Notes under the pieces: model-generated | The model's database searches: none | Told to the model about the DNA's origin: nothing | Seen by the model: only the letters and a program-made list of their open reading frames with translations | Shown here: piece by piece, positions 1 to 59,911 of the stretch | Position numbering within the stretch: position 1 is the stretch's first letter | Layout: the number at the start of each line of letters is the position of its first letter | Made by a program: the position numbers and the translations under genes | DNA from: a virus | Taxonomy: Duplodnaviria > Caudoviricetes | Virus record (IMG/VR): IMGVR_UViG_3300024344_000009 | Location: 1-59,911 of that record | DNA length: 59,911 nucleotides | Strand: one strand, 5' to 3'

Positions 1-191
1 GCCGCCGTTTCAAGTTCTTTTTCTGCAATCTTTTCTGCTAATTTCGTTACTCGTCTCTTTATTTTTTTATCAACAAAATTTTGTCGTTGTTGTACGCTAA
101 CTGGCGTAGGCTGTTGCCTTAACTTATTTTTTATTTCCATTAAGTCAAAATCTACGACCTCGCCACGCATACTCTTAGTTTTTCTGCTCAA
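1..191 (-). CDS. hypothetical protein, runs off window start (MSRKTKSMRGEVVDFDL...)
   Basis: Open frame from TTG at 191 with AGGAGA SD; TATAAATA at 220-227 upstream. Confidence 0.7.
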   Translation of the reverse strand, partial: MSRKTKSMRGEVVDFDLMEIKNKLRQQPTPVSVQQRQNFVDKKIKRRVTKLAEKIAEKELETA

Positions 192-227
192 TGTATTCTC
201 CTAGTATGTGTTATAGTTATATTTATA

Positions 228-629
228 CTATACTAGTTGGCTTTCATAATTACCATTAGATGAATCTATATTCTGTGGCTTAGTTGCTGGTAATGCACTA
301 GGATTATTACCAGTTACATTACTCGTTTGCATTGCTGATGGTAAACGATTTATAGGTTTTTGTTCATCAAATGTACTAACCGTCCTCGTAGGTACAGGTG
401 TCCCAGGCATTGGACCTTCAAATGCAACCGGCGTTCCAGATATTGAACCCGGCGATTGTTGAATAATAACTTCTTCTACATCAGCTACAACACATGATAA
501 CTTTGCACGTATAGTTTTCCATTGCTCCGAATCTGGATGCCAATCGTCTGATTGCATATCTTCAACGCCACCTAACCAAGCAAGGAATTCAGTATATGTT
601 ATTTTCTTGTTTCTTTTTTTTATTGCCAT
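228..629 (-). CDS. hypothetical protein
   Basis: 133-aa ORF with AAGGA SD, co-oriented with neighbours. Confidence 0.7.
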   Translation of the reverse strand: MAIKKRNKKITYTEFLAWLGGVEDMQSDDWHPDSEQWKTIRAKLSCVVADVEEVIIQQSPGSISGTPVAFEGPMPGTPVPTRTVSTFDEQKPINRLPSAMQTSNVTGNNPSALPATKPQNIDSSNGNYESQLV

Positions 630-683
630 ACTTATCCTTATTTTAAATATTTATTAATCAATATTTTAACTGTGCCAATCATG

Positions 684-1172
684 TTAAAATATTATATCCC
701 CTACTACCATATTCTTTAAATACTTATTATACAAATCATAAGGTGTTATATTAATCCACATGTTTTCTGTTATTGGATGACATAATAGTTGAGTTTTTTT
801 CATTAACGGCGAAACATTCTTTTTATTGATGTCATAATCTATAACTTTAATTGGTGCAGGAATTGCTGTTTTTGAAGTATTACCAAAAACAAATCCTGTG
901 AAATCTCTACCAGCTACATCGCCAATATTTACAGAATCTAAATATGTAGTTTCTGGATCATATACTAAAATATACCAATTCGCAGGAACGTCAAATTTAA
1001 AACCCAAAATATCTAAAGTTAAGGTTGGACAATATACTTCTTCTAATGCATTTAACGATGTTAATGTATAATCATTCATGGTTAAATCCAACACATAAAA
1101 ATATTCAGTTAATATTGGACTTTGTATATCATCCAATATTACAGTTCCCATATCTTCATCAAAAATTAACAT
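684..1172 (-). CDS. hypothetical protein downstream of uvsW
   Basis: 162-aa ORF directly after helicase; function not recognisable. Confidence 0.7.
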   Translation of the reverse strand: MLIFDEDMGTVILDDIQSPILTEYFYVLDLTMNDYTLTSLNALEEVYCPTLTLDILGFKFDVPANWYILVYDPETTYLDSVNIGDVAGRDFTGFVFGNTSKTAIPAPIKVIDYDINKKNVSPLMKKTQLLCHPITENMWINITPYDLYNKYLKNMVVGDIIF

Positions 1173-1173
1173 A

Positions 1174-2664
1174 TTATTTCGTCTCTACTAGTTTTTTCTT
1201 ATTTGGATATTTTGCTTCATCATAATAAGCTTTACGCTTTCTTAAATGACGTTTTGAATGTTTTAAATCAGAACATATATCAGTAATATGTACTGTATTT
1301 TTATCAATAGCCTTTCTCAATGCACGTCCTATAGTCTGTATAACACGAATAAATGATTTTCCTATATCAATATAAACCATATGAAAAATTCGTTTTATAT
1401 TTAATCCAACCCCTGCAATATGAACTGTAGCAATAACAATTACATTATCATTATCTTTAAATAAATTATAAACGTTTTTTCTGTCAGCTTTCTTATCATC
1501 ACCACATACAAAAATAGCTTCTGGTATAAGCTTTGCTAACATACGACCAACCGGTTTACTACTAACTAAACAAAATACATTACCTTTATCACGCTCTGAT
1601 AACAATTTAATATATTCTGCTATCCATTCATTTCGTTCTTTATTACCAAGAAGATAATCTTTTTCAGACATATAATCTGGAAAATATTCATTCTTAAATT
1701 TACTATATTTTACCGATTTATCACTCGTTTCTTCAACATATTCATCATACTGCGATTTAAAATCTTCCTTTAATTGTAATATATCAATATGTGGTTTAGC
1801 CAAAAAACCTTCTTTAATTAATACATCAGCAGGTATTTCATATTTTACATCACCTAACGAAGAAAAAATAGATATTCTATCACAAGTTTCTTTTGGTAAT
1901 GTTGCTGTTACACCATACCTATGAATAATATTATTTCCATGCTTTAACAATAAATTATTCAATACTACACTAGATGCACCATGACACTCATCAACCAATA
2001 CCATCTGAAAATGTCGCATAATACCAGGATTATTCTGTAATGCTTGCCATGTTGATACTACATGTTCATGATCAATATCTTTAATATTACCACTATATTC
2101 ACCAACATCCAGTCTGCAAATTTCATATTGTTCTTTAGTCTGATCTATTAAATCTGCATTAGGAACAATCGTTAGCGTTTTTAAACCACATTTAGCATGT
2201 ACATCACATAATACTGCACACATTATCGTCTTTCCGGCACCAGTTCCAGCTATTATCAAACCAGATCCATCTTCTAATACGGCACGTAATGCATCTAACT
2301 GATAGTATCGTAAAATATAAGGTTCTTCGGAATCAGGATCAACAACATCTGACGGGAAATAATTTTCAGTTATTGAAGGAGGTGTTATAGGAATGCCAGT
2401 TCTACGATCTATCAATCTAATTTCATACCCCATTTTCTTCAACTCAGGCAAAATTTTTGGTAATAAATAAACTAAAGTTTTGCCTGTTTGTTGGTAAAAT
2501 CTAATATACCCATCCCAAATCCTAAGTTTATACTTAGGATTGAAAAAATATCCCGGTGGTCTATGTCTAAACTTCTTTGTTAAAGTGTCTGTGTCGCTGG
2601 GATTAACCCCCAACACCACACAATTAGTTTCATCTACTATTTTTATTATTGCTTTTTTAAGCAT
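1174..2664 (-). CDS. uvsW: UvsW-like SF2 DNA helicase
   Basis: N-terminal WDGYIRF, Walker A TGAGKT, DECH, QTIGRALR; T4 UvsW size. Confidence 0.93.
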   Translation of the reverse strand: MLKKAIIKIVDETNCVVLGVNPSDTDTLTKKFRHRPPGYFFNPKYKLRIWDGYIRFYQQTGKTLVYLLPKILPELKKMGYEIRLIDRRTGIPITPPSITENYFPSDVVDPDSEEPYILRYYQLDALRAVLEDGSGLIIAGTGAGKTIMCAVLCDVHAKCGLKTLTIVPNADLIDQTKEQYEICRLDVGEYSGNIKDIDHEHVVSTWQALQNNPGIMRHFQMVLVDECHGASSVVLNNLLLKHGNNIIHRYGVTATLPKETCDRISIFSSLGDVKYEIPADVLIKEGFLAKPHIDILQLKEDFKSQYDEYVEETSDKSVKYSKFKNEYFPDYMSEKDYLLGNKERNEWIAEYIKLLSERDKGNVFCLVSSKPVGRMLAKLIPEAIFVCGDDKKADRKNVYNLFKDNDNVIVIATVHIAGVGLNIKRIFHMVYIDIGKSFIRVIQTIGRALRKAIDKNTVHITDICSDLKHSKRHLRKRKAYYDEAKYPNKKKLVETK

Positions 2665-3123
2665 TTATATTATATCGCCGTGAATACCAGCTATCCTAGC
2701 TTTAGTTATGTGACCTAACACAAATCCCCTAGAGGTAAATGCATTAACCACATCATTATATTTTTCGTAAACTTCTTTTACTTCCAAATACAAACCCATT
2801 GTTACATTATATTCATTATCATTATTAGCTAATATACCTATCATCCTATCAGATAAATCACGCATATTATTATCTTTCATTTTTTTGGCAAATCGAGCTT
2901 TCATTCGCTCTAGCTCATTTTTAAAATGTTCTAATAAAATCTTTAATTCAGAACACCTTTGATTATAATATACTTCGTGTGCAACTTGTTCTTTTGAACA
3001 TTGATCAAGTGTTTTGCCATCAAACTTTATAATTTCATTTACACCATCAAGTTCATTATCATACTTTTCTAATATATTAAGTAAATTACAATTATTCTTG
3101 CCTAAAAAGGCAATTTTACTCAC
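2665..3123 (-). CDS. uvsY: UvsY-like recombination mediator
   Basis: 152-aa helical protein adjacent to uvsW; C-terminal SRGFVLGHITKAR resembles UvsY. Confidence 0.72.
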   Translation of the reverse strand: MSKIAFLGKNNCNLLNILEKYDNELDGVNEIIKFDGKTLDQCSKEQVAHEVYYNQRCSELKILLEHFKNELERMKARFAKKMKDNNMRDLSDRMIGILANNDNEYNVTMGLYLEVKEVYEKYNDVVNAFTSRGFVLGHITKARIAGIHGDII

Positions 3124-3401
3124 CTACCCATGCTCCAATTTAAAAAAACTTCTAGTCCTTTCATCATATCTGGTTTACCATATCCGTATCTATAACTAAT
3201 TGTCCATATCTCAGGATGTTCCATGTCTTGTGCTTCTGCAAACCAATCGTTACCACCCGAACACAAACACCATTTATAACCACTATCCTTTTTTAATATA
3301 TCATCAGTCCTACCGATTATAACCTGTGCAAATCGTTTTACTATTTCATACTCGCCATTTTCAGGATACCATGATTTACGTACTGTTACTTTTATTTCCA
3401 C
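3120..3401 (-). CDS. hypothetical protein
   Basis: 93-aa ORF, GAGG SD, 4-bp overlap with next gene. Confidence 0.7.
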   Translation of the reverse strand: MEIKVTVRKSWYPENGEYEIVKRFAQVIIGRTDDILKKDSGYKWCLCSGGNDWFAEAQDMEHPEIWTISYRYGYGKPDMMKGLEVFLNWSMGR

Positions 3402-3420
3402 AACTCACCTCTTATAAGCT

Positions 3421-4131
3421 TTATGAATACTGTTCTATTGCCCATTCAAGTTCTAATAATCTACGACGTGGATCATCTGATGCTGTTACATGTCTACCTA
3501 CAACTATATAATCAGCATTATTTTGTAATGCATATTGTGGTGTTACTACCACATTTTGACAATTATTATCATCATCAGTTCCTCTAATACCAGGAACTAT
3601 AGTTTTCATATTAGAATATTCTTTTTTATATTCTTTTAGTTTTGTTCCATGTAATACAACACCATCACATCCCGTTTCTTGTGCAAGGTGTTCTAAACTA
3701 TTTTGTATTAAACAATCATCTACAGTCTCTTGAATATTCAAATTATATCTAAGATACACTTCATCCATACTAGTTAAAATAGTTACTGCTATAACTAAAG
3801 GTGATTTACCCATAGAATGTGCACCTTCGACTGCTGCATGTAACATATCACATAATCCCATACTATGAACAGTAATCATGTCAACACGCACACTAGCGGC
3901 CTGTTTGCAATAACGATATACTGTATCAGGCGTATCAAAAAACTTACAATCAAGCATTATTTCATACTTACGAAGTTTTAATGTATGTAAAATATTACCA
4001 CCACTAAATAATATATTAGTGCCTATTTTTACTGCATGTTTAGTGGGATCAAGAAATAAATCAACAAATCGAATTGCCGTATCATAGTTATCAAAATCTA
4101 ATGCTATTATTATCTTATTATTCACAACCAC
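3421..4131 (-). CDS. pyrF: orotidine-5'-phosphate decarboxylase (start may be GTG 4125)
   Basis: IIALD, VKIG, catalytic DxKxxD (DCKFFD), ITVH, VTILTS, VPGIR, ADYIVVGR. Confidence 0.93.
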   Translation of the reverse strand: MVVNNKIIIALDFDNYDTAIRFVDLFLDPTKHAVKIGTNILFSGGNILHTLKLRKYEIMLDCKFFDTPDTVYRYCKQAASVRVDMITVHSMGLCDMLHAAVEGAHSMGKSPLVIAVTILTSMDEVYLRYNLNIQETVDDCLIQNSLEHLAQETGCDGVVLHGTKLKEYKKEYSNMKTIVPGIRGTDDDNNCQNVVVTPQYALQNNADYIVVGRHVTASDDPRRRLLELEWAIEQYS

Positions 4132-5225
4132 CCTTCTGTTCCGGAGATTTTTGGCATAAAATCTGCTATATCATCAATTCTTGTATTCCATACCATATCT
4201 TGCAAATCCATTAATATGTTAGCTGCTAATTTAAAATCAGGAGCATGGCGTAAATTACTTGTTTTATACAACTTATTTCTAATTAAATCATCCATATGTT
4301 TAGCATAGTCTAATACTTCTTCATATGTCCACGCACCATCACGAATTTCTAATAATTCTTTTGCATCTGGACGTTTTACAATAACACCTTTACCTTCCAT
4401 AACTTCAACACCCATTCTCATAAGTCTTACACAGTGAGCAGCATGTTTTGAATCATATCCGTGATTCTCTTCCAATTCAGAACGAACTTTATTACGATTA
4501 TCTTTCCATGTCCAATAATTTTTCCATGTTTCTTGTGCAACTTTATATACTTGCTTATTAAACTTAACAATATACAATGGAAGTTCACCATAATGGTCTT
4601 CTTCATATAATGTATTCAATCTGTATTGACTATCAAATGGGTGGTATCCTTTTTCCTTTATTACACCATATACATCCCCTCCATATGGAATTAATCTATG
4701 ATCTTCATATAAACTTTCAAAATTTAGTTTAAATAATTTTTGTGGTGTAAAATTCTGTACCAAACTAACATAATCTGTTTGTTTTGGTGCAAGTTTATTT
4801 TGAGGATTATTTATCCACTTATTATGGCCTTTTATACGCTTGATTTGTGCTGTAGCGTACCCTGTGGTAGTAAAAGCAATTTTCTTGCTTAGGAACGATT
4901 CACGGGACGCACGAAGGGCATCATAAACCGGAGTCTTAGTAATAATATCAGATTCGTCTATCCATAATGTTTCAATTATATTAGGATTACATTCCAAACA
5001 TAATTTCATAAAGTGTGTTAATTCATAAAACTTTGTATCTTCTTCTTCGGCTACTTCAATTTCACGTACATTGAAAAATGGGGTACGAATATTAACAGGA
5101 TCAGCACAAAACAATCCTCTAATATCAATATCAGAAGTAGCAATATTTGTTCCGTAAGAATGACTCCCAGCATAATGCCGGACTATTAAGTTATCTTTTA
5201 ATAATGTTTTAGAATCTTTTATCAT
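4122..5225 (-). CDS. Pol-beta-superfamily nucleotidyltransferase (RlaP/NrdC.11-like)
   Basis: GSHSYG..SDIDIRG, NPNIIE, YDSKHAAHCVRL, LLEIRDG. Confidence 0.85.
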   Translation of the reverse strand: MIKDSKTLLKDNLIVRHYAGSHSYGTNIATSDIDIRGLFCADPVNIRTPFFNVREIEVAEEEDTKFYELTHFMKLCLECNPNIIETLWIDESDIITKTPVYDALRASRESFLSKKIAFTTTGYATAQIKRIKGHNKWINNPQNKLAPKQTDYVSLVQNFTPQKLFKLNFESLYEDHRLIPYGGDVYGVIKEKGYHPFDSQYRLNTLYEEDHYGELPLYIVKFNKQVYKVAQETWKNYWTWKDNRNKVRSELEENHGYDSKHAAHCVRLMRMGVEVMEGKGVIVKRPDAKELLEIRDGAWTYEEVLDYAKHMDDLIRNKLYKTSNLRHAPDFKLAANILMDLQDMVWNTRIDDIADFMPKISGTEGWL

Positions 5226-5231
5226 TCTCTA

Positions 5232-5260
5232 ATTATACTACAACTTAATCTTTTTTGCAA
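5232..5260 (-). promoter_or_regulatory. sigma70-type promoter, leaderless transcript
   Basis: TTGCAA-17-TATAAT; ATG 6 nt after the -10 box. Confidence 0.75.
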
Positions 5261-5300
5261 GGTTTTTCTATGTGCAGGTAAAGGTCATAAAACTTCCATA

Positions 5301-6386
5301 TTATTTGGTTACTTTGCTTTTTCGTTTCACTGTAGTTTTTTTTGTGGTTTCGCCTTGTTCACTAGATTCTTCTTCTTCTAATAATTTCGCAACATCAAGG
5401 AAACTTTCTGTTTTCTCTTCTGCTAACGGCAACAATATATCTACATATTTTGTTACATTCTTTGCCTGAAATTTTTCACCTGTTGTTGGCATCGTATACC
5501 ATGAACCAGCTTTCTTCAAAATACCCAAATCAACACATGAATCTACAAAACCAGAATATGCATTCATTCCTTTTTCATATGGTACTTCTATAGTAATTGT
5601 TTGGAATGGTTTTGTGAAACGTGTTTTATATCCTTCTGCTTTCATTCGTATGCCTGTTACTTCCGTACCTTCTTTTAACTTCAATTTTGTCAATAAAAGA
5701 ATTTGTGATAAAGAAAACTTAATAGCATCATTTATTTTCCATAATCCTTCACCATTATAAATATCTTGGTTTGCATAAACCTGTGAAGTAACTACTATAG
5801 ATATATTATACCGTTTAATGGCCTGAACGAATGTTCTAAGTGTTCCTTTTAACTGTTTTGCCCGTTGACCTTGATCACCCTTGGTTTCACCTTTTTTGAA
5901 GTTACTTTCTTCGGAATCAGTCATTAACATATCTAAAGAATCTATAAATATAACTACTTTCTGTGCATCTGCATCATCACCAAACTCTGTAGCATATCCT
6001 TTAATAAAGGGCGAAATTAACTTAGTTAAATCTGAAATTAGTGTTACTTCATAATAAAGATAATTTTTATTATTAACGTCAACACCAACTTTTGTAACAA
6101 ATTCTTCATCAAGTGCATTTTCCGAATCCATTACAACAATAATAGTATCCGGTTCAGTTTTTTGAATATTTGCTATTATATTTGCCGTAAGAAAACTTTT
6201 ACCGGCACCTGATGGGCCAGCCAATGCAGTTACGCGTCCTTGTGATATTCCTTTATAGAAACTACCAGAAATAATTCGATTTAATGTGTAATTGCCTGTT
6301 CCAAACCAATAACGCGGGGGCAATCCCTTTCCCGCTTCGAATCCTACCTTTTCAACATCTTTTTTTATATTTGTGAGAAAACTCAT
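5301..6386 (-). CDS. uvsX: UvsX/RecA-like recombinase
   Basis: LNRIISG, GPSGAGKS, DSENALD, IFIDSL, DQGQRAK, KTRF. Confidence 0.93.
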   Translation of the reverse strand: MSFLTNIKKDVEKVGFEAGKGLPPRYWFGTGNYTLNRIISGSFYKGISQGRVTALAGPSGAGKSFLTANIIANIQKTEPDTIIVVMDSENALDEEFVTKVGVDVNNKNYLYYEVTLISDLTKLISPFIKGYATEFGDDADAQKVVIFIDSLDMLMTDSEESNFKKGETKGDQGQRAKQLKGTLRTFVQAIKRYNISIVVTSQVYANQDIYNGEGLWKINDAIKFSLSQILLLTKLKLKEGTEVTGIRMKAEGYKTRFTKPFQTITIEVPYEKGMNAYSGFVDSCVDLGILKKAGSWYTMPTTGEKFQAKNVTKYVDILLPLAEEKTESFLDVAKLLEEEESSEQGETTKKTTVKRKSKVTK

Positions 6387-6403
6387 AACTCATCCTAATA
6401 ACA

Positions 6404-6433
6404 GTGATAGGGGCAAACTTTGGCCCCTATCAC
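6404..6433 (-). terminator. hairpin between ssb and uvsX (partial terminator or 3' stabiliser)
   Basis: GTGATAGGGGC...GCCCCTATCAC 11-bp stem, weak U tail. Confidence 0.65.
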
Positions 6434-6447
6434 GGAGTTATGCCTGA

Positions 6448-7341
6448 TTAGGCTTCTTTTTTAGCTCTGCGATTGCGGATTGTAGCCAACACATTATCAA
6501 CTTCTGTGTCTTCTTCATCTTCATCTTCTTTTACATCTTCATCAACTTCTACTGTAGACTTCGATTTCGATTTCGATTTACTAACAACAATAACATCATC
6601 ATCGTCTGCTTCTTCGTCGTCTGCTTCTTCGTCGTCAAGAACAACTTCACCCAACGCGGATGCAAGAAGACCTTGTGTAACTTCCAAACCTGGATTATTA
6701 GGAATAAAACTTGAAAGTGAAACCAAGTTTTCTTCAATATACGCTTGAATTTCTTCATCTAAATCAGTAGCTTTACGTGCGAACATCGAAGAAGTATAAT
6801 TTGGATATTCACCAACCATTGTTTTATTGATTAAAAAGTCACAACCACCTTCAAAAAGATATGGCAACTCTTCCAAACCACCTTTTTCAATGCCAGTTTT
6901 TAACGCATTGTAAATCTGTGTACGTAATACAATAGGCATTACTTTACCTTCAAAATTTTCGCCTGTTTCAGAATCCTTTTCTAATGGATCCTTTATTACC
7001 AATACTTGCCCTACAAATTCACGCTTTTTCCAATATTTAGGACCATTTATAGAATCCTCGCCTTCATCTTTATAAAACTTACGTGAAGCTTCGCAAATTG
7101 GGCATTCCATATCATACATAGATAAACATGGTGTTGATTTAAACTGCCCATTTATTGTAAGATTATGTGTTACGCGTTGAACCAAAAAACCACGCGGATT
7201 ATCTGCATCTACATCAGGAAGAAACCGAACTCTTGCTTGCTGTTCTTCGGTTATTGTATGAAATGGATAATACTTAGATGACCCTACTGATTGTGTGTTT
7301 TTACTAAGAGCTTTTTGCAACTCTGCAATTGACTGTAACAT
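6448..7341 (-). CDS. ssb: T4 gp32-like ssDNA-binding protein
   Basis: VRFLP, H..CxxxxxxxCPIC Zn site, GCDFLINK..YPNY, acidic tail; start moved to 7341 by AAGGAGA SD. Confidence 0.9.
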   Translation of the reverse strand: MLQSIAELQKALSKNTQSVGSSKYYPFHTITEEQQARVRFLPDVDADNPRGFLVQRVTHNLTINGQFKSTPCLSMYDMECPICEASRKFYKDEGEDSINGPKYWKKREFVGQVLVIKDPLEKDSETGENFEGKVMPIVLRTQIYNALKTGIEKGGLEELPYLFEGGCDFLINKTMVGEYPNYTSSMFARKATDLDEEIQAYIEENLVSLSSFIPNNPGLEVTQGLLASALGEVVLDDEEADDEEADDDDVIVVSKSKSKSKSTVEVDEDVKEDEDEEDTEVDNVLATIRNRRAKKEA

Positions 7342-7476
7342 TGACTGTCTCCTTAACTTTATTATTATTTTATTGAGTGGTATCATAAATGATCCTAACG
7401 ACGCTCAATCGCCTCCGATTAGACTTTTTCGCTGTGTAACCACAGCACAGGCAGTCAAACCTATTTCTTTTTAGAC
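7342..7476 (-). promoter_or_regulatory. structured 5' leader of ssb
   Basis: Hairpins GCTGTG/CACAGC and AATCG/CGATT, then an A-rich tract before the SD. Confidence 0.5.
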
Positions 7477-7481
7477 TATAT

Positions 7482-7510
7482 ATTGTACTACAAGTTCCCT
7501 ACTTTGTCAA
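7482..7510 (-). promoter_or_regulatory. sigma70-type promoter of ssb-uvsX
   Basis: TTGACA-17-TACAAT. Confidence 0.8.
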
Positions 7511-7519
7511 CTTTTATTT

Positions 7520-10438
7520 TTATCCTGTTTCACAAACATGTGTTATAGAACCCAACAAAGAAAATGAAATATCTGACAATGCAGGATCAACTGTTATGGC
7601 TACTAAATTTAATTCATTATTTTCCTGAAATACTGTTGACGAAAATGCAGAATACGTTCCTAATGTTGAAGCGGCATTAAATGTAATAGTAGAAATTACT
7701 GTTGTGTCTTTTCTAACTTCAAATGTAGAAATGCCTACACCAGCTACATTTGCATCTGCTTGATTTTGTCCGCCGCCAACGCCGAAAATAGGAATAATAG
7801 CATCAGTAGGATACAACGTCCATTTTCTAGGACTTTTAAATTTAAATACAAGTTCACTATTACTTGGTGTTCCTTTAGCAAAAATAGCGAAATCATATGG
7901 TATCATCGTTGGCGTGGTTGCAACAACCCATTCACTTGGGCCAAACATCTTATCACTCCAAACTAACATATCACCACAATTTACACCATCTGGTATTGTA
8001 CTGCCGCCAGCAGGTAATGATACAAAACTTAAAATTCCCGAAGCATCAGTCGTTATTACTTGACCTGCAACCGTACTTGGTATATCATCTGGTAATGTCC
8101 ATACAACATCAGTAGTTACCGCATCTGGCGATTTTAACCCAATAGAATTAACACCATTTACATTTGCTTCAAAAAAATGTAATTCTGGTGCTACAGTACC
8201 AGTAATATTACTATTTTGTATAGTAACAATACCTTCGCCACCTGTAGAATCTCCAACAATCAAATTAATGGAACCACCAACACCATTCGCACTATCACCA
8301 CCAATTATATTGATAGATCCACCATCAGCAGTGCCAGTAATTCCTGAATTATCAGAAGCTAAGATATCTATATCATTTACAGTAGAAGCAGTTATACCCG
8401 ATGACCCTTGTGAAATAACTATCGCTCTTGATGGATTGGTTCCTATTTCATCTAAAGTGATTATATCAAACTGGTTTAAATCTAAATCACCACCTAATTG
8501 TGGCGTCAAATCTTCAACAACATTTAACAAACCACTAGCCGAAGAAATAGGTGTCCATATAATATCATTAACACCAATAACAAATCCATCAGCAGTAATA
8601 GCAAAATATCCTAATCCTTGATGTACAACACCTTGTTCCACAAACACAAATGAACCAACAATTTCAATACTCTGATCACAATCTGGACATCTAGTAATTA
8701 TCCATTGACTAGTACCATCACCTAATTGTGTTACATCATATACACCATTTTCTAAAGCAGAAACTTGATTTTGTACTAATAATCTATCACCAATACCTAA
8801 TGTAAACCCATCTTGTGCTGGCAATGCACCATTCACATTACCTATTAAAGTAGCACCAACACCAGATAAACCATTATTATATGCGGATGCTGGTAACGTA
8901 CCAGTAGTAGATGCCTTTACAGATTCACGAACATGTATACCCGATGCTATTTGATCAACATAAAATTTTGATGTAGCTGAACCCGGTGTAGTGGGAATAT
9001 TTGGTAAGCCAAGTACTTCGCCCGTGGCGGAAAACGTAAGATTAGCACCAGCATCCATAGAATCACCAGCCTTTAATACCCAAGAACCATTAGACACACC
9101 AGAATCAATTAAGTTCCCAACACCATTAATTTCTACAAAATTTCCTATTGTACCTGTAACTTTGTCTACTTTAGAACCTGTTGTGGTAAATGAAGCATCA
9201 AGTATTGAACTCGAATAATATCTACTATCCAATTGTCCTGCATCTAATGATGTTTGTGTGTAATAAAGTGTATCATGATTATGTGGGAAATCTAATATTT
9301 CAGCTTTTACATGTGTATGGGCTGTTGGATCATGTTGGAATGAAGATAACAATCTTGGATCATTGTCTTCTACTGCAATAGGTAATAATGCATCTGTTGC
9401 TGGAACACTAATAAGTACCGTACCTATCGAAGAAACTGTAGCAGGATCAACTGTCATGCCCATAGCAGGTGCATCTAATGTTAATCTTGCTGGACGTAAT
9501 AGAATTGTTGTCTTATCAATAGCTAAAGCAACTGGAACCTGTTCAGGCAATGGTGTATAACCACCGGCCACTGTTACTAACTGACCTGTTCCATCAGTAA
9601 AAATTTGCTGATTTACGAAATCCCAATCCCATGCAATATTATTTACTACACCATCAACAGTAACTTTTACTAATTCGCCGCCAACTATTTCACTTTCTAT
9701 TAATCCAAATACTGAAGTTCTATGTGTTACCGGGTTTAGTGGAGAAATCACATTAAAATCTGTAAATGAAACTGCTGTATATGCGGCCATTGGTATTGAT
9801 GCCAACCCATCTACAACAAATGATTCAATACGAACACGCGAAGAACTTGGTAACCCAGTAGTAAATAAATCTTCAGAAGTAAAAAATCTACGTTTATTTC
9901 TTTTTAATGGATTGCCATCAGGATCAAATATTAAAGAACCTATTTGAAAATTACCTACTATTCCTACTTGTGTTCCTATAAAAGCAGGAGAATTTATACT
10001 CATGCTTATAAAATTAGTTGCCGATTCATATTTTGTCGCAAAAACTCTAAGTACTTCCACCCATGAGGAACCATTCCAATATTGCATGATTCTAGTAGTA
10101 GTATTATACCAATGTAAATCTATAGGTGGGTTAATTGGTGCTACAGATGCCGTAACCGGTTCAAATAAAGTGTTACCAAAAGTTCTTATACCCGTCGAAA
10201 GATTTATATCCCAATAAAGATAATAATCCGTACCTGATACAAAAGGTCCTATCCATGCATTAGCAACAGTAATAGATTCTGTAAACAAATAATGTGTATC
10301 ACGATGTGCAAACGCCAATATAGTAGGATCTGGTGATATACTTAAAGTTACATTTCCACCAGTTTGCAACAAGAATTGTTGCGTTCCTAATAAATCAGTT
10401 TGATGTGAAACTATTCCTTGACTAAATGTTACTAACAT
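7520..10438 (-). CDS. large virion fibre/structural protein
   Basis: 972 aa, G/T/S/V-rich; fibre motifs ATSKFYVD, GDRLLVQNQ..ENGVY, DLTPQLGGDLD. Confidence 0.75.
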   Translation of the reverse strand: MLVTFSQGIVSHQTDLLGTQQFLLQTGGNVTLSISPDPTILAFAHRDTHYLFTESITVANAWIGPFVSGTDYYLYWDINLSTGIRTFGNTLFEPVTASVAPINPPIDLHWYNTTTRIMQYWNGSSWVEVLRVFATKYESATNFISMSINSPAFIGTQVGIVGNFQIGSLIFDPDGNPLKRNKRRFFTSEDLFTTGLPSSSRVRIESFVVDGLASIPMAAYTAVSFTDFNVISPLNPVTHRTSVFGLIESEIVGGELVKVTVDGVVNNIAWDWDFVNQQIFTDGTGQLVTVAGGYTPLPEQVPVALAIDKTTILLRPARLTLDAPAMGMTVDPATVSSIGTVLISVPATDALLPIAVEDNDPRLLSSFQHDPTAHTHVKAEILDFPHNHDTLYYTQTSLDAGQLDSRYYSSSILDASFTTTGSKVDKVTGTIGNFVEINGVGNLIDSGVSNGSWVLKAGDSMDAGANLTFSATGEVLGLPNIPTTPGSATSKFYVDQIASGIHVRESVKASTTGTLPASAYNNGLSGVGATLIGNVNGALPAQDGFTLGIGDRLLVQNQVSALENGVYDVTQLGDGTSQWIITRCPDCDQSIEIVGSFVFVEQGVVHQGLGYFAITADGFVIGVNDIIWTPISSASGLLNVVEDLTPQLGGDLDLNQFDIITLDEIGTNPSRAIVISQGSSGITASTVNDIDILASDNSGITGTADGGSINIIGGDSANGVGGSINLIVGDSTGGEGIVTIQNSNITGTVAPELHFFEANVNGVNSIGLKSPDAVTTDVVWTLPDDIPSTVAGQVITTDASGILSFVSLPAGGSTIPDGVNCGDMLVWSDKMFGPSEWVVATTPTMIPYDFAIFAKGTPSNSELVFKFKSPRKWTLYPTDAIIPIFGVGGGQNQADANVAGVGISTFEVRKDTTVISTITFNAASTLGTYSAFSSTVFQENNELNLVAITVDPALSDISFSLLGSITHVCETG

Positions 10439-10501
10439 ATCTATTCTCCATTACAATAAAATTTGTTATGTGTATTTATTATAATGGTGTAAAATAATCA
10501 A

Positions 10502-10520
10502 TATTTATAATTAATAAATA
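10502..10520. promoter_or_regulatory. divergent T4-type late promoters
   Basis: TATAAATA on minus (10502-10509), AATAAATA on plus (10513-10520). Confidence 0.55.
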
Positions 10521-10527
10521 TTACGTA

Positions 10528-11433
10528 ATGAGAAAATTAACTACATCAGAATTCATCAAAAAAGCAAACCAAATTCATAATAATTATTATAATTATTCAA
10601 AAAGTAAATATGTAAATGCTCATACTAAAATAAAAATTATTTGTCCTAAACATGGGGAATTCTGGCAAAAACCCAATAATCATATACATTTAAAACAAAA
10701 ATGTGCTAAATGTATAGGGCAATATAAACCATCAACCAAAGAGTTTATTCAAAAAGTAAAAAAAATTCATAATAATAAATATGATTATTCTTTAGTAATT
10801 TATAAACATAATCGTCATAAAATAAAAATTATTTGTCCGCATCATGGTATATTTTTACAAGAACCAAGTTCACATTTACGCGGACAAAATTGCCCATATT
10901 GTACTAATAAAAAAATTGATTTTATTAACCTAGCAAATAAAACTCATAATAATAGGTATAAATATCCTAACAAATATATCAATTCACAAACTAAAATAAA
11001 AATTATTTGTGAAGTACATGGTGCTTTTTATCAACGACCATGTGATCATATTAATAAAAAAACAAATTGCCCTACATGTGCAAGGGGGAATTATTCACAA
11101 AAAGCAATATCTTGGTTAGAATCAATTATTAAAACAGAAAATATTCATATTCAACACGCAGAGAACAAAGGTGAATATAATATTCCAACTACAAAATATA
11201 AAGCTGATGGATATTGTGAAATCAATAATACAATATATGAATTCTATGGTGATTGTTGGCATGGCAATTTGGAATTATATAAAGAAGATGAACAATGTCA
11301 TCCATTTTCTGATGAATGTGCCGGTAGCTTATATATAAAAACAATGCAACGTGAACAAGTAATAAAAAATTTAGGTTATAATTTAATCACTATTTGGGAA
11401 AATGATTATGGTCTAAAAGTTCGTTCTCTATAA
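10528..11433 (+). CDS. family A endonuclease: 3 Zn-binding (DUF723-like) repeats + Vsr-like nuclease
   Basis: ICxxHGxFxQxxxxH..CxxC repeats; ADGY..IYEFYGDxWHG..GYNLITIWE. Confidence 0.8.
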   Translation: MRKLTTSEFIKKANQIHNNYYNYSKSKYVNAHTKIKIICPKHGEFWQKPNNHIHLKQKCAKCIGQYKPSTKEFIQKVKKIHNNKYDYSLVIYKHNRHKIKIICPHHGIFLQEPSSHLRGQNCPYCTNKKIDFINLANKTHNNRYKYPNKYINSQTKIKIICEVHGAFYQRPCDHINKKTNCPTCARGNYSQKAISWLESIIKTENIHIQHAENKGEYNIPTTKYKADGYCEINNTIYEFYGDCWHGNLELYKEDEQCHPFSDECAGSLYIKTMQREQVIKNLGYNLITIWENDYGLKVRSL

Positions 11434-12422
11434 GTTTCTACTATTACACTAGCAATCCAATCAGTGTTAGAATTATTATATGTAGTGATTCTCAATGTAT
11501 AATTAGGCAATAACTCAGTTGTATCGTTGCTGGTCATACTAAAATATGTAGGACAATCACCTGCACATGAAATTTTTGAAAAAAATTGATGAACTGTTTT
11601 TTCTATATGAGATATATTATATAAGCCTGTTTTAGGAGATCCCAGACTCGGAGTTAAATTGATTCCATCAAAATTCCATGCCCCATCTTTAGCTAATGTT
11701 CTTGGTAATAATTGTATTTTATTAGGGTCAGCAAAACCATGTGTTCCCGTTCCAGGACCACCAGGAGCATATTCAATATAATCACCAACTAGTACTAAAT
11801 CAAGGTTTACAGATGTCTGTAATGGCGTAGCATCAGCAACAATCGTTGCATCTATATAATCTGACGCCGAACCACCCACAAAACGAAGATATCCTTCATG
11901 CAACCATACCTTTCCATTATCAGGATGAAACTTAATATTTTTTATTATACTCGGGGTTCCTACCTTATTATCAAATATTAATATATCACCTTCTCCTATC
12001 TCACCATCAGCAGGAGACCCATCCACCCTATCACCAGCACCAATCCATGTAGCATAAATTGTGGCGTCTGGCGAGACTTTATCGGGTTTAAATGTAGAAT
12101 GTACTTCTAACTTAGCACCCAATTCTGATTTATTAATACCATCCAAATTAACCGGCCCTGGATGTGCTGGTGGTGTTATATCAATAAGCACTTTATAATT
12201 AGTCAAGAAATCTTGATAATCAGCAGTATTAGTAGAACTTTGTCCTTTTACACGTCTATGATTAGGGGCAAATAAATTAATAAAATATTTCGTGTTACCT
12301 TCTATTACAAAAACCTGATAACGATTTCTTTTTTCAATGTAATCTAATTTCGCACCACCAATTACAACTTTATCTTTTATAAAACTCCATGACTTTTTTC
12401 TTTTAACTAAATTATTATCCAT
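11406..12422 (-). CDS. putative virion protein
   Basis: 338-aa ORF ending the fibre operon. Confidence 0.6.
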   Translation of the reverse strand: MDNNLVKRKKSWSFIKDKVVIGGAKLDYIEKRNRYQVFVIEGNTKYFINLFAPNHRRVKGQSSTNTADYQDFLTNYKVLIDITPPAHPGPVNLDGINKSELGAKLEVHSTFKPDKVSPDATIYATWIGAGDRVDGSPADGEIGEGDILIFDNKVGTPSIIKNIKFHPDNGKVWLHEGYLRFVGGSASDYIDATIVADATPLQTSVNLDLVLVGDYIEYAPGGPGTGTHGFADPNKIQLLPRTLAKDGAWNFDGINLTPSLGSPKTGLYNISHIEKTVHQFFSKISCAGDCPTYFSMTSNDTTELLPNYTLRITTYNNSNTDWIASVIVETYRERTFRP

Positions 12423-12424
12423 AA

Positions 12425-13375
12425 TTATCCCATATTACCAGTTTCATACCATCCATTTATAATAGATGTCACAAGCCCCGAATTTTGTACATCTTCATTA
12501 CTTATAGTGGCCTTTAAATAATCCGTTCCATTACCCTGAAATCTAGGCGGCGAAACCCAATTTATTAAACTACTAGATATCTGGTTCCCTTTCTGACCAA
12601 TAACACGATCTGTTAATCCTATTTTCATACCATCAGCCAATCCACCCATAGGCAATCCAGTTTCTAATGTAATAGTTTTTGCCACACTATCTACAGCAGT
12701 CACCTTCCTGATAAATTCCATAGGCATGGCCGGTGACCCAGTAGCACTTTGAAAACAATAATATAAACCTATTTCCATATCTACCAAAAGCCCATGATCA
12801 TCGTTAACATTTATAATAGTATCGTTCATATTGTGATTGCCATTAGCAGAAGCCACATATAGTTCTGTTATACGAATTTCTGGGTTATGTCTAACATGAA
12901 ACCCAGGATCACTAAAATATTTAAACCACTCTAATTTAATAAATGTAGGTACTGTATAAGATCCACCTTCCAAAAAATTCAAAGTTAATATCTTTCCCAT
13001 TGGTAACACAAAAATTTCAAAATATTCTTCATCTGTATCTAAAAATTTTTCTATAGTCCAATTCATTACTTCATTATTAACCAAATGTCCATTATTCTCT
13101 GATACTATAGTTATTTCACCTCCAGAAGCCATTTTAGTAGTATCTGGTTGTGAACCCGTTACCGCCCGTATAGATTGTGATACAGAATATAATACTTCAG
13201 GCGTTGAAAATTTTATAACCCGCAACGATCCGTCAGATATAAGATTAATTAATCCAGTACTATTTTGTATATCCGATGTATCAGTTCCCAATAAATCATA
13301 AGTTCCATTTGCAGGAACCGTTAACCCTAAATCTGTTACATCTACATTAGAACTTAATAAATTTTTAAGTATCAT
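12425..13375 (-). CDS. putative virion protein
   Basis: N-terminal domain similar to that of 16527..18659. Confidence 0.6.
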   Translation of the reverse strand: MILKNLLSSNVDVTDLGLTVPANGTYDLLGTDTSDIQNSTGLINLISDGSLRVIKFSTPEVLYSVSQSIRAVTGSQPDTTKMASGGEITIVSENNGHLVNNEVMNWTIEKFLDTDEEYFEIFVLPMGKILTLNFLEGGSYTVPTFIKLEWFKYFSDPGFHVRHNPEIRITELYVASANGNHNMNDTIINVNDDHGLLVDMEIGLYYCFQSATGSPAMPMEFIRKVTAVDSVAKTITLETGLPMGGLADGMKIGLTDRVIGQKGNQISSSLINWVSPPRFQGNGTDYLKATISNEDVQNSGLVTSIINGWYETGNMG

Positions 13376-15277
13376 TTATACTTTTCTCCATTTAACCCAT
13401 ATTTCTACTAAAGTATCTTTTAAATTTTCACCAGAAACTCTATCAGCACGTAATCTCAATTTATCACCTGCACTGAAATCAATATTCTTGTCTGTGTGTA
13501 CTATGTTTTGTTCATTATTACTGCCACTAGAAAACTGAAGTAATGAACCACTATCAATACTATTTATATATAAATCTATGTCACATGTAGAACTCTTAAC
13601 ATTTTCGCAATTTCCAGTTACTCTAATAATAGTTCCATCATATGGCATAACATATCCAGAGTCCGCATCACTTGCATGTCCAATCTGAACCCAATCATTA
13701 TCTGACAATTCGGATTCTGCCCACATTAAATTAGTAACTTCCACAGATAATTCTTTATTTGCTCTAGTAGTATCAGTCAAAAATAACATAGGTTCTGATA
13801 ATATCGAATCAAACCCTGTAATTTGTTGTGAGGATGCACCAGAGCCACCTCCGGTAACTATTATAGTAGTTTTACCGCTGCCATTATCAACAACAGAAAC
13901 ATCACCTTCAAAATTAATAGTTCCAACATTAGTGGATACTTGTAAATCATTCTCTTGCACTTCTACAGTAGAACCACCCGCAGGACCCATGGCACCATCA
14001 GAACCAGCGTCACCTTTTACGCCCTGCAATTTTGTTACTGAAAATACAGCATGAGGTTGTAATACTGATGCTTTGCCTGTTTTTACTAATTCAACTTCTA
14101 TTCTATCACCAGCACTTAAATTAACTTCTGTGTTAATAACAATAGGAACTACTTCATGATCTTCTGGATAACCATACTGACTCCAATCTAATGCTTGCTG
14201 TTGATCTAAAGTATAATATGTTCCAGGTAATGTTATCGTACTAGAACTAACTTCTTTAATACAAACTGTTGTCGTTCCAGAAGGCTGTAATACATACCCC
14301 GTAAAAATTACTCGATAAAGCCCATTTTCTTTTATATCTATGTGTTTATCATCAAATACATCAATAGTAGTAGGCAAATTCTCAACATCTATAACATCAA
14401 ATGATACATCAGCACTAGATTCCGGTATAGTCCATGTAGTACTACGACGAATTTGTGCAACAGGTAAATCAGCTATAGTAATACTTGGTACGGATGCGGC
14501 GACCCAATCAATTCCGTTATATTGTAAAACCTGATTATTTGTTGGCGTTAATGGATTGGTTACATCGCTCAAAACCTCAAGACTCAATGTGCTTGGTTGT
14601 GGTACAGCATTTGTATCACCAATCCAAATATTATTTGTTGGTAAATTTGGTAAATCATTCGGTCTACCAACACCGAATACATGTGTTATTCCATTTATTG
14701 CATCTACTCTAACTACTTCAGCAATCTTTTGTACTAAATCTGTTCCTATAGGTCTTGTAGTTGTAATAAGTCCACCACCAGATGGAACATAAAGTTCATC
14801 ACCTACAACATATCCTGATGTATCTATTAAATTAGCTGGGCCTGCATAAACAATAAGTCCTGTAGTAGCATTTTCAACATCAAAACGACAAACTATACCT
14901 ATTGCTGGCATTTTTAAAGGATCACTAGCATCAGCGGGTGCTATAGTTGGTAAATTATTTAATGTATTAAAACCTGTAATATAAACTGGTGTATGTGATG
15001 GTATATTAAAACCAGTATCATTATAAACATCAAACGTCATTGGTTCTGCTAATGTATCTTCATCATCTATTAATGAACAATCATGTGCCACCAATAAAGT
15101 ATCTAAATCTGTTAAATTCTGTGCTGATGGTGTAACATCATATGTAATAGTTATATCAAAATCATTATCAATAGTAACTACTTCAACAAATGGCGTACCA
15201 CCATAAAAATCATTTAGTTCGTCTGCAAAAATAGCAGCACAAACTCCAGCTCGTTGTCGTTGAATCTCTACAGACAT
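13376..15277 (-). CDS. modular fibre/decoration protein with C1q/BclA-like domain and short collagen run
   Basis: IKENGLYRV domain, GVKGDAGSDGAMGPAG, C-terminal domain shared with 18660..20051. Confidence 0.7.
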   Translation of the reverse strand: MSVEIQRQRAGVCAAIFADELNDFYGGTPFVEVVTIDNDFDITITYDVTPSAQNLTDLDTLLVAHDCSLIDDEDTLAEPMTFDVYNDTGFNIPSHTPVYITGFNTLNNLPTIAPADASDPLKMPAIGIVCRFDVENATTGLIVYAGPANLIDTSGYVVGDELYVPSGGGLITTTRPIGTDLVQKIAEVVRVDAINGITHVFGVGRPNDLPNLPTNNIWIGDTNAVPQPSTLSLEVLSDVTNPLTPTNNQVLQYNGIDWVAASVPSITIADLPVAQIRRSTTWTIPESSADVSFDVIDVENLPTTIDVFDDKHIDIKENGLYRVIFTGYVLQPSGTTTVCIKEVSSSTITLPGTYYTLDQQQALDWSQYGYPEDHEVVPIVINTEVNLSAGDRIEVELVKTGKASVLQPHAVFSVTKLQGVKGDAGSDGAMGPAGGSTVEVQENDLQVSTNVGTINFEGDVSVVDNGSGKTTIIVTGGGSGASSQQITGFDSILSEPMLFLTDTTRANKELSVEVTNLMWAESELSDNDWVQIGHASDADSGYVMPYDGTIIRVTGNCENVKSSTCDIDLYINSIDSGSLLQFSSGSNNEQNIVHTDKNIDFSAGDKLRLRADRVSGENLKDTLVEIWVKWRKV

Positions 15278-15311
15278 TTATTTACTCCAATATAATTTAT
15301 ACATATATTTA

Positions 15312-16511
15312 TCATGTTAACGAAATTATTCTAGCATCGACAGTAGTTGGATTAGTCGTTCTATTCCAATAAGAAAATAATGCTCTGGTAGAATCTATTT
15401 TTTCTAACCAACTATCTGCTGCCCCGGCAGCATTCGCACCATTAGTATCACCAGTATTACTAATATCACATGAAGAAGAAGTAGTAAAGGTTAATCCTGA
15501 TGGTGTTATTATTGTTCCTAAACGTTGAAATAATGGTGAAGAAAATTCTTGATGTATCATTAATATATCAGTAGAAGAAATTGACACTAAATTCATTGCA
15601 GAAACACCCGTCAATCCTAATAAAGTACTAGTTCCCTGTGTAATAGTATTTCCAGATATTGTACAAGCTCTGGCTCGTAGTGCCAATGTATTTTCTGCAA
15701 AAACAACCACATAATTAGTTGGCGAAATAATTGATGTTCTAATAACATTAACAGCATTAGTAGTAGCTGTTACGGTAGTGGTTAATGATACAGTAGTACC
15801 AGTCACATCTACTATAGATACAAAACCGCCACCAGTAGCTATGTGTGACAATAAAAATCTTCCAGAACTAACTTTAACATAATCAATACATCTAGCCGTA
15901 GTATCAGTAGTAATTGTTACCGGCGTTCCTAATGAAGAAATTGTAGTTCCAGCATATGTAGCTACTCTAGCCACTACATGACTAGATAAATTTTTATGTA
16001 CAACTAATGCTCTCGTAGAATCTATAATATCAACAGCATATACTGGTGCATTAGTAAGTCCAGTACTTACCAAAGAATCAGTTATAGGAAATCCAGTTCC
16101 TTCAGATAAAACACCAGCAGATTCAGTTAATATTCTAAGTTCATTTCTATTTGATGTATCTGTCTGATATATCACCATAGCTTGTGTACTATTTATTTTA
16201 GAAGAACCTATAGCATTACTATTGGCTGTAGTGACACCATTTATAGTACTATTTGTTATTGTTATATCAGAACCATTCAATGTTATTCCAGATCCAGATA
16301 AATTTACTACTGTAGCCTTATTACCAACATTTTTAACACTATAATATGATATTGCTTTACTACTCGTTAATGGTGTATTAAAAACAAAAGAAAAATTCAA
16401 TGCCAATGTTGGACTATATGCTATATTACTTCCATTTAACGTACAATTATATCCTGACCAATCTACATTTGTGTCAATAACCTGAAACGGTGTTAAATTA
16501 TTTAAACTCAT
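15312..16511 (-). CDS. putative virion protein, beta-rich repeats
   Basis: S/T-rich, ~50-aa imperfect repeats (IDSTRAL, ISPTNYV, ISSTDIL). Confidence 0.6.
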   Translation of the reverse strand: MSLNNLTPFQVIDTNVDWSGYNCTLNGSNIAYSPTLALNFSFVFNTPLTSSKAISYYSVKNVGNKATVVNLSGSGITLNGSDITITNSTINGVTTANSNAIGSSKINSTQAMVIYQTDTSNRNELRILTESAGVLSEGTGFPITDSLVSTGLTNAPVYAVDIIDSTRALVVHKNLSSHVVARVATYAGTTISSLGTPVTITTDTTARCIDYVKVSSGRFLLSHIATGGGFVSIVDVTGTTVSLTTTVTATTNAVNVIRTSIISPTNYVVVFAENTLALRARACTISGNTITQGTSTLLGLTGVSAMNLVSISSTDILMIHQEFSSPLFQRLGTIITPSGLTFTTSSSCDISNTGDTNGANAAGAADSWLEKIDSTRALFSYWNRTTNPTTVDARIISLT

Positions 16512-16526
16512 TACACTCCCCTATAT

Positions 16527-18659
16527 TTAAGCCACTCTAAAAATTGTAATACCAGCATCCCACATACTAGAATTTGTACCAGCCGAATCAGTTCTAAAAT
16601 CTAATGTGTATGTTTTTACACCAGCAGTTAATGTTCTATAATATACTCTATGTGCTAAATATCTTTGACTAGATCCTGTTGTGCTAAATGAACCAGCAGA
16701 ATCTTTAGGTTCTTGTTTATGAATTTCGCCTATATTAACAGCATCTTCTCTTACTCTAGCTTCAAAATCATTACCATTTGCGTTATGATTCCACCCGTAA
16801 GAAACTTCTATTCTATAAGTTCCAGCAGGTAAAGATGGTGTTACCATTGTTACTTTATTCAAAAACGCAGTACTAGTCGTTGTAGTAACTGTTAATGATT
16901 CTGCATGTTGATATTCAGATCCAAATATTGGAGAAAATGTTATATCTGCTACACCAAGACCAGCATCTAAAGCTGTTATATCAGTACCAACAAAATTAAG
17001 TTCAGTATGAGGTGTATTTGTTAGATTAACGCCCTCTTCTTTTACTATAATAGAAGATCCAGAACCCGGTGGTCCAGCAATACCATCAGCCCCTTTTGTA
17101 CCTTGCATTCGTATAACTGTAAAGTTATGACCCAATGAAAATACATTACCATTACCACTAGCTCGTACTTGTAATGTTATGAAATCCCCCGCTGTTAAAT
17201 TAGCAGGAAATACACAACTAACAGCATTTATTTCATCATCTTCACTAATTGTTCGTTCAGAACAAGGTAAAACTGAAGTATCATTCAAACGAACTCTAAA
17301 ATCAAATGTTTCTTCACCTGGATCTGCATCAATAGATAATGAATATGTAATTAAATATAATCCAGTTTCTTTTATATCAATATTATCAGTATTTGTATTA
17401 TTATGCTCAATTACAGCAGGATCAGTTTCTATATCAGTTGTATTCCATGTTACATCTGTATAAGTTAATGGTAAATTAAATGTTGTTGTTCTTGATACAC
17501 ATGCTGATGCTAAATCACCTACTGGCACCGATGATGCTATTGTTAATATATCACCTGTTATACTAGTTGTTATACCAGTTCCACCAGAAATAGTTAAAGT
17601 ATCTTGTGGAATATCGGGGGTTGTTGAACCACTATCAGCAATAATATTACTCCATTTTGCTGCTTGTATCCAAATACTACCATTATAAAAATTAAATTCT
17701 GATGCATTATTATCAAAAACAACCCATGCTAATTCTGGTACATAATCTATCCAATCAGATGTACTAGAACGATATTCAACAATCCTATTATCAAGTCCTG
17801 TCCAAACACCTATAGCACTAGGTGCAACAATATATCTATCACCATTAGATGGTGTCAATATTGATGGATCTGTAACTACTCGTGATAATACATTTCTTTT
17901 CCAATTAGTATTCGTACCTACATCATATCCGCCATTACCTGCGGTCAAAATAGATATATCTGATGATGAAATCGCAGTTTCGTTTAATCTGGGCGGATAA
18001 TTTAAAACTAAAAATTCAGTGGATGATGTTGCAAAACCCATTACTTTCATTACTTCACCAGCACCAGTAGGTGCAATTTCTGTAATTTTACCTGCTATTT
18101 TAGTACTTAAAAAATAAATTTGTCCTGTAATCAATGCTAAACCACTTTCAACAATTATTGGATTTACATTAACAATAGTACCACCAGCACCAACCATAAT
18201 ATAAATATTATCAACATCTATAACTTCTTGAACTATAGCCGCACTAGAAGAATTGGCTATATTATCAGCGGTTGCTAATATTAATGTATTTGTAATATTA
18301 TCAAATTTTACTACATTACCTTTCATAAAACCATGTGCAGTTTGGGTAAATTTTATAGAAAATCTTCTTCTACTACTAAGCCAAAATCCATCATCACTAT
18401 CATTTGATACATCATGAATAATATAATCTTTTCCTTGAATAATATTTGTTATATCTTGTATTCCATCATTAACTACTAAATTACCAGATGCTATACCCGA
18501 CAATAATACTGAATCAGATCGCAAATCTACAGAAGTATAAACAGAAAGATCTATAATTCCAGGTGTTACTGGACTTCCAACACCAGCAGGTACAGTTTCA
18601 CCTATAGATAGTAATTCTATATCAGATAAAGTGGTGTTTTTTATAATTATAGTTTTCAC
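16527..18659 (-). CDS. modular fibre protein (DUF2793-like, C1q/BclA-like, collagen run)
   Basis: PSNGDRYIV..W.G.DNRI, IKETGLYLI, GTKGADGIAGPPG. Confidence 0.7.
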   Translation of the reverse strand: MKTIIIKNTTLSDIELLSIGETVPAGVGSPVTPGIIDLSVYTSVDLRSDSVLLSGIASGNLVVNDGIQDITNIIQGKDYIIHDVSNDSDDGFWLSSRRRFSIKFTQTAHGFMKGNVVKFDNITNTLILATADNIANSSSAAIVQEVIDVDNIYIMVGAGGTIVNVNPIIVESGLALITGQIYFLSTKIAGKITEIAPTGAGEVMKVMGFATSSTEFLVLNYPPRLNETAISSSDISILTAGNGGYDVGTNTNWKRNVLSRVVTDPSILTPSNGDRYIVAPSAIGVWTGLDNRIVEYRSSTSDWIDYVPELAWVVFDNNASEFNFYNGSIWIQAAKWSNIIADSGSTTPDIPQDTLTISGGTGITTSITGDILTIASSVPVGDLASACVSRTTTFNLPLTYTDVTWNTTDIETDPAVIEHNNTNTDNIDIKETGLYLITYSLSIDADPGEETFDFRVRLNDTSVLPCSERTISEDDEINAVSCVFPANLTAGDFITLQVRASGNGNVFSLGHNFTVIRMQGTKGADGIAGPPGSGSSIIVKEEGVNLTNTPHTELNFVGTDITALDAGLGVADITFSPIFGSEYQHAESLTVTTTTSTAFLNKVTMVTPSLPAGTYRIEVSYGWNHNANGNDFEARVREDAVNIGEIHKQEPKDSAGSFSTTGSSQRYLAHRVYYRTLTAGVKTYTLDFRTDSAGTNSSMWDAGITIFRVA

Positions 18660-20051
18660 TTATCCTCTCCATTTTATATATAATACAGCCACGACATCTT
18701 TAGAACTCGATCCAGTACCACCTCTTAGTTGTACCAAATCACCAGCGACTACATCTACATTTGTTGTTGTATCAGAAAAATCGGAACTGCTAGGAAAAAG
18801 AATTATATTACTTGTATTTAATACACTATTAACATATAAATTAACTGCTCTGGTAGTAGTGCTACTAGATGAATGTGCTGTCGCCTTAACAATGGTTCCA
18901 TCATGTGGGATAATATAACCCGCAGTGCTATCTTTTGCAGAAGCTATATCCATCCACGTATTATTGTTTAACTCTTTATTATCGAATGTATGTGTTGTTG
19001 TTTCTATAGATAATATTTTATTTGATCGTGTTGTATCGATAAAAGTTGGAACTGGTTGACCATTTATAGTAGTTATTGTAACACCACCAGAAGTAGAATT
19101 AATAGTTATCTCATTTACATCACTAGTCAATGTAATATTCGTACCAGCAACCAAACTCTTCAAACGTATATCAGAACCTACCTTTGCACTGAAAATGCCT
19201 TCACCAGCCCCTAAATTCGATGTAGTATTAATTTCAGCCGTCGTATTGATAGTTATAGCTTCATTACCAGCAGGGTTTGTTTCTACTACACTAATTAATG
19301 TTCCACCTAATACTTTATTAAGTAAAAACCCAGCCGTCGTATCATCAGCACTTACTTTAACCAATTCATCATTAGAACCAGCCAAAGTTGCAAATGTAAG
19401 GTTTCCTGCACCATCAGTTTGAATTACTTGACCAACAGTTCCATCACCGTCCGGCATTATATAAGGAGATGGTGATGGCGATCCGATAGTTACATTTCGG
19501 AAACTTACATTATTAAGTGTTATAACATCACCATTGCCAGCATTATTAAATAACATGTCAACACCAGTAACAGAATCAATAAGAATATTTCCTGTTGTTT
19601 CATCAAAAACTTCTGTATAAACAATACTAGATGAAGAATTTTCTAAATTTATTCCAGTAGTACTCGTTCCCGTGGGCGACTTTAATGTTAATATAGAATT
19701 CCCAGTAACAGGAAATATGTTTAAATTGCCAGTCATTGTATCACCAGCAACATTAACTTTAGCATCTAATTCTGCTTGTAAATCAGTTTGATTAGATACT
19801 ATTCCTGTTATATCACCCCATGCAACACTACCAGTAACACCGTTTAATGTCCATCCTGTATCCGGTGCGGAATTTTTAGAATAGATAGATCCATCTCTAC
19901 GTAAATACAAAGAACCAATAGGGGCTTCAAATCCTCCAATAGTAGGATCTATAGAACCTTGTACAATTAAAACAGCATCAACCTGCAACCCACTAGGATC
20001 TTGTAGTGCTATCCAATTATCTATCTCAAATGCATTATCAATATTTGCCAC
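18660..20051 (-). CDS. fibre protein
   Basis: APIGSLYLR, NQTDLQAELDAKV..GDTMTGNL, LKSLVAGTNITL. Confidence 0.7.
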   Translation of the reverse strand: MANIDNAFEIDNWIALQDPSGLQVDAVLIVQGSIDPTIGGFEAPIGSLYLRRDGSIYSKNSAPDTGWTLNGVTGSVAWGDITGIVSNQTDLQAELDAKVNVAGDTMTGNLNIFPVTGNSILTLKSPTGTSTTGINLENSSSSIVYTEVFDETTGNILIDSVTGVDMLFNNAGNGDVITLNNVSFRNVTIGSPSPSPYIMPDGDGTVGQVIQTDGAGNLTFATLAGSNDELVKVSADDTTAGFLLNKVLGGTLISVVETNPAGNEAITINTTAEINTTSNLGAGEGIFSAKVGSDIRLKSLVAGTNITLTSDVNEITINSTSGGVTITTINGQPVPTFIDTTRSNKILSIETTTHTFDNKELNNNTWMDIASAKDSTAGYIIPHDGTIVKATAHSSSSTTTRAVNLYVNSVLNTSNIILFPSSSDFSDTTTNVDVVAGDLVQLRGGTGSSSKDVVAVLYIKWRG

Positions 20052-20067
20052 AAGGCTGTATCCTTTA

Positions 20068-21558
20068 TTATGCTAACAAACTTACGCCAATTCGCTTAAT
20101 AGTAAATGTTATAGTAGCTACCGTTGCTGGATTAACAGTTAACTGCATATCTGCACCACTCATAGAAACATCAATAGCCACATTTAACCCAGTTTGTGTT
20201 CCAACACGAAGTCCAGAAAATCTATTAAAATCACTAATCGTACCGTCATTCATTGCATGAATTTCCCATGCACGTCTTCCACTAGTAACAGTATTCTTTA
20301 ATTGAAGCAACCACTTAACCTCGTTTCCTTCAGCAGCAGTAATTGTATCAAGTACATTAACCGTACTAATAGTAAGAGGTCCACCTGTAATTTCTAGGTT
20401 ACTTTCATTAAGACTTCCTACTTCTTGATTAATAGCATCAAAGTTTTGTTGTATATTATTAGTAGCCAATTGTGATTGTGTTAGAAAACCACCAGTAGTC
20501 CATGTACCGGCGGTATTAAGATCACCAAGTTCTACATCAATAGCTTCTAACGATGCAGTAGTAGTTTGACCATCAGTAATGATATTATCTACTGAATAAA
20601 CCCTATCACCAATAGCATTATTAAGTGCATTTAATGCGTCAGTAATAGTTAATGTACCTGCCGCATTCCATATCATTTCATCTGTTAATGCAAAATTTAC
20701 TGCAATATTGTTTATTAAGCCATCACCATAAGTAGCATCTATTTCACCAATAGCAGTAGTTACATCAAACGTTGAAGTAGGATGTGCATCACTAAAATCA
20801 GTAACAACATTATTACTTCCATAAATCAATGTACCTAACGCATCATCAAGTTTTGAAATGCCAGTATCTAATGGATCATTATCAACTATAATATCATTTG
20901 AATCATATTGGGGGAAAACTGCACCAGAACCAACAGGTTTACCAATAAAATTTTCGATATCAGTGATAGCCGCAGCAGAACCAGCAGAACCAAATTGTAT
21001 CCAAGCAGTACCATCATATATCCATTGTTGGTCAGCATGTGTTCCTTGGTTTACGAGAACTGCATCCCCATCCGTAGCTAAATTAGTGTCTTCCGTAAAT
21101 GTCCATGCACCAGTACCACCAGATACGATATATACATTATCATTACCCGTTGTTAAATCACTAAAAAGTAATCTATCACCCGATACTATTGTAATACCAT
21201 CAACAGTATCACCAACGTTAGCTGCGGATTCTGCGGCTGCAATATTAGCATATGTAGTCTGGTCTAAAACTTTTACTGGTTCACGCCAAGAAACACCAGA
21301 AACTAACGCATCTACATAACTTTTTGAAGCTGTTTGATTCCAATCACTGGAAATACCTAAATTCGTGTGTTTGTACCAAAAATTTAACAAATCAGTATCA
21401 GCATCAGTCTGCATATATACAGAGCCAATAGGTGCGGCCAATGTACGCCCAACATTACCTACCGGGGCACCATTGCCATGTAAAATATGTGCCTCTACGG
21501 AAAAATCGTCTTCAACGATTGCTAACCCATGTGTTGCACGAAATAAATTAATTGCCAT
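20068..21558 (-). CDS. fibre/structural protein
   Basis: APIGSVYMQ, ASKSYVD..WREPV, repeated ISKLD/LNALN helical segments. Confidence 0.7.
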   Translation of the reverse strand: MAINLFRATHGLAIVEDDFSVEAHILHGNGAPVGNVGRTLAAPIGSVYMQTDADTDLLNFWYKHTNLGISSDWNQTASKSYVDALVSGVSWREPVKVLDQTTYANIAAAESAANVGDTVDGITIVSGDRLLFSDLTTGNDNVYIVSGGTGAWTFTEDTNLATDGDAVLVNQGTHADQQWIYDGTAWIQFGSAGSAAAITDIENFIGKPVGSGAVFPQYDSNDIIVDNDPLDTGISKLDDALGTLIYGSNNVVTDFSDAHPTSTFDVTTAIGEIDATYGDGLINNIAVNFALTDEMIWNAAGTLTITDALNALNNAIGDRVYSVDNIITDGQTTTASLEAIDVELGDLNTAGTWTTGGFLTQSQLATNNIQQNFDAINQEVGSLNESNLEITGGPLTISTVNVLDTITAAEGNEVKWLLQLKNTVTSGRRAWEIHAMNDGTISDFNRFSGLRVGTQTGLNVAIDVSMSGADMQLTVNPATVATITFTIKRIGVSLLA

Positions 21559-21582
21559 TATAATATTCTCCTAATTCCATTT

Positions 21583-21599
21583 TATAAATACTATTTATA
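21583..21599. promoter_or_regulatory. palindromic pair of late promoters
   Basis: TATAAATA-C-TATTTATA. Confidence 0.6.
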
Positions 21600-21626
21600 A
21601 TAATTTACCAATATAATTTATTTTTA

Positions 21627-21635
21627 TGGTATAAT
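21627..21635 (+). promoter_or_regulatory. extended -10 promoter for nuclease gene
   Basis: TGgTATAAT, ATG 8 nt downstream. Confidence 0.6.
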
Positions 21636-21643
21636 GTTTTATT

Positions 21644-24076
21644 ATGTATAATTTATTTAAACTATCTAAAAAAACGGCGTATTTAGGCAATCACATTCGC
21701 AAGAACGGAACTCTATATAATGAATATTTGGAACTACTGGAATTTACTAATTTTCTTCCCGTAAATACATCAGTCAAAGAAAGACTTTATTATGTAGAAC
21801 ATAATATTAATAAAATCGTTAAATGTCATACTTGTGAAAAAAAGGCAAATTGGTCTAATAGGGGTAAAAATAAAAATACATATAAAAAATATTGTTCTGT
21901 ATGTGCATATAAATCACCAGAACGATATAAAAAAATAAAACAAACTAATTTAAATAGATATGGTGTCGAAAATGTATTACAATCAAAAGAAGTTAAAGAT
22001 AAAATCAAACAAACCAACTTAGAAAGATATGGCGTTGAGCATGCATTACAATCAAAAGAAGTTAAAGATAAAATCAAAAAAACCAACTTAGAAAGATATG
22101 GCGTTGAGCATACATTACAATCAAAAGAAGTTAAAGATAAAATCAAACAAACCAACTTAGACAAGTATGGTGTTGAACATGCATTACAATCAGAAGAAAT
22201 TAAAGATAAAATCAAACAAACCAACTTAGACAAGTATGGTGTTGAACATGCATTACAATCAGAAGAAATTAAAGATAAAATCAAACAAACCAACTTAGAC
22301 AAGTATGGTGTTGAACATGCATTACAATCAGAAGAAATTAAAGATAAAATCAAAAAAACCAACTTAGATAAATATGGTGTCGAACATCCTTCACAATCAA
22401 AAGAAGTTAAAGATAAAATCAAACAAACCAACTTAGAAAGATATGGCGTTGAGCATACATTACAATCAGAAGAAGTTAAAGATAAAATAAAACAAACCAA
22501 CTTGGATAAATATGGCGTCGAACATGCATTACAAAATAAAGAAATTCAAGATAAAATGAAGAAAACCATGTTAATTAATCATGGTGTCGAACATGCATTA
22601 CAATCAAAAGAAGTTAAAGATAAAATCAAACAAACCAACTTAGACAAGTATGGTGTCGAAAATCCTTCACAATCAAAAGAAGTTAAAGATAAAATCAAAA
22701 AAACCAACTTAGATAAATATGGTGTCGAAAATGTATTGCAATCAGAAGAAGTTAAAGATAAAATCAAAAAAACCAACTCAGATAAATATGGTGTCGAACA
22801 TCCTTCACAATCAAAAGAAGTTAAAGATAAAATCAAACAAACCAACTTAGAAAGATATGGCGTTGAGCATACATTACAATCAGAAGAAGTTAAAGATAAA
22901 ATCAAACAAACCAACTTGGATAAATATGGCGTCGAAAATCCTTCACAATCAAAAGAAGTTAAAGATAAAATCAAACAAACCAACTTAGATAAATATGGTG
23001 TCGAAAATGTATTGAAATCAAAAGAAGTTAAAGATAAAATAAAACAAATTGTAAGTAAAAAGGGATATATAAAAAAACAAAAACTAGCAAAAAGCTTAAA
23101 TCTAACATTACTAAAACATAATAATATAACTAAAGAAGTTACATACCGATGTAATACATGTAACACAGTTAGAACAACAATATATCCCTACTTACGGTGC
23201 ATAACATGTTTTCCTTATAATATTTCATCTGGTGAAAAAGAAGTACTAGAATTTATTAAAAATTCTTACAAAGGAAATATTATTTGTAATTCCAGGGCTA
23301 TTATACCTCCATTTGAATTAGATATATATCTTCCAGAAAAAAACATAGCAATTGAATATGATGGATTATATTGGCATTCTGAATTAGCGGGCAAAGACAA
23401 ACACTATCATATAAGCAAAACAAATTTATGTTTAGAGAGGGGTATTCAATTATTTCATATATTTGAGAATGAATGGATACAGTCCCCGACACAAAATATT
23501 TGGAAATCTATTATTAGTAATAGATTGTATAATTCAAAACGAATATTTGCTCGAAAATGCCAAGTAAGGGAAATTTCTTTTACGGAAACGAAAGAATTTT
23601 TAATTAAAAATCATTTACAAGGAACAATAAATTCAAAAATTAATTTAGGATTAATTTATCATGATGAAATAGTTGCCGTTATGACATTTAGTAAGCCGAG
23701 ATATAATAAAAACTATTCGTGGGAATTATTACGTTTTTGTAATAAATTAAATTATAATACTATAGGTGGTGCTAGTAAATTGCTAAAATATTTTACAAAA
23801 CGCTATAAAGGTACTATAATTAGTTATGCAGATTTACGTAGGGGGAATGGAAAATTATATGAAAAGCTTGGATTTAATAAAATGCATATATCGCCAGCAA
23901 ATTTCTTTTATTTTAAAAATATAAATCACTTACATTCGAGATTAGAATTTCAAAAATACAAATTAGCTAAAAAATTAAAAACATTTGATCCCACATTAAC
24001 GGGTTGGGAAAATATGCAAAATAATGGATGGAATAGGATTTGGGATTGTGGTAATATAGTATTTACACTAAATTAG
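21644..24076 (+). CDS. family B (Hef-like) endonuclease: 16 x 23-aa YGV repeats + Zn ribbon + Vsr-like nuclease + GNAT/Mom-like domain
   Basis: ELDIY..IAIEYDGLYWHS..HIFENEW; ARKC..NHLQG..ELLRF..GGASKL..SYAD..WDCG. Confidence 0.8.
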   Translation: MYNLFKLSKKTAYLGNHIRKNGTLYNEYLELLEFTNFLPVNTSVKERLYYVEHNINKIVKCHTCEKKANWSNRGKNKNTYKKYCSVCAYKSPERYKKIKQTNLNRYGVENVLQSKEVKDKIKQTNLERYGVEHALQSKEVKDKIKKTNLERYGVEHTLQSKEVKDKIKQTNLDKYGVEHALQSEEIKDKIKQTNLDKYGVEHALQSEEIKDKIKQTNLDKYGVEHALQSEEIKDKIKKTNLDKYGVEHPSQSKEVKDKIKQTNLERYGVEHTLQSEEVKDKIKQTNLDKYGVEHALQNKEIQDKMKKTMLINHGVEHALQSKEVKDKIKQTNLDKYGVENPSQSKEVKDKIKKTNLDKYGVENVLQSEEVKDKIKKTNSDKYGVEHPSQSKEVKDKIKQTNLERYGVEHTLQSEEVKDKIKQTNLDKYGVENPSQSKEVKDKIKQTNLDKYGVENVLKSKEVKDKIKQIVSKKGYIKKQKLAKSLNLTLLKHNNITKEVTYRCNTCNTVRTTIYPYLRCITCFPYNISSGEKEVLEFIKNSYKGNIICNSRAIIPPFELDIYLPEKNIAIEYDGLYWHSELAGKDKHYHISKTNLCLERGIQLFHIFENEWIQSPTQNIWKSIISNRLYNSKRIFARKCQVREISFTETKEFLIKNHLQGTINSKINLGLIYHDEIVAVMTFSKPRYNKNYSWELLRFCNKLNYNTIGGASKLLKYFTKRYKGTIISYADLRRGNGKLYEKLGFNKMHISPANFFYFKNINHLHSRLEFQKYKLAKKLKTFDPTLTGWENMQNNGWNRIWDCGNIVFTLN
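21930..23045 (+). repeat. 69-bp coding tandem repeat, 16 units
   Basis: Unit KIKQTNL(D/E)(K/R)YGVExxxQSxEVKD. Confidence 0.95.
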
Positions 24077-24448
24077 CATATCAATACGCACGGCATTTAC
24101 TGCTACCTGAAAACTACTATTATTTGTTATTTCTAATTCTAAGCTTCCTAAATTTATTACTACATCAACTACATGTAATATATTCGGTGTACCTACCAGT
24201 CCATATTGGTTATGATTGGGTAGTGTCCCAAATTGATGATTCGCTAATACTTCACCACTCATAACATTATTATTAATAGCAGTATTATCCATAATTGTAT
24301 AAATCCACTTAACGGAAATATTAGTTCCTACTAATAATGAATCAACCACACCTGTATTTCCTGGGTTTATAATGACTCCTTGAATACTAGCACCTGGAAT
24401 ATCTCCGCCGCCACTATCACTAACCGGCCTTGTTAATACAAATCCCAT
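24068..24448 (-). CDS. small virion protein
   Basis: Resembles C-terminal domain of 20068..21558 (VVDS..VKW..GEVLA). Confidence 0.6.
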   Translation of the reverse strand: MGFVLTRPVSDSGGGDIPGASIQGVIINPGNTGVVDSLLVGTNISVKWIYTIMDNTAINNNVMSGEVLANHQFGTLPNHNQYGLVGTPNILHVVDVVINLGSLELEITNNSSFQVAVNAVRIDMLI

Positions 24449-24449
24449 A

Positions 24450-24683
24450 TTATCCTCTTATACCTCTATATTTTCGTAATATTTTAATTAATTCTGATTT
24501 AGAAGAAATTTCTGTGGTTGATAATTCTTGTTCAAAATTATCACTTTCACGTAATGGAATTAAAACTTTAACTTCAGATTCATCAATATTTACATAAAAT
24601 TCTTGGTATTGAATTTTTGGCGTATCCTCTTTTATATTCATCGGTTTGTTTTGTAAACTTTTCAAAAACGAAAAATCGTTCAT
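24450..24683 (-). CDS. hypothetical protein
   Basis: ORF; GGAG SD favours ATG 24683 over TTG 24695. Confidence 0.6.
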   Translation of the reverse strand: MNDFSFLKSLQNKPMNIKEDTPKIQYQEFYVNIDESEVKVLIPLRESDNFEQELSTTEISSKSELIKILRKYRGIRG

Positions 24684-24716
24684 GTTCAACTCCAAGTAAT
24701 TATAATTTATAATATC

Positions 24717-24730
24717 TATTTATATAAATA
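24717..24730. promoter_or_regulatory. overlapping divergent late promoters
   Basis: TATTTATATAAATA palindrome between divergent operons. Confidence 0.7.
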
Positions 24731-24761
24731 GAATAATGAAGCAATTTTTTAGAGGATTTGT

Positions 24762-25415
24762 ATGGCTACTATAATAAATTCATATTTTGAAAATAATTCT
24801 GGACCATTAACTGGTCTAACACCTACTATACGTATATGGGATGTGGACGGAGCTAGTCAAACATTAATAATAGGTTCACCTAATGGTACTGGATCAAATA
24901 TCGATGGTACTATGGTAGAGGTCGATGATGGGACCAGCCAAGATGGATTCTACAAATATGAATTTACTGTTGGGTTGGGATTTGATGTAACTCGTACATA
25001 TTTAGCTAGAGTAGATGGTGGGGCCGCACTTAATCGTCTTAGATATCAAGTAGTAAGATTTGATCCAAATACAAATTTAGGTGCAAACGAAGTTGCAGAT
25101 GCCGTTTGGGATGCCTCAGTTATAGATCACAATACTGTCGGAACTATGGGTGAATACCAAAATAACATTGAAATTATACGAACAGTTGATATTCCAGCCT
25201 TATTCAACCTTATAGATTTACTCCGTAAATATGAAACCAATAGAACACGAATTGATACCACTACAAATACTTTAACAATATATGATGATGATTGTTCAAC
25301 ACCATTACGTGTATTTAAATTACTAGATAGCAGTGCTACACCCAGTGTCGCAGATGTATGTGAACGTGTTCCCCAAATTGGTGGTGGTTCTACTGATGGT
25401 CAAACAGAGTGCTAA
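24762..25415 (+). CDS. putative virion protein
   Basis: GAGGA SD, late promoter; EVADAVWD motif. Confidence 0.6.
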   Translation: MATIINSYFENNSGPLTGLTPTIRIWDVDGASQTLIIGSPNGTGSNIDGTMVEVDDGTSQDGFYKYEFTVGLGFDVTRTYLARVDGGAALNRLRYQVVRFDPNTNLGANEVADAVWDASVIDHNTVGTMGEYQNNIEIIRTVDIPALFNLIDLLRKYETNRTRIDTTTNTLTIYDDDCSTPLRVFKLLDSSATPSVADVCERVPQIGGGSTDGQTEC

Positions 25416-25880
25416 ATGGCAACACTTACAAACAGATATAGCGGCTTAATCACTGGTGGTTTAGGTTTACCTGCTTGTTCGGGATTGATTGTTAATACAT
25501 TTGGCGTAACTACATGTTTAACCATAATTCCTATTAGAGAAAGTGGCGGAAGTTCTGGAGGTTCTATACCATTATTGCCGGGCGAAATACAAAATTTTTA
25601 CACACCAGTTGATACTCAAGTAACAAAAACTAATACGGGTAACTTAGCAAAACCTGGTATATATGGTAAAAAAATAGTAAAAATAACAGTTTCTTATAAA
25701 AAAATGAAAACTGAAAAAGAATTCATGATTAATAAGGAACAGGAAAAAATGTTAGTTAATATATTAAATCTAATGAATACAACAAAAAGCAGAATAAAAA
25801 TAACTATAGATAATTTAAAGAAAATTACCAACAAATTAAAAATAGAAATCAAAAATTTACATGTAAAAACTAAATTTTAA
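25416..25880 (+). CDS. hypothetical protein
   Basis: 154 aa, LITGGLG N-terminus, abuts previous gene. Confidence 0.65.
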   Translation: MATLTNRYSGLITGGLGLPACSGLIVNTFGVTTCLTIIPIRESGGSSGGSIPLLPGEIQNFYTPVDTQVTKTNTGNLAKPGIYGKKIVKITVSYKKMKTEKEFMINKEQEKMLVNILNLMNTTKSRIKITIDNLKKITNKLKIEIKNLHVKTKF

Positions 25881-25910
25881 TAAATATATACAGAACAAAA
25901 AGGAATTTTT

Positions 25911-26534
25911 ATGGATGTTATACAATTAAACAACACAAAAGAAAATGAATTAAAATTTGATGTTAATGTTGAAAAAGTGGATGATTCTGACTTACAAGTT
26001 AGATTTGTTATTAAAACTTCTGTTGTAGATTTTTCATTTAAAGGACTTCAAGAAAGTGATAACGGTAAATGGATAATTAAAATTCCACCATTACCTGCAA
26101 TAGAAAAAAGTGCATATCCTTTTTGTATTGAAGTTATTACTGATGGATATTTCTTTGAAACTATGACTGGAACTATAAACGTTGTAGGTAGTCATGACGT
26201 GTATACATCTAATGTAGTTAATACTACACTAGCACCACCGGCTGTTATATCACCTGGAGGTGACGAAAGCCAAGCACAAAATGTTATATTAGCAATCAAA
26301 TCACCTAAATTAACAGAAAAAAGTGCAAATGATATAGCAAATAAAATATTAACTGAAGATGCAAAAAAAGAACCGGTCGCAAATTGCGACCGGTTCGAAA
26401 AAAAGGTTGTTAAAACCAAACCAGCAGTATCTACTAAAGATAATCAAGTAAAAAAGATTTTGGAATCTATTAGTACAACAAAAACACCCATATCTAAAAC
26501 ACCCGTGCGTAAAGGTAAAGCTCTAGTTCATTAA
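25911..26534 (+). CDS. hypothetical protein
   Basis: 207 aa, AAGGA SD. Confidence 0.7.
   Translation: MDVIQLNNTKENELKFDVNVEKVDDSDLQVRFVIKTSVVDFSFKGLQESDNGKWIIKIPPLPAIEKSAYPFCIEVITDGYFFETMTGTINVVGSHDVYTSNVVNTTLAPPAVISPGGDESQAQNVILAIKSPKLTEKSANDIANKILTEDAKKEPVANCDRFEKKVVKTKPAVSTKDNQVKKILESISTTKTPISKTPVRKGKALVH
26363..26396 (-). terminator. intrinsic terminator on minus strand embedded in a plus-strand CDS
   Basis: Perfect 13-bp inverted repeat GAACCGGTCGCAA/TTGCGACCGGTTC followed by T7 on minus. Confidence 0.75.
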
Positions 26535-27620
26535 TATAAAATTACGTTCCCAAATAGTAACTAAATTATAACCTAATTTTTTAATTTTTTGTTCTCGTTG
26601 TATTGTTTTCATATAAAGATTCCCGGCACATTCATCAGAAAATGGATGACATTGTTCATCTTCTTCATATAATTCCAAATTACCATGAAATACATCGCCA
26701 TAAAATTCATAAATTGTATTTGTTTTTTCGCAATATCCATCAGCTTTATATCTTGTGCTTGGAATTGAATATTCCCCATCATTCTCTGCATGTTGAATAT
26801 GAATATTTTCCTTTTTTGCTATTTCGTTTAACCAAGATATTGATTTTTTAGAATAACTATTATTAACACATTTTGGACAGTTATATCCTTTTAAATGACC
26901 TTCTGCTGTTTGTGAAAACAAACCATGCTTCTTACAAATAATGCCAATTTTTTCTTTTTGTCTTTTATAATTAACACATGAATAATCATATTTATTTTTA
27001 TGAATATTATTTGCTCTTTCAATAAATTCTTCCGTAGATAATGATAAAATATCAGATAATTTACTTTTAAAACATATATCACATCCCTGCTTTTGTAAAT
27101 GATTATGAGGTCGTTGAAAAAATTCGCCATGTATAGGGCAAATAATTTTTATTTTAGTATATGAATTAATATATTTATCTGGATAAGAATATTTGTTATT
27201 ATGAATATTATTTGCTCTTTCAATGAATTCTTTATTTGTTATTTTTTTATTTTCATCTACACATTTTCTGCATCCATTGCCCTTAAGATGACTTCGTACT
27301 ATTTGTTTCCAAATACCATGTTTCTTGCAAATTATTGATACTTTATCATATACAGATGTAATAGTATCTATTAATGAATAATCATATTTATTTTCATGGA
27401 TTTTTTTTGAATCTCTTATAAATGATTTTGTTCTATATATATTACGTGCTTCAAATGAGCATTTTCTACATCCATAACTAAGATGACTACTAGGGAGTTG
27501 AAAAAATTCACCATGTATGGGACAAATAATTCTTAATTTGGTACGTGCATTAACATATGTTTCAGGATAAAAATATTTGTTATTGTGAATATTATTTGCT
27601 TTATCACAAAAAGATTTCAT
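26523..27620 (-). CDS. family A endonuclease, 4 Zn repeats
   Basis: Same architecture as 10528; TAATG coupling to upstream gene. Confidence 0.8.
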   Translation of the reverse strand: MKSFCDKANNIHNNKYFYPETYVNARTKLRIICPIHGEFFQLPSSHLSYGCRKCSFEARNIYRTKSFIRDSKKIHENKYDYSLIDTITSVYDKVSIICKKHGIWKQIVRSHLKGNGCRKCVDENKKITNKEFIERANNIHNNKYSYPDKYINSYTKIKIICPIHGEFFQRPHNHLQKQGCDICFKSKLSDILSLSTEEFIERANNIHKNKYDYSCVNYKRQKEKIGIICKKHGLFSQTAEGHLKGYNCPKCVNNSYSKKSISWLNEIAKKENIHIQHAENDGEYSIPSTRYKADGYCEKTNTIYEFYGDVFHGNLELYEEDEQCHPFSDECAGNLYMKTIQREQKIKKLGYNLVTIWERNFILMN

Positions 27621-28609
27621 TAACCTAATAAATTTGCTTGTGTCAAAGATTCAGATAATTTAATTATGTGTTTACAAAAACCTGGTACATTCATAGGATT
27701 AACAGAAGGATATGTTGTTGTTTTGCGTTGATACGCTGGTGGACGTTTGCCATATAATGCATTATGGTCATCATTATTATAACTAAAGCGAAAATAAAAA
27801 TCGAGACAATTACAATTTACCTTTACATTATTTCCAGCCAAATTTAGTTTAGATATGTTATATTCTTGTCCGTCAGCGGCAGTAAATGTAACATTTTGTT
27901 CGTTACGCGTATCAGAATAATTAACACCACTAAAAAAAATCTGTGGTGAATAGACAACTGGCTTACGTGTTCCGCTTGTAGCTGACCCCGTTACTAATAA
28001 TGCACCTTTTCCTTGATATGCTACTAATTTCAATTCTGATATTCTAATTGGTTGCGTAGAAAACTGGCGTTTCGTAGTAGATGGGAAACCACGTTCAATA
28101 TTACCACCTAAATCAGATAAACTTAAATCACCAACATCACCACTGTATGTATCAGTAGGGTCAGGATTTATATTATCTTTAAAAGATTCGCCACGTTCTA
28201 TTCTTTCGATTTCGCCACGCAATTGTGTTATTATATCAGCGGCTTCTTTTTTTCGTAATGTACCATCAGTATTAATCTTATCTTTTATTAATGCTAATGT
28301 ACCATCAGCAACTTCTTTTGCTTTATCTATAGGAAGTTTTGCTTTGGCAATTATATCATTCATCGTTTCGCCACGTACAATAAAGTCTGTAAATACATTT
28401 CGTGCTCTACGGAAAATATCTTTTCCTACTTGAATGCCTTTTGAAACAGTACCACCTATACTCTTGATGGCATCACGAAAACTTACTTCATAAAGTTCTT
28501 GATAAACAAAATCATTATATGCGGCGTTGGCAAGTATCTCTTCAGAATTTACATATTCTTCAAATATTTTTGAATCAAATGGTTTTTGGCTACATTCTTC
28601 TAATAACAT
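27620..28609 (-). CDS. SWIM-type Zn-finger protein
   Basis: VNCNCLDF...FCKH. Confidence 0.65.
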   Translation of the reverse strand: MLLEECSQKPFDSKIFEEYVNSEEILANAAYNDFVYQELYEVSFRDAIKSIGGTVSKGIQVGKDIFRRARNVFTDFIVRGETMNDIIAKAKLPIDKAKEVADGTLALIKDKINTDGTLRKKEAADIITQLRGEIERIERGESFKDNINPDPTDTYSGDVGDLSLSDLGGNIERGFPSTTKRQFSTQPIRISELKLVAYQGKGALLVTGSATSGTRKPVVYSPQIFFSGVNYSDTRNEQNVTFTAADGQEYNISKLNLAGNNVKVNCNCLDFYFRFSYNNDDHNALYGKRPPAYQRKTTTYPSVNPMNVPGFCKHIIKLSESLTQANLLG

Positions 28610-28624
28610 TCATGTATTTATGCT

Positions 28625-29788
28625 TCATGTGGCATTAAGTACATGTTTTGTTAATGATGTATCATTTGCACAAATCACCTCATCTACTGCACCTATTGAC
28701 GGTGCCTGCATAGACATATATTGGCGACGAACTACATTTTCTGGTACTTCCTTATATCCCCTGTTTTTTTGACGTAATAAAAGCTCATCAATAGAAATAG
28801 GAAATATAACAGCAATTACCCAATAACCACGATTATGTGCTTCTGTACAATAAAACGAACGACGCTTCTTAGTCAAATTAGTATTGTCAATAAAAATATT
28901 ATTATTTGATTTAATAAGTTTTATGAACTCTGAATTTACTTTAGATGAAAACCTTTCATCTGCACATGACGCATCAAAAGCTTCACGTGTACGAGAAACA
29001 TCTCCATCAACATACCAATCAAGGCGAAATTTATCAAAAGAATAATATTCCATGTTATCTTTCTGTAATATATTGTCGTAATATGTGCTCTTGCCGGTTC
29101 CTGATGCACCAATAGGTAATACCAAAATAGGCGTATCTGAATCTTTAATACGCTTATCCATAAGATATGTTTTATTAATAAATTTAGTAAAATTGAAAAC
29201 CCACTCTTCCGTATTCTTATGCTTAGTTTCATAATCATCAGACATTCTTCCAACCGTATCTGACAACAAAATTCTATGAAAAATTTCTGTTCTATCGAAA
29301 ATATCAATTACAGTCCGTGCTATATTTAACTGCTTTTCTGTTCGCGTAACTGCAAATGGAACATGGTATTCAATTAACCAAGAAATATCAATTTTATGTT
29401 TATTTGTAAGTTCTGGAAAATAATTATCTATGTCATTTGAACGCGTCCAATAGTCTTCCCATAAACGTGCACTTTTTTGTTCATGACCAGAATAAGCTCT
29501 ATATGTACCACGTTCTTCTGTATGTTTGACTACTTCCATCATAGGTTTAGCGGTATCATGAAACGCACATACTAAAGCACCAATAAGTGTATAAACATCC
29601 CAATTTTGTCCAGAACGAGAAATATAATCAGTAACAACCATATTAGTATGAACGCCAACATTTCGTTCTCTATGCCAAGGAGAATCTTCTACCGTATTCT
29701 CCATATCAACATAAAGCTTACTATCACAAAAAATTTCATGATACCAGTGATTAAATCGTGTTCTAATTTTATTATTAATATTAATCAT
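28625..29788 (-). CDS. HD phosphohydrolase - P-loop polynucleotide kinase fusion
   Basis: WHRE..VHT..FHDTAK..GHE..YH; GASGTGKST, IDNTNL..R, VPENVV. Confidence 0.85.
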   Translation of the reverse strand: MININNKIRTRFNHWYHEIFCDSKLYVDMENTVEDSPWHRERNVGVHTNMVVTDYISRSGQNWDVYTLIGALVCAFHDTAKPMMEVVKHTEERGTYRAYSGHEQKSARLWEDYWTRSNDIDNYFPELTNKHKIDISWLIEYHVPFAVTRTEKQLNIARTVIDIFDRTEIFHRILLSDTVGRMSDDYETKHKNTEEWVFNFTKFINKTYLMDKRIKDSDTPILVLPIGASGTGKSTYYDNILQKDNMEYYSFDKFRLDWYVDGDVSRTREAFDASCADERFSSKVNSEFIKLIKSNNNIFIDNTNLTKKRRSFYCTEAHNRGYWVIAVIFPISIDELLLRQKNRGYKEVPENVVRRQYMSMQAPSIGAVDEVICANDTSLTKHVLNAT

Positions 29789-29824
29789 TATATTCTCGTC
29801 AATATTTAAAAATACAAATATACA

Positions 29825-30070
29825 CTATTTGCATGAAATGTCAACACCTTCTTCACCACTATCTATTTCAATACTTACAACTGGTGGTTTAATTAAAGGT
29901 ATTCCATGTATTTCTGGTGTTTCCGCAACAAATTCTTTTATAGATCTATCATATGCACCCAAAATATCTGACAATTGTGCTTTTCTAGTTTCTGGATCAT
30001 CAAATAAATGCATAGTAGTAAAATTCCATTTATTACCTGCTACATCTTTAAGACAAATTTCAATTTTCAT
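29825..30070 (-). CDS. hypothetical protein
   Basis: 81-aa ORF overlapping upstream stop. Confidence 0.55.
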   Translation of the reverse strand: MKIEICLKDVAGNKWNFTTMHLFDDPETRKAQLSDILGAYDRSIKEFVAETPEIHGIPLIKPPVVSIEIDSGEEGVDISCK

Positions 30071-30437
30071 CTGGTGGTGACCCCCCTTCTGTAAATTCTT
30101 CTGACATTTCAGTATTTTCTGGTTTTTCTGGTTTTTCTTTAGGGTTTAAATAAAGAATATTTCCCACAGTTTTTACTGTTGTAACTTCGTCTTCAATGTC
30201 TTCATTATAACCAAATATATAACCTCTTAATTGATTTACAATTTCCACTAATTCACCAGAAGCTAAATACGTAATTAACCCCTCAGAATCTATCTGTGGA
30301 AATCTATGGAATACAAACTGTCGTCGAACTTTATACCATGGTGTAAAAAATATGGTTAAATGATCTACAAATTTTGTATTATCACAATCAAGATGATAAA
30401 AATGAACTTGCTCTAATAAATCATCAGGTAACAACAT
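30060..30437 (-). CDS. hypothetical protein
   Basis: 125 aa, GGGAG SD. Confidence 0.7.
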   Translation of the reverse strand: MLLPDDLLEQVHFYHLDCDNTKFVDHLTIFFTPWYKVRRQFVFHRFPQIDSEGLITYLASGELVEIVNQLRGYIFGYNEDIEDEVTTVKTVGNILYLNPKEKPEKPENTEMSEEFTEGGSPPDEN

Positions 30438-30486
30438 GTTTAATCTCCCATATCTTGTAACGCCTAAATTCTATTTTCATATTTTT

Positions 30487-30516
30487 ATTATACCATAAAT
30501 ATTGATATATTGTCAA
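30487..30516 (-). promoter_or_regulatory. sigma70-type promoter
   Basis: TTGACA-18-TATAAT with extended TG. Confidence 0.8.
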
Positions 30517-30519
30517 TAT

Positions 30520-31428
30520 TTATGAATAAACACCCAGTTTTTTATAATCATTTTCCCATATAGTTATTAAATTATAACCCATTTTTTTTATTTTTTCTTC
30601 CCGTTGCATGGTTTTTATATACAAACTACCGGCACATTCAGTCAAATAAGAACTACATATCTCATCTTCATCAAACAAATCTAAGTTCCCGTGCCAAATA
30701 TCACCATAAAACTCATAAATTGTATTTGTTTCTTTGCAATAACCATCGGCTCTATAATTTGTACCAAGAATTTTATACTCGCCAATATTCTCTGCATGTT
30801 CTATAAATATATTTTCCCGTTTCATTATAGATTCTAACCATAATATAGATACTTTGGAGTAATTAGTATAACATGATGGACATCCTGTCTTGTTTGTAAT
30901 ATGATCGGCAGGACGTTGAAAAAAATCACCGTGAACAGGACAAAAAATTCTAATCTTTGTGTGTGCATTAACGTACTCATCTGGATATTTATATACAGTT
31001 CCATGTATAGATACTGCATTTTCGATAAAATTTTTAGTAGTTAACTTTATATTATTATTTACGCATAACTTACAATTTGCACCACTTAAATGATTATTTG
31101 GTGTTTGCCAAAACTCGCCATGTGTTTTACAAATAATTCGGATTTTAGTAGAATTATTAATATACTCATCAGGATATTCATACCTACTACCATGAACTTT
31201 AAATGCTCTTTTTATAAACGTAGACGTATTATGTTTAAATACATTTCCACATTTCTGACATCCACTTCTGTTTAAATGCACATTAGGTGATTGCCAGAAT
31301 TCTCCGTGTTTTTTACAAATAATTCGGATTTTAGTAGAATTATTAATATACTCGTCAGGATATTCATACCTACTACCATGAACTTTAAATGCTCTTTTTA
31401 TAAACTCTTCTGTAGTCAACTTTTTCAT
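30520..31428 (-). CDS. family A endonuclease, 3 Zn repeats
   Basis: Same architecture; ADGY..YEFYGDIWHG. Confidence 0.8.
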   Translation of the reverse strand: MKKLTTEEFIKRAFKVHGSRYEYPDEYINNSTKIRIICKKHGEFWQSPNVHLNRSGCQKCGNVFKHNTSTFIKRAFKVHGSRYEYPDEYINNSTKIRIICKTHGEFWQTPNNHLSGANCKLCVNNNIKLTTKNFIENAVSIHGTVYKYPDEYVNAHTKIRIFCPVHGDFFQRPADHITNKTGCPSCYTNYSKVSILWLESIMKRENIFIEHAENIGEYKILGTNYRADGYCKETNTIYEFYGDIWHGNLDLFDEDEICSSYLTECAGSLYIKTMQREEKIKKMGYNLITIWENDYKKLGVYS

Positions 31429-31436
31429 TCATGTCC

Positions 31437-31466
31437 ATTATATCATCTCTTATTACACATGGTCAA
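31437..31466 (-). promoter_or_regulatory. sigma70-type promoter for nuclease gene
   Basis: TTGACC-18-TATAAT with extended TG; ATG 8 nt downstream. Confidence 0.75.
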
Positions 31467-31488
31467 TATTTATGAATAAATAATTAAC

Positions 31489-33030
31489 ATGACTGATAAG
31501 GCATTATTAAAAAAAGCAAATGAACTAATAGAATATACACCACATCAATTGCATGAACTAAAAAAATGTTCAGATGATCCCATATACTTTATCCAAACAT
31601 ATATGAAGATTCAACATCCAACTAAAGGTTCAATTCATTTCGTACCATATCCTTATCAAATAAAAGCTGTTGAAAACTTCACGATACATAAAGATAATAT
31701 CTTACTACAAGCAAGACAATCCGGTAAAACTCAAATCGTAGCAGGATACCTTTTATGGTTTGCCGCTTTTCATTTTGATAAAACCATAATGATAGTTTCT
31801 AACAAAAATACATCAGCTATGGAAATCATTCATCGTATCAAATATGGGTACGAAGAACTACCTATGTGGCTTAAACCAGGAGTTACTTCAGACGGGTGGA
31901 GTAAACATGCAGTGGCATTCGATAACGGATCACGAATCATGTCAGGTGCAACATCACCGGATTCTGGGCGTACATATTCAATATCACTTTTATTTTGCGA
32001 TGAATTTGCATTTGTTAGAGAAGGTATCCAAGAAGAATTCTGGACTGCTATAAGTCCCACACTTTCTACAGGAGGCCAGTGTATTATTGCATCTACTCCA
32101 AATGGTGATTCTAACTTATATGCAAATCTTTGGCGTGGAGCGATGTCAGGAGTAAATGGTTTTCATCCTATGAACGTTACATGGGAAGATGTTCCTACAC
32201 GTAATCAAGAATGGGCTGATAGAGAAAAGGCTAAAATTGGTGAAAGAAAATTTCGTCAAGAACATGAAACTGAATTCTTATCTGATGATCCATTATTGGT
32301 CGATACTATGTTCTTAGCACAACTTAAAATGGAAGATCCTAATTTTGTCAACAAAGAATTTAAATTTTTCGAAGATATAGAAAAACGAACTGCATACATA
32401 ATAGGCGTCGATCCTGCTACCGGTACAGGATCAGATTTTAGTACAATTGAAGTTTTTAAATTCCCTGAAATGAGGCAAGTAGCTGAGTTTAGATCAAATA
32501 GCATGTCTTCACCTATGCTGTATAAAGCAATACAAAGCATTATAAACTTTATTGATGCAAAAGGAAATGATATCTATTGGAGTTGCGAGTCAAACGGTGT
32601 TGGGGAGGGTATCATAGCATTACATGAAAACGATGAAAATCCAAATAAAAATGCTATGTTCATTTCCCAAAAAGGTGGTAAAAGATTAGGATTTACTACA
32701 ACTAACAAATCAAAAATGAAATCATGTATAGACTTCAAAGATTTGATTGAATCTAACACAATGATTATCAAATCAAAAATTCTATTAGAAGAAATGAAAA
32801 ACTTTGTTCGTAAGGGTTCTTCATATCAAGCTAAATCTGGGTCAACTGATGATTGTATATCTGGATGTCTAATTGTAACAAGAATTCTTACTGAAATATC
32901 AGAATATGAAGAAGAAGCACATGATATTCTATATAATCATAATATGGAAGATGAATGGTTTAATTCAAATGGTGAGGATTATTATAATGACAACGATCCT
33001 GATCATGCACCTAGTGGAATAGTATTTTAA
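31489..33030 (+). CDS. terL: terminase large subunit (T4 gp17-like)
   Basis: YPYQ, ARQSGKT, FCDEFAF, ASTPNG, GVDP, ESN, TDD. Confidence 0.95.
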   Translation: MTDKALLKKANELIEYTPHQLHELKKCSDDPIYFIQTYMKIQHPTKGSIHFVPYPYQIKAVENFTIHKDNILLQARQSGKTQIVAGYLLWFAAFHFDKTIMIVSNKNTSAMEIIHRIKYGYEELPMWLKPGVTSDGWSKHAVAFDNGSRIMSGATSPDSGRTYSISLLFCDEFAFVREGIQEEFWTAISPTLSTGGQCIIASTPNGDSNLYANLWRGAMSGVNGFHPMNVTWEDVPTRNQEWADREKAKIGERKFRQEHETEFLSDDPLLVDTMFLAQLKMEDPNFVNKEFKFFEDIEKRTAYIIGVDPATGTGSDFSTIEVFKFPEMRQVAEFRSNSMSSPMLYKAIQSIINFIDAKGNDIYWSCESNGVGEGIIALHENDENPNKNAMFISQKGGKRLGFTTTNKSKMKSCIDFKDLIESNTMIIKSKILLEEMKNFVRKGSSYQAKSGSTDDCISGCLIVTRILTEISEYEEEAHDILYNHNMEDEWFNSNGEDYYNDNDPDHAPSGIVF

Positions 33031-34484
33031 CATTCTGAATAATTACGTATTGTATTCCATATACATTTTTTTTGGTGCTCTAATTCAGGATGCATGAATT
33101 TTAAAAAATCAGAATTATAATTCCCTCCGCGAACCATAGACCGTATTTTTGTGCCTGATATATCATCTTTTCGTTCTATTTCTATTAACTTAGGTGCACC
33201 TTTATTAGTTAATTGTTTTGCATAACAATCGTATCTATCAGTTCCACATATTACTGCATTAATATTTGATGATGATTTATTAATCATATTGACAATATTA
33301 CCACTTCTTGTTTGCTGTAATATTAATTTATCCGTATTATCACTAATGCAAGACATTATCATATTAGATATTTCATTAAATGTAAAAGGATTTCGTTCCG
33401 AACGTACATTATTAACAATATTTATTATTACTTTATCATATTCTAATAACGCATTCTCAAAAATTTTTATATGTGATTTCGTGGGTGGTTGAAATCTACC
33501 TGGAATGAGAACACCATTATTGCCACTCAAATTTTTTATCAATATAGTTTTAGCAGTCAAATGTATATCATCTAATATTGTTTCTAATGACTTTTTATTA
33601 TGCTTTACCATTGGTAATTCGGCAATACCATTATCATGATATATTATCTTACCCAAATGTTCCAACATATTACTTAATTGTGAATATGTAGTAAATATGG
33701 AAATTACTACCTCTTCGGCATAAGAATAAACTTCATTCCAATAATCTAGTTCCAAACCTTTATTTTCATACCTATGTAGATTTTTCTTTTTATTTCGTGT
33801 ATTAGAATCATACTGATCTTCTTGTACAAGTTTCCACTTCCTATCATTAGATTCAAATACTACACCTTCTATATGACCACCTAAATTAGATTCTTTTGAT
33901 AATAACTCCTGTTTCATTAATTCATAAGTGTCAAATTTATCCATTAATTTTGAATTATTAACAAAAACATGTGGTACTTTTATTCCTAATGCTTTTGCAT
34001 ATAATTTTTTATTTAATCCCGTAGCATCAGTAGTATAAGGCATAGGTTCTGTTTTTACTTTGCCAAAATTTATTTCTATGTTTTCTATACTAACACAATC
34101 AATAAGATACATGGAATGAAAAATATTATAATTCCTTGTTATCGTAGGTTTATTCATAATAAACTCTATTTGAAATTCTGTGTTTCTTGGAAGTTCTTCT
34201 AAATATTCATTTCGTTCACATAATAAATCATGAACTATTTTAAATTGTGAAGCCCCCATACTATTTGTTATATTAGTAGCATATAAAAACTCATTAGGAT
34301 AAATTACATGCCCTTTATATGCCACAATCCAATTTTGAACATAATATTTAGAATATGGCTTACTATTGCGAATTAACGTTAATTTTACACCATCATACTT
34401 TTCACTAATGGTATAAACCTGTCCCATAATACGCTCCTTTCTTTCATCTGAAAGATTATCCATATTATCTAAACTTAAATTCAT
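33027..34484 (-). CDS. ATP-dependent ligase-like domain fused to HIGH-superfamily (cytidylyl/NMN adenylyl) transferase
   Basis: SEKYDG, EF, EGVV, KWKLV; PGRFQPPTKSH, NPF, GTDR, ISGTKIR; start moved to 34484. Confidence 0.75.
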   Translation of the reverse strand: MNLSLDNMDNLSDERKERIMGQVYTISEKYDGVKLTLIRNSKPYSKYYVQNWIVAYKGHVIYPNEFLYATNITNSMGASQFKIVHDLLCERNEYLEELPRNTEFQIEFIMNKPTITRNYNIFHSMYLIDCVSIENIEINFGKVKTEPMPYTTDATGLNKKLYAKALGIKVPHVFVNNSKLMDKFDTYELMKQELLSKESNLGGHIEGVVFESNDRKWKLVQEDQYDSNTRNKKKNLHRYENKGLELDYWNEVYSYAEEVVISIFTTYSQLSNMLEHLGKIIYHDNGIAELPMVKHNKKSLETILDDIHLTAKTILIKNLSGNNGVLIPGRFQPPTKSHIKIFENALLEYDKVIINIVNNVRSERNPFTFNEISNMIMSCISDNTDKLILQQTRSGNIVNMINKSSSNINAVICGTDRYDCYAKQLTNKGAPKLIEIERKDDISGTKIRSMVRGGNYNSDFLKFMHPELEHQKKCIWNTIRNYSEC

Positions 34485-34485
34485 A

Positions 34486-35610
34486 TTAATCCATCCTATA
34501 TTTAGAATAAAATTCTTCTTGTAAATCATGTACTTTAAATATAACTGGATCAACTATTTCAGAAAACATAGTGTTAAATGCTTTATAACCCGCCAATTTA
34601 ATTGTTTTATCTGCCTCTGGGTCATTTCTTACTAAACATTGTTCACCCCAATAAAGATTACATAATTTACTAAAAGCATCAATAATTTGTGTGTCAGAAA
34701 GATATTTGCTCATTAAATTTAACAAGCCAATAAACGACCACATAGATTCTAATTCCTTTGGCGTTTCTGGTTCCGTACCAAAAAACATTTGAAACATTAA
34801 ATTTATGTTTTTCTCATATACAGAATCTTTAGTTGCTAATTCTTTATATATGGCCTTCCCTGGATATCCCCATTTTTTACCATCCAATTCAATTAATTCA
34901 TATCCCCTGCGAAATCCTTTGGCTACTGAAAATCTATACATACACATTGGCTTATTCATTTTTTTCTTACGTGGCTTTTGTGGTGTGGCTTTAGGCGTAA
35001 CGATAACTGCGTTGTCCATCATAGATGATGCTGTAGCTAAACATCGAAGCAAATACTTATGATTGACACCTTTTATACCATTCATAGTGTCATCAACATG
35101 TGAAAAATGCGAAAATTTTGCAAATGAGGTGGGAGCTGATTCTAAAAAATCAGCAAATTCAAAATCAATTTGAATATTATAACCGTTAATACTCCATAAT
35201 GAATTTATTTGTAGTTCAAGAAATGTCTTTTCTTCCCTATTATTACCATAATATTCAACGCTTGACATGTCTGATTTATATTCATCAAACAAATCCCATA
35301 ATTGTGTTTGCGTTCCATTGGGAACCATAACATCTATATCACCCATAATAGGTGAATATGATTGTAGAAAAACATCATTTATAGATAAATCAAACAAATA
35401 CCTAGAAGAACCGCTAAACATTTCGCCCGTTTCTAAATATTTTGGCATTGCCCATAATGGTGTTTTATACCGAACCAAATATTTGTGATTGATTTCTTTA
35501 AATATTTCTATCAGTGTATTTCGTAGAACACGTCGGTCTGTATTTGTATAATCTATTACATCGGCAACGTGTGATACGCCACCTAACATAACACTAATGT
35601 TTCCGCCCAT
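34486..35610 (-). CDS. Pol-beta-like nucleotidyltransferase
   Basis: MGGN start, FSGSS...GDIDV, IQIDF, KG. Confidence 0.65.
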   Translation of the reverse strand: MGGNISVMLGGVSHVADVIDYTNTDRRVLRNTLIEIFKEINHKYLVRYKTPLWAMPKYLETGEMFSGSSRYLFDLSINDVFLQSYSPIMGDIDVMVPNGTQTQLWDLFDEYKSDMSSVEYYGNNREEKTFLELQINSLWSINGYNIQIDFEFADFLESAPTSFAKFSHFSHVDDTMNGIKGVNHKYLLRCLATASSMMDNAVIVTPKATPQKPRKKKMNKPMCMYRFSVAKGFRRGYELIELDGKKWGYPGKAIYKELATKDSVYEKNINLMFQMFFGTEPETPKELESMWSFIGLLNLMSKYLSDTQIIDAFSKLCNLYWGEQCLVRNDPEADKTIKLAGYKAFNTMFSEIVDPVIFKVHDLQEEFYSKYRMD

Positions 35611-35646
35611 AAAATTTCCCGTTAATTGATTAGTTTATTTGGCAGA

Positions 35647-35675
35647 AGTATAGCACAACACTATTTAAATGTCAA
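35647..35675 (-). promoter_or_regulatory. sigma70-type promoter
   Basis: TTGACA-17-TATACT with extended TG. Confidence 0.8.
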
Positions 35676-35677
35676 AT

Positions 35678-36097
35678 TTAATTGCCCGTCAACATTTTCA
35701 ACAATTCATTTCTATCTAATACTAAATTGTTAACAACTTTATTTGGTGAACTAGGATCATTAGATTCAATCTTATCTTTATGTTCTTTAAGGTTTGCTTT
35801 TTCTTTTGCTGCATGTAGTGCAGTATTTAAGAATTGTGCGGCAATTTCGCCATTACGTGCCTTATAACGCCCCTCTACACCCTCGGTCTCTTCCATTTGA
35901 TTTTCGTAAGCGTCCATAGCACAATCATATACTTCTTGATATTGTTCTTCTATTTCGACATCTTTACTATCATATGCAGGGGGTTGCTCTATTACCGTAG
36001 GCAATTTTTCTTCATATTCAACCAATGTAGAACCAGCTTTAATATCAAAAACTTCCTCTAATGGATGTTCTATTAATTCTTCTTTTGTTGTGCTCAT
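35678..36097 (-). CDS. putative terminase small subunit (gp16-like)
   Basis: Helical core ARNGEIAAQFL and C-terminal VNNLVLDRNELLKML; context near terL and gp4. Confidence 0.55.
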   Translation of the reverse strand: MSTTKEELIEHPLEEVFDIKAGSTLVEYEEKLPTVIEQPPAYDSKDVEIEEQYQEVYDCAMDAYENQMEETEGVEGRYKARNGEIAAQFLNTALHAAKEKANLKEHKDKIESNDPSSPNKVVNNLVLDRNELLKMLTGN

Positions 36098-36181
36098 ATA
36101 CTTATTTATTATCATATTCCAATAAATATTCATAATTAGTATTATGGACATTTTTAGATTTAGTTAAAAAATTTATGTGTT

Positions 36182-36682
36182 TCACAAAAACAATTCCCGT
36201 TCTGTTAATATTCTAAAAACTATACCACGTTCCGAACACCATTTGGTCGCAGAACTCCACTTGCTCATATTTACAGCATATGTAAGTTTTTCATATAATG
36301 CTGTGTTTGGGTTCTGGGTTTTTTTTGGTGGTTTCGTTTGTTTTATAGGTTTTACTTCTATAATTTCTATATGAACTTTATTATTAGAATCTAAAAACTT
36401 AACGAAATAATCTGGATAGTATTTATGTATTTTATTGTCTGTTGGTTTTAAATATGGAATCCATAACTCTTCACTCGCCCATTCTATGACATTTATATTA
36501 TTATCTAAAAACTCATTAAACCTTAATTCCCATGAACTACGATATATAACATTATTTGGATCGCCACGATACTTTTCTGGATGTTTAAGAATATAATACC
36601 CCTGCTTAAACTTAGATCTTTTATTCAAAGATTTAGTAATCGGTGATTTCCTGATTTTTCGTATTTTCTTACTGCGTTTCAT
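36182..36682 (-). CDS. gp4: head completion nuclease (T4 gp4-like)
   Basis: PEKYRGD, YRSSWE, WASEE, YYPD, EVKP, N..KW, FRILTE. Confidence 0.92.
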   Translation of the reverse strand: MKRSKKIRKIRKSPITKSLNKRSKFKQGYYILKHPEKYRGDPNNVIYRSSWELRFNEFLDNNINVIEWASEELWIPYLKPTDNKIHKYYPDYFVKFLDSNNKVHIEIIEVKPIKQTKPPKKTQNPNTALYEKLTYAVNMSKWSSATKWCSERGIVFRILTERELFL

Positions 36683-36691
36683 TCCTGTAGT

Positions 36692-37807
36692 TTAACGTCC
36701 AGGTGGTGTAAATACATTCTGTGGCTCAGATGTATCACCGCTACCACCAAATACAGAATTAATACCATCACTAAGAAGTGAATCAACACTGGGCAATTTA
36801 CCAATAATACTAGATACACCGTCTGTAATATCTTCGTTGTTAATTGGATACATTGGTGGTAAATTCGCAGAAATAAAATCTTCACTAAGTTTTTGCGGAT
36901 AGGACATATCAAGCTGGTCGTATGAAAATGTTATAGTTATTTGCTGTGGACCACTCTTATCAAAATCTAATTCATCCATCTTTATATCAGAAATCTTAGG
37001 ATGATAATAATTATATGCAATATATTTCCTTCCCCAATCTAAAATATGATGGGCGGTAATCTGTACTATTGGATGATCTGTATATGAATTAAACTCGCCA
37101 GTACCAGGTAAAACACCACTAGAACCAGAACCACGGTCACTAGACAATCTAACAGCATAACCACCAGGAGGTTTTTCTACTTGATTATTTTGAAGTTTAG
37201 TTACATCCCAATCCATGCCTTGTTCACGTAAAAGGTCCAGATTTTTAAATCGGTCCCCAACGGCTATCGGAGATGTTAACCTTAAATATGTGTTCCAAAA
37301 AGTATGTCCAGCATCCTTCATATCATCATATAAAGTCATAGTAATAGGTTCATACATAATATTTTTTAATGCTTTAGTTCGAAAATTATACATGTTTATA
37401 TCTTCATATTCATATTTTACATTGGGTCTATCAATTTGTTTTACAAACCAATGCATTTCACCATTAGTATGAGGATTAAATACATCTTTGAAATCTGGTC
37501 GAACTTTTACACTTACGAAAAATAAAAATGGATATTTCGGTGGCATGAATTGCCCGAAATAATCGGCATACGGAGTTGGAGGACACCGAAGCTCATCAAA
37601 CGCACTCAAGAATTGACCTGATAATATATCTCCACGACCAAGAGCATTAATGCCCCCTTCAATACGATCACCTATATTCTCGCCAACTTGTACTACATTA
37701 TTTACTGTGCGTTGCAAATCTCGAACTCGGAACGTAGGTAAACGACTACCTCTATTAGTTCCTGTAGTTACAAACTTTTGCAAACAATCACGTGGATCTA
37801 AACTCAT
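36692..37807 (-). CDS. tail-tube-fold baseplate protein (gp54/gp48-like)
   Basis: VKQIDRP, INMYN, YEPITMTLYDD, ELDF..ITITFSYD. Confidence 0.6.
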   Translation of the reverse strand: MSLDPRDCLQKFVTTGTNRGSRLPTFRVRDLQRTVNNVVQVGENIGDRIEGGINALGRGDILSGQFLSAFDELRCPPTPYADYFGQFMPPKYPFLFFVSVKVRPDFKDVFNPHTNGEMHWFVKQIDRPNVKYEYEDINMYNFRTKALKNIMYEPITMTLYDDMKDAGHTFWNTYLRLTSPIAVGDRFKNLDLLREQGMDWDVTKLQNNQVEKPPGGYAVRLSSDRGSGSSGVLPGTGEFNSYTDHPIVQITAHHILDWGRKYIAYNYYHPKISDIKMDELDFDKSGPQQITITFSYDQLDMSYPQKLSEDFISANLPPMYPINNEDITDGVSSIIGKLPSVDSLLSDGINSVFGGSGDTSEPQNVFTPPGR

Positions 37808-37813
37808 AATTAT

Positions 37814-37853
37814 TATTTATAGTTATTGCATAATGATAAATATATGATATAAT
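37814..37853. promoter_or_regulatory. late promoter (minus) back-to-back with sigma70 promoter (plus)
   Basis: TATTTATA 37814-21; TTGCAT-16-TATAAT 37826-53 with extended TG. Confidence 0.7.
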
Positions 37854-37862
37854 ATAACTTCT

Positions 37863-38789
37863 ATGCCTAAAAAATTAACAAATAAAGAATTCATTCAAAA
37901 AGCAAATAAAGTCCATAATCACAAATATTCTTATCCTGATGGATATGTCAATTCTGCAACAAAGATAAAAATTATTTGTCCAATACATGGTGCTTTTTTT
38001 CAAAAACCAAATAATCATCTATCTGGTTATAAATGTGCTAAATGTGGGAGAATAAACAGTTCATATAGTAACACCAATACACATAAAAAAACATTCTGTA
38101 AAAAAGCAAATGAAGTTCATAATAATAAATATGAATATCCTGATGAATATGTTAATGCACATACTAAACTGAAAATAATATGCCCTGTTCATGGTGCTTT
38201 TTTACAATCACCTAATGGTCATTTAGCTGGACGTGGTTGTGGTGTATGTTCTAATAATATAAAGTTAACATCAAAAAAATTTATCAAAAAAGCAAATGAA
38301 GTTCATAATAACAAATATTCTTATCCTGATGAGTATGTTAATGCACATACTAAACTGAAAATCATTTGTCCAATACATGGCGAATTCTATCAAAGACCAC
38401 ATGATCACGTACATAGTAGCCCAACCAGATGCCCCCAATGTTCTAAACGAGGTTATTCACAAAAAGCAATATCTTGGTTAAACGAAATAGCAAAAAAAGG
38501 AAATATTCATATTCAACATGCAGAGAACAAAGGTGAATATAATATTCCCACTACAAATTATAAAGCTGATGGATATTGCGAAGCCAATAATACAATATAT
38601 GAGTTTTATGGCGATATTTGGCATGGCAATTTGGAATTATATAACGAAAACGAACAATGTCATCCATTTTCTAATGAATCTGCCGGTAGTTTATATATGA
38701 AAACCATGCAACGAGAACAAATCATAAAAGATTTAGGTTATAATTTAATCACTATTTGGGAAAATGAATTTAAATGCCTAAAAAATTAA
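37863..38789 (+). CDS. family A endonuclease, 3 Zn repeats (array copy 1)
   Basis: Repeat + Vsr-like motifs. Confidence 0.8.
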   Translation: MPKKLTNKEFIQKANKVHNHKYSYPDGYVNSATKIKIICPIHGAFFQKPNNHLSGYKCAKCGRINSSYSNTNTHKKTFCKKANEVHNNKYEYPDEYVNAHTKLKIICPVHGAFLQSPNGHLAGRGCGVCSNNIKLTSKKFIKKANEVHNNKYSYPDEYVNAHTKLKIICPIHGEFYQRPHDHVHSSPTRCPQCSKRGYSQKAISWLNEIAKKGNIHIQHAENKGEYNIPTTNYKADGYCEANNTIYEFYGDIWHGNLELYNENEQCHPFSNESAGSLYMKTMQREQIIKDLGYNLITIWENEFKCLKN

Positions 38790-40435
38790 CAAATAAAGAA
38801 TTTATTGAAAAAGCAAATAAAGTTCATAATCACAAATATTCTTATCCTGATGAATATATAAATTCTGCAACAAAGATAAAAATTATTTGCCCTATTCATG
38901 GTGAATTTTTACAATCACCTAATAGTCATTTACGAAGTGAGGAATGTGCTAAATGTGGGAGAATAAACAGTTCATATAATAACATCTATAAACATAAAAA
39001 AACGTTCTATATAAAAGCAAATAAAGTTCATAATAACAAATATGAATATCCTGATGAATATGTTAATGCACATACTAAACTGAAAATAATATGCCCTGTT
39101 CATGGTGCTTTTTTACAATCACCTAATGGTCATTTACGTGGTAGTGGATGTGGTGTATGTTCTAATAATATAAAATTAACATCAAAAAAATTTATCAAAA
39201 AAGCAAATGAAGTTCATAATAACAAATATACTTATTCTGATGAATATGTTAATGCACATACTAAACTAAAAATAATATGCCCTGTTCATGGTGCTTTTTA
39301 TCAAAGACCAAACGGACACTTAGCTGGAAGTGGTTGTGTTAAATGCACAAATGTTGAAAAAATATCAACACCTGAATTCATTCAAAAAGCAAATGAAGTT
39401 CATAATAACAAATATTCTTATCCTGATGAATATGTTAATAATCATTCAAAAATAAAAATTATTTGTCCAGTACATGGCGAATTTTATCAAAAACCTAAAT
39501 ATCATTTAAAAGGTGGTGGATGTCAAATTTGTAGTGGACGTAAAAAGCCAACAACACCTGAATTCATTCTAAAAGCAAATGAAGTTCATAATAACAAATA
39601 TTCTTATCCTGATGAATATATAAATTCACAAACTAAAATAAAAATTATTTGTCCAGTGCATGGCGAATTTTATCAAAAACCTGCTAGTCATACAAATAAA
39701 AAATATGGATGTCCAAAATGTTCTAATAATAAAAAATTAACATCAGAAATATTTATCGAACACGCTAATAACATTCATAATCAGAAATATTCTTATCCTG
39801 ATGAATACATAAATTCAAAAAATAAAATAAAAATTATTTGTCCAATACATGGCGAATTTTATCAAAGACCTAATGATCATACAAATAAAGAATATGGATG
39901 CCCCCAATGTTCTAATAATAATAAAAAGTTAACAACAGAAAGATTTATCGAACACGCCAATAACATTCATAATCAGAAATATTCTTATCCTGATGAATAC
40001 ATAAATTCAAAAAATAAAATAAAAATTATTTGTCCAATACACGGTGAATTTTATCAAAGACCAAACGGACATTTAGCGGGAAATGGTTGTACTAAATGTT
40101 CATTGTGTGGATATTCAAAAGTAGCAATATCTTGGTTAAACGAAATAGCAAAAAAGGGAAATATTCATATTCAACATGCAGAGAACAAAGGTGAATATTC
40201 AATACCAGGAACAAATTATAAAGCTGATGGATATTGTGAAGCCAATAATACAATATATGAGTTTTATGGCGATATTTGGCATGGCAATTTGGAATTATAT
40301 AACGAAAACGAACAATGTCATCCATTTTCTAATGAATCTGCCGGTAGTTTATATATGAAAACCATGCAACGTGAACAAATCATAAAAAATTTAGGTTATA
40401 ATTTAATTACTATTTGGGAACATGATTTTGTCTAA
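38774..40435 (+). CDS. family A endonuclease, 7 Zn repeats (array copy 2)
   Basis: Repeat + Vsr-like motifs. Confidence 0.8.
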   Translation: MPKKLTNKEFIEKANKVHNHKYSYPDEYINSATKIKIICPIHGEFLQSPNSHLRSEECAKCGRINSSYNNIYKHKKTFYIKANKVHNNKYEYPDEYVNAHTKLKIICPVHGAFLQSPNGHLRGSGCGVCSNNIKLTSKKFIKKANEVHNNKYTYSDEYVNAHTKLKIICPVHGAFYQRPNGHLAGSGCVKCTNVEKISTPEFIQKANEVHNNKYSYPDEYVNNHSKIKIICPVHGEFYQKPKYHLKGGGCQICSGRKKPTTPEFILKANEVHNNKYSYPDEYINSQTKIKIICPVHGEFYQKPASHTNKKYGCPKCSNNKKLTSEIFIEHANNIHNQKYSYPDEYINSKNKIKIICPIHGEFYQRPNDHTNKEYGCPQCSNNNKKLTTERFIEHANNIHNQKYSYPDEYINSKNKIKIICPIHGEFYQRPNGHLAGNGCTKCSLCGYSKVAISWLNEIAKKGNIHIQHAENKGEYSIPGTNYKADGYCEANNTIYEFYGDIWHGNLELYNENEQCHPFSNESAGSLYMKTMQREQIIKNLGYNLITIWEHDFV

Positions 40436-41537
40436 AAAATTAACAACTAGTGAGTTTATTCAAAAAGCAAATAAAGTTCATAATCACAAATATACTTATC
40501 CTGATGAATATATTAATGTAAAAACTAAAATTAAAATTATTTGTCCAATACATGGTGAATTTTATCAAAGAAGTGATAATCATCTATCTGGTCAAGGCTG
40601 TCCGACATGTAGTACTAAGAAAAAGCTAAAATATAAAGAATTCATCTATCGTTCTAATGCTATACATAACAACCAATATGAATATCCTGATGAATATATC
40701 AATTCATATACTAAAGTTAGAATTATTTGTCCAGTACATGGTGATTTTTTTCAAACACCAAATAAACATTTATCTGGACATGAATGTACTTATTGCAATA
40801 AATCGGCGAAATTAACAAACGAACAATTCATTCAAAAAGCTCATACTATTCATAATAATAAATATGAATATCCTGATGAATACACAAATGCTAGGGCTAA
40901 CATTAGAATAATCTGCCCTATTCATGGTGAATTCTATCAACAATCTAGTTCACATTTATCTAAACATGGTTGCCCGTCATGTAGTAATAAAAATAAGAAT
41001 AAGAATAAGAAACTAACAACCAAAATATTTATTACGCGATCAAGCAAAATTCATAATAACAAATATGATTATCCTAATGAATATATTAATGCTAGAACTA
41101 AAATTAAAGTTATTTGTCCAATACATGGGGAATTTTATCAGCGTTCTAGCTCACATTTAAATGAGAAACAAGGTTGTCAAAAATGTACTTCTTATAAAGG
41201 ATATTCTAAAAAATCAATATCTTGGTTAAACGAAATAGCAAAAAAGGAAAATATTCATATTCACCATGCAGAGAATGGTGGTGAATATTCAATACCAAGA
41301 ACAAAATATAAAGCTGATGGATATTGCGAAGTCAATAATACGATATATGAATTCTATGGTGATTGTTGGCATGGCAATTTGGAATTATATGAAGAAGATG
41401 AACAATGTCATCCATTTTCTGATGAATGTGCCGGTAGCTTATATATAAAAACAATGCAACGTGAACAAATCATAAAAGATTTAGGTTATAATTTAATCAC
41501 TATTTGGGAGCGTGAATATAAATGCCTAAAAAATTAA
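40422..41537 (+). CDS. family A endonuclease, 4 Zn repeats (array copy 3)
   Basis: Repeat + Vsr-like motifs. Confidence 0.8.
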   Translation: MILSKKLTTSEFIQKANKVHNHKYTYPDEYINVKTKIKIICPIHGEFYQRSDNHLSGQGCPTCSTKKKLKYKEFIYRSNAIHNNQYEYPDEYINSYTKVRIICPVHGDFFQTPNKHLSGHECTYCNKSAKLTNEQFIQKAHTIHNNKYEYPDEYTNARANIRIICPIHGEFYQQSSSHLSKHGCPSCSNKNKNKNKKLTTKIFITRSSKIHNNKYDYPNEYINARTKIKVICPIHGEFYQRSSSHLNEKQGCQKCTSYKGYSKKSISWLNEIAKKENIHIHHAENGGEYSIPRTKYKADGYCEVNNTIYEFYGDCWHGNLELYEEDEQCHPFSDECAGSLYIKTMQREQIIKDLGYNLITIWEREYKCLKN

Positions 41538-42454
41538 CAAACAAACAATTTATTGAAAAAGCAAATAAAATTCATAATAACAAATATGAATATCTTGGTG
41601 AATATGTCAATTCCGAAACTAAAATAAAAATTATTTGTCAAATACATGGCGTTTTTTTTCAAACACCACACGGCCATTTATCAGGTAAAGGGTGTAAACA
41701 ATGTGGAAACCAAATAAATTCTGAAAAAAATACATTAAAATTTTCGGAATTTGTTAAAAAAGCTAACCGTATACATAATAATACATATACATATGTAGAT
41801 TATATAAATTATGTTACACCAATACCAATAATATGCTCAATACATGGTGAATTTTTACAAACACCGAAAATGCATTTTAGCGGTCAAGGCTGTAAAAAAT
41901 GCGGGTTTATTAAAACCAAAAATGCATTAACAAAAAACTTTAAGACATTTGAATCAGAAGCAAATGAAGTTCATAATAACAAATATACTTATTTTGATGA
42001 ATATGTTAATGCTCATTCAAAAATAAAAATTATTTGTCAAATACATGGTGAATTTTATCAAAGACCACATGATCACGTATCTCGTAGGCCAACCAGATGC
42101 CCCCAATGTGCCAAATCAAATTATTCACAAAAGGCAATATCTTGGTTAAACAAAATAGCAAAAAAAGAAAATATTTATATTCAACATGCAGAGAACAAAG
42201 GTGAATATTCAATACCACTAACCAAGTATAAAGCTGATGGATACTGTGAAAAAACAAATACAATTTATGAGTTTTACGGTGATAAATTTCACGGAAATTT
42301 AAAATTATTTAACGAAAATGAACAATGTCATCCATTTTCTGATGAATGTGCCGGTAGCTTATATATAAAAACAATGCAACGTGAACAAATCATAAAAGAT
42401 TTAGGTTATAATTTAATCACTATTTGGGAGCGTGAATATAAAGGGGGATGTTAA
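41522..42454 (+). CDS. family A endonuclease, 3 Zn repeats (array copy 4)
   Basis: Repeat + Vsr-like motifs. Confidence 0.8.
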   Translation: MPKKLTNKQFIEKANKIHNNKYEYLGEYVNSETKIKIICQIHGVFFQTPHGHLSGKGCKQCGNQINSEKNTLKFSEFVKKANRIHNNTYTYVDYINYVTPIPIICSIHGEFLQTPKMHFSGQGCKKCGFIKTKNALTKNFKTFESEANEVHNNKYTYFDEYVNAHSKIKIICQIHGEFYQRPHDHVSRRPTRCPQCAKSNYSQKAISWLNKIAKKENIYIQHAENKGEYSIPLTKYKADGYCEKTNTIYEFYGDKFHGNLKLFNENEQCHPFSDECAGSLYIKTMQREQIIKDLGYNLITIWEREYKGGC

Positions 42455-42550
42455 ACATCCCCCTTTCAAAAATATGACACATCCCTGTGTTTCTCACCAT
42501 CCTTTGGAAACTTCCATATTCAATGTTTCCCTACATCTCCAATCCTTTAT
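42436..42550 (-). ncRNA. candidate CsrB/RsmY-like GGA-hairpin RNA in tail tube 3' UTR
   Basis: 7 GGA in ~107 nt, several in hairpin loops including ACACAGGGATGTGT; ends in terminator. Confidence 0.55.
42440..42466. terminator. terminator hairpin between tail tube gene and nuclease array
   Basis: AAAGGGGGATGT/ACATCCCCCTTT stem between convergent genes. Confidence 0.8.
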
Positions 42551-43158
42551 TGATTAGCTCCTGGAACTTTATTAGCATTAGCAGGTCCGCCTAGAGCCAC
42601 GCCTTCGCCTTGGTCATAACCGCCAATAAGTTGTCTTGCATGGTCATAACGCATAGTTAGTGTAATCTGCACTGCTGTACTATCAGAATAATCTAAATCA
42701 GTATAATCAACAGATTGCAACCAACAACCTTCCATAAACCATTGTTCTATGACCTGTTCGTTACCATCTAACATATCTAAAGTAGTAACAAACTTATAAA
42801 GTGAACCTTCACCCCTACTTGCCAAAAATGGACCTTCTGCACCAATCAAGAATTGCTGTGCTTGTACTTGATCTTGTATAACTCGCGTAGCGGTTCCAGT
42901 GACATCATCTTCAACTGTCATTGTCATTTGTTCAAATGTATGCTTACCAGCAATCCATGCTTGTGAATTATAACGATTCAACGGTACTTCTTCAAAAGTA
43001 ATAACTGGGCGTGCAACAGTAACTACTTGCATAGATAATGGTTGTGAATCTACACCGCCACCAATGCTAGCAAATGTTACTCGCCATTTATTCTTTAGTT
43101 TTGGTTGTAAAATCCCGTTACCGACGCCTGGAATCCCAATATCTGTTATGCTTGCCAT
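42547..43158 (-). CDS. gp19: tail tube protein (gp19-like)
   Basis: PKLKNKWRV, RP, YNS..AGKHTF, DD, W..EGCW, LDYS..ITLTMRYD; start 43158 by AGGAGA SD. Confidence 0.88.
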   Translation of the reverse strand: MASITDIGIPGVGNGILQPKLKNKWRVTFASIGGGVDSQPLSMQVVTVARPVITFEEVPLNRYNSQAWIAGKHTFEQMTMTVEDDVTGTATRVIQDQVQAQQFLIGAEGPFLASRGEGSLYKFVTTLDMLDGNEQVIEQWFMEGCWLQSVDYTDLDYSDSTAVQITLTMRYDHARQLIGGYDQGEGVALGGPANANKVPGANQ

Positions 43159-43198
43159 GTTGAACTTTCTCCTTTTTCCATGTTCTAAATATATATAG

Positions 43199-43206
43199 TA
43201 TTTATA
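43199..43206 (-). promoter_or_regulatory. T4-type late promoter of tail tube gene
   Basis: TATAAATA. Confidence 0.75.
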
Positions 43207-43219
43207 ACGGTCACATAAA

Positions 43220-44980
43220 ATGAATGAAAATTTAACAAAACTTATTAAAAAATCTAAAGAATACAAAAAGATAGGTGGGCTGCGGTTTCATCCAGAATAT
43301 CAAGAACTATTACAAAAAACTATGTTTCTTCCTGAAACTGCAAAAATCAGACAAAGAATATGGCATATAGAAAATGAATTATATGGGTCTCCTACATGCA
43401 AAATGTGTAAAAGACGCGTTTCGTGGAACAAAGATGCACTAGAATATAGAACATATTGTGGATCAAAGTGTGCTAATAATGATGACGATATTTTGAATAA
43501 ACGCAAACAAACAGTTTTAGAAAAATATGGCGTGGAATGTATTTCAAAAGCAACATCTATTAAAGAAAAAATCAAAGAAACAAATTTAAAAAAATATGGC
43601 GTTGATAATCCAACCAAAAATAAAAACATATCTGAAAAAGTAAAAAATACACTAAAAGCTACGCACGAAAAACTTGGTAATTCTATTAAAGAAAAAACTG
43701 CAAAAACCAATTTAGAAAGACATGGTGTTACAAATCCTTTCAAATCAGAAAAGATAAAAGATAAAATAAAACAAACTAATTTAAAAAAATATGGCAATGA
43801 AGTTCCCATTCGTACAGAAGAGATAAAAGATAAAATAAAACAAACTAATTTAGAAAAATATGGTGTCGAATGGAACATAATAAGTAAAGAATCACGCATT
43901 AAACAAAAAGAAACCAATTTTAAAAGATACGGAACAGAAAATGTCTTTTTTGACTATTCACAACGCAATATACATTCTTCTACCCTCAAAAAATTGGGCG
44001 ATAAAATATGGCTAGAAAATGAACATGTTAAATTACAAAAGCCCCTAGCACAAATTGCACGTGAACTCGGAGTATGTGGATCTACTGTTGAAAATAGATT
44101 TCATCAATTTAATTTACCGATAAAAAATTATTTTTTTTCACAAGCAGAAAAAGAAATAGGTGACTGGATAAGTACTTTAGGAGTAAAAGTTATTAGAAAT
44201 AGTCGTTCTATAATACCACCAATGGAACTTGATATTTATTGTCCTGATTACAACATAGCAATAGAATATAATGGTTTATTTTGGCATTCTAATAAACCAA
44301 AAAATTATCATTTAGAAAAAACGAAAATGTGTGAACACAATGGAATAAGGGTTATTCATATTTTTGAAGATGAATGGCGTGATCAACAAGATAAATGCAA
44401 AGACACATTAAAACATTTCTTCAACAAAAGTGAAAAGGGTGTATATGCTAGGAAAACTGTTATCAAAGAAATTAAATGGAAAACTGCAAAAAACTTTTTA
44501 AATGCATATCATCTATTAAATGCCGGTGGATGCGGGTCTTATAGAATAGGAGCATATCACAAGGACGAGTTAATTGGTGTTATGGTTTTCGGGAATACAA
44601 CAAGCGAAAATACTAATAAAAATACTATAGAATTAAAACGATTTGTTACTAACAAGAAAAACAATCCTGGTTTGGGATCTAAAATGTTTAAATATGCCAT
44701 AAAACAAAAAAATTATGAAAATGTTATAGCATTTGTAGATAGAAGATGGTTTACAGGACTTGTAAAAGATCATATAGGATTTAATTTGGTTGATGTCACA
44801 AAACCGGCATTATGGTGGACTAATGACAAGAATCGTTTTCATAGAAGATTCATTACAAAACAACATCTTATCGAAAACGGACACGACAATACATTATCAA
44901 AAAAAGATATTCTCAATAAATTGGGGTATAAACAAATATGGGACTGCGGAAAACTTAAATTAATATGGTCAAAATATTAA
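43220..44980 (+). CDS. family B endonuclease: ~6 repeats + HTH + Vsr-like + GNAT/Mom-like
   Basis: YGV repeats, LAQIARELGV, IAIEYNGLFWHS, ELKRF, WDCG. Confidence 0.8.
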   Translation: MNENLTKLIKKSKEYKKIGGLRFHPEYQELLQKTMFLPETAKIRQRIWHIENELYGSPTCKMCKRRVSWNKDALEYRTYCGSKCANNDDDILNKRKQTVLEKYGVECISKATSIKEKIKETNLKKYGVDNPTKNKNISEKVKNTLKATHEKLGNSIKEKTAKTNLERHGVTNPFKSEKIKDKIKQTNLKKYGNEVPIRTEEIKDKIKQTNLEKYGVEWNIISKESRIKQKETNFKRYGTENVFFDYSQRNIHSSTLKKLGDKIWLENEHVKLQKPLAQIARELGVCGSTVENRFHQFNLPIKNYFFSQAEKEIGDWISTLGVKVIRNSRSIIPPMELDIYCPDYNIAIEYNGLFWHSNKPKNYHLEKTKMCEHNGIRVIHIFEDEWRDQQDKCKDTLKHFFNKSEKGVYARKTVIKEIKWKTAKNFLNAYHLLNAGGCGSYRIGAYHKDELIGVMVFGNTTSENTNKNTIELKRFVTNKKNNPGLGSKMFKYAIKQKNYENVIAFVDRRWFTGLVKDHIGFNLVDVTKPALWWTNDKNRFHRRFITKQHLIENGHDNTLSKKDILNKLGYKQIWDCGKLKLIWSKY

Positions 44981-44986
44981 AACAAT

Positions 44987-46006
44987 TTACACCGTATATG
45001 TAAATCGTTTTAAACCACAAGTCCATATCCTGTATATTTCATGATTTATACAATTCTCATATTCGGTTAAAGTTGGGTCAAAATTGGGTAACATTTTTGC
45101 CAAAGCTTTACGCCTAAATCCAAATTTATGGCGTAATTCGCCATTATATATGTAGTAATAATCTGGTTCGAGTTCTTTATCTAATTTAAATCCTGTTTTT
45201 TCATATAACTTACCTTCACTCCATCGTAAATCTGCAAAAGTAATAATTTCTTTTTTTGGATAATTATTAATAAAATATTTTAATAACTTAGAAAAACCAC
45301 CAACAACCTGTTTACTTGAAGCAAATCTATTTAAAACATAATTATTCTTATTATTTACAAACGTTACAAGTGATACAAGTTCATTTTCAAAATATAATCC
45401 CAATGATATAGATCCTAATCCTTTACCTTGTATATGATGTTGATTCATAAAATCATTTTTAATATTAGAATTAACAAGCTTAACATGTGTTTTTCTAGCA
45501 TATATAGGCCGGTCTTTAGTTTTAAAAATTATATGTTTTATTTTTTTCTTTATTAATTCCTTTTTATTTAACCACTCGTTTTCAAATAATGTTATCAATC
45601 TGTAACCATTTTCGTTACATCTATCCAGTTTATATTTGTGATAGATACTTGATTTGCCCTTAAACTCAGTATGCCAATACAATCCACAATATTCTATAGC
45701 CAATTTTTGTGAAGGAATTACAATATCTAATTCTAATGGGTTTATGATTGTTTTATCATTCCTAATAACTTCTACGCCCAATGATTCAATATAATCACCC
45801 AATTCCTTTTCGTCCATAGAAAACATAAAATTTTGTATTCCGTGTGAATGTAAATATCTCTCTACCATATCATAAGATACATTCAATTCTCTCGAAATTT
45901 GTGATAATTGTTTTTCTTGTACTACATGTTCATCATACATCCATTTTTTATCATTTAATTTATCCAAAATATGTTTAGGTATATCTCGTTCATATTTTTC
46001 TTGCAT
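44987..46006 (-). CDS. family B endonuclease lacking repeats (HTH + Vsr-like + GNAT/Mom-like)
   Basis: LSQISRELNV, LAIEYCGLYWH, LNRFA..GGFSKL, WTCG. Confidence 0.78.
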   Translation of the reverse strand: MQEKYERDIPKHILDKLNDKKWMYDEHVVQEKQLSQISRELNVSYDMVERYLHSHGIQNFMFSMDEKELGDYIESLGVEVIRNDKTIINPLELDIVIPSQKLAIEYCGLYWHTEFKGKSSIYHKYKLDRCNENGYRLITLFENEWLNKKELIKKKIKHIIFKTKDRPIYARKTHVKLVNSNIKNDFMNQHHIQGKGLGSISLGLYFENELVSLVTFVNNKNNYVLNRFASSKQVVGGFSKLLKYFINNYPKKEIITFADLRWSEGKLYEKTGFKLDKELEPDYYYIYNGELRHKFGFRRKALAKMLPNFDPTLTEYENCINHEIYRIWTCGLKRFTYTV

Positions 46007-46043
46007 TATTTTTTACCTTTTCTTTAAATAATCCTCATACATC

Positions 46044-46072
46044 ATTATACAAGGATTATTTAGTTAAGTCAA
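46044..46072 (-). promoter_or_regulatory. sigma70-type promoter
   Basis: TTGACT-17-TATAAT. Confidence 0.8.
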
Positions 46073-46139
46073 ATTTATGCCTTTGGTATTATAAATCAAT
46101 ATTGTAGCAGACTTCCGCTAGAGTCTTTATAAATATTAT

Positions 46140-48197
46140 TCAGCCATAAATCCAAACTTGATTACCACAATCATATATTTTTCTAAAACCATTATTATAC
46201 ATATTTTCTGATGCAGTTAAACACGGATCAAAATTTCCTAATATATTTTTTAATTTGTGCTTCTGATATTTTAAACGTGATTCCAATAATAATCCTGTAC
46301 GGTTATGACAATAATACCAATAATTTGGTTTAGATATATGATCCAATTTAAATCCTAATTGTTTATATAAATTACCATTAGATTTTCGCATGTCTGCATA
46401 TGAAATAATTATTCCATTATGACTCCGTTTAAAATATTTGAATAGTTTAGAAGCACCACCAATAACGGAATTATATTTCTTATTGCAATAACGCACAAGC
46501 TCCCAATCCACTTTTTTATTATATCGTGATTTGCCAAATGTCATTATAGACACAAGTTCATTATTATAGTAAAGACCTATTCTAATAGAACTGTTAACCG
46601 AGCCTTGAAGATGATTATCTATAAGAAATTCTTTACTTTCTTTAGACGAGACATGTTTTATTTCACATTTTCTAGCATAAATTTTATTAGATTTGTCTAT
46701 TTTATTTGCAATAATAGACTTCCAAATATCTTGTTTTACTATATCATTCCATTCATTTTCGAAAATATGAAATAATTGTATATTATTATTCAAACACATT
46801 TGTGTTTTTCTTAAATGATAATCACTACGTTCATTTTCAATACAATCCGTCGAATGATAATATAAACCATCGTATTCAATAGCCAAATTATATTCAGGTA
46901 AATAAATATCCAATTCTTTGGGATTTATTATCTTTCTTGTATTTGAAACTACGTTATCAGTCAAAGATTGACAAAACTCAAAAACTTCTTTTTCTGCTAT
47001 TGATCTATTATAAGGATAGCATTTAATACATCTAATATCCTCTTGTCCCACTTTAAATCCTATATTACCACATTTTAGATGCTTGTATTTAAATTTATAT
47101 TCTGTATCTGAAATATATTCGTTTTCTGTAGTTAATAGTTCGTAATCAACAGGAAACGATTTTACTAAAAATTTATAATACTTTCTTTTATTTGTTTCAC
47201 TTGATTTCAAAACAAGTTCTTGAGCTTTAGTTAATCCTGTCTCCGAATTTAATGTATTTAATGTTTCTTTTATTTTCAATCCATTTACTTGATATCCAGT
47301 TAACCCAGTTTTAGGATCTATTTTAGATAAAGTATTTTTAGATTTTAATCCAATCTCTTGAAAACCAGTTAACCCAGTTTTAGGATCTATTTTAGATAAA
47401 GTATTTTTAGATTTTAATCCAATCTCTTGTGCTTTAGTTAATCCTGTTTCCGAATTTAATGTATTTAATACTTCACTTACTTTCAATCCAATCTCTTGAA
47501 AACCAGTTAACCCAGTTTTAGGATCTATTTTAGATAAAACTTTTTCGCGTTTCTTCACGCGGCTTTTAGATATTTCTGGATTATTTAGTAATGTTTTACT
47601 GGTTTTCAATCCAATCTCTTGAAAACCCGTTAACCCAGTTTTAGGATCTATTTTAGATAAAGTATTTTTGGCTTTTAATCCAATCTCTTGTGCTTTAGTT
47701 AGTCCTGTATTATTATTTATAATAGCCTTTGTTTTACGTTGTTTCGCGGAAGATTTTTCATAAATAGATAATCCCTGTGTGTCCTTTATTCTCATAGTTT
47801 TAGAGGCTTTTATAGCACCTTCTTGAGATATAGACAATCCAGTTTTATTAATTTTTTTTTTGGTTAATGATTGTTTTATGCCATTTTTTTGTTGAATAGT
47901 TAAACCGGATTCATCTTTATACTCACTTCTACATTTTAATGAACAAAATCGAATTTTAGCACCATTCTTAGTGATATTTATATCAGTACATGTTTCGCAA
48001 TTAAGACACTTAACCTGTTCAAAAATATCATTTTGTACATACCACAATCTAACTGATAATCTAGGATTGCCAACCAAAAACGAAGTTTCTTTTCTCAATA
48101 AGTCGCCCAAAGGTGAACCTTCTCTACATTTAGAAGATGGTCTTTTGATTTTAATATCAAGAAATAAATTTTTAAGTTCATTTGAATATTTTTTCAT
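46140..48197 (-). CDS. family B endonuclease with different 23-aa repeat (TGLT type, ~10 units)
   Basis: SKIDPKTGLTGFQEIGLKSKNTL repeats; LAIEYDGLYYHS; ELVRY..GGASKL..YDCG. Confidence 0.8.
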   Translation of the reverse strand: MKKYSNELKNLFLDIKIKRPSSKCREGSPLGDLLRKETSFLVGNPRLSVRLWYVQNDIFEQVKCLNCETCTDINITKNGAKIRFCSLKCRSEYKDESGLTIQQKNGIKQSLTKKKINKTGLSISQEGAIKASKTMRIKDTQGLSIYEKSSAKQRKTKAIINNNTGLTKAQEIGLKAKNTLSKIDPKTGLTGFQEIGLKTSKTLLNNPEISKSRVKKREKVLSKIDPKTGLTGFQEIGLKVSEVLNTLNSETGLTKAQEIGLKSKNTLSKIDPKTGLTGFQEIGLKSKNTLSKIDPKTGLTGYQVNGLKIKETLNTLNSETGLTKAQELVLKSSETNKRKYYKFLVKSFPVDYELLTTENEYISDTEYKFKYKHLKCGNIGFKVGQEDIRCIKCYPYNRSIAEKEVFEFCQSLTDNVVSNTRKIINPKELDIYLPEYNLAIEYDGLYYHSTDCIENERSDYHLRKTQMCLNNNIQLFHIFENEWNDIVKQDIWKSIIANKIDKSNKIYARKCEIKHVSSKESKEFLIDNHLQGSVNSSIRIGLYYNNELVSIMTFGKSRYNKKVDWELVRYCNKKYNSVIGGASKLFKYFKRSHNGIIISYADMRKSNGNLYKQLGFKLDHISKPNYWYYCHNRTGLLLESRLKYQKHKLKNILGNFDPCLTASENMYNNGFRKIYDCGNQVWIYG

Positions 48198-48207
48198 ATA
48201 TATATCT

Positions 48208-48235
48208 ATTATAACATATTTCTTAAAAAAAGCAA
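48208..48235 (-). promoter_or_regulatory. sigma70-type promoter
   Basis: TTGCTT-16-TATAAT with extended TG; ATG 10 nt downstream. Confidence 0.65.
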
Positions 48236-48236
48236 T

Positions 48237-48266
48237 AAAAAGCCGATTAAAAAATCGGCTTTTTTT
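48237..48266 (-). terminator. intrinsic terminator after tail sheath gene
   Basis: AAAAAGCCGATT/AATCGGCTTTTT with T runs on both strands. Confidence 0.85.
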
Positions 48267-48291
48267 ACTTATAAAACAATATTATAAAAAA

Positions 48292-50433
48292 TCAAATTGT
48301 TGCACCTGTAGCTACAATCCTTATAGGTATAAAAATGAATTCCGCCGCACGTACTGGTTTCAAAGCAACGTCAATGTACATCTCATTTCTGTCTATTCTA
48401 TCTGGTGTGTTATTAGTTTCATCAGATATGGTCGCAAAATCAAATAAACCACGTTTAACCAGAATATCACTCAAGAATGCATCCACAACAGCCTTCAAGT
48501 TATCCCGAGTAAGCTGATCATTAGGTTCGAATACAAAAGATAAAGTGTTCTTACGTAATTGACGACGAATATAACTTATTAAACGACTTACATTGACTCT
48601 ATCTACTGCACTAGCGTTTGGTGCTACCGTTTTCTGACCCCAAACCAAAATACCACGGCCTGGGAAGAATACAATTGGATTAATGTTAGTAAAATACTTG
48701 TATAAATCATCACGTTGACCTTGGTTTGTATAAACTTGAACAAACTCGGTAGGTTCGCCCAAAGTACCACTAGCAATACCCAAATCTGTAACACCAACTA
48801 CTAAGCCACGTCGTGTACCAGCAGGTGCAAACCACAAAAATGCAACATTATCACTAAAAGAATACACGCGAAGTGCTGTTCCAGAAGGAGCAGCTAAAAC
48901 ATTAAATCCATCCAAATTAGAAGCTAACTGCCATGGGTAATAATACGCAATATGTTCAGAAGTTTGACGTGCCGTAGTTCCTGCCCAAGCAACAACTTCA
49001 GCAGGTGTGAATGTGCTTGGTGTGTCAGCAATAATTAAAGCTTCTTCTTTAACGTCAACGCCAACAACCAATGATAACATTTCGTCAACTGTTTCCCAGT
49101 AACCAGGTGTTAATACCAAGTTAAATTCAAAGTTTTCTGAACGAATATCAAGATTGCTATTAATTTCTGCCTGAAAAGCTACAGTAATAGCTGTTCTACG
49201 TGCTGCATCATTAGCACCTAAGCTTGTATTATTAGCAAATTCCTGTGTGAATTTAAAATCATCAGCAGACGATACCAAAGTATCAGATGCATCTTGAGGG
49301 GTAAACTCATCAGGAAATGATGGATTGCTTCCTAATAGTGCCGCTGCAAACGCCGCTGCATCACCAGCAACACCCAGAAAACCACCAGTAGATGGAAAAT
49401 CAAAACCATTTTCAAAAATAGGTAATGGCAATGCAGTATGGTCATCTTCAAAATCATTTTCTACAGTTCTAAAGGTATATGAAGTATAAACGATATCAGT
49501 CATAACCTGATTAACTAATGAAATATATTCAGCAACCGTAACAGTTTCTTTATAACCATTCAATCCACCAACGGGAGCAGCAAATCCGCTAAAATCTGTT
49601 AATGTACCAAAGAATGGATTAGTTGTACCATCTACGATGAACACTGAAGAAGTTAAACCAGTAGTAGCACTTTCTATGTGAATCTTACCCAAAACTAACG
49701 TCGCAGTCCCAGCACCAGCTAATTGTATATTAAGGATATTTAATACATCCTGTATAGTTTCTGTACCAAGTACTGGACTATATGAAATAGGTACACCAAT
49801 ACCATCAATCGTAATTGTTGCTGTTACAGGTACAGGTAATGCAGGCGAACCCGAAACCATTGGAATCCAACCAGCAAGGTCGGTAAGTGCTTTAGGAATA
49901 GGTATACTTGGTGAACCAACCGTTCCAAATAATACTTCTTGATATCCAGCACATGGTCCATCACCTGGAAACTTACTAGAAATAGCGTTCGTTTCCTGTA
50001 TCAATATGTTAACAGCATTCTCTAATGCAAAAGATGCTTCTGTTATTTTACGATCCCAAAGATCACGAATATAATTAATATCATCATTCAAGTTTACATT
50101 AACACGAACTACATATGCTAAGGAACCCTGTGATAAAAATTGATTTAATGCAAAAAGACCATACTCATTTCTCGCATCACCGTGATGGGGATTGTCACTT
50201 GCGTCACGTAAAAAACGTGGAACGCCATATAATTCTTGTGATTGTCTTAATGATGTTACTGTTCGAATAATACTATGTTCAAATGTGCCTGGGGCTGTTG
50301 TGATTCCATCCGCTTGAAATCTGTCTTCTTCTGTTGCAATAAAGAACAAAGGGACCGTGGGGGCAGCACTGGGTATGAAGAAAGAATCATCATTGACTGT
50401 TACTGATACACCTGGGCTAACTAATTGTGCCAT
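48292..50433 (-). CDS. gp18: tail sheath protein (gp18-like)
   Basis: LVSPGVSV, WFAPAG.RRG, INPI, WGQKT, DRVNV.RL, FEPND, NNTPD.ID.N, P.RAAEFI. Confidence 0.95.
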   Translation of the reverse strand: MAQLVSPGVSVTVNDDSFFIPSAAPTVPLFFIATEEDRFQADGITTAPGTFEHSIIRTVTSLRQSQELYGVPRFLRDASDNPHHGDARNEYGLFALNQFLSQGSLAYVVRVNVNLNDDINYIRDLWDRKITEASFALENAVNILIQETNAISSKFPGDGPCAGYQEVLFGTVGSPSIPIPKALTDLAGWIPMVSGSPALPVPVTATITIDGIGVPISYSPVLGTETIQDVLNILNIQLAGAGTATLVLGKIHIESATTGLTSSVFIVDGTTNPFFGTLTDFSGFAAPVGGLNGYKETVTVAEYISLVNQVMTDIVYTSYTFRTVENDFEDDHTALPLPIFENGFDFPSTGGFLGVAGDAAAFAAALLGSNPSFPDEFTPQDASDTLVSSADDFKFTQEFANNTSLGANDAARRTAITVAFQAEINSNLDIRSENFEFNLVLTPGYWETVDEMLSLVVGVDVKEEALIIADTPSTFTPAEVVAWAGTTARQTSEHIAYYYPWQLASNLDGFNVLAAPSGTALRVYSFSDNVAFLWFAPAGTRRGLVVGVTDLGIASGTLGEPTEFVQVYTNQGQRDDLYKYFTNINPIVFFPGRGILVWGQKTVAPNASAVDRVNVSRLISYIRRQLRKNTLSFVFEPNDQLTRDNLKAVVDAFLSDILVKRGLFDFATISDETNNTPDRIDRNEMYIDVALKPVRAAEFIFIPIRIVATGATI

Positions 50434-50516
50434 TGGAAATCTCCTTATATATGTTTCCATCGAGTTTTGTTTGTGCCGTGGATTCAGTAAACTCTAAACT
50501 GAACTGGCTTCAATTA

Positions 50517-50557
50517 TATTTATACATATTGCAATAATTATCATAATATGTTACACT
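50517..50557. promoter_or_regulatory. late promoter (minus) back-to-back with sigma70 promoter (plus)
   Basis: TATTTATA 50517-24; TTGCAA-17-TACACT 50529-57 with extended TG. Confidence 0.7.
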
Positions 50558-50563
50558 AATATA

Positions 50564-52393
50564 ATGAATATAATAGAACAACTAAAAAAAATTAATTATA
50601 CTGATAACTTACAAAAACACATACCACGTAATAGTATCCTATATAATGATATAATTTCTAAAACGCCATATTTAAAAACAGCACCACTACGTCAACGAAT
50701 ATGGCATATTCTGAATAATACAAAAACACCACCTTTATGTGCAACATGCAAAATTAATTATACAAAATGGAATAAGAAAGCGTACTTGATTAATTGTTCA
50801 AACATTTGTGCAGCAAAAAATATTACTAGATTAAAAAAAATAAAAAGAACAAATCTAAAAAAATATGGGGTAGAAAATCCATTTCAAAATGAAATAATTA
50901 AAGAAAAAATCAAAAAAACGAATTTAGACAAGTATGGCGTTGATAATTATTCTAAAACTAAAGAATGTCAAGAAAAATTTAAAAAAACGAATTTAGACAA
51001 GTATGGCGTTGATAATTATTCTAAAACTAAAGAATGTCAAGAAAAATTTAAAAAAACGAATTTAGACAAGTATGGCGTTGATAATTATTCTAAAACTAAA
51101 GAATGTCAAGAAAAAATTAAAAAAACGAATTTAGACAAGTATGGTGTTAGCAATCCATTTCAAAATGAAGAAATTAAGGATAAAATTAAAAAAAACATGT
51201 TAATCAATCATGGCGTCGAACATGCATTACAAAATAAAGAAATTCAAGATAAAATGAAGAAAACCATGTTAATTAATCATGGTGTCGAACATGCATTACA
51301 AAATAAAGAAATTCAAGATAAAATGAAGAAAACCATGTTAATTAATCATGGTGTCGAACATGCATTACAAAAACGCATTCCAAAAGAAATACTAAAAAAA
51401 CTGAATAATAAAGACTGGTTAGAAAATGAATTAAAAGAAAAAACTTTAATTAGTATAAGTGAGGAATTGAATATATCACCTGCAACATTGAGCAAATATT
51501 GTAGAAAACTAAATATAACACTTAGAAACAAGAGTCGATCCCAAGCAGAACAGGATGTTTTAGAATTCTGTCAAAACATGTATTCTAGTAAAATTATTTT
51601 AAATTCCAAAAAAATAATAGCACCATATGAAATTGATTTATACTTTGAACAAGAACAGATAGGAATAGAATATAATGGATTATATTGGCATTCCGAATTA
51701 TGTGGTAAAGATAAAAATTATCATATAAACAAAACTACTTTATGTTTAGAAAAGAATATTAGATTAATTCATATTTTCGAACATGAATGGTTATATAAAC
51801 AAAATATTATTAAATCGAGACTAAATTCGATATTACATAACACATTTAAAATATATGGACGGAAGTGTACAATTGCCAGCGTATCAAAGGCTGATACAAA
51901 AGAATTTTTAAATAATAATCATATGCAAGGCCACATAGGATTTCAATATTCATATGGATTATATTATAACAATAAATTAATTAGTATTATGACATTTGGT
52001 AAACCTAGATTCAATAAGACACATGAATATGAATTATTAAGATTCTGTACAATATTAAACCATACGGTAGTAGGTGGTGCAAGTAAACTATATAGACACT
52101 TCATTAAGACACATTCGCCTCAATCCATAATAAGCTACTGTGATTTACGATTAGGAACTGGTAATGTATATAAACAAATAGGAATGAATTTTTCACATGT
52201 AACTAAACCAAATTATTGGTATTTTAATAAAAACTCTATGCATGTATATTCCAGAATAAAATTTCAAAAACACAAACTAAAAAAATTATTACCTATTTTT
52301 GATGAAAATCTTACGGAATGGGAAAACATGCAGAATAATGGGTGGAATAGGTTTTGGGATTGTGGTAATTCCGTATGGACATATTTAAAGTGA
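50564..52393 (+). CDS. family B endonuclease, 8 repeats + HTH
   Basis: YGV/HGV repeats; IGIEYNGLYWHS; ELLRF..GGASKL; WDCG. Confidence 0.8.
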   Translation: MNIIEQLKKINYTDNLQKHIPRNSILYNDIISKTPYLKTAPLRQRIWHILNNTKTPPLCATCKINYTKWNKKAYLINCSNICAAKNITRLKKIKRTNLKKYGVENPFQNEIIKEKIKKTNLDKYGVDNYSKTKECQEKFKKTNLDKYGVDNYSKTKECQEKFKKTNLDKYGVDNYSKTKECQEKIKKTNLDKYGVSNPFQNEEIKDKIKKNMLINHGVEHALQNKEIQDKMKKTMLINHGVEHALQNKEIQDKMKKTMLINHGVEHALQKRIPKEILKKLNNKDWLENELKEKTLISISEELNISPATLSKYCRKLNITLRNKSRSQAEQDVLEFCQNMYSSKIILNSKKIIAPYEIDLYFEQEQIGIEYNGLYWHSELCGKDKNYHINKTTLCLEKNIRLIHIFEHEWLYKQNIIKSRLNSILHNTFKIYGRKCTIASVSKADTKEFLNNNHMQGHIGFQYSYGLYYNNKLISIMTFGKPRFNKTHEYELLRFCTILNHTVVGGASKLYRHFIKTHSPQSIISYCDLRLGTGNVYKQIGMNFSHVTKPNYWYFNKNSMHVYSRIKFQKHKLKKLLPIFDENLTEWENMQNNGWNRFWDCGNSVWTYLK

Positions 52394-53946
52394 ATATTAA
52401 AGACCAATTAAATGAAATTGACCTTACAGAAGACTTACGCCCGATAATAACAATACATGGACAATTATATAAAGATATAATAAAAGAGACTGCATATCTA
52501 AACACAGCCCCGTTACGTCAACGAATATGGCATATTTTAAACACTAAAAATCCGCCGCTATGTCTTCATTGTAATAAAACACATACTAGATGGAAGGAGA
52601 AGATGTATAGAACTTATTGTTCAAAAACATGTGCAAATAAAGATGCACATCGTCTAGCCAAAGTTGAAAAAACAAATATCGAAAAATATGGTGTTAAGAA
52701 TGTATTTCAATCTAAGCGAATAAAAAAGCAAATAATACAAAGCAATATAAAGCGATATGGTGTAGAAAATCCTTCACAATCAGAAGAAATAAAAAATCAG
52801 AAAAAGAAGTCATCACAAAAAAAATATGGAACAAATTGTGTATTACAATCACATGAAGTCAAAGATAAAATAAAAAAGACCAATTTATCTAAATATGGCG
52901 TAGAGCATTTTTCATATAAAAATATAACTCAAAAAACACTAGACAAATTAAATAATACACAATGGTTAAAAGATAAATATGTAACTGAAAACATGTCTAT
53001 ATTAGATATATCCAAAGAATTAAATATTTCGCATTCTACTGTATATTTGTATATTAAAAAACATAATTTTTATAAGCCAAATAAAAGTTCTACATCTGAA
53101 ATTCAATTGCGAAAAATATGTGAAGCAACAAATTTAAATATACAATCTAATTGCAGGAACATTATACCACCTTATGAATTAGATATATTAATTACCGAAT
53201 TAAATCTTGCGATTGAATATAATGGATTATACTGGCATTCTGAATTATTTGGCAAAAATAAAGATTATCACTTAAATAAAACGAAGTTATGTAATGAAAA
53301 AGGAATTAGATTAATACATATTTTCGAACATGAATGGTTACTTAAACAGGATATAATAAAGTCGAGAATAAACTCATTATTAAATAATACGACTAAAATA
53401 TATGCTAGAAATTGTATTATTAAATTGGTATCTAAAATAGATTCTAAAACATTCCTTAACAATAATCATATACAAGGTAATGTTGGATGTAAATATTCTT
53501 ATGGATTATATAATAAAGGTGTTTTAGTAAGTTTAATGACATTTGGGGAACCTAGATTTAATAAAATGCATGATTACGAATTATTAAGATTTTGTTCTTT
53601 ATTAGATCATACCATAGTAGGTGGTGCTAGTAAATTATTCAAACATTTCACAAAAACGCACAAGCCTAAATCCGTAATAAGTTATTGTGATATCCGATAT
53701 GGTACAGGAAATGTATATAAGAAATTAGATTTTGAAATATCACACATAACCAAGCCAAATTATTGGTATTTTAATAAAAATGATTGTTTGAATGTTTATT
53801 CTCGAATAAAATTCCAAAAACACAAACTAAAAAAATTATTACCTATTTTTGATGAAAATCTTACGGAATGGGAAAACATGCAGAATAATGGATGGAATAG
53901 GTTTTGGGATTGTGGTAATTCCGTATGGACATATTCAAAACATTGA
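52390..53946 (+). CDS. family B endonuclease, 4 repeats + HTH (tandem paralog)
   Basis: GTG 52390 aligns with start of preceding paralog (GTGA overlap); same motifs. Confidence 0.8.
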   Translation: MNIKDQLNEIDLTEDLRPIITIHGQLYKDIIKETAYLNTAPLRQRIWHILNTKNPPLCLHCNKTHTRWKEKMYRTYCSKTCANKDAHRLAKVEKTNIEKYGVKNVFQSKRIKKQIIQSNIKRYGVENPSQSEEIKNQKKKSSQKKYGTNCVLQSHEVKDKIKKTNLSKYGVEHFSYKNITQKTLDKLNNTQWLKDKYVTENMSILDISKELNISHSTVYLYIKKHNFYKPNKSSTSEIQLRKICEATNLNIQSNCRNIIPPYELDILITELNLAIEYNGLYWHSELFGKNKDYHLNKTKLCNEKGIRLIHIFEHEWLLKQDIIKSRINSLLNNTTKIYARNCIIKLVSKIDSKTFLNNNHIQGNVGCKYSYGLYNKGVLVSLMTFGEPRFNKMHDYELLRFCSLLDHTIVGGASKLFKHFTKTHKPKSVISYCDIRYGTGNVYKKLDFEISHITKPNYWYFNKNDCLNVYSRIKFQKHKLKKLLPIFDENLTEWENMQNNGWNRFWDCGNSVWTYSKH

Positions 53947-53954
53947 CAAACCTT

Positions 53955-54746
53955 TTAAGTTTGTGGTGAACCAGTACCAAATTCTGGTATATTAATAGAA
54001 TCAAGTGAAGCTATAAGATTATAATGAACTCCTTGTTGATCAAGATCAGCGATAATTTCTTCTGAACTCATAGAATCAAAATCAACTGCACCGATTCTTG
54101 CATAAATATCTTGCACAAAATCATCTTTTACATTAGCTGGTGCCGAAATCCATATCGGAAACTTAAATGTCAAATTGGATACAATTATTCTGGTATCAGT
54201 TCCTATAGGATAATTATCTTCATAATTAACTGACAATAGTTCTATCATACTCAATTTCGTCCAATCAAATAATGCATCATTTTTTTGAATCTGAACAATA
54301 GGATCAAATAACATTAATATTTGTTCTAATATTTGATATCGTTCGTCCATATTAGATGTCCATATTGCTAATTCTACCGTCATAGAATATGGAATTGGCA
54401 TTTGTTGTTTTACAACTTTTACATCATCGGGGACTACACCACCAACAGGTGCAAATGTTTGTCTACGTACATTCCCTATTCCTTTACGCATTTCTGGTGC
54501 CATTTCTATATTTTGAATGACACAACTCATAGCAGGCAATCGCAAAAGTTTATTTTGTGTGTTATCATTAAGTATGTGTGCTACTACCCTATCTTTATTA
54601 CCAAAAAATATCGGAACAGATATTAAATGAGAGGTTGGCTCACGTTCATTTTTACCTATTTTAACCTTCATATTACCAAATATCATCATAAACTGAATTA
54701 TATACTTCTTTATTTGTTCATCATAATAATGATTATTAAATGCCAT
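53955..54746 (-). CDS. gp15: tail terminator / sheath stabiliser (gp15-like)
   Basis: YYDEQIKKY..F, VPI, LPAMS, PIPY, QILEQIL..F.P. Confidence 0.85.
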   Translation of the reverse strand: MAFNNHYYDEQIKKYIIQFMMIFGNMKVKIGKNEREPTSHLISVPIFFGNKDRVVAHILNDNTQNKLLRLPAMSCVIQNIEMAPEMRKGIGNVRRQTFAPVGGVVPDDVKVVKQQMPIPYSMTVELAIWTSNMDERYQILEQILMLFDPIVQIQKNDALFDWTKLSMIELLSVNYEDNYPIGTDTRIIVSNLTFKFPIWISAPANVKDDFVQDIYARIGAVDFDSMSSEEIIADLDQQGVHYNLIASLDSINIPEFGTGSPQT

Positions 54747-56850
54747 ATTTTAACCTTATAAGTCCACAATCATAAATTCTATATTTTTTAGCATTTATCA
54801 TATTTTCGTGCTCAGTTAATTTTTCATCATATACAGATAATTTATTTTTTAAATGTTTATGTCTAAAACCAAATTTATGCAAACGCTTATCGCCTATTAC
54901 ATATTTATAATCTGGTGCTAATATACTATCTATAACCCAACCAGTAGACAAATACATGTTTGCTTCTGACCATCTCCTATCTGCAAAACTAATTATTTTT
55001 TTAGGTGTATATATTTTTTTAAAATGTGATAATATTTTACTAAAACCACCAACAACACGATTTTTAGTAGCATATCGTGTTAGAATATATGAAGTTTTAT
55101 TTTTGGTAAACAACATTATAGCAACAATTTCATTTTGATATAATAAACCTATCTCTATACTACTATTAGCATCACCTTGTATATGATACTTATCAAAAAA
55201 ATCTTTCTTTTGTTGTTTATTAGGTATTATAATATCAGTTTTTCTAGCATAAATTCTTGGTCTGTTATCAATTCCAAGTTTAGATAATAATGCAGACCGA
55301 ACCTGATTCGTTCTATAAATCCATTCATCCGCGAAAATAGTTATTAATCTGTATCCCGCCTCATTGCACATCTTCATTTTATTAAAATGATATGTTTTAT
55401 CTTTGAAAAATTCAGAATGCCAATATAAACCACAATATTCTATAGCTATTTTTTTGTCAGGAATTACTATATCTAACTCTAATGGCTTTATTATTGTTCT
55501 ATCATTTCGCGAAATATAAACCCCTGCATCTATTAAAAATTGTGCTACTTCACGTTCGCCATTAGAATAACTATAATAAAATTGTGGTATATCATGTATA
55601 ACTAAATGCCGCTTTACCGTAGTATCAGAAATTCCTAAAATCTGTGATATATTTAATAAATTTCTTTTTTCTAAAACATGTTTAATATATAACCATTTAT
55701 CATTCTCCATTTTATTTAATACATCTTCTGGTATATGTTTTTGGGAATAACTATAAACGCCATATCTTTCTAAATTGGTTTGTTTAGATTTTTCTTTGAA
55801 GTCATCTGACATCATATAACTATCAACACCATATCTTTCTAAGTTGATTTGTTTTATTTTATCTTTAATTTCTGTCGATTTAAATGTATTATCAACACCA
55901 TATTTATCTAAGTTGGTTTGTTTTACCTTTGCTCTAATTTCTTCTGATTGAAATACATTTTCGACACCATACTTGTCTAAGTTGGTTTTTTTGATTTTAT
56001 CTTTAACTTCTTTTGATTGAAATACATATTCGACGCCATATCTTTCTAAATTGGTTTGTTTAGATTTTTCTTTGAAGTCATCTGACATCGAATAACTATA
56101 AACGCCATATCTTTCTAAATTGGTTTGTTTAGATTTTTCTTTAAAGTCATCTGACATCGTATAACTATCAACACCATATCTTTCTAAATTGGTTTGTTTA
56201 GATTTTTCTTTAACTTCTTTTGATTGTGAAGGAATTTCGACACCATATCTTTTCAAATTGGTTTGTTTAGATTTTTCACGTATCTCTGTCGATTTTAATG
56301 GATTATCAACGCCGTATTTTTCTAAGTTGGTCAGCTTTACCTTATCTCTAATTTTTTTAGATTTAAATGTATTATCAACACCATATCTCTCTAAATTAGT
56401 TTTTTTGATTTTATCTTTAACTTCTTTTGATTGCAATACATGTTCGACCCCATATCTCTCTAAATTGGTAGTTTTCACCTTATCTCTAATTTTTTTAGAT
56501 TTTAATGGTACATCAACACCATAATTATTTTTACATGTGGTTTTTCTTTTTTGTTCCACACTTTTAGAGAATCCTATACATGAAACAGAACAACATAAAC
56601 TATATTTTCTTAATCGTTCATTAAATTTTATAGTGTTTGTACATTTAATACTGTCACAAATAGGTTGACTTTTTATATTATTAATAATACAAAAAATTTG
56701 TTCTTTTAAAGAATCTGCATGTTGTGGTGAATTACACAAAATATAATCATTCAGCACCGGATTTTTTCTTAATATTTTTTTGGCATTTTTGCTAAGTCTT
56801 CCAGATTTTGTGATAACACCAATCAATCGTAATTCTGTTTCTAAAAACAT
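54736..56850 (-). CDS. family B endonuclease, 12 repeats + HTH
   Basis: YGV repeats; IAIEYCGLYWHS; LTRYA..GGFSK; YDCG. Confidence 0.8.
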   Translation of the reverse strand: MFLETELRLIGVITKSGRLSKNAKKILRKNPVLNDYILCNSPQHADSLKEQIFCIINNIKSQPICDSIKCTNTIKFNERLRKYSLCCSVSCIGFSKSVEQKRKTTCKNNYGVDVPLKSKKIRDKVKTTNLERYGVEHVLQSKEVKDKIKKTNLERYGVDNTFKSKKIRDKVKLTNLEKYGVDNPLKSTEIREKSKQTNLKRYGVEIPSQSKEVKEKSKQTNLERYGVDSYTMSDDFKEKSKQTNLERYGVYSYSMSDDFKEKSKQTNLERYGVEYVFQSKEVKDKIKKTNLDKYGVENVFQSEEIRAKVKQTNLDKYGVDNTFKSTEIKDKIKQINLERYGVDSYMMSDDFKEKSKQTNLERYGVYSYSQKHIPEDVLNKMENDKWLYIKHVLEKRNLLNISQILGISDTTVKRHLVIHDIPQFYYSYSNGEREVAQFLIDAGVYISRNDRTIIKPLELDIVIPDKKIAIEYCGLYWHSEFFKDKTYHFNKMKMCNEAGYRLITIFADEWIYRTNQVRSALLSKLGIDNRPRIYARKTDIIIPNKQQKKDFFDKYHIQGDANSSIEIGLLYQNEIVAIMLFTKNKTSYILTRYATKNRVVGGFSKILSHFKKIYTPKKIISFADRRWSEANMYLSTGWVIDSILAPDYKYVIGDKRLHKFGFRHKHLKNKLSVYDEKLTEHENMINAKKYRIYDCGLIRLKYGI
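55740..56545 (-). repeat. 69-bp coding tandem repeat, 12 units
   Basis: KQTNLERYGV-xxxxx-S.E/D unit. Confidence 0.9.
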
Positions 56851-56857
56851 GTAAATA

Positions 56858-56886
56858 ATTATAACATAAAAACTACTTTTTGCCTA
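56858..56886 (-). promoter_or_regulatory. sigma70-type promoter, leaderless
   Basis: TAGGCA-17-TATAAT with extended TG; ATG 7 nt downstream. Confidence 0.65.
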
Positions 56887-58555
56887 CTTTTTCTGATGAA
56901 ACTCTATTAGAACTAGCCAAAAATTCACTTAATATAGGCTTTTGCTCATTATGTGCCTTCCTCAAATCTGTTTCTATCCATATCCATCTATCTTTAGCAT
57001 TTGACCATCTAAACAATCGTGGTGCTATATTAGTACCTACTTGATTATATGTAAGCCTATGATAATCACCATTTTTAGGTAAATCAGGGAATTCATCTGC
57101 TTCTGTGTAAGGTAAGTGGTTCGGAGGTAGAGCGTCTTCTACATATAATTGATTTTTGTTAGAACTTATTATGCCCAAATTAGCTCCAGTTTGTTCTTTT
57201 ACCACATCACGTTGATGTTGATCAAACTCCTGTATATCGGCCATATCAGATCCCAATTCAGGAGTATTAGTTATAGCTTCTGACTGTATTGCATGTGTAG
57301 TTTCAGATAAATCTTGTACTTGTGGTTGTTCACCACGAATACCATCTAAATCTAACAAACCATATTTTACTAAACCAGATTCATCAGGCGTCTCTTCTAA
57401 ACCACCAAATATGTCAGCCGTTTCAGGTGTTCCCAACATAGGCATTGCAACTAATCTCAAAATTGTCGGAATCCATCCGGGTGTAAATCCCTCTGTACTC
57501 CAGCCCACGTCTGTTATTTCCATATACTTTTTAATAGGCTCTAATTTACTATTATATTGAGTTTCACTAGGAACTTCAAAAATATCACCAATAACCACTG
57601 GGCGTCCTAAACCAGCAACCATTGCACTAAACGACATTTGAATATACATTTGTTGATTAGGTAATTCAATACCAAATCGACTCAAATCAGTTGTAGAATC
57701 TAACAAATCATAAGTCCCTTTTAATAAAACAGCCTCTTCAGAATAATCTCGATTGCGATTTTCTAACCATATATGATCTTCTATATTATTTAACTGTGTT
57801 AATGAATAATCCATCATTTCTAAGGCTTGTACTGCCCAGTAATCATTAGAACTACCATTAAATGCTATTGGACGTATTCTCCAATATCGATTAGCTACAG
57901 AAGCACGAAAATGAATCGTATTTAAACAATTATCATCTGGCAATTCAATTACAGCGGCACCAAACCATTTAAAACCATCAAATGATCTCTCTATTCTTGC
58001 ACGCGTTACGCGGTTCTGTGAATTGTTTCCCTGCTTAATTTTAATAGTAGAAATACTATTGTTAACTGATGTATCAACCCCATAACGTTCGCGACCATTA
58101 GGTAACTTTATCGAACCAAAATCATATCCAATGTATCCAGAATCTATAATTCCTTGTCCCTTTTGTAAAGTTCTCCATTCAGTAACAAATGTAGTAAAAG
58201 CATTCTTCGCAGGGAAATTTATTGCCGCTCCACTAGAAATAGGATTGCCATTCCCAACTAAATCAATTAACTCGCCTTGTTCATGTACGCCTAATAACTT
58301 ATATACCAACATGTCTGCCGCACCAATATTTAAATGCTCTTCAATTACCCCATTAATAAAACATGTATCATCAAATTTTGTTAATTGAAAATCACTACAC
58401 GTTGAAGTAGAGGGCGTAGGACAAGAAGTCGGGCCAGGCAAACTTGTTACAGGTTGTACGGTGCAATTAGGGTCTAATGGATTAGTAGGCGTATTATTAG
58501 CTGGCAAATCACCGGGTACATACGTTCCCTCGCAAACTTCTTTTGTGCTCATCAA
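56873..58555 (-). CDS. neck protein (gp14-like) with inserted discoidin-like domain
   Basis: VYKLLG..IED..LENRNRDY..DLSRFG..LGR..GD..E.P..EG; upstream of gp15. Confidence 0.65.
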   Translation of the reverse strand: MMSTKEVCEGTYVPGDLPANNTPTNPLDPNCTVQPVTSLPGPTSCPTPSTSTCSDFQLTKFDDTCFINGVIEEHLNIGAADMLVYKLLGVHEQGELIDLVGNGNPISSGAAINFPAKNAFTTFVTEWRTLQKGQGIIDSGYIGYDFGSIKLPNGRERYGVDTSVNNSISTIKIKQGNNSQNRVTRARIERSFDGFKWFGAAVIELPDDNCLNTIHFRASVANRYWRIRPIAFNGSSNDYWAVQALEMMDYSLTQLNNIEDHIWLENRNRDYSEEAVLLKGTYDLLDSTTDLSRFGIELPNQQMYIQMSFSAMVAGLGRPVVIGDIFEVPSETQYNSKLEPIKKYMEITDVGWSTEGFTPGWIPTILRLVAMPMLGTPETADIFGGLEETPDESGLVKYGLLDLDGIRGEQPQVQDLSETTHAIQSEAITNTPELGSDMADIQEFDQHQRDVVKEQTGANLGIISSNKNQLYVEDALPPNHLPYTEADEFPDLPKNGDYHRLTYNQVGTNIAPRLFRWSNAKDRWIWIETDLRKAHNEQKPILSEFLASSNRVSSEKVGKK

Positions 58556-58749
58556 ATACGCCCCTTTCTTATAGGTCTACCAATTTTAGATTCATCTTTG
58601 CGGATTTTTTTACCTTTTGAACCTTTTTCACACCATGTTCTATCACGGCAAAATTCACTAGGTAACTGTATTTCTGAATCCCTATTTTCACCAGGAGTCA
58701 TATTCCGATTAGCAATTGTGCGATTAGTATCTAGTTCATAAAGTTTCAT
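58552..58749 (-). CDS. small hypothetical late protein
   Basis: 65 aa, right after TATAAATA, ATGA overlap with next gene. Confidence 0.6.
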   Translation of the reverse strand: MKLYELDTNRTIANRNMTPGENRDSEIQLPSEFCRDRTWCEKGSKGKKIRKDESKIGRPIRKGRI

Positions 58750-58754
58750 ATACT

Positions 58755-58796
58755 TATTTATAATATATTGACATTATATAAATTTCAGTATATACT
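58755..58796. promoter_or_regulatory. late promoter (minus) back-to-back with sigma70 promoter (plus)
   Basis: TATTTATA 58755-62; TTGACA-17-TATACT 58768-96. Confidence 0.8.
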
Positions 58797-58815
58797 ATTA
58801 AGTGAGAGTGAAAAA

Positions 58816-59907
58816 ATGTCTAAAAAACTAACAAATACTGAATTTCTTGAAAAATGTAAAAATATACATGGTGATAAGTACACTTATCCTGATGAATATG
58901 TGAATGCTATAACACCCATTAGAATAATTTGCCCTATACATGGTGAATTTTATCAAAGTCCTAATGGTCATACATCTGGAAGAGGTTGTAAAAACTGCAA
59001 TAAAACAAAAACATTAACAACAAAGGAATTTATTAATAAAGCAAATAAAGCCCATAATAACAAATATGATTATCCCGATGAGTACATTTGTAACAAAGAT
59101 AAAATAAGAATTATATGCCCAAAACACGGTGAATTCTTTCAACGTTCCAGTTCACACTTAGGAAAAAGTGGATGTCCTAAATGTAATAAATCAAAAAAAT
59201 TAACAACAAAAGAATTTATTAATAAAGCTAATACTGTTCATAATAACAAATATGATTATCCTGATAAATATGTGAATTCTATAACGTCTATTAGAATTAC
59301 ATGTCCAATACATGGAGAATTTAAACAAAACCCTGGTAGTCATTTGTCAGGAAAAGGCTGTTCAAAATGTAAAATAGAAATTGCTAAAATAACAAAAACA
59401 CATGACCAATTTTTAAATGATGCATGTTTAATACATGGTGAAAAATACACATATCCAGTCCAATATACACATTCCTGTAAAAAAATAAAAATTATATGCC
59501 CAATACATGGAGAATTCTTTCAGCGACCCAAATCACATACATGTGATAGAAATGGATGTCCCCAATGTTTTAATACACCACACTATTCACAAAAGGCAAT
59601 ATCTTGGTTGGACTCAATAATGAATACTGAAGGAATATTCATTCAACATGCAGAGAATGATGGTGAATATTCAATACCAGGAACAAAATACAAAGCTGAT
59701 GGATATTGTGAAGCCAATAATACAATTTATGAGTTTTACGGTGATAAATTTCACGGAAATTTAAAATTATTTAACGAAAATGAACAATGTCATCCATTTT
59801 CTGATGAATCTGCCGGTAGTTTATATATAAAAACAATGAAACGTGAACAAATCATAAAAAAATTAGGTTATAATTTAATTACTATTTGGGAACATGATTT
59901 TGTCTAA
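58816..59907 (+). CDS. family A endonuclease, 4 Zn repeats
   Basis: MSKKLT start matches paralogs; TTG 58768 is the -35 box. Confidence 0.8.
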   Translation: MSKKLTNTEFLEKCKNIHGDKYTYPDEYVNAITPIRIICPIHGEFYQSPNGHTSGRGCKNCNKTKTLTTKEFINKANKAHNNKYDYPDEYICNKDKIRIICPKHGEFFQRSSSHLGKSGCPKCNKSKKLTTKEFINKANTVHNNKYDYPDKYVNSITSIRITCPIHGEFKQNPGSHLSGKGCSKCKIEIAKITKTHDQFLNDACLIHGEKYTYPVQYTHSCKKIKIICPIHGEFFQRPKSHTCDRNGCPQCFNTPHYSQKAISWLDSIMNTEGIFIQHAENDGEYSIPGTKYKADGYCEANNTIYEFYGDKFHGNLKLFNENEQCHPFSDESAGSLYIKTMKREQIIKKLGYNLITIWEHDFV

Positions 59908-59911
59908 AAAA
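59894..59911 (+). CDS. start of next family A copy (partial)
   Basis: ATGATTTTGTCTAAAAAA is identical to the start of 40422..41537. Confidence 0.6.

Follow-up and report, generated by a model that had tools for sequence, protein, structure and literature searches.

A probable Hef-type homing endonuclease with a sixteen-unit DUF7487 repeat array in an uncultured phage genome

The nuclease gene and its domains

The window, the whole stretch of DNA analysed here, comprises positions 1 to 59,911 of the viral record IMGVR_UViG_3300024344_000009. It contains, at 21644..24076 on the plus strand, an intact reading frame of 810 amino acids (g21644), which the open reading frame list, PHROG and tblastn comparisons point to as a free-standing Hef-type homing endonuclease. 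The domain order from the N to the C terminus is a zinc ribbon, 16 DUF7487 repeats, a second zinc ribbon, a Vsr-like nuclease and a Mom-like GNAT domain, and the AF2 model of the protein has a mean pLDDT of 87.3.

The 810-aa protein matched two PHROGs annotated as 'homing endonuclease', PHROG 3339 (E 1.2e-206) and PHROG 12131 (E 2e-97). A tblastn search with the protein matched 437 phage records, some of them annotated as Hef or homing endonuclease; Campylobacter phage genes bearing these annotations were approximately 38-41% identical (E 4e-91), and the 'Hef' of vB_CcoM-IBB_35 was 41.2% identical (E 4e-91). At least 7441 of 8000 scored proteins fell at E <= 1e-10. The Pfam family DUF7487 (PF24308) was found in the protein with E 1.5e-95 and 319.7 bits (cut-off 27), in a match confined to the repeat part of the profile (positions 1-118 of 220); other members match positions 1-220. 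A two-unit repeat profile of DUF7487 matched 23,612 representative clusters at a threshold of E <= 0.001. Within this huge, already catalogued family of selfish phage nucleases, the gene is nothing out of the ordinary. Megablast searches of the gene and of a neighbouring 9.6-kb block against the phage collection gave no match, an NCBIfam scan returned nothing meaningful, and the whole protein had no credible match among PDB sequences (best E 0.34).

The N-terminal zinc ribbon is encoded at 21824..21904 (plus strand) and contains C61, C64, C84 and C87, each at least 90% conserved in a 120-sequence alignment; short strands are present there in the AF2 model, and this ribbon would be expected to bind metal. 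The second four-cysteine ribbon (C503, C506, C519 and C522; 23150..23209, plus strand) lies between the array and the nuclease, appears as CxxC…CxxC in the family consensus, and is modelled with strands at residues 498-503 and 509-513.

The nuclease domain follows at 23216..23551 on the plus strand. VIA-align placed the model on Vsr, 1cw0_A, with Z 8.7, rmsd 2.5 and 104 aligned residues (model residues 525-733), and on 3hrl_A with Z 8.7, rmsd 2.1 and 89 aligned residues; these scores are middling, but each match spans a whole small domain. Across 120 homologs, conservation is complete at D560 and K592 and at least 90% at E558, E571, H578 and H589. Pfam MTES_1575 was detected on this domain below its cut-off (E 0.0032). 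On the modelled structure, the domain is assigned a Vsr-like (EDxHD-type) fold with conserved acidic and histidine active-site residues, and E558, D560, E571, H578 and H589 may correspond one-to-one to the E-D-x-H-D positions. Site-specific cleavage and homing are predicted activities of the protein.

The C-terminal tail, encoded at 23552..24073 on the plus strand, is a Mom-like GNAT-fold domain. Foldseek matched it to phage Mu Mom (8bv8_A, E 1.2e-05), and VIA aligned it to 8bv8_B with Z 9.6, rmsd 2.8 and 140 aligned residues; many GNATs score like Mom against the tail (Z 9-9.8). Residues R697, S711, D730 and R732 align with Mom R111, S124, D149 and R151 in an hhalign comparison of the family alignment with Mu Mom, although this alignment is weak (probability 11%, E 0.0028), and BLASTP of the tail against Mu Mom gave E 2.7 over a segment covering D149 and R151. 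The Mom family was absent from the Pfam matches of the tail of g21644 at E <= 10, and the paralog g43220 exceeded the Pfam Mom cut-off (33.6 vs 27.1 bits). The four Mu Mom residues are reported as essential in the available part of PMC13219725. The last 174 residues of the protein thus resemble Mu Mom (PDB 8BV8) in their GNAT/Mom fold and, on the weak alignment, in these four counterparts, and differ in that the domain is fused behind a nuclease and its sequence similarity is marginal.

Insertion site and paralogs

The nuclease gene lies between two genes on the minus strand. One, at 20068..21558, is a structural gene with a 'head decoration'-like match to PHROG 2647 (E 4e-14). The other, g24068, was taken from the open reading frame list (24068..24448, 126 aa); it converges on the nuclease gene, and the two 3' ends share 9 bases. 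A PHROG search of g24068 gave no family match, and tblastn located a homolog at 5636-5980 in a relative, L001, with 38% identity. Homologs of the two flanks occupy 5636-5986 and 6001-7236 of L001, 14 bases apart and with no nuclease gene between them; the comparison covers this one relative, which is distant (about 40% protein identity). The adjacency of the flank homologs suggests that the nuclease gene was inserted between two virion genes, which is a signature of mobility.

Several paralogs occur in the same window. The numbers of repeat units given in the first-pass annotation were recovered, namely 16, 12, 8, 6, 4 and 0 in g21644, g54736, g50564, g43220, g52375 and g44987, and a seventh paralog, g46140, has a 23-aa repeat of another kind. 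In the repeat-free g44987 the nuclease and tail are nevertheless intact, and paralog g50564 adjoins a tail sheath gene. Between array and nuclease, the paralogs show a weak helix-turn-helix/NUMOD1-like element that is below cut-off. Since the paralogs carry from 0 to 16 units, the array behaves as an add-on module.

The repeat array and its units

The array occupies 21932..23035 on the plus strand and consists of 16 tandem 23-aa (69-bp) DUF7487 repeats, as delimited by Tandem Repeats Finder, a unit table, Pfam and the AF2 model. Tandem Repeats Finder reported a period of 69 at 21932-23048 (16.2 copies, 87% matches, 0% indels, score 1567), and anchoring on [YH]GV gave 16 units at a spacing of exactly 23 aa over residues 97-464 (nt 21932-23035). 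In the AF2 model a unit consists of one helix of 15 residues (unit positions 19 to 10) with a G-V-E-x loop and a turn of three residues, and pLDDT is approximately 91-94 across most units; a model of seven units alone, built from a 17-row alignment, had a pLDDT of 38.4. The repeat had been described as lysine-rich, and lysine does make up 20% of its residues, but the charge of the array is nearly neutral (K+R 78, D+E 68, net +10 across 368 aa). An array of 16 units is at the top of the range, being found also in 2 of 137 top representatives and exceeded in none. Logan contigs from two runs, which may represent the source sample, break at both edges of the array, a 10,630-base contig ending at 22005 and the next long contig beginning at 22977. 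No Logan contig spans the array, so the original assembly is the sole source for how many units there are and in which order they stand; the pieces listed inside the array in these two runs measure 54-87 bases (53-165 across the three runs with pieces there).

The two-unit profile had no credible match among PDB sequences (best E 0.024, a chance-like match of 16 residues), and in fold searches with the whole model the C-terminal domains filled the match lists. The literature search found no paper or solved structure on DUF7487 repeats, and supplements such as that of PMC7824862 could hold domain tables. Similarity of the repeat to NUMOD3 (PF07460) was considered and rejected as not significant, three units giving 11.2 bits and E 0.36 and the record-wide scan 9.5 bits and E 0.107, both below the cut-off of 20.4 bits. 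A relationship to the extragenic repeat regions of approximately 75 bp described for phage CP220 in the available text of PMC2853527 was also dropped, there being none at the CP220 Hef-like locus that was examined. An ESM Atlas feature search reached a best score of 0.76, which is under the useful range. According to ESM Atlas cluster labels, DUF7487 arrays also occur together with DUF559 or DNA methylase domains, a lead from labels only. Ten long representatives without the Hef tail, scanned against Pfam, showed no other named DNA-acting domain, and a promoter and terminator scan yielded nothing informative in this AT-rich region. DNA binding by the array is plausible.

The first-pass annotation had listed the residues that follow the YGV motif, and the unit table bears the list out: the triplets after YGVE in g21644 are, in order, NVL, HAL, HTL, HAL, HAL, HAL, HPS, HTL, HAL, HAL, NPS, NVL, HPS, HTL, NPS and NVL, and its list for gene 54736, with 12 loops of five residues, is likewise correct throughout. 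Its statement that the units vary mostly right after YGV holds in that the loop is among the most variable parts, but other positions vary too; within the g21644 array, variation peaks at unit position 15 (1.94 bits) and extends to positions 8, 9, 19, 4, 14, 16 and 21. At the DNA level, units 4, 5 and 6 are identical, as are units 8 and 14, and units 7 and 13 differ by 1 nt. The units form five groups with 0-2 nt pairwise differences inside and 7-16 nt between groups. Codons 14-16 change non-synonymously, at codons 11-13 every difference is synonymous and follows the loop words, and the words co-segregate with synonymous markers in codons 8-13. This linkage, together with the identity of whole units, indicates that a few parental units were duplicated recently, and the small loop vocabulary of g21644 is best explained as the trace of a recent duplication of about five parental units. 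Among 116 arrays examined none is as homogeneous as that of g21644 (mean unit identity 78% vs a median of 46%), and its clean appearance of a scaffold plus a word is a local peculiarity.

One pair of units stands apart. Units 9-10 (…NKEIQD / KMKKTMLINHGV…; 22484..22621, plus strand) are closest to units of a paralog, unit 10 being 5 nt from a g50564 unit and at least 11 nt from every unit in its own gene, and the AF2 pLDDT falls below 50 at residues 308-320, within this pair. If phages do retarget such arrays, the pair would suggest shuffling of units between paralogs.

A family-wide set of 1213 units from 119 homologs contained 376 different loop triplets and 1027 unit spacings of exactly 23 aa. 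Residues K1, K3, T5, L7, Y10 and G11 are strongly conserved across the set, and positions 2, 19, 4 and 23 are about as variable as positions 14-16. Within arrays, mean entropy is 1.0-2.0 bits at most positions; the loop positions 14-16, at 1.85-2.18 bits, are among the most variable and are rivalled by 2, 19, 23 and 4. The idea of a small, reusable vocabulary of loop words on a near-invariant scaffold is therefore not upheld, the words being haplotypes and the variation being widespread across homologs. Covariation links position 15 (mostly P, A, V, S or T) to helix positions 21 and 18, and links position 13 to position 17 (E-Q in 570 and D-K in 95 of 1190). Such loop-helix covariation indicates that the loop residues behave as packing or capping residues, as for structural contacts; they may tune DNA preference but, on this sequence comparison, appear to behave largely as packing residues.

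The repeats had also been likened to those of TAL effectors fused to a nuclease. A tandem 23-aa array fused to a nuclease is indeed present, but the analogy to TALE is unsupported. The two systems have in common tandem helical repeats, a strict register and recombination-prone arrays, and the nuclease fusion found here is a natural one, where TALENs are the comparison. A TALE unit has 33-35 aa and two helices, whereas the present unit has 23 aa and one 15-residue helix; moreover, the scaffold here is not invariant, its variability is not confined to two residues, and there is no sequence relation. Pfam contained no TALE family match at E <= 0.1. An equality-pattern search of the window for a 16-mer fitting the word order found 0 exact matches, 6 matches with one violation (6.8 in shuffles) and 155 with two violations (147.9 in shuffles), none near the gene; this null result is weak evidence because the genome that carries the gene need not keep the target.

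Proposed role of the repeat arm

The reading we favour, and consider probable, is that g21644 encodes a free-standing Hef-type homing endonuclease of the Vsr-like, 'EDxHD' lineage with a modular DNA-holding repeat arm, in which the loop words reflect recent duplication. In an uncultured jumbo phage, the gene would have been inserted between two virion genes on the strand opposite to theirs. Both zinc ribbons would join with the array to form a long modular arm that holds DNA and, in genomes without the gene, directs the nuclease to a site close to where the gene itself inserts; cutting followed by recombinational repair would copy the gene into such genomes. The array itself probably evolves as whole 69-bp units are gained, lost or exchanged through slippage or unequal recombination, and the exchange may include paralogs in the same genome.

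The nearest counterparts of the protein are Hef and Hef-like enzymes (phage U5; Campylobacter phages CP220, CPt10 and vB_CcoM-IBB_35; Klebsiella phages RaK2 and K64-1; Dickeya phage LIMEstone1), which are 35-44% identical over 78-97% of the protein, belong to the same PHROGs and are encoded by free-standing genes beside conserved virion or replication genes; the Hef-like gene of CP220 adjoins a tail sheath gene, as does paralog g50564. The differences are that the best identity to the g21644 protein is only 44-50%, that 16 units lie at the top of the range, and that unit identity is 78% vs the median of 46%. According to the available part of PMC3239194, Hef-type enzymes are placed in a Vsr-like family with the prototype I-Bth0305I, the N-terminal arms of which have a footprint of approximately 60 bp and modest specificity. 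As described there, I-Bth0305I also has its Vsr-like catalytic domain C-terminal to a modular N-terminal DNA-binding region. It differs in being intron-encoded, in having NUMOD motifs and in carrying neither a DUF7487 array nor a Mom-like tail.

Three other accounts of the array and the tail were weighed against the homing enzyme with a DNA-holding arm. It is distinctly unlikely that the repeats neither read nor hold DNA. In that account they would set a distance as a spacer or ruler, act as a rod for oligomerisation, or be a passenger prone to slippage whose changing length has no effect, and recognition would fall to the nuclease together with both ribbons and the Mom-like tail. The intact nuclease and tail of the repeat-free g44987, the near-neutral charge of the array, the range from 0 to 16 units within one genome and the fresh duplications in g21644 would all suit such a role, but the strong conservation of the six unit residues across the family, the purifying selection visible at codons 11-13 and the retention of the repeat in tens of thousands of clusters speak against it. 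So do the ESM Atlas labels, as a lead only, and the placement of the array, which always sits where other modular homing enzymes carry their DNA-binding modules. I-TevI, for example, carries DNA-binding modules at the corresponding place, as does I-Bth0305I. At the other extreme, the array might act as a TALE-like reader in which every unit of 23 aa touches a set number of base pairs, one to three residues after YGV specify the base, and the order of units spells the target and could be rearranged to retarget the nuclease. The strict 23-aa register, the variable positions 14-16 both in arrays generally and in g21644, the contrast there between codons 14-16 and codons 11-13, and the fusion to a nuclease of an array whose length differs between paralogs are all in keeping with this account. 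It is nonetheless highly improbable, as linkage of the words to synonymous markers and whole-unit identity are expected from duplication, the triplets are numerous and other positions as variable as the loop, units in typical arrays share only 46% identity, the covariation is of the kind produced by structural contacts, Pfam gave no TALE family and, as weak evidence, the pattern search gave no excess over shuffles. A looser version also appears very doubtful; in it, DUF7487 arrays would be a natural modular scaffold for DNA recognition, each unit would cover one short step of DNA, base preference would be biased by the exposed residue at position 14 (N/H/Y/S/C) and those next to it, and phages would retarget their homing nucleases by shuffling whole units within and between paralogs.

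The third account concerns the tail, and is unlikely: instead of homing, or besides it, the protein would cut and mask, the Mom-like domain acylating the phage's own adenines at sites chosen by the arm and the nuclease attacking unmodified DNA of the host or of competitors. In the available text of PMC7824862, Aravind's group predicted that jumbo-phage Mom domains fused to restriction-fold nucleases form a restriction-modification-like pair, not a homing enzyme. The clear Mom-like fold match of the tail, the alignment of its four residues with those reported as essential in Mom, the Pfam score of g43220 and the presence of seven paralogs with different arms within 60 kb are consistent with that prediction. 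Against it stand the weakness of the hhalign and BLASTP alignments and the missing Pfam match in the tail of g21644 itself; the founding Hef of phage U5 is, moreover, cited in the available part of PMC2988022 as a homing-type endonuclease that cleaves nrdB, and insertion between conserved virion genes fits homing.

Protein clusters with the repeat number in the tens of thousands, and mapping its DNA contacts would explain how these very common homing enzymes choose their sites and would separate a plain DNA clamp from a retargetable reader. The gene g21644 is a convenient object for such a test, since its array is long, its units are near-uniform and the same 60 kb holds six paralogs whose arms differ. 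If the modular-scaffold reading were true, the array would offer a compact new repeat platform for programmable nucleases.

Domain architecture and genomic setting

The gene g21644 (21644-24076, + strand; 810 aa) adds a divergent member to an established family, the Hef-type homing endonucleases. Its product matches Pfam DUF7487 (E 1.5e-95, over profile positions 1-118 of 220) and the PHROGs 'homing endonuclease' families 3339 (E 1.2e-206) and 12131 (E 2e-97). A tblastn search matched 437 phage records, all at no more than 60% identity, and the best matches included 'Hef' or 'homing endonuclease' genes of Campylobacter phages IBB_35, CP220 and CPt10 and of Klebsiella phages RaK2 and K64-1. An AlphaFold2 model was built from 120 homologs, with a mean pLDDT of 87.3 and values of about 91-94 over most repeats. 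Residues 525-630 of the model form a Vsr-like nuclease (Vsr endonuclease 1cw0_A, Z 8.7, rmsd 2.5, 104 aligned; 3hrl_A, Z 8.7, rmsd 2.1, 89 aligned), and residues 637-810 adopt a GNAT fold, for which phage Mu Mom 8bv8 was the top Foldseek match (E 1.2e-05; 8bv8_B, Z 9.6, rmsd 2.8, 140 aligned). Four-cysteine ribbons (C61/64/84/87 and C503/506/519/522) lie one on each side of the repeat array. Across the 120-homolog alignment the nuclease residues D560 and K592 never vary, and conservation reaches 90% or more at E558, E571, H578 and H589. Taylor et al. assigned the 'bacteriophage Hef type homing endonucleases' to a Vsr-like family with the prototype I-Bth0305I, for which they give a footprint of about 60 bp (PMC3239194).

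The window (59,911 bases) is a complete IMG/VR virus record with a CheckV completeness of 18%, and is thus a fragment of a jumbo-sized phage. PHROG matches comprise tail fibre, baseplate and 'head decoration' families (16527-21558), the terminase large subunit (31489-33030) and the tail sheath (48292-50460, - strand). Virion genes flank g21644, which is on the strand opposite to its neighbours. In L001, the sole relative found (protein identity about 35-50%), tblastn placed homologs of both flanking genes 14 bases apart with no gene between them; the empty junction in this one distant relative marks g21644 as an apparently mobile, free-standing nuclease gene.

Seven genes of Hef architecture, g21644 and six paralogs named by their start positions, occupy 12,789 bases. 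A second family of six genes, all on the + strand (10528-11433, 37863-38789, 38774-40435, 40422-41537, 41522-42454 and 58768-59907), occupies 6,684 bases, and the two families together account for roughly one third of the window. Each second-family gene encodes 3-8 copies of a ~62-aa cysteine/histidine module (Tandem Repeats Finder period 186-189) followed by a common ~120-aa C-terminal domain; this is presumably the 'Family A' of the first-pass annotation. The paralogs g50564 and g52375 are in tandem (50564-53946, + strand) and adjoin the tail sheath gene. The Hef-like CPT_0054c of Campylobacter phage CP220 (L002, 2791-6286) also adjoins a tail sheath gene, which may be a recurrent target of Hef-type genes.

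The DUF7487 array and its wider family

Tandem Repeats Finder reported a single array in g21644 (21932-23048; period 69, 16.2 copies, 87% matches, no indels, score 1567), all of it inside the one open frame. Anchored on the Y/H-G-V motif, 16 units follow one another at a spacing of exactly 23 residues (aa 97-464). The unit table agrees letter for letter with the sixteen loop triplets listed in the first-pass annotation, all twelve loops quoted for g54736 are right, and the counts of 16, 12, 8, 6, 4 and 0 units across the paralogs were borne out. Short-read assemblies collapse the array: Logan contigs of X1 and X2, two sequencing runs holding 93% of sampled words, break off at 22005 and pick up again at 22977, and the pieces listed inside the array measure 54-87 bases in X1/X2 (53-165 bases across X1-X3), with a depth in X1/X2 of up to about 3 times the flanks. 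Because the contigs stop at the array edges, it is the original assembly that supports the precise unit count and unit order.

The repeat was compared across 1213 units from 119 homologs, picked by score against the 16-unit query and so biased to long arrays. The g21644 array is the most uniform of 116 arrays with at least six units (mean unit identity 78% vs a median of 46%) and is among the longest, as 16 units occur in two of 137 new top-scoring representatives (from 1.84 billion) and more than 16 in none. Conservation is strongest at unit positions K1, T5, Y10 and G11, followed by K3 and L7, and variability peaks at 16, 2, 19, 15 and 14, the picture within arrays being alike; 376 different loop triplets occur. 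The model shows one 15-residue helix per unit, which starts at position 19 and ends at position 10 of the unit after it; a four-residue G-V-E-x loop and a three-residue turn (positions 15-17) come next. Mutual information over 1190 units was highest for the pairs 15-21, 18-21, 13-17 and 15-18; E13 pairs with Q17 in 570 of these units and D13 with K17 in 95. Positions 15 and 16, mostly small or hydrophobic and covarying with the hydrophobic helix position 21, look like packing residues.

The family is very large, at least 7441 of 8000 scored candidates being recovered at E <= 1e-10, and the repeat profile matched 23,612 representative clusters at E <= 0.001 and 16,849 at E <= 1e-10. Its catalogue entry is that of a DUF, and a literature search on DUF7487 repeats found nothing in print. 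Searches of solved structures by sequence, with the whole protein and with the repeat profile, gave no match, and a kinship of the unit with NUMOD3 found no significant support (E 0.36 and 0.107, both below the cut-off). Some relatives, including P0251, P0257 and P0258, match all 220 DUF7487 positions, with a C-terminal part of ~100 positions absent from g21644, so that the Pfam entry bundles the repeat with another domain. Others, including P0126, P0163 and P0227, are proteins of 120-201 aa with DUF7487 repeats only, on contigs of 280-711 kb, and are putative stand-alone arrays or decayed gene remnants; the figure given with these short proteins is 688 of 8000 candidates at E <= 1e-5.

Possible roles of the array and the Mom-like tail

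The g21644 array is most likely a DNA-holding arm, a role suggested by its place in the architecture, by the precedent of I-Bth0305I, by the strong conservation of lysines, one threonine and one asparagine in the unit helix (1213 units), and by a weak helix-turn-helix/NUMOD1-like element between array and nuclease in four or five paralogs (best E 0.0025, below the cut-off). Counting against such an arm, the array is almost neutral (net +10 across 368 aa) and one paralog lacks repeats altogether. The first-pass annotation had proposed TALE-like repeats fused to a nuclease, with a small reusable vocabulary of loop words (in g21644 the three residues after YGVE, positions 14-16) analogous to TALE RVDs. 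The gene does join an array of repeats to a nuclease; the TALE-like vocabulary is not supported, as the scaffold is not invariant, varying outside the loop across the 1213 units and 116 arrays, and the words are haplotypes. That the words specify bases is very improbable: the unit differs in length and secondary structure from the TALE unit, and g21644 matches no TALE family in Pfam at E <= 0.1. A 16-mer with equal bases under equal words had no exact match in the window; one-violation matches numbered 6 vs 6.8 in shuffles and two-violation matches 155 vs 147.9, none of them close to g21644. This search is a weak test, because the target may be missing from a genome that carries the gene.

For the whole protein, a modify-self, cut-others role, in place of or beside plain homing, is a live alternative. 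Aravind's group proposed such a role for the nuclease-Mom fusion (PMC7824862). The family alignment of the Mom-like tail (23552-24073, + strand) with Mu Mom is weak in profile comparison (E 0.0028, probability 11%); it places R697, S711, D730 and R732 opposite Mom R111, S124, D149 and R151, and BLASTP against Mu Mom covers D149 and R151 only of the four. On this alignment g21644 appears to retain all four residues. Mutants of these Mom residues are described as having activity abolished or greatly reduced (PMC13219725).

Origin of the loop vocabulary

By DNA sequence the sixteen units form about five groups, which differ from one another at 7-16 of 69 bases. Units 4, 5 and 6 are identical in DNA, as are units 8 and 14; unit 7 differs from unit 13 by one base, and units 2, 3, 8 and 14 differ mutually by no more than 2. 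At codons 11, 12 and 13, which encode G, V and E, all variation is synonymous (GGT/GGC, GTC/GTT and GAA/GAG, respectively), and these silent markers co-segregate with the loop words, which are therefore haplotypes of a few recently copied parental units. The parental units were apparently copied singly or in blocks (7-8 vs 13-14; 11-12 vs 15-16). Unit 10 is 5 bases from one g50564 unit and at least 11 from every g21644 unit, which points to a likely exchange of units between these paralogs, which share only 54% identity in their catalytic parts. An unusual stretch, NKEIQD-KMKKTMLINHGVEHALQ, is common to units 9-10 (22484-22621) and three g50564 units (51113-51388).

The paralog g46140 (46140-48197, - strand) has the zinc ribbon, nuclease and Mom-like layout of g21644 (Pfam Mom, E 1.1e-05), with nine 23-aa repeats (TGLT..QEIGLK...) in the slot of the DUF7487 units. 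Profile comparison of this repeat with DUF7487 indicated that they are unrelated (hhalign probability 0.16%), and it has no match in Pfam; period and slot are as for DUF7487 and the repeat itself is different. What the window contributes is a clean case of array growth via unit duplication, a likely exchange of units from paralog to paralog, and, in g46140, a different 23-residue repeat occupying the same slot.

What the first reader, a model, noticed from the sequence alone, without database searches (positions are those of the whole stretch)
42436..42550. Candidate phage CsrA/RsmA sponge RNA in the tail tube 3' UTR
Seen: the minus strand after the gp19 stop reads AGGATTGGAGATGTAGGGAAACATTGAATATGGAAGTTTCCAAAGGATGGTGAGAAACACAGGGATGTGTC, then a terminator. 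It has 7 GGA in ~107 nt, where roughly 1 is expected at this composition. Several sit in small hairpin loops: ATGT-AGGGAA-ACAT, AAT-ATGGAA-GTT, CCA-AAGGA-TGG, ACAC-AGGGAT-GTGT. Known: ACARGGAUGU is the high-affinity CsrA site, and CsrB/RsmY/RsmZ are strings of such hairpins ending in a terminator. Inference: an abundant late mRNA, or its processed 3' end, titrates host CsrA.
Basis: partly seen in the sequence, partly recalled or inferred. Interest (0 to 1): 0.88.

Follow-up and report, generated by a model that had tools for sequence, protein, structure and literature searches.

The report
CsrA-site hairpin array on phage mRNA
The tail-tube messenger RNA of this giant phage ends in a short string of hairpins that match the published binding site of the bacterial regulator CsrA, and dozens of related uncultured phages carry the same string, so these phages may soak up or borrow a master regulator of their host.

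Summary
After the tail-tube stop (42547-42549) the minus strand has 7 GGA in about 107 nt and ends in a strong hairpin.

On its own this is weak. Shuffles of the strand reach 7 GGA somewhere in 66 of 200 cases. Only one hairpin (42476-42491) is a canonical site, and folding partly buries three GGAs.

Relatives settle it.
- In 86 non-redundant related phage loci, the 100 nt after the tail-tube stop hold 76 CANGGANG, the published high-affinity CsrA/RsmE hexaloop motif. That is 8.9/kb against 0.12/kb elsewhere, with 1 on the antisense.
- 38 loci carry it there and 8 more after an inserted small ORF, just before the terminator wherever one was called.
- Stems covary, motif cores are conserved (4 of 180 changed, against 283 of 723 around them), and sites lie 12-20 nt apart.

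This is a selected array of CsrA-type binding hairpins on a late tail-tube transcript. It belongs to no Rfam Csr/Rsm family. No csrA gene was found in six clade records. The host is unknown and binding is untested.

Decoy action on host CsrA is the best reading (about 0.45). Cis stabilisation or a phage-encoded ligand remain open. My literature searches found no report of it.

The parts
43199..43206 (-). Late-promoter-like TATAAATA, about 40 nt before the tail-tube start codon
   Evidence: Coordinates. ATAAATA lies within 70 nt before the tail-tube start in 52 of 75 related loci, against 0.026 expected per locus. Its likeness to the T4 late promoter consensus is recalled, not tested.
43165..43175 (-). 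Shine-Dalgarno region AAAGGAGAAAG of the tail-tube gene
   Evidence: No CANGGANG hairpins occur upstream of the gene: 1 in 8140 nt over 74 loci.
42547..43158 (-). Tail tube gene (203 codons plus stop). My queries used 42547-43161, which adds one codon before the ATG.
   Evidence: PHROG phrog_4542 tail tube protein, E 5.2e-48. 53% identity to a protein of Ralstonia phage RsoM2USA, and to annotated tail tube proteins of other jumbo phages. True ATG seen.
42537..42546 (-). Two GGA (AGGAUUGGAG) directly after the stop, predicted single-stranded
   Evidence: P(unpaired) 0.9 and 0.67.
42522..42537 (-). Hairpin 1: 5-bp stem with hexaloop AGGGAA. The loop pattern A-N-GGA-N fits, but the closing pair is U-A rather than C-G.
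   Evidence: GGA only 0.36 unpaired in the ensemble. Not found by model R1. U-A closing pairs make up 9 of 78 hexaloop sites in relatives.
42508..42521 (-). Hairpin 2: weak 3-4 bp stem (with G-U pairs) and hexaloop AUGGAA
   Evidence: P(unpaired) 0.26-0.69. Not found by R1.
42497..42507 (-). Hairpin 3: CCA/UGG stem with pentaloop AAGGA
   Evidence: P(unpaired) about 0.26. Not found by R1.
42476..42491 (-). Hairpin 4: the canonical site ACAC-AGGGAU-GUGU, i.e. CAGGGAUG with a C-G closing pair
   Evidence: The only non-coding CANGGANG with a stem of at least 3 bp in the whole window. Best hit of model R1 in the window, 17.7 bits, E 0.014, at 42475-42492. P(unpaired) 0.93.
42440..42466 (-). G+C-rich terminator-type hairpin shared with the convergent + strand ORF. 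One GGA lies in its stem.
   Evidence: Folds. Not called by the terminator scanner. Relatives have clear hairpin plus T-run terminators at the same place.
41522..42454 (+). Convergent homing-endonuclease-like ORF whose last codons lie in the terminator stem (context only, not part of the array)
   Evidence: PHROG phrog_559 HNH endonuclease, E 2.2e-40.

Best explanation
The 3' end of the late tail-tube transcript is a module of short hairpins, each presenting A-N-G-G-A-N in a hexaloop closed by C-G, placed directly before the intrinsic terminator. This is the published high-affinity recognition element of CsrA/RsmA/RsmE proteins.

Shown here: the module is kept by selection across a large clade of uncultured jumbo phages. 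The window carries a partly degenerate copy with one canonical site, three looser ones, and two single-stranded GGAs.

Inferred: the ligand is the host's CsrA-family protein. Because the tail-tube mRNA is a self-contained and presumably very abundant late transcript, the array acts as a decoy that ties up CsrA dimers late in infection. Sites 12-20 nt apart could let one dimer bridge neighbouring loops. It may act as the whole mRNA or as a stable 3' fragment that keeps the terminator.

The benefit is not known. One possibility is relief of CsrA repression on GGA-containing ribosome-binding sites of phage late mRNAs. Another is a shift of host metabolism.
For: Motif enrichment:
- In 86 non-redundant loci the sense 100 nt after the tail-tube stop hold 76 CANGGANG in 8525 nt (8.9/kb). 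The antisense holds 1, and the rest of the loci hold 78 in 652,410 nt (0.12/kb).
- 38 of 86 loci have at least 1, 27 at least 2, and 11 at least 3.

Unbiased register test:
- The hexaloop NN-GGA-N with a stem of at least 3 bp holds 78 of 225 UTR GGAs, against 423 of 7151 elsewhere.
- The closing pair is C-G in 57 of 78 and the first loop base is A in 67 of 78.

Covariation:
- 74.2% of cells are paired, against 51.3% in shuffles (0 of 500 reach it).
- The covariation score is 0.607, against 0.191 shuffled and at most 0.199 when slid.
- The pair next to the C-G is formed in 71 of 73 rows, with AU 29, GC 14, UA 14 and CG 12.

Purifying selection:
- In 16 independent pairs of array UTRs the six core positions differ at 4 of 180, against 283 of 723 for the other positions.
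- In the 7 closest pairs (at least 76% identity) the figures are 0 of 90 against 71 of 283, my sum of the rows.

Exposure and spacing:
- 56 of 76 sites have GGA fully unpaired in MFE folds.
- Spacing between neighbouring sites is 12-20 nt in 34 of 38.

The motif equals the published one:
- The consensus A/U-CANGGANG-U/A (PMC6849547, passages).
- GGA in apical loops, from CLIP data (PMC5207318, passages).
- G after GGA, which would make a better ribosome-binding sequence, occurs in only 3 of 76.

The array stays with the 3' end of the transcription unit:
- In 8 loci with an extra small ORF after the tube gene, the hairpins sit after that ORF, 430-1200 nt downstream of the tube stop, with a G+C hairpin and T-run printed after them in most.

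Self-contained late unit:
- ATAAATA precedes the gene in 52 of 75 loci, and again precedes the next gene in 61 of 80.
- No such motif lies in front of the array in 36 of 38.

Precedent: an abundant structural mRNA titrating CsrA, flaA in C. jejuni (PMC4894983).
Against: - No binding or expression data exist.
- The host is unknown, so the presence of csrA is only a prior. PMC4894983 states that about 75% of sequenced bacterial genomes have a homologue.
- Rfam Csr/Rsm models do not recognise the region.
- The window's own copy is weak. Only one site is found by the model, three GGAs are partly buried by an alternative pairing and one lies in the terminator stem, and the GGA density alone is reached by 66 of 200 shuffles.
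- Arrays have only 1-6 sites, far fewer than the large enterobacterial sponges (their site number is recalled, not checked).
- The array is dispensable. On the array-bearing side of the tree, 19 of 61 rows lack it (quick tree). It is absent from the tail-tube 3' regions of 5 of 5 named jumbo phages examined.
- In Serratia, RsmA represses CRISPR-Cas, and phages are proposed to carry csrA genes to exploit this (PMC8450108, passages). Removing CsrA could therefore help host defence, which cuts against a simple benefit of titration.
- Its fixed place on one particular transcript would equally fit a cis role.
Confidence: 0.45

Rival explanations
1. Cis-acting use of host CsrA. CsrA bound at the 3' end protects the tail-tube mRNA from decay or tunes its translation, for example by bridging to the GGA of its own ribosome-binding site. 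The purpose is the amount of tail tube protein, not the level of free CsrA.
For: - The array is found only on this one transcription unit. Other CANGGANG pairs in the records of the window, L006, L009, L018 and L019 lie inside ORFs without stems.
- One or two sites, as in many loci, are enough for cis control but make a poor sponge.
- CsrA is reported to stabilise mRNAs by masking RNase E sites (PMC5207318 introduction, passage).
- Array-bearing loci more often have a tail-tube ribosome-binding site reading GGA followed by A, C or T instead of GGAG: 27 and 10 against 12 and 27, odds ratio 6.1, p 0.0003.
Against: - The association with the ribosome-binding site fades inside the array-bearing clade (odds ratio 2.8, p 0.087) and is not corrected for kinship.
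- No CANGGANG hairpins occur in the 5' leader: 1 in 8140 nt.
- In 8 loci another ORF separates the tube gene from the array.
- I know of no case of CsrA acting from a 3' UTR. My literature searches were not aimed at this point.
Confidence: 0.2
2. The ligand is phage-encoded. It would be a phage CsrA homologue, or an unrelated phage RNA-binding protein with the same loop preference, so the array is part of a phage-internal circuit.
For: - csrA genes occur in phages: 30 of 2517 genomes (PMC7366521, passages). Many more are reported in GenBank and IMG/VR (PMC8450108).
- One phage csrA homologue affects plaque size (PMC11879866, passage).
- In an unrelated 226-kb phage contig a CsrA-like ORF is itself preceded by GGA sites (L169).
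- All array-bearing records that I could search whole are only 17-20% complete.
Against: - Pfam CsrA (PF02599) gave no match at E<=1 in the window or in the records of L009, L006, L016 and L018. It also gave none in the 90%-complete 291-kb genome of L019, though that phage lacks the array.
- An unrelated protein converging on every feature of the CsrA site would be a coincidence.
Confidence: 0.12
3. For the window's own copy only: a decaying remnant. The array is functional in relatives, but this 30% G+C phage keeps one good site and several eroded ones. It would have little or no present activity beyond helping the terminator stabilise the 3' end.
For: - Only 1 of the 4 hairpins scores with the model.
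- The middle GGAs are mostly paired in the ensemble, and the four-hairpin fold is 5.4 kcal/mol above the MFE.
- Arrays have been lost repeatedly in the clade.
- Eroded sites are seen elsewhere: L048 has a hairpin of the same shape with GTGA in place of GGA.
- The locus has been heavily invaded by homing-endonuclease genes.
Against: - Three of the four window loops still read A-N-GGA-N.
- The U-A and U-G closing pairs seen here also occur in relatives: 9 and 3 of 78.
- Site spacing (about 13-22 nt) is as in relatives, and the UTR keeps the long form (about 80 nt) rather than the short 15-30 nt form of array-less loci.
- CsrA binds single-stranded GGA as well, and can remodel weak structure (general knowledge, not tested).
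Confidence: 0.15

Closest known systems
CsrB/CsrC and RsmX/RsmY/RsmZ decoy RNAs of Gammaproteobacteria
   Same: Strings of short hairpins with GGA in the loop, ending in an intrinsic terminator. The motif CANGGANG and the spacing suit binding of CsrA dimers (PMC4894983, PMC8545117 and PMC8450108 passages).
   Different: - It is not an independent gene. It is the 3' UTR of a protein-coding phage late transcript.
- It has no own late-type promoter in 36 of 38 loci.
- It has 1-6 sites only.
- There is no homology to the Rfam models.
- It is encoded by a virus.
flaA mRNA leader of Campylobacter jejuni (dual-function mRNA that titrates CsrA)
   Same: [quoted passage not shown]
   Different: - The flaA sites lie in the 5' leader and also repress flaA translation. 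Here the sites are at the 3' end and none are in the leader.
- flaA is a host gene, not a phage gene.
3' UTR-derived small RNAs that share the terminator of their parent mRNA
   Same: A conserved functional module directly upstream of the mRNA's own terminator. It stays with the terminator when the upstream coding content changes. The general concept is in PMC5207318, discussion passage.
   Different: The known examples cited there are Hfq-dependent base-pairing RNAs, not protein decoys. Processing of this UTR into a discrete RNA is not shown.
rrA/rrB/rrF RNAs at the 3' ends of E. coli rRNA operons
   Same: Short RNAs made as the tail of very highly transcribed units, reported to interact with CsrA in vitro (PMC8144298, title and start of the abstract in the search listing only).
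   Different: They are host RNAs placed between dual terminators. I did not read the paper, so their motif content is unknown to me.
Phage-encoded CsrA/RsmA proteins
   Same: Evidence that phages interfere with the Csr/Rsm system (PMC7366521, PMC8450108 and PMC11879866 passages).
   Different: Those add regulator protein. This would remove or recruit it. No csrA gene was found in the six clade records searched.

Membership tests
CsrA/Rsm protein-binding decoy RNAs (functional class) | Several GGA motifs, most in loops of short hairpins, of the A(N)GGA / CANGGANG type | tested here: met
   Relatives: 76 CANGGANG in 8525 nt, 27 of 86 loci with at least 2; hexaloop register and C-G closing pair; stems covary. 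Window: 7 GGA, one canonical site and three looser loops.
CsrA/Rsm protein-binding decoy RNAs (functional class) | Binds several CsrA dimers and lowers free CsrA activity in the cell | not testable with these tools
   No binding or in vivo data. The host is unknown.
CsrA/Rsm protein-binding decoy RNAs (functional class) | Intrinsic terminator at the 3' end | tested here: met
   Hairpin plus T-run found after the array in most relatives. In the window a strong hairpin with tail UUUAUAUU, which the scanner did not call.
CsrA/Rsm protein-binding decoy RNAs (functional class) | Own gene with own regulated promoter (GacA/UvrY-type control in the classical families; recalled) | tested here: not met
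   The array follows the tail-tube ORF on the same strand with no terminator between them. A late-promoter-like ATAAATA lies in the 200 nt before the array in only 2 of 38 loci. Other promoter types were not examined.
Rfam families CsrB, CsrC, RsmY, PrrB_RsmZ, RsmX and relatives (homology) | Score at or above the family's gathering threshold | tested here: not met
   Window: PrrB_RsmZ 16.2 bits against 44, E 0.21 in a 601-nt search. In 15 array-bearing relatives (48 kb) there is no Csr/Rsm hit at E<=1.
mRNA-embedded CsrA titrators (flaA leader type) | High-affinity GGA hexaloops on an abundant mRNA | tested here: inconclusive
   The hexaloops are met. Abundance is only inferred from the late-promoter-like motif in 52 of 75 loci and from the gene's role. 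No RNA data.
mRNA-embedded CsrA titrators (flaA leader type) | Sites in the 5' leader, overlapping or near the ribosome-binding site | tested here: not met
   1 CANGGANG in 8140 nt upstream of the gene in 74 loci. All arrays are 3' of the coding sequence.
3' UTR-derived small RNAs | A discrete stable RNA species ending at the mRNA's terminator | not testable with these tools
   No RNA run was available (see Tried and rejected). Only the module's linkage to the terminator is seen.
Plain intrinsic terminator region (ordinary 3' end) | G+C-rich hairpin and U tract with no further conserved elements | tested here: not met
   Array-less relatives have 15-30 nt UTRs with 0 GGA. Array-bearing ones have 40-72 nt with 2-6 GGA. 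The extra hairpins have conserved loops and covarying stems.

The most novel reading that the evidence does not exclude
A widespread clade of uncultured jumbo phages has built a decoy for the host's global post-transcriptional regulator CsrA into the 3' end of its tail-tube late mRNA. Late infection then releases CsrA-controlled translation, including that of the phage's own GGA-bearing ribosome-binding sites. This would be the first virus-encoded RNA sponge for a bacterial RNA-binding master regulator, and it would show that phage mRNAs can have a second, non-coding job. A similar-looking array next to the repressor gene of Pseudomonas prophage or tailocin clusters (seen in passing) hints that such decoys may recur in contractile-tail elements.
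Probability: 0.4. Interest if true: 0.85.

Novelty: new variant of a known kind. Interest (0 to 1): 0.78.

Why it matters
CsrA/Rsm proteins control carbon flow, motility, biofilm, virulence and, in Serratia, CRISPR-Cas (PMC8450108). Phages are already known to carry csrA genes, but the literature I could search has no case of a phage carrying the RNA side of the system.

If the array binds CsrA, three things follow:
- It gives a simple, testable example of a virus manipulating a bacterial RNA-binding hub with an untranslated part of a structural mRNA.
- It supplies about 80 natural, highly diverse CsrA-site hairpins for studying recognition rules.
- It suggests that 3' UTRs of phage late genes deserve systematic scanning for protein-binding motifs.

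The experiments need only in vitro transcripts and purified CsrA, or a reporter strain.

Tried and rejected
- **Rfam, window.** A permissive scan of 42200-42800 gave only sub-threshold hits. The top ones sit on the terminator hairpin on the other strand (sraA 26.5 bits against 56). PrrB_RsmZ scores 16.2 against 44.
- **Rfam, relatives.** The permissive scan of 15 array loci gave no Csr/Rsm family. The single hit, IRES_Bip, is chance.
- **DNA similarity.** A search of 41500-44000 against named phages found no match.
- **Named jumbo phages.** RsoM2USA, XacN1, PA5oct, Atu_ph07 and fENko-Kae01 have tail-tube 3' regions of 11-91 nt without GGA hairpins, 0 of 5. No cultured model was found.
- **csrA gene (PF02599).** There was no match in the window or in the records G001-G005. 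Five of the six are 17-24% fragments, so this says little. The records of L036, L065 and L058 are not held and were not searched.
- **Host.** A scan of GTDB genome contigs with the tail-tube alignment found no relative. The host remains unknown.
- **RNA evidence.** No RNA holder is listed. Only three DNA runs are. Read laying was not used, because contigs of DNA runs cannot show RNA ends.
- **Second GGA cluster in the window.** 57412-57541, minus strand, lies inside the ORF 56873..58555 and was dismissed as coding.
- **Other CANGGANG pairs.** Those in G002, G003 and G005 all lie in ORFs without stems.
- **Collection-wide pattern scan.** It returned mostly coding repeats and one unrelated Pseudomonas family, so it could not measure how general the arrays are.
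- **Big contigs from that scan.** Four of them (G006-G009) have no relative of this tail tube protein.
- **Model R1.** It was trained on exact CANGGANG, so it cannot judge sites with other closing pairs. The regex-free register test replaced it.
- **30S-subunit or ribosome decoy.** Rejected, because G after GGA occurs in only 3 of 76 sites.
- **RegB-type GGAG cleavage sites** (recalled from T4). Rejected for the same reason.
- **Independent late-promoter-driven small RNA.** Rejected: 2 of 38.
- **Tree.** The tree is the quick one. The careful search did not finish, the root is at the midpoint, and the main split has 85% SH-aLRT. I use it only for the rough distribution.
- **Literature.** Searches for a phage-borne CsrA-site array or sponge found none (also 36). 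Supplements are closed and subscription journals are not covered.
- **Not used.** Structure prediction, fold search and complex prediction were not used. The question is about RNA.
Full report
**What is there**

The window is a 59.9-kb fragment of an uncultured virus. CheckV puts it at 18% complete and it has about 30% G+C.

The gene ending at 42547 on the minus strand is a tail tube gene:
- PHROG phrog_4542, E 5.2e-48.
- 53% identity to a protein of the 344-kb Ralstonia phage RsoM2USA, and 30-47% to tail tube proteins of other jumbo phages.

Its real ATG is at 43158. My protein query began one codon earlier.

A tail sheath gene lies at 48292-50460. Between and around the tail genes lie seven homing-endonuclease-like ORFs.

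It has seven GGA. Four possible small hairpins hold GGA in the loop. A 9-12 bp G+C-rich hairpin follows at 42466-42440, and it is shared with a convergent + strand ORF ending at 42454.

**How strong is the window alone**

It is not strong.
- The stretch is the GGA-richest 110 nt on either strand, and the local expectation is 1.16 GGA.
- However, 200 dinucleotide shuffles of the strand reach at least 7 GGA per 107 nt somewhere in 66 cases, and at least 8 in 14.
- In the folding ensemble only the last hairpin (42476-42491) is reliably open, with P(unpaired) 0.93.
- The two GGAs next to the stop are single-stranded.
- The last GGA is in the terminator stem.
- The four-hairpin fold costs 5.4 kcal/mol over the MFE.
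- The terminator scanner did not call the hairpin.
- Rfam's PrrB_RsmZ model aligns end to end over 42436-42557, but at 16.2 bits against a gathering score of 44.

**Relatives**

The tail tube protein found 21 loci in IMG/VR. An alignment of 15 of these proteins (A1) found 80 more in metagenome contigs.

After removing near-identical copies and loci without enough downstream sequence, 86 remain. Their 3' UTRs fall into two classes:
- 15-30 nt with no GGA.
- 40-72 nt with 2-6 GGA.

The long ones are strings of short hairpins whose stems are all different and whose loops read the same way.

Counted without reference to structure:
- CANGGANG occurs 76 times in the 8525 nt that follow the stop on the sense strand.
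- It occurs once on the antisense of the same stretches.
- It occurs 78 times in the remaining 652,410 nt of both strands. That is 8.9 against 0.12 per kb.
- 38 of 86 loci have at least one, 27 at least two, and 11 at least three. One single hit, in L075, lies in a terminator stem and is probably chance.

A test that assumes no motif beyond GGA:
- The register with two unpaired bases before and one after GGA, closed by a stem of at least 3 bp, holds 78 of 225 UTR GGAs, against 423 of 7151 elsewhere.
- The other enriched registers are the same hairpins read one pair in or out.
- The closing pair is C-G in 57 of 78.
- The first loop base is A in 67 of 78.

**Structure and selection**

On the gap-free alignment of the 76 instances (A2), the six-pair stem is formed in 74.2% of cells, against 51.3% in column shuffles (0 of 500 reach it). 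The covariation score is 0.607 against 0.191, and at most 0.199 when the partner is slid. The pair next to the C-G is formed in 71 of 73 distinct rows, with AU 29, GC 14, UA 14 and CG 12.

The C-G pair itself is fixed by the way the instances were chosen, so it carries no weight here. supplies that point independently.

Other measures:
- In MFE folds from the stop to the terminator, 56 of 76 sites have GGA fully unpaired.
- In 16 independent pairs of array UTRs, the six core positions differ at 4 of 180 aligned places, against 283 of 723 for the rest.
- In the seven closest pairs the figures are 0 of 90 against 71 of 283 (my sum). Global alignment favours matching the cores in the distant pairs, which is why I give the close pairs separately.
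- Neighbouring sites are 12-20 nt apart in 34 of 38 cases.

**Where the array sits**

- The motif ATAAATA lies within 70 nt before the tail tube start in 52 of 75 loci (0.026 expected). It appears again before the next gene in 61 of 80. Its likeness to the T4 late promoter is recalled.
- The tail tube gene is therefore a unit of its own: promoter, gene, array, terminator.
- The 5' leaders have no such hairpins: 1 CANGGANG in 8140 nt.
- A late-type motif in front of the array occurs in only 2 of 38 loci, so the array is read as part of the mRNA.
- In eight loci a small ORF starts at the tube gene's stop. There the hairpins are found after that ORF, 430-1200 nt further on, and in most a G+C hairpin with a T-run is printed right after them. 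The module goes with the 3' end of the transcript, and the total becomes 46 of 86 loci.
- In the records I could search whole, no second array exists. The window has five CANGGANG in all, and only the UTR one is non-coding with a stem. The other close pairs in four related records are inside ORFs without stems.

On a quick tree of 85 tail tube proteins, sites were counted as A-first hexaloops with at least 3 bp.

| Side of the main split | At least 2 sites | 1 site | Displaced array | None |
|---|---|---|---|---|
| 61 rows | 20 | 14 | 8 | 19 |
| 24 rows | 0 | 3 | 0 | 21 |

Array-bearing loci range from 28 to 52% G+C.

**What it is**

The consensus found here is the published optimal site of the CsrA family:
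- A/U-CANGGANG-U/A (PMC6849547, passages).
- GGA in apical loops, from CLIP (PMC5207318, passages).

G after GGA would improve pairing with 16S rRNA, yet it occurs in 3 of 76 sites. The loops are therefore not ribosome-binding mimics.

I conclude, with high confidence for the clade and moderate confidence for the window's eroded copy, that this is an array of CsrA-type protein-binding hairpins kept by selection.

**How it most likely works**

- Shown: motif, structure, conservation, position.
- Inferred: the ligand and the purpose.

The most economical ligand is host CsrA. PMC4894983 states that about 75% of sequenced bacterial genomes have a homologue.

A late, self-contained transcript for a protein needed in very many copies should be abundant. 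Two to six high-affinity sites per molecule, spaced for dimer bridging, would then tie up CsrA. This is the way the abundant flaA mRNA does it in C. jejuni (PMC4894983). I put this decoy reading at about 0.45.

Points against it:
- The array has few sites.
- It has been lost often, and it is absent from five named jumbo phages.
- RsmA represses CRISPR-Cas in Serratia, so removing it is not obviously good for a phage (PMC8450108).

A cis role, stabilising or tuning the tail tube mRNA, gets 0.2.
- It fits the restriction to one transcript.
- It fits a weak link with GGA-not-GGAG ribosome-binding sites: odds ratio 6.1 overall, but 2.8 with p 0.087 inside the clade, uncorrected for kinship.

A phage-encoded ligand gets 0.12.
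- Phage csrA genes exist.
- None was found in six clade records. Five of those are small fragments, and the one 90%-complete genome lacks the array.

**Comparison with what is known, and novelty**

In function and form it works like the Csr/Rsm decoy RNAs and the flaA leader. It is not a member of any Rfam Csr/Rsm family. It is not an independent gene, and it lies at the 3' rather than the 5' end of an mRNA.

Seven full-text searches found phage-encoded CsrA proteins but no phage-encoded CsrA-site array or sponge. Supplements and subscription journals were out of reach.

I rate it a new variant of a known kind.

**Limits**

- The host is unknown. The genome-contig scan was empty.
- There are no RNA data.
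- There is no cultured relative with the array.

Noticed in passing
L188:686-821 (+); same element in about 40 further distinct loci among L113-L192: A conserved G+C-rich non-coding element with 4-5 CANGGANG hairpins lies just after a CI/LexA-like S24 repressor gene and its terminator, in prophage- or tailocin-like contigs. The best named match is Pseudomonas phage DVM-2008 from P. fluorescens Q8r1-96. Rfam PrrB_RsmZ scores only 20.5 bits against 44. It is a candidate mobile-element-borne Rsm-type decoy RNA. The copies are too alike for covariation: 1 of 39 pairs varies on both sides.
   Followed up: partly
L169:10146-10177 (+) and the ORF that follows: In an unrelated 226-kb phage contig (CheckV 100%), three GGA sites precede an ORF whose N-terminus looks like CsrA. 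This may be a phage csrA gene with its own CsrA-type leader. The likeness was judged by eye only.
   Followed up: no
window 37863-42454 (+), 43220-44980 (+), 44987-46006 (-), 46140-48197 (-): Seven homing-endonuclease-like ORFs (PHROG 559, 681, 3339) crowd the tail gene block. The four on the + strand are built from repeated 60-70 aa modules with CxxHG...C motifs. They separate the tail tube gene from the second tube-like gene (36692-37807), which in relatives follows directly.
   Followed up: partly
window 42440-42466: The last codons and the stop of the convergent endonuclease ORF (41522..42454) lie inside the terminator hairpin of the tail tube transcript. One hairpin therefore serves both strands and also carries coding sequence.
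   Followed up: no
L026, L027, L032, L041, L046, L060, L092, L096 (just after the tail tube stop): A small ORF starts at or overlapping the tail tube stop (TAATG in several), and the GGA-hairpin array follows it. The products differ between loci, but those of L032, L041 and L096 share an RLLELAG-like stretch. Function unknown.
   Followed up: no
L048, about 20-35 nt after the tail tube stop: A hairpin of the usual shape has GTGA where relatives have GGA (TCACAGTGATGTGA). It looks like a freshly lost site.
   Followed up: no
L003, L008, L009, L029, L035, L049, L057 terminators: In these loci the terminator hairpin itself presents the motif (for example AAGGAT or AGGGAT) in its loop, so the terminator doubles as a site.
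   Followed up: partly
window 43165-43175 and the same place in relatives: Array-bearing loci tend to have a tail tube ribosome-binding site with GGA followed by A, C or T rather than GGAG (27 and 10 against 12 and 27). The link weakens inside the clade (p 0.087) and may only reflect kinship.
   Followed up: partly
L180:2519-2599 (+): A clear match to Rfam Proteo-phage-1 RNA (86.6 bits against 42), in one of the Pseudomonas-type contigs.
   Followed up: no
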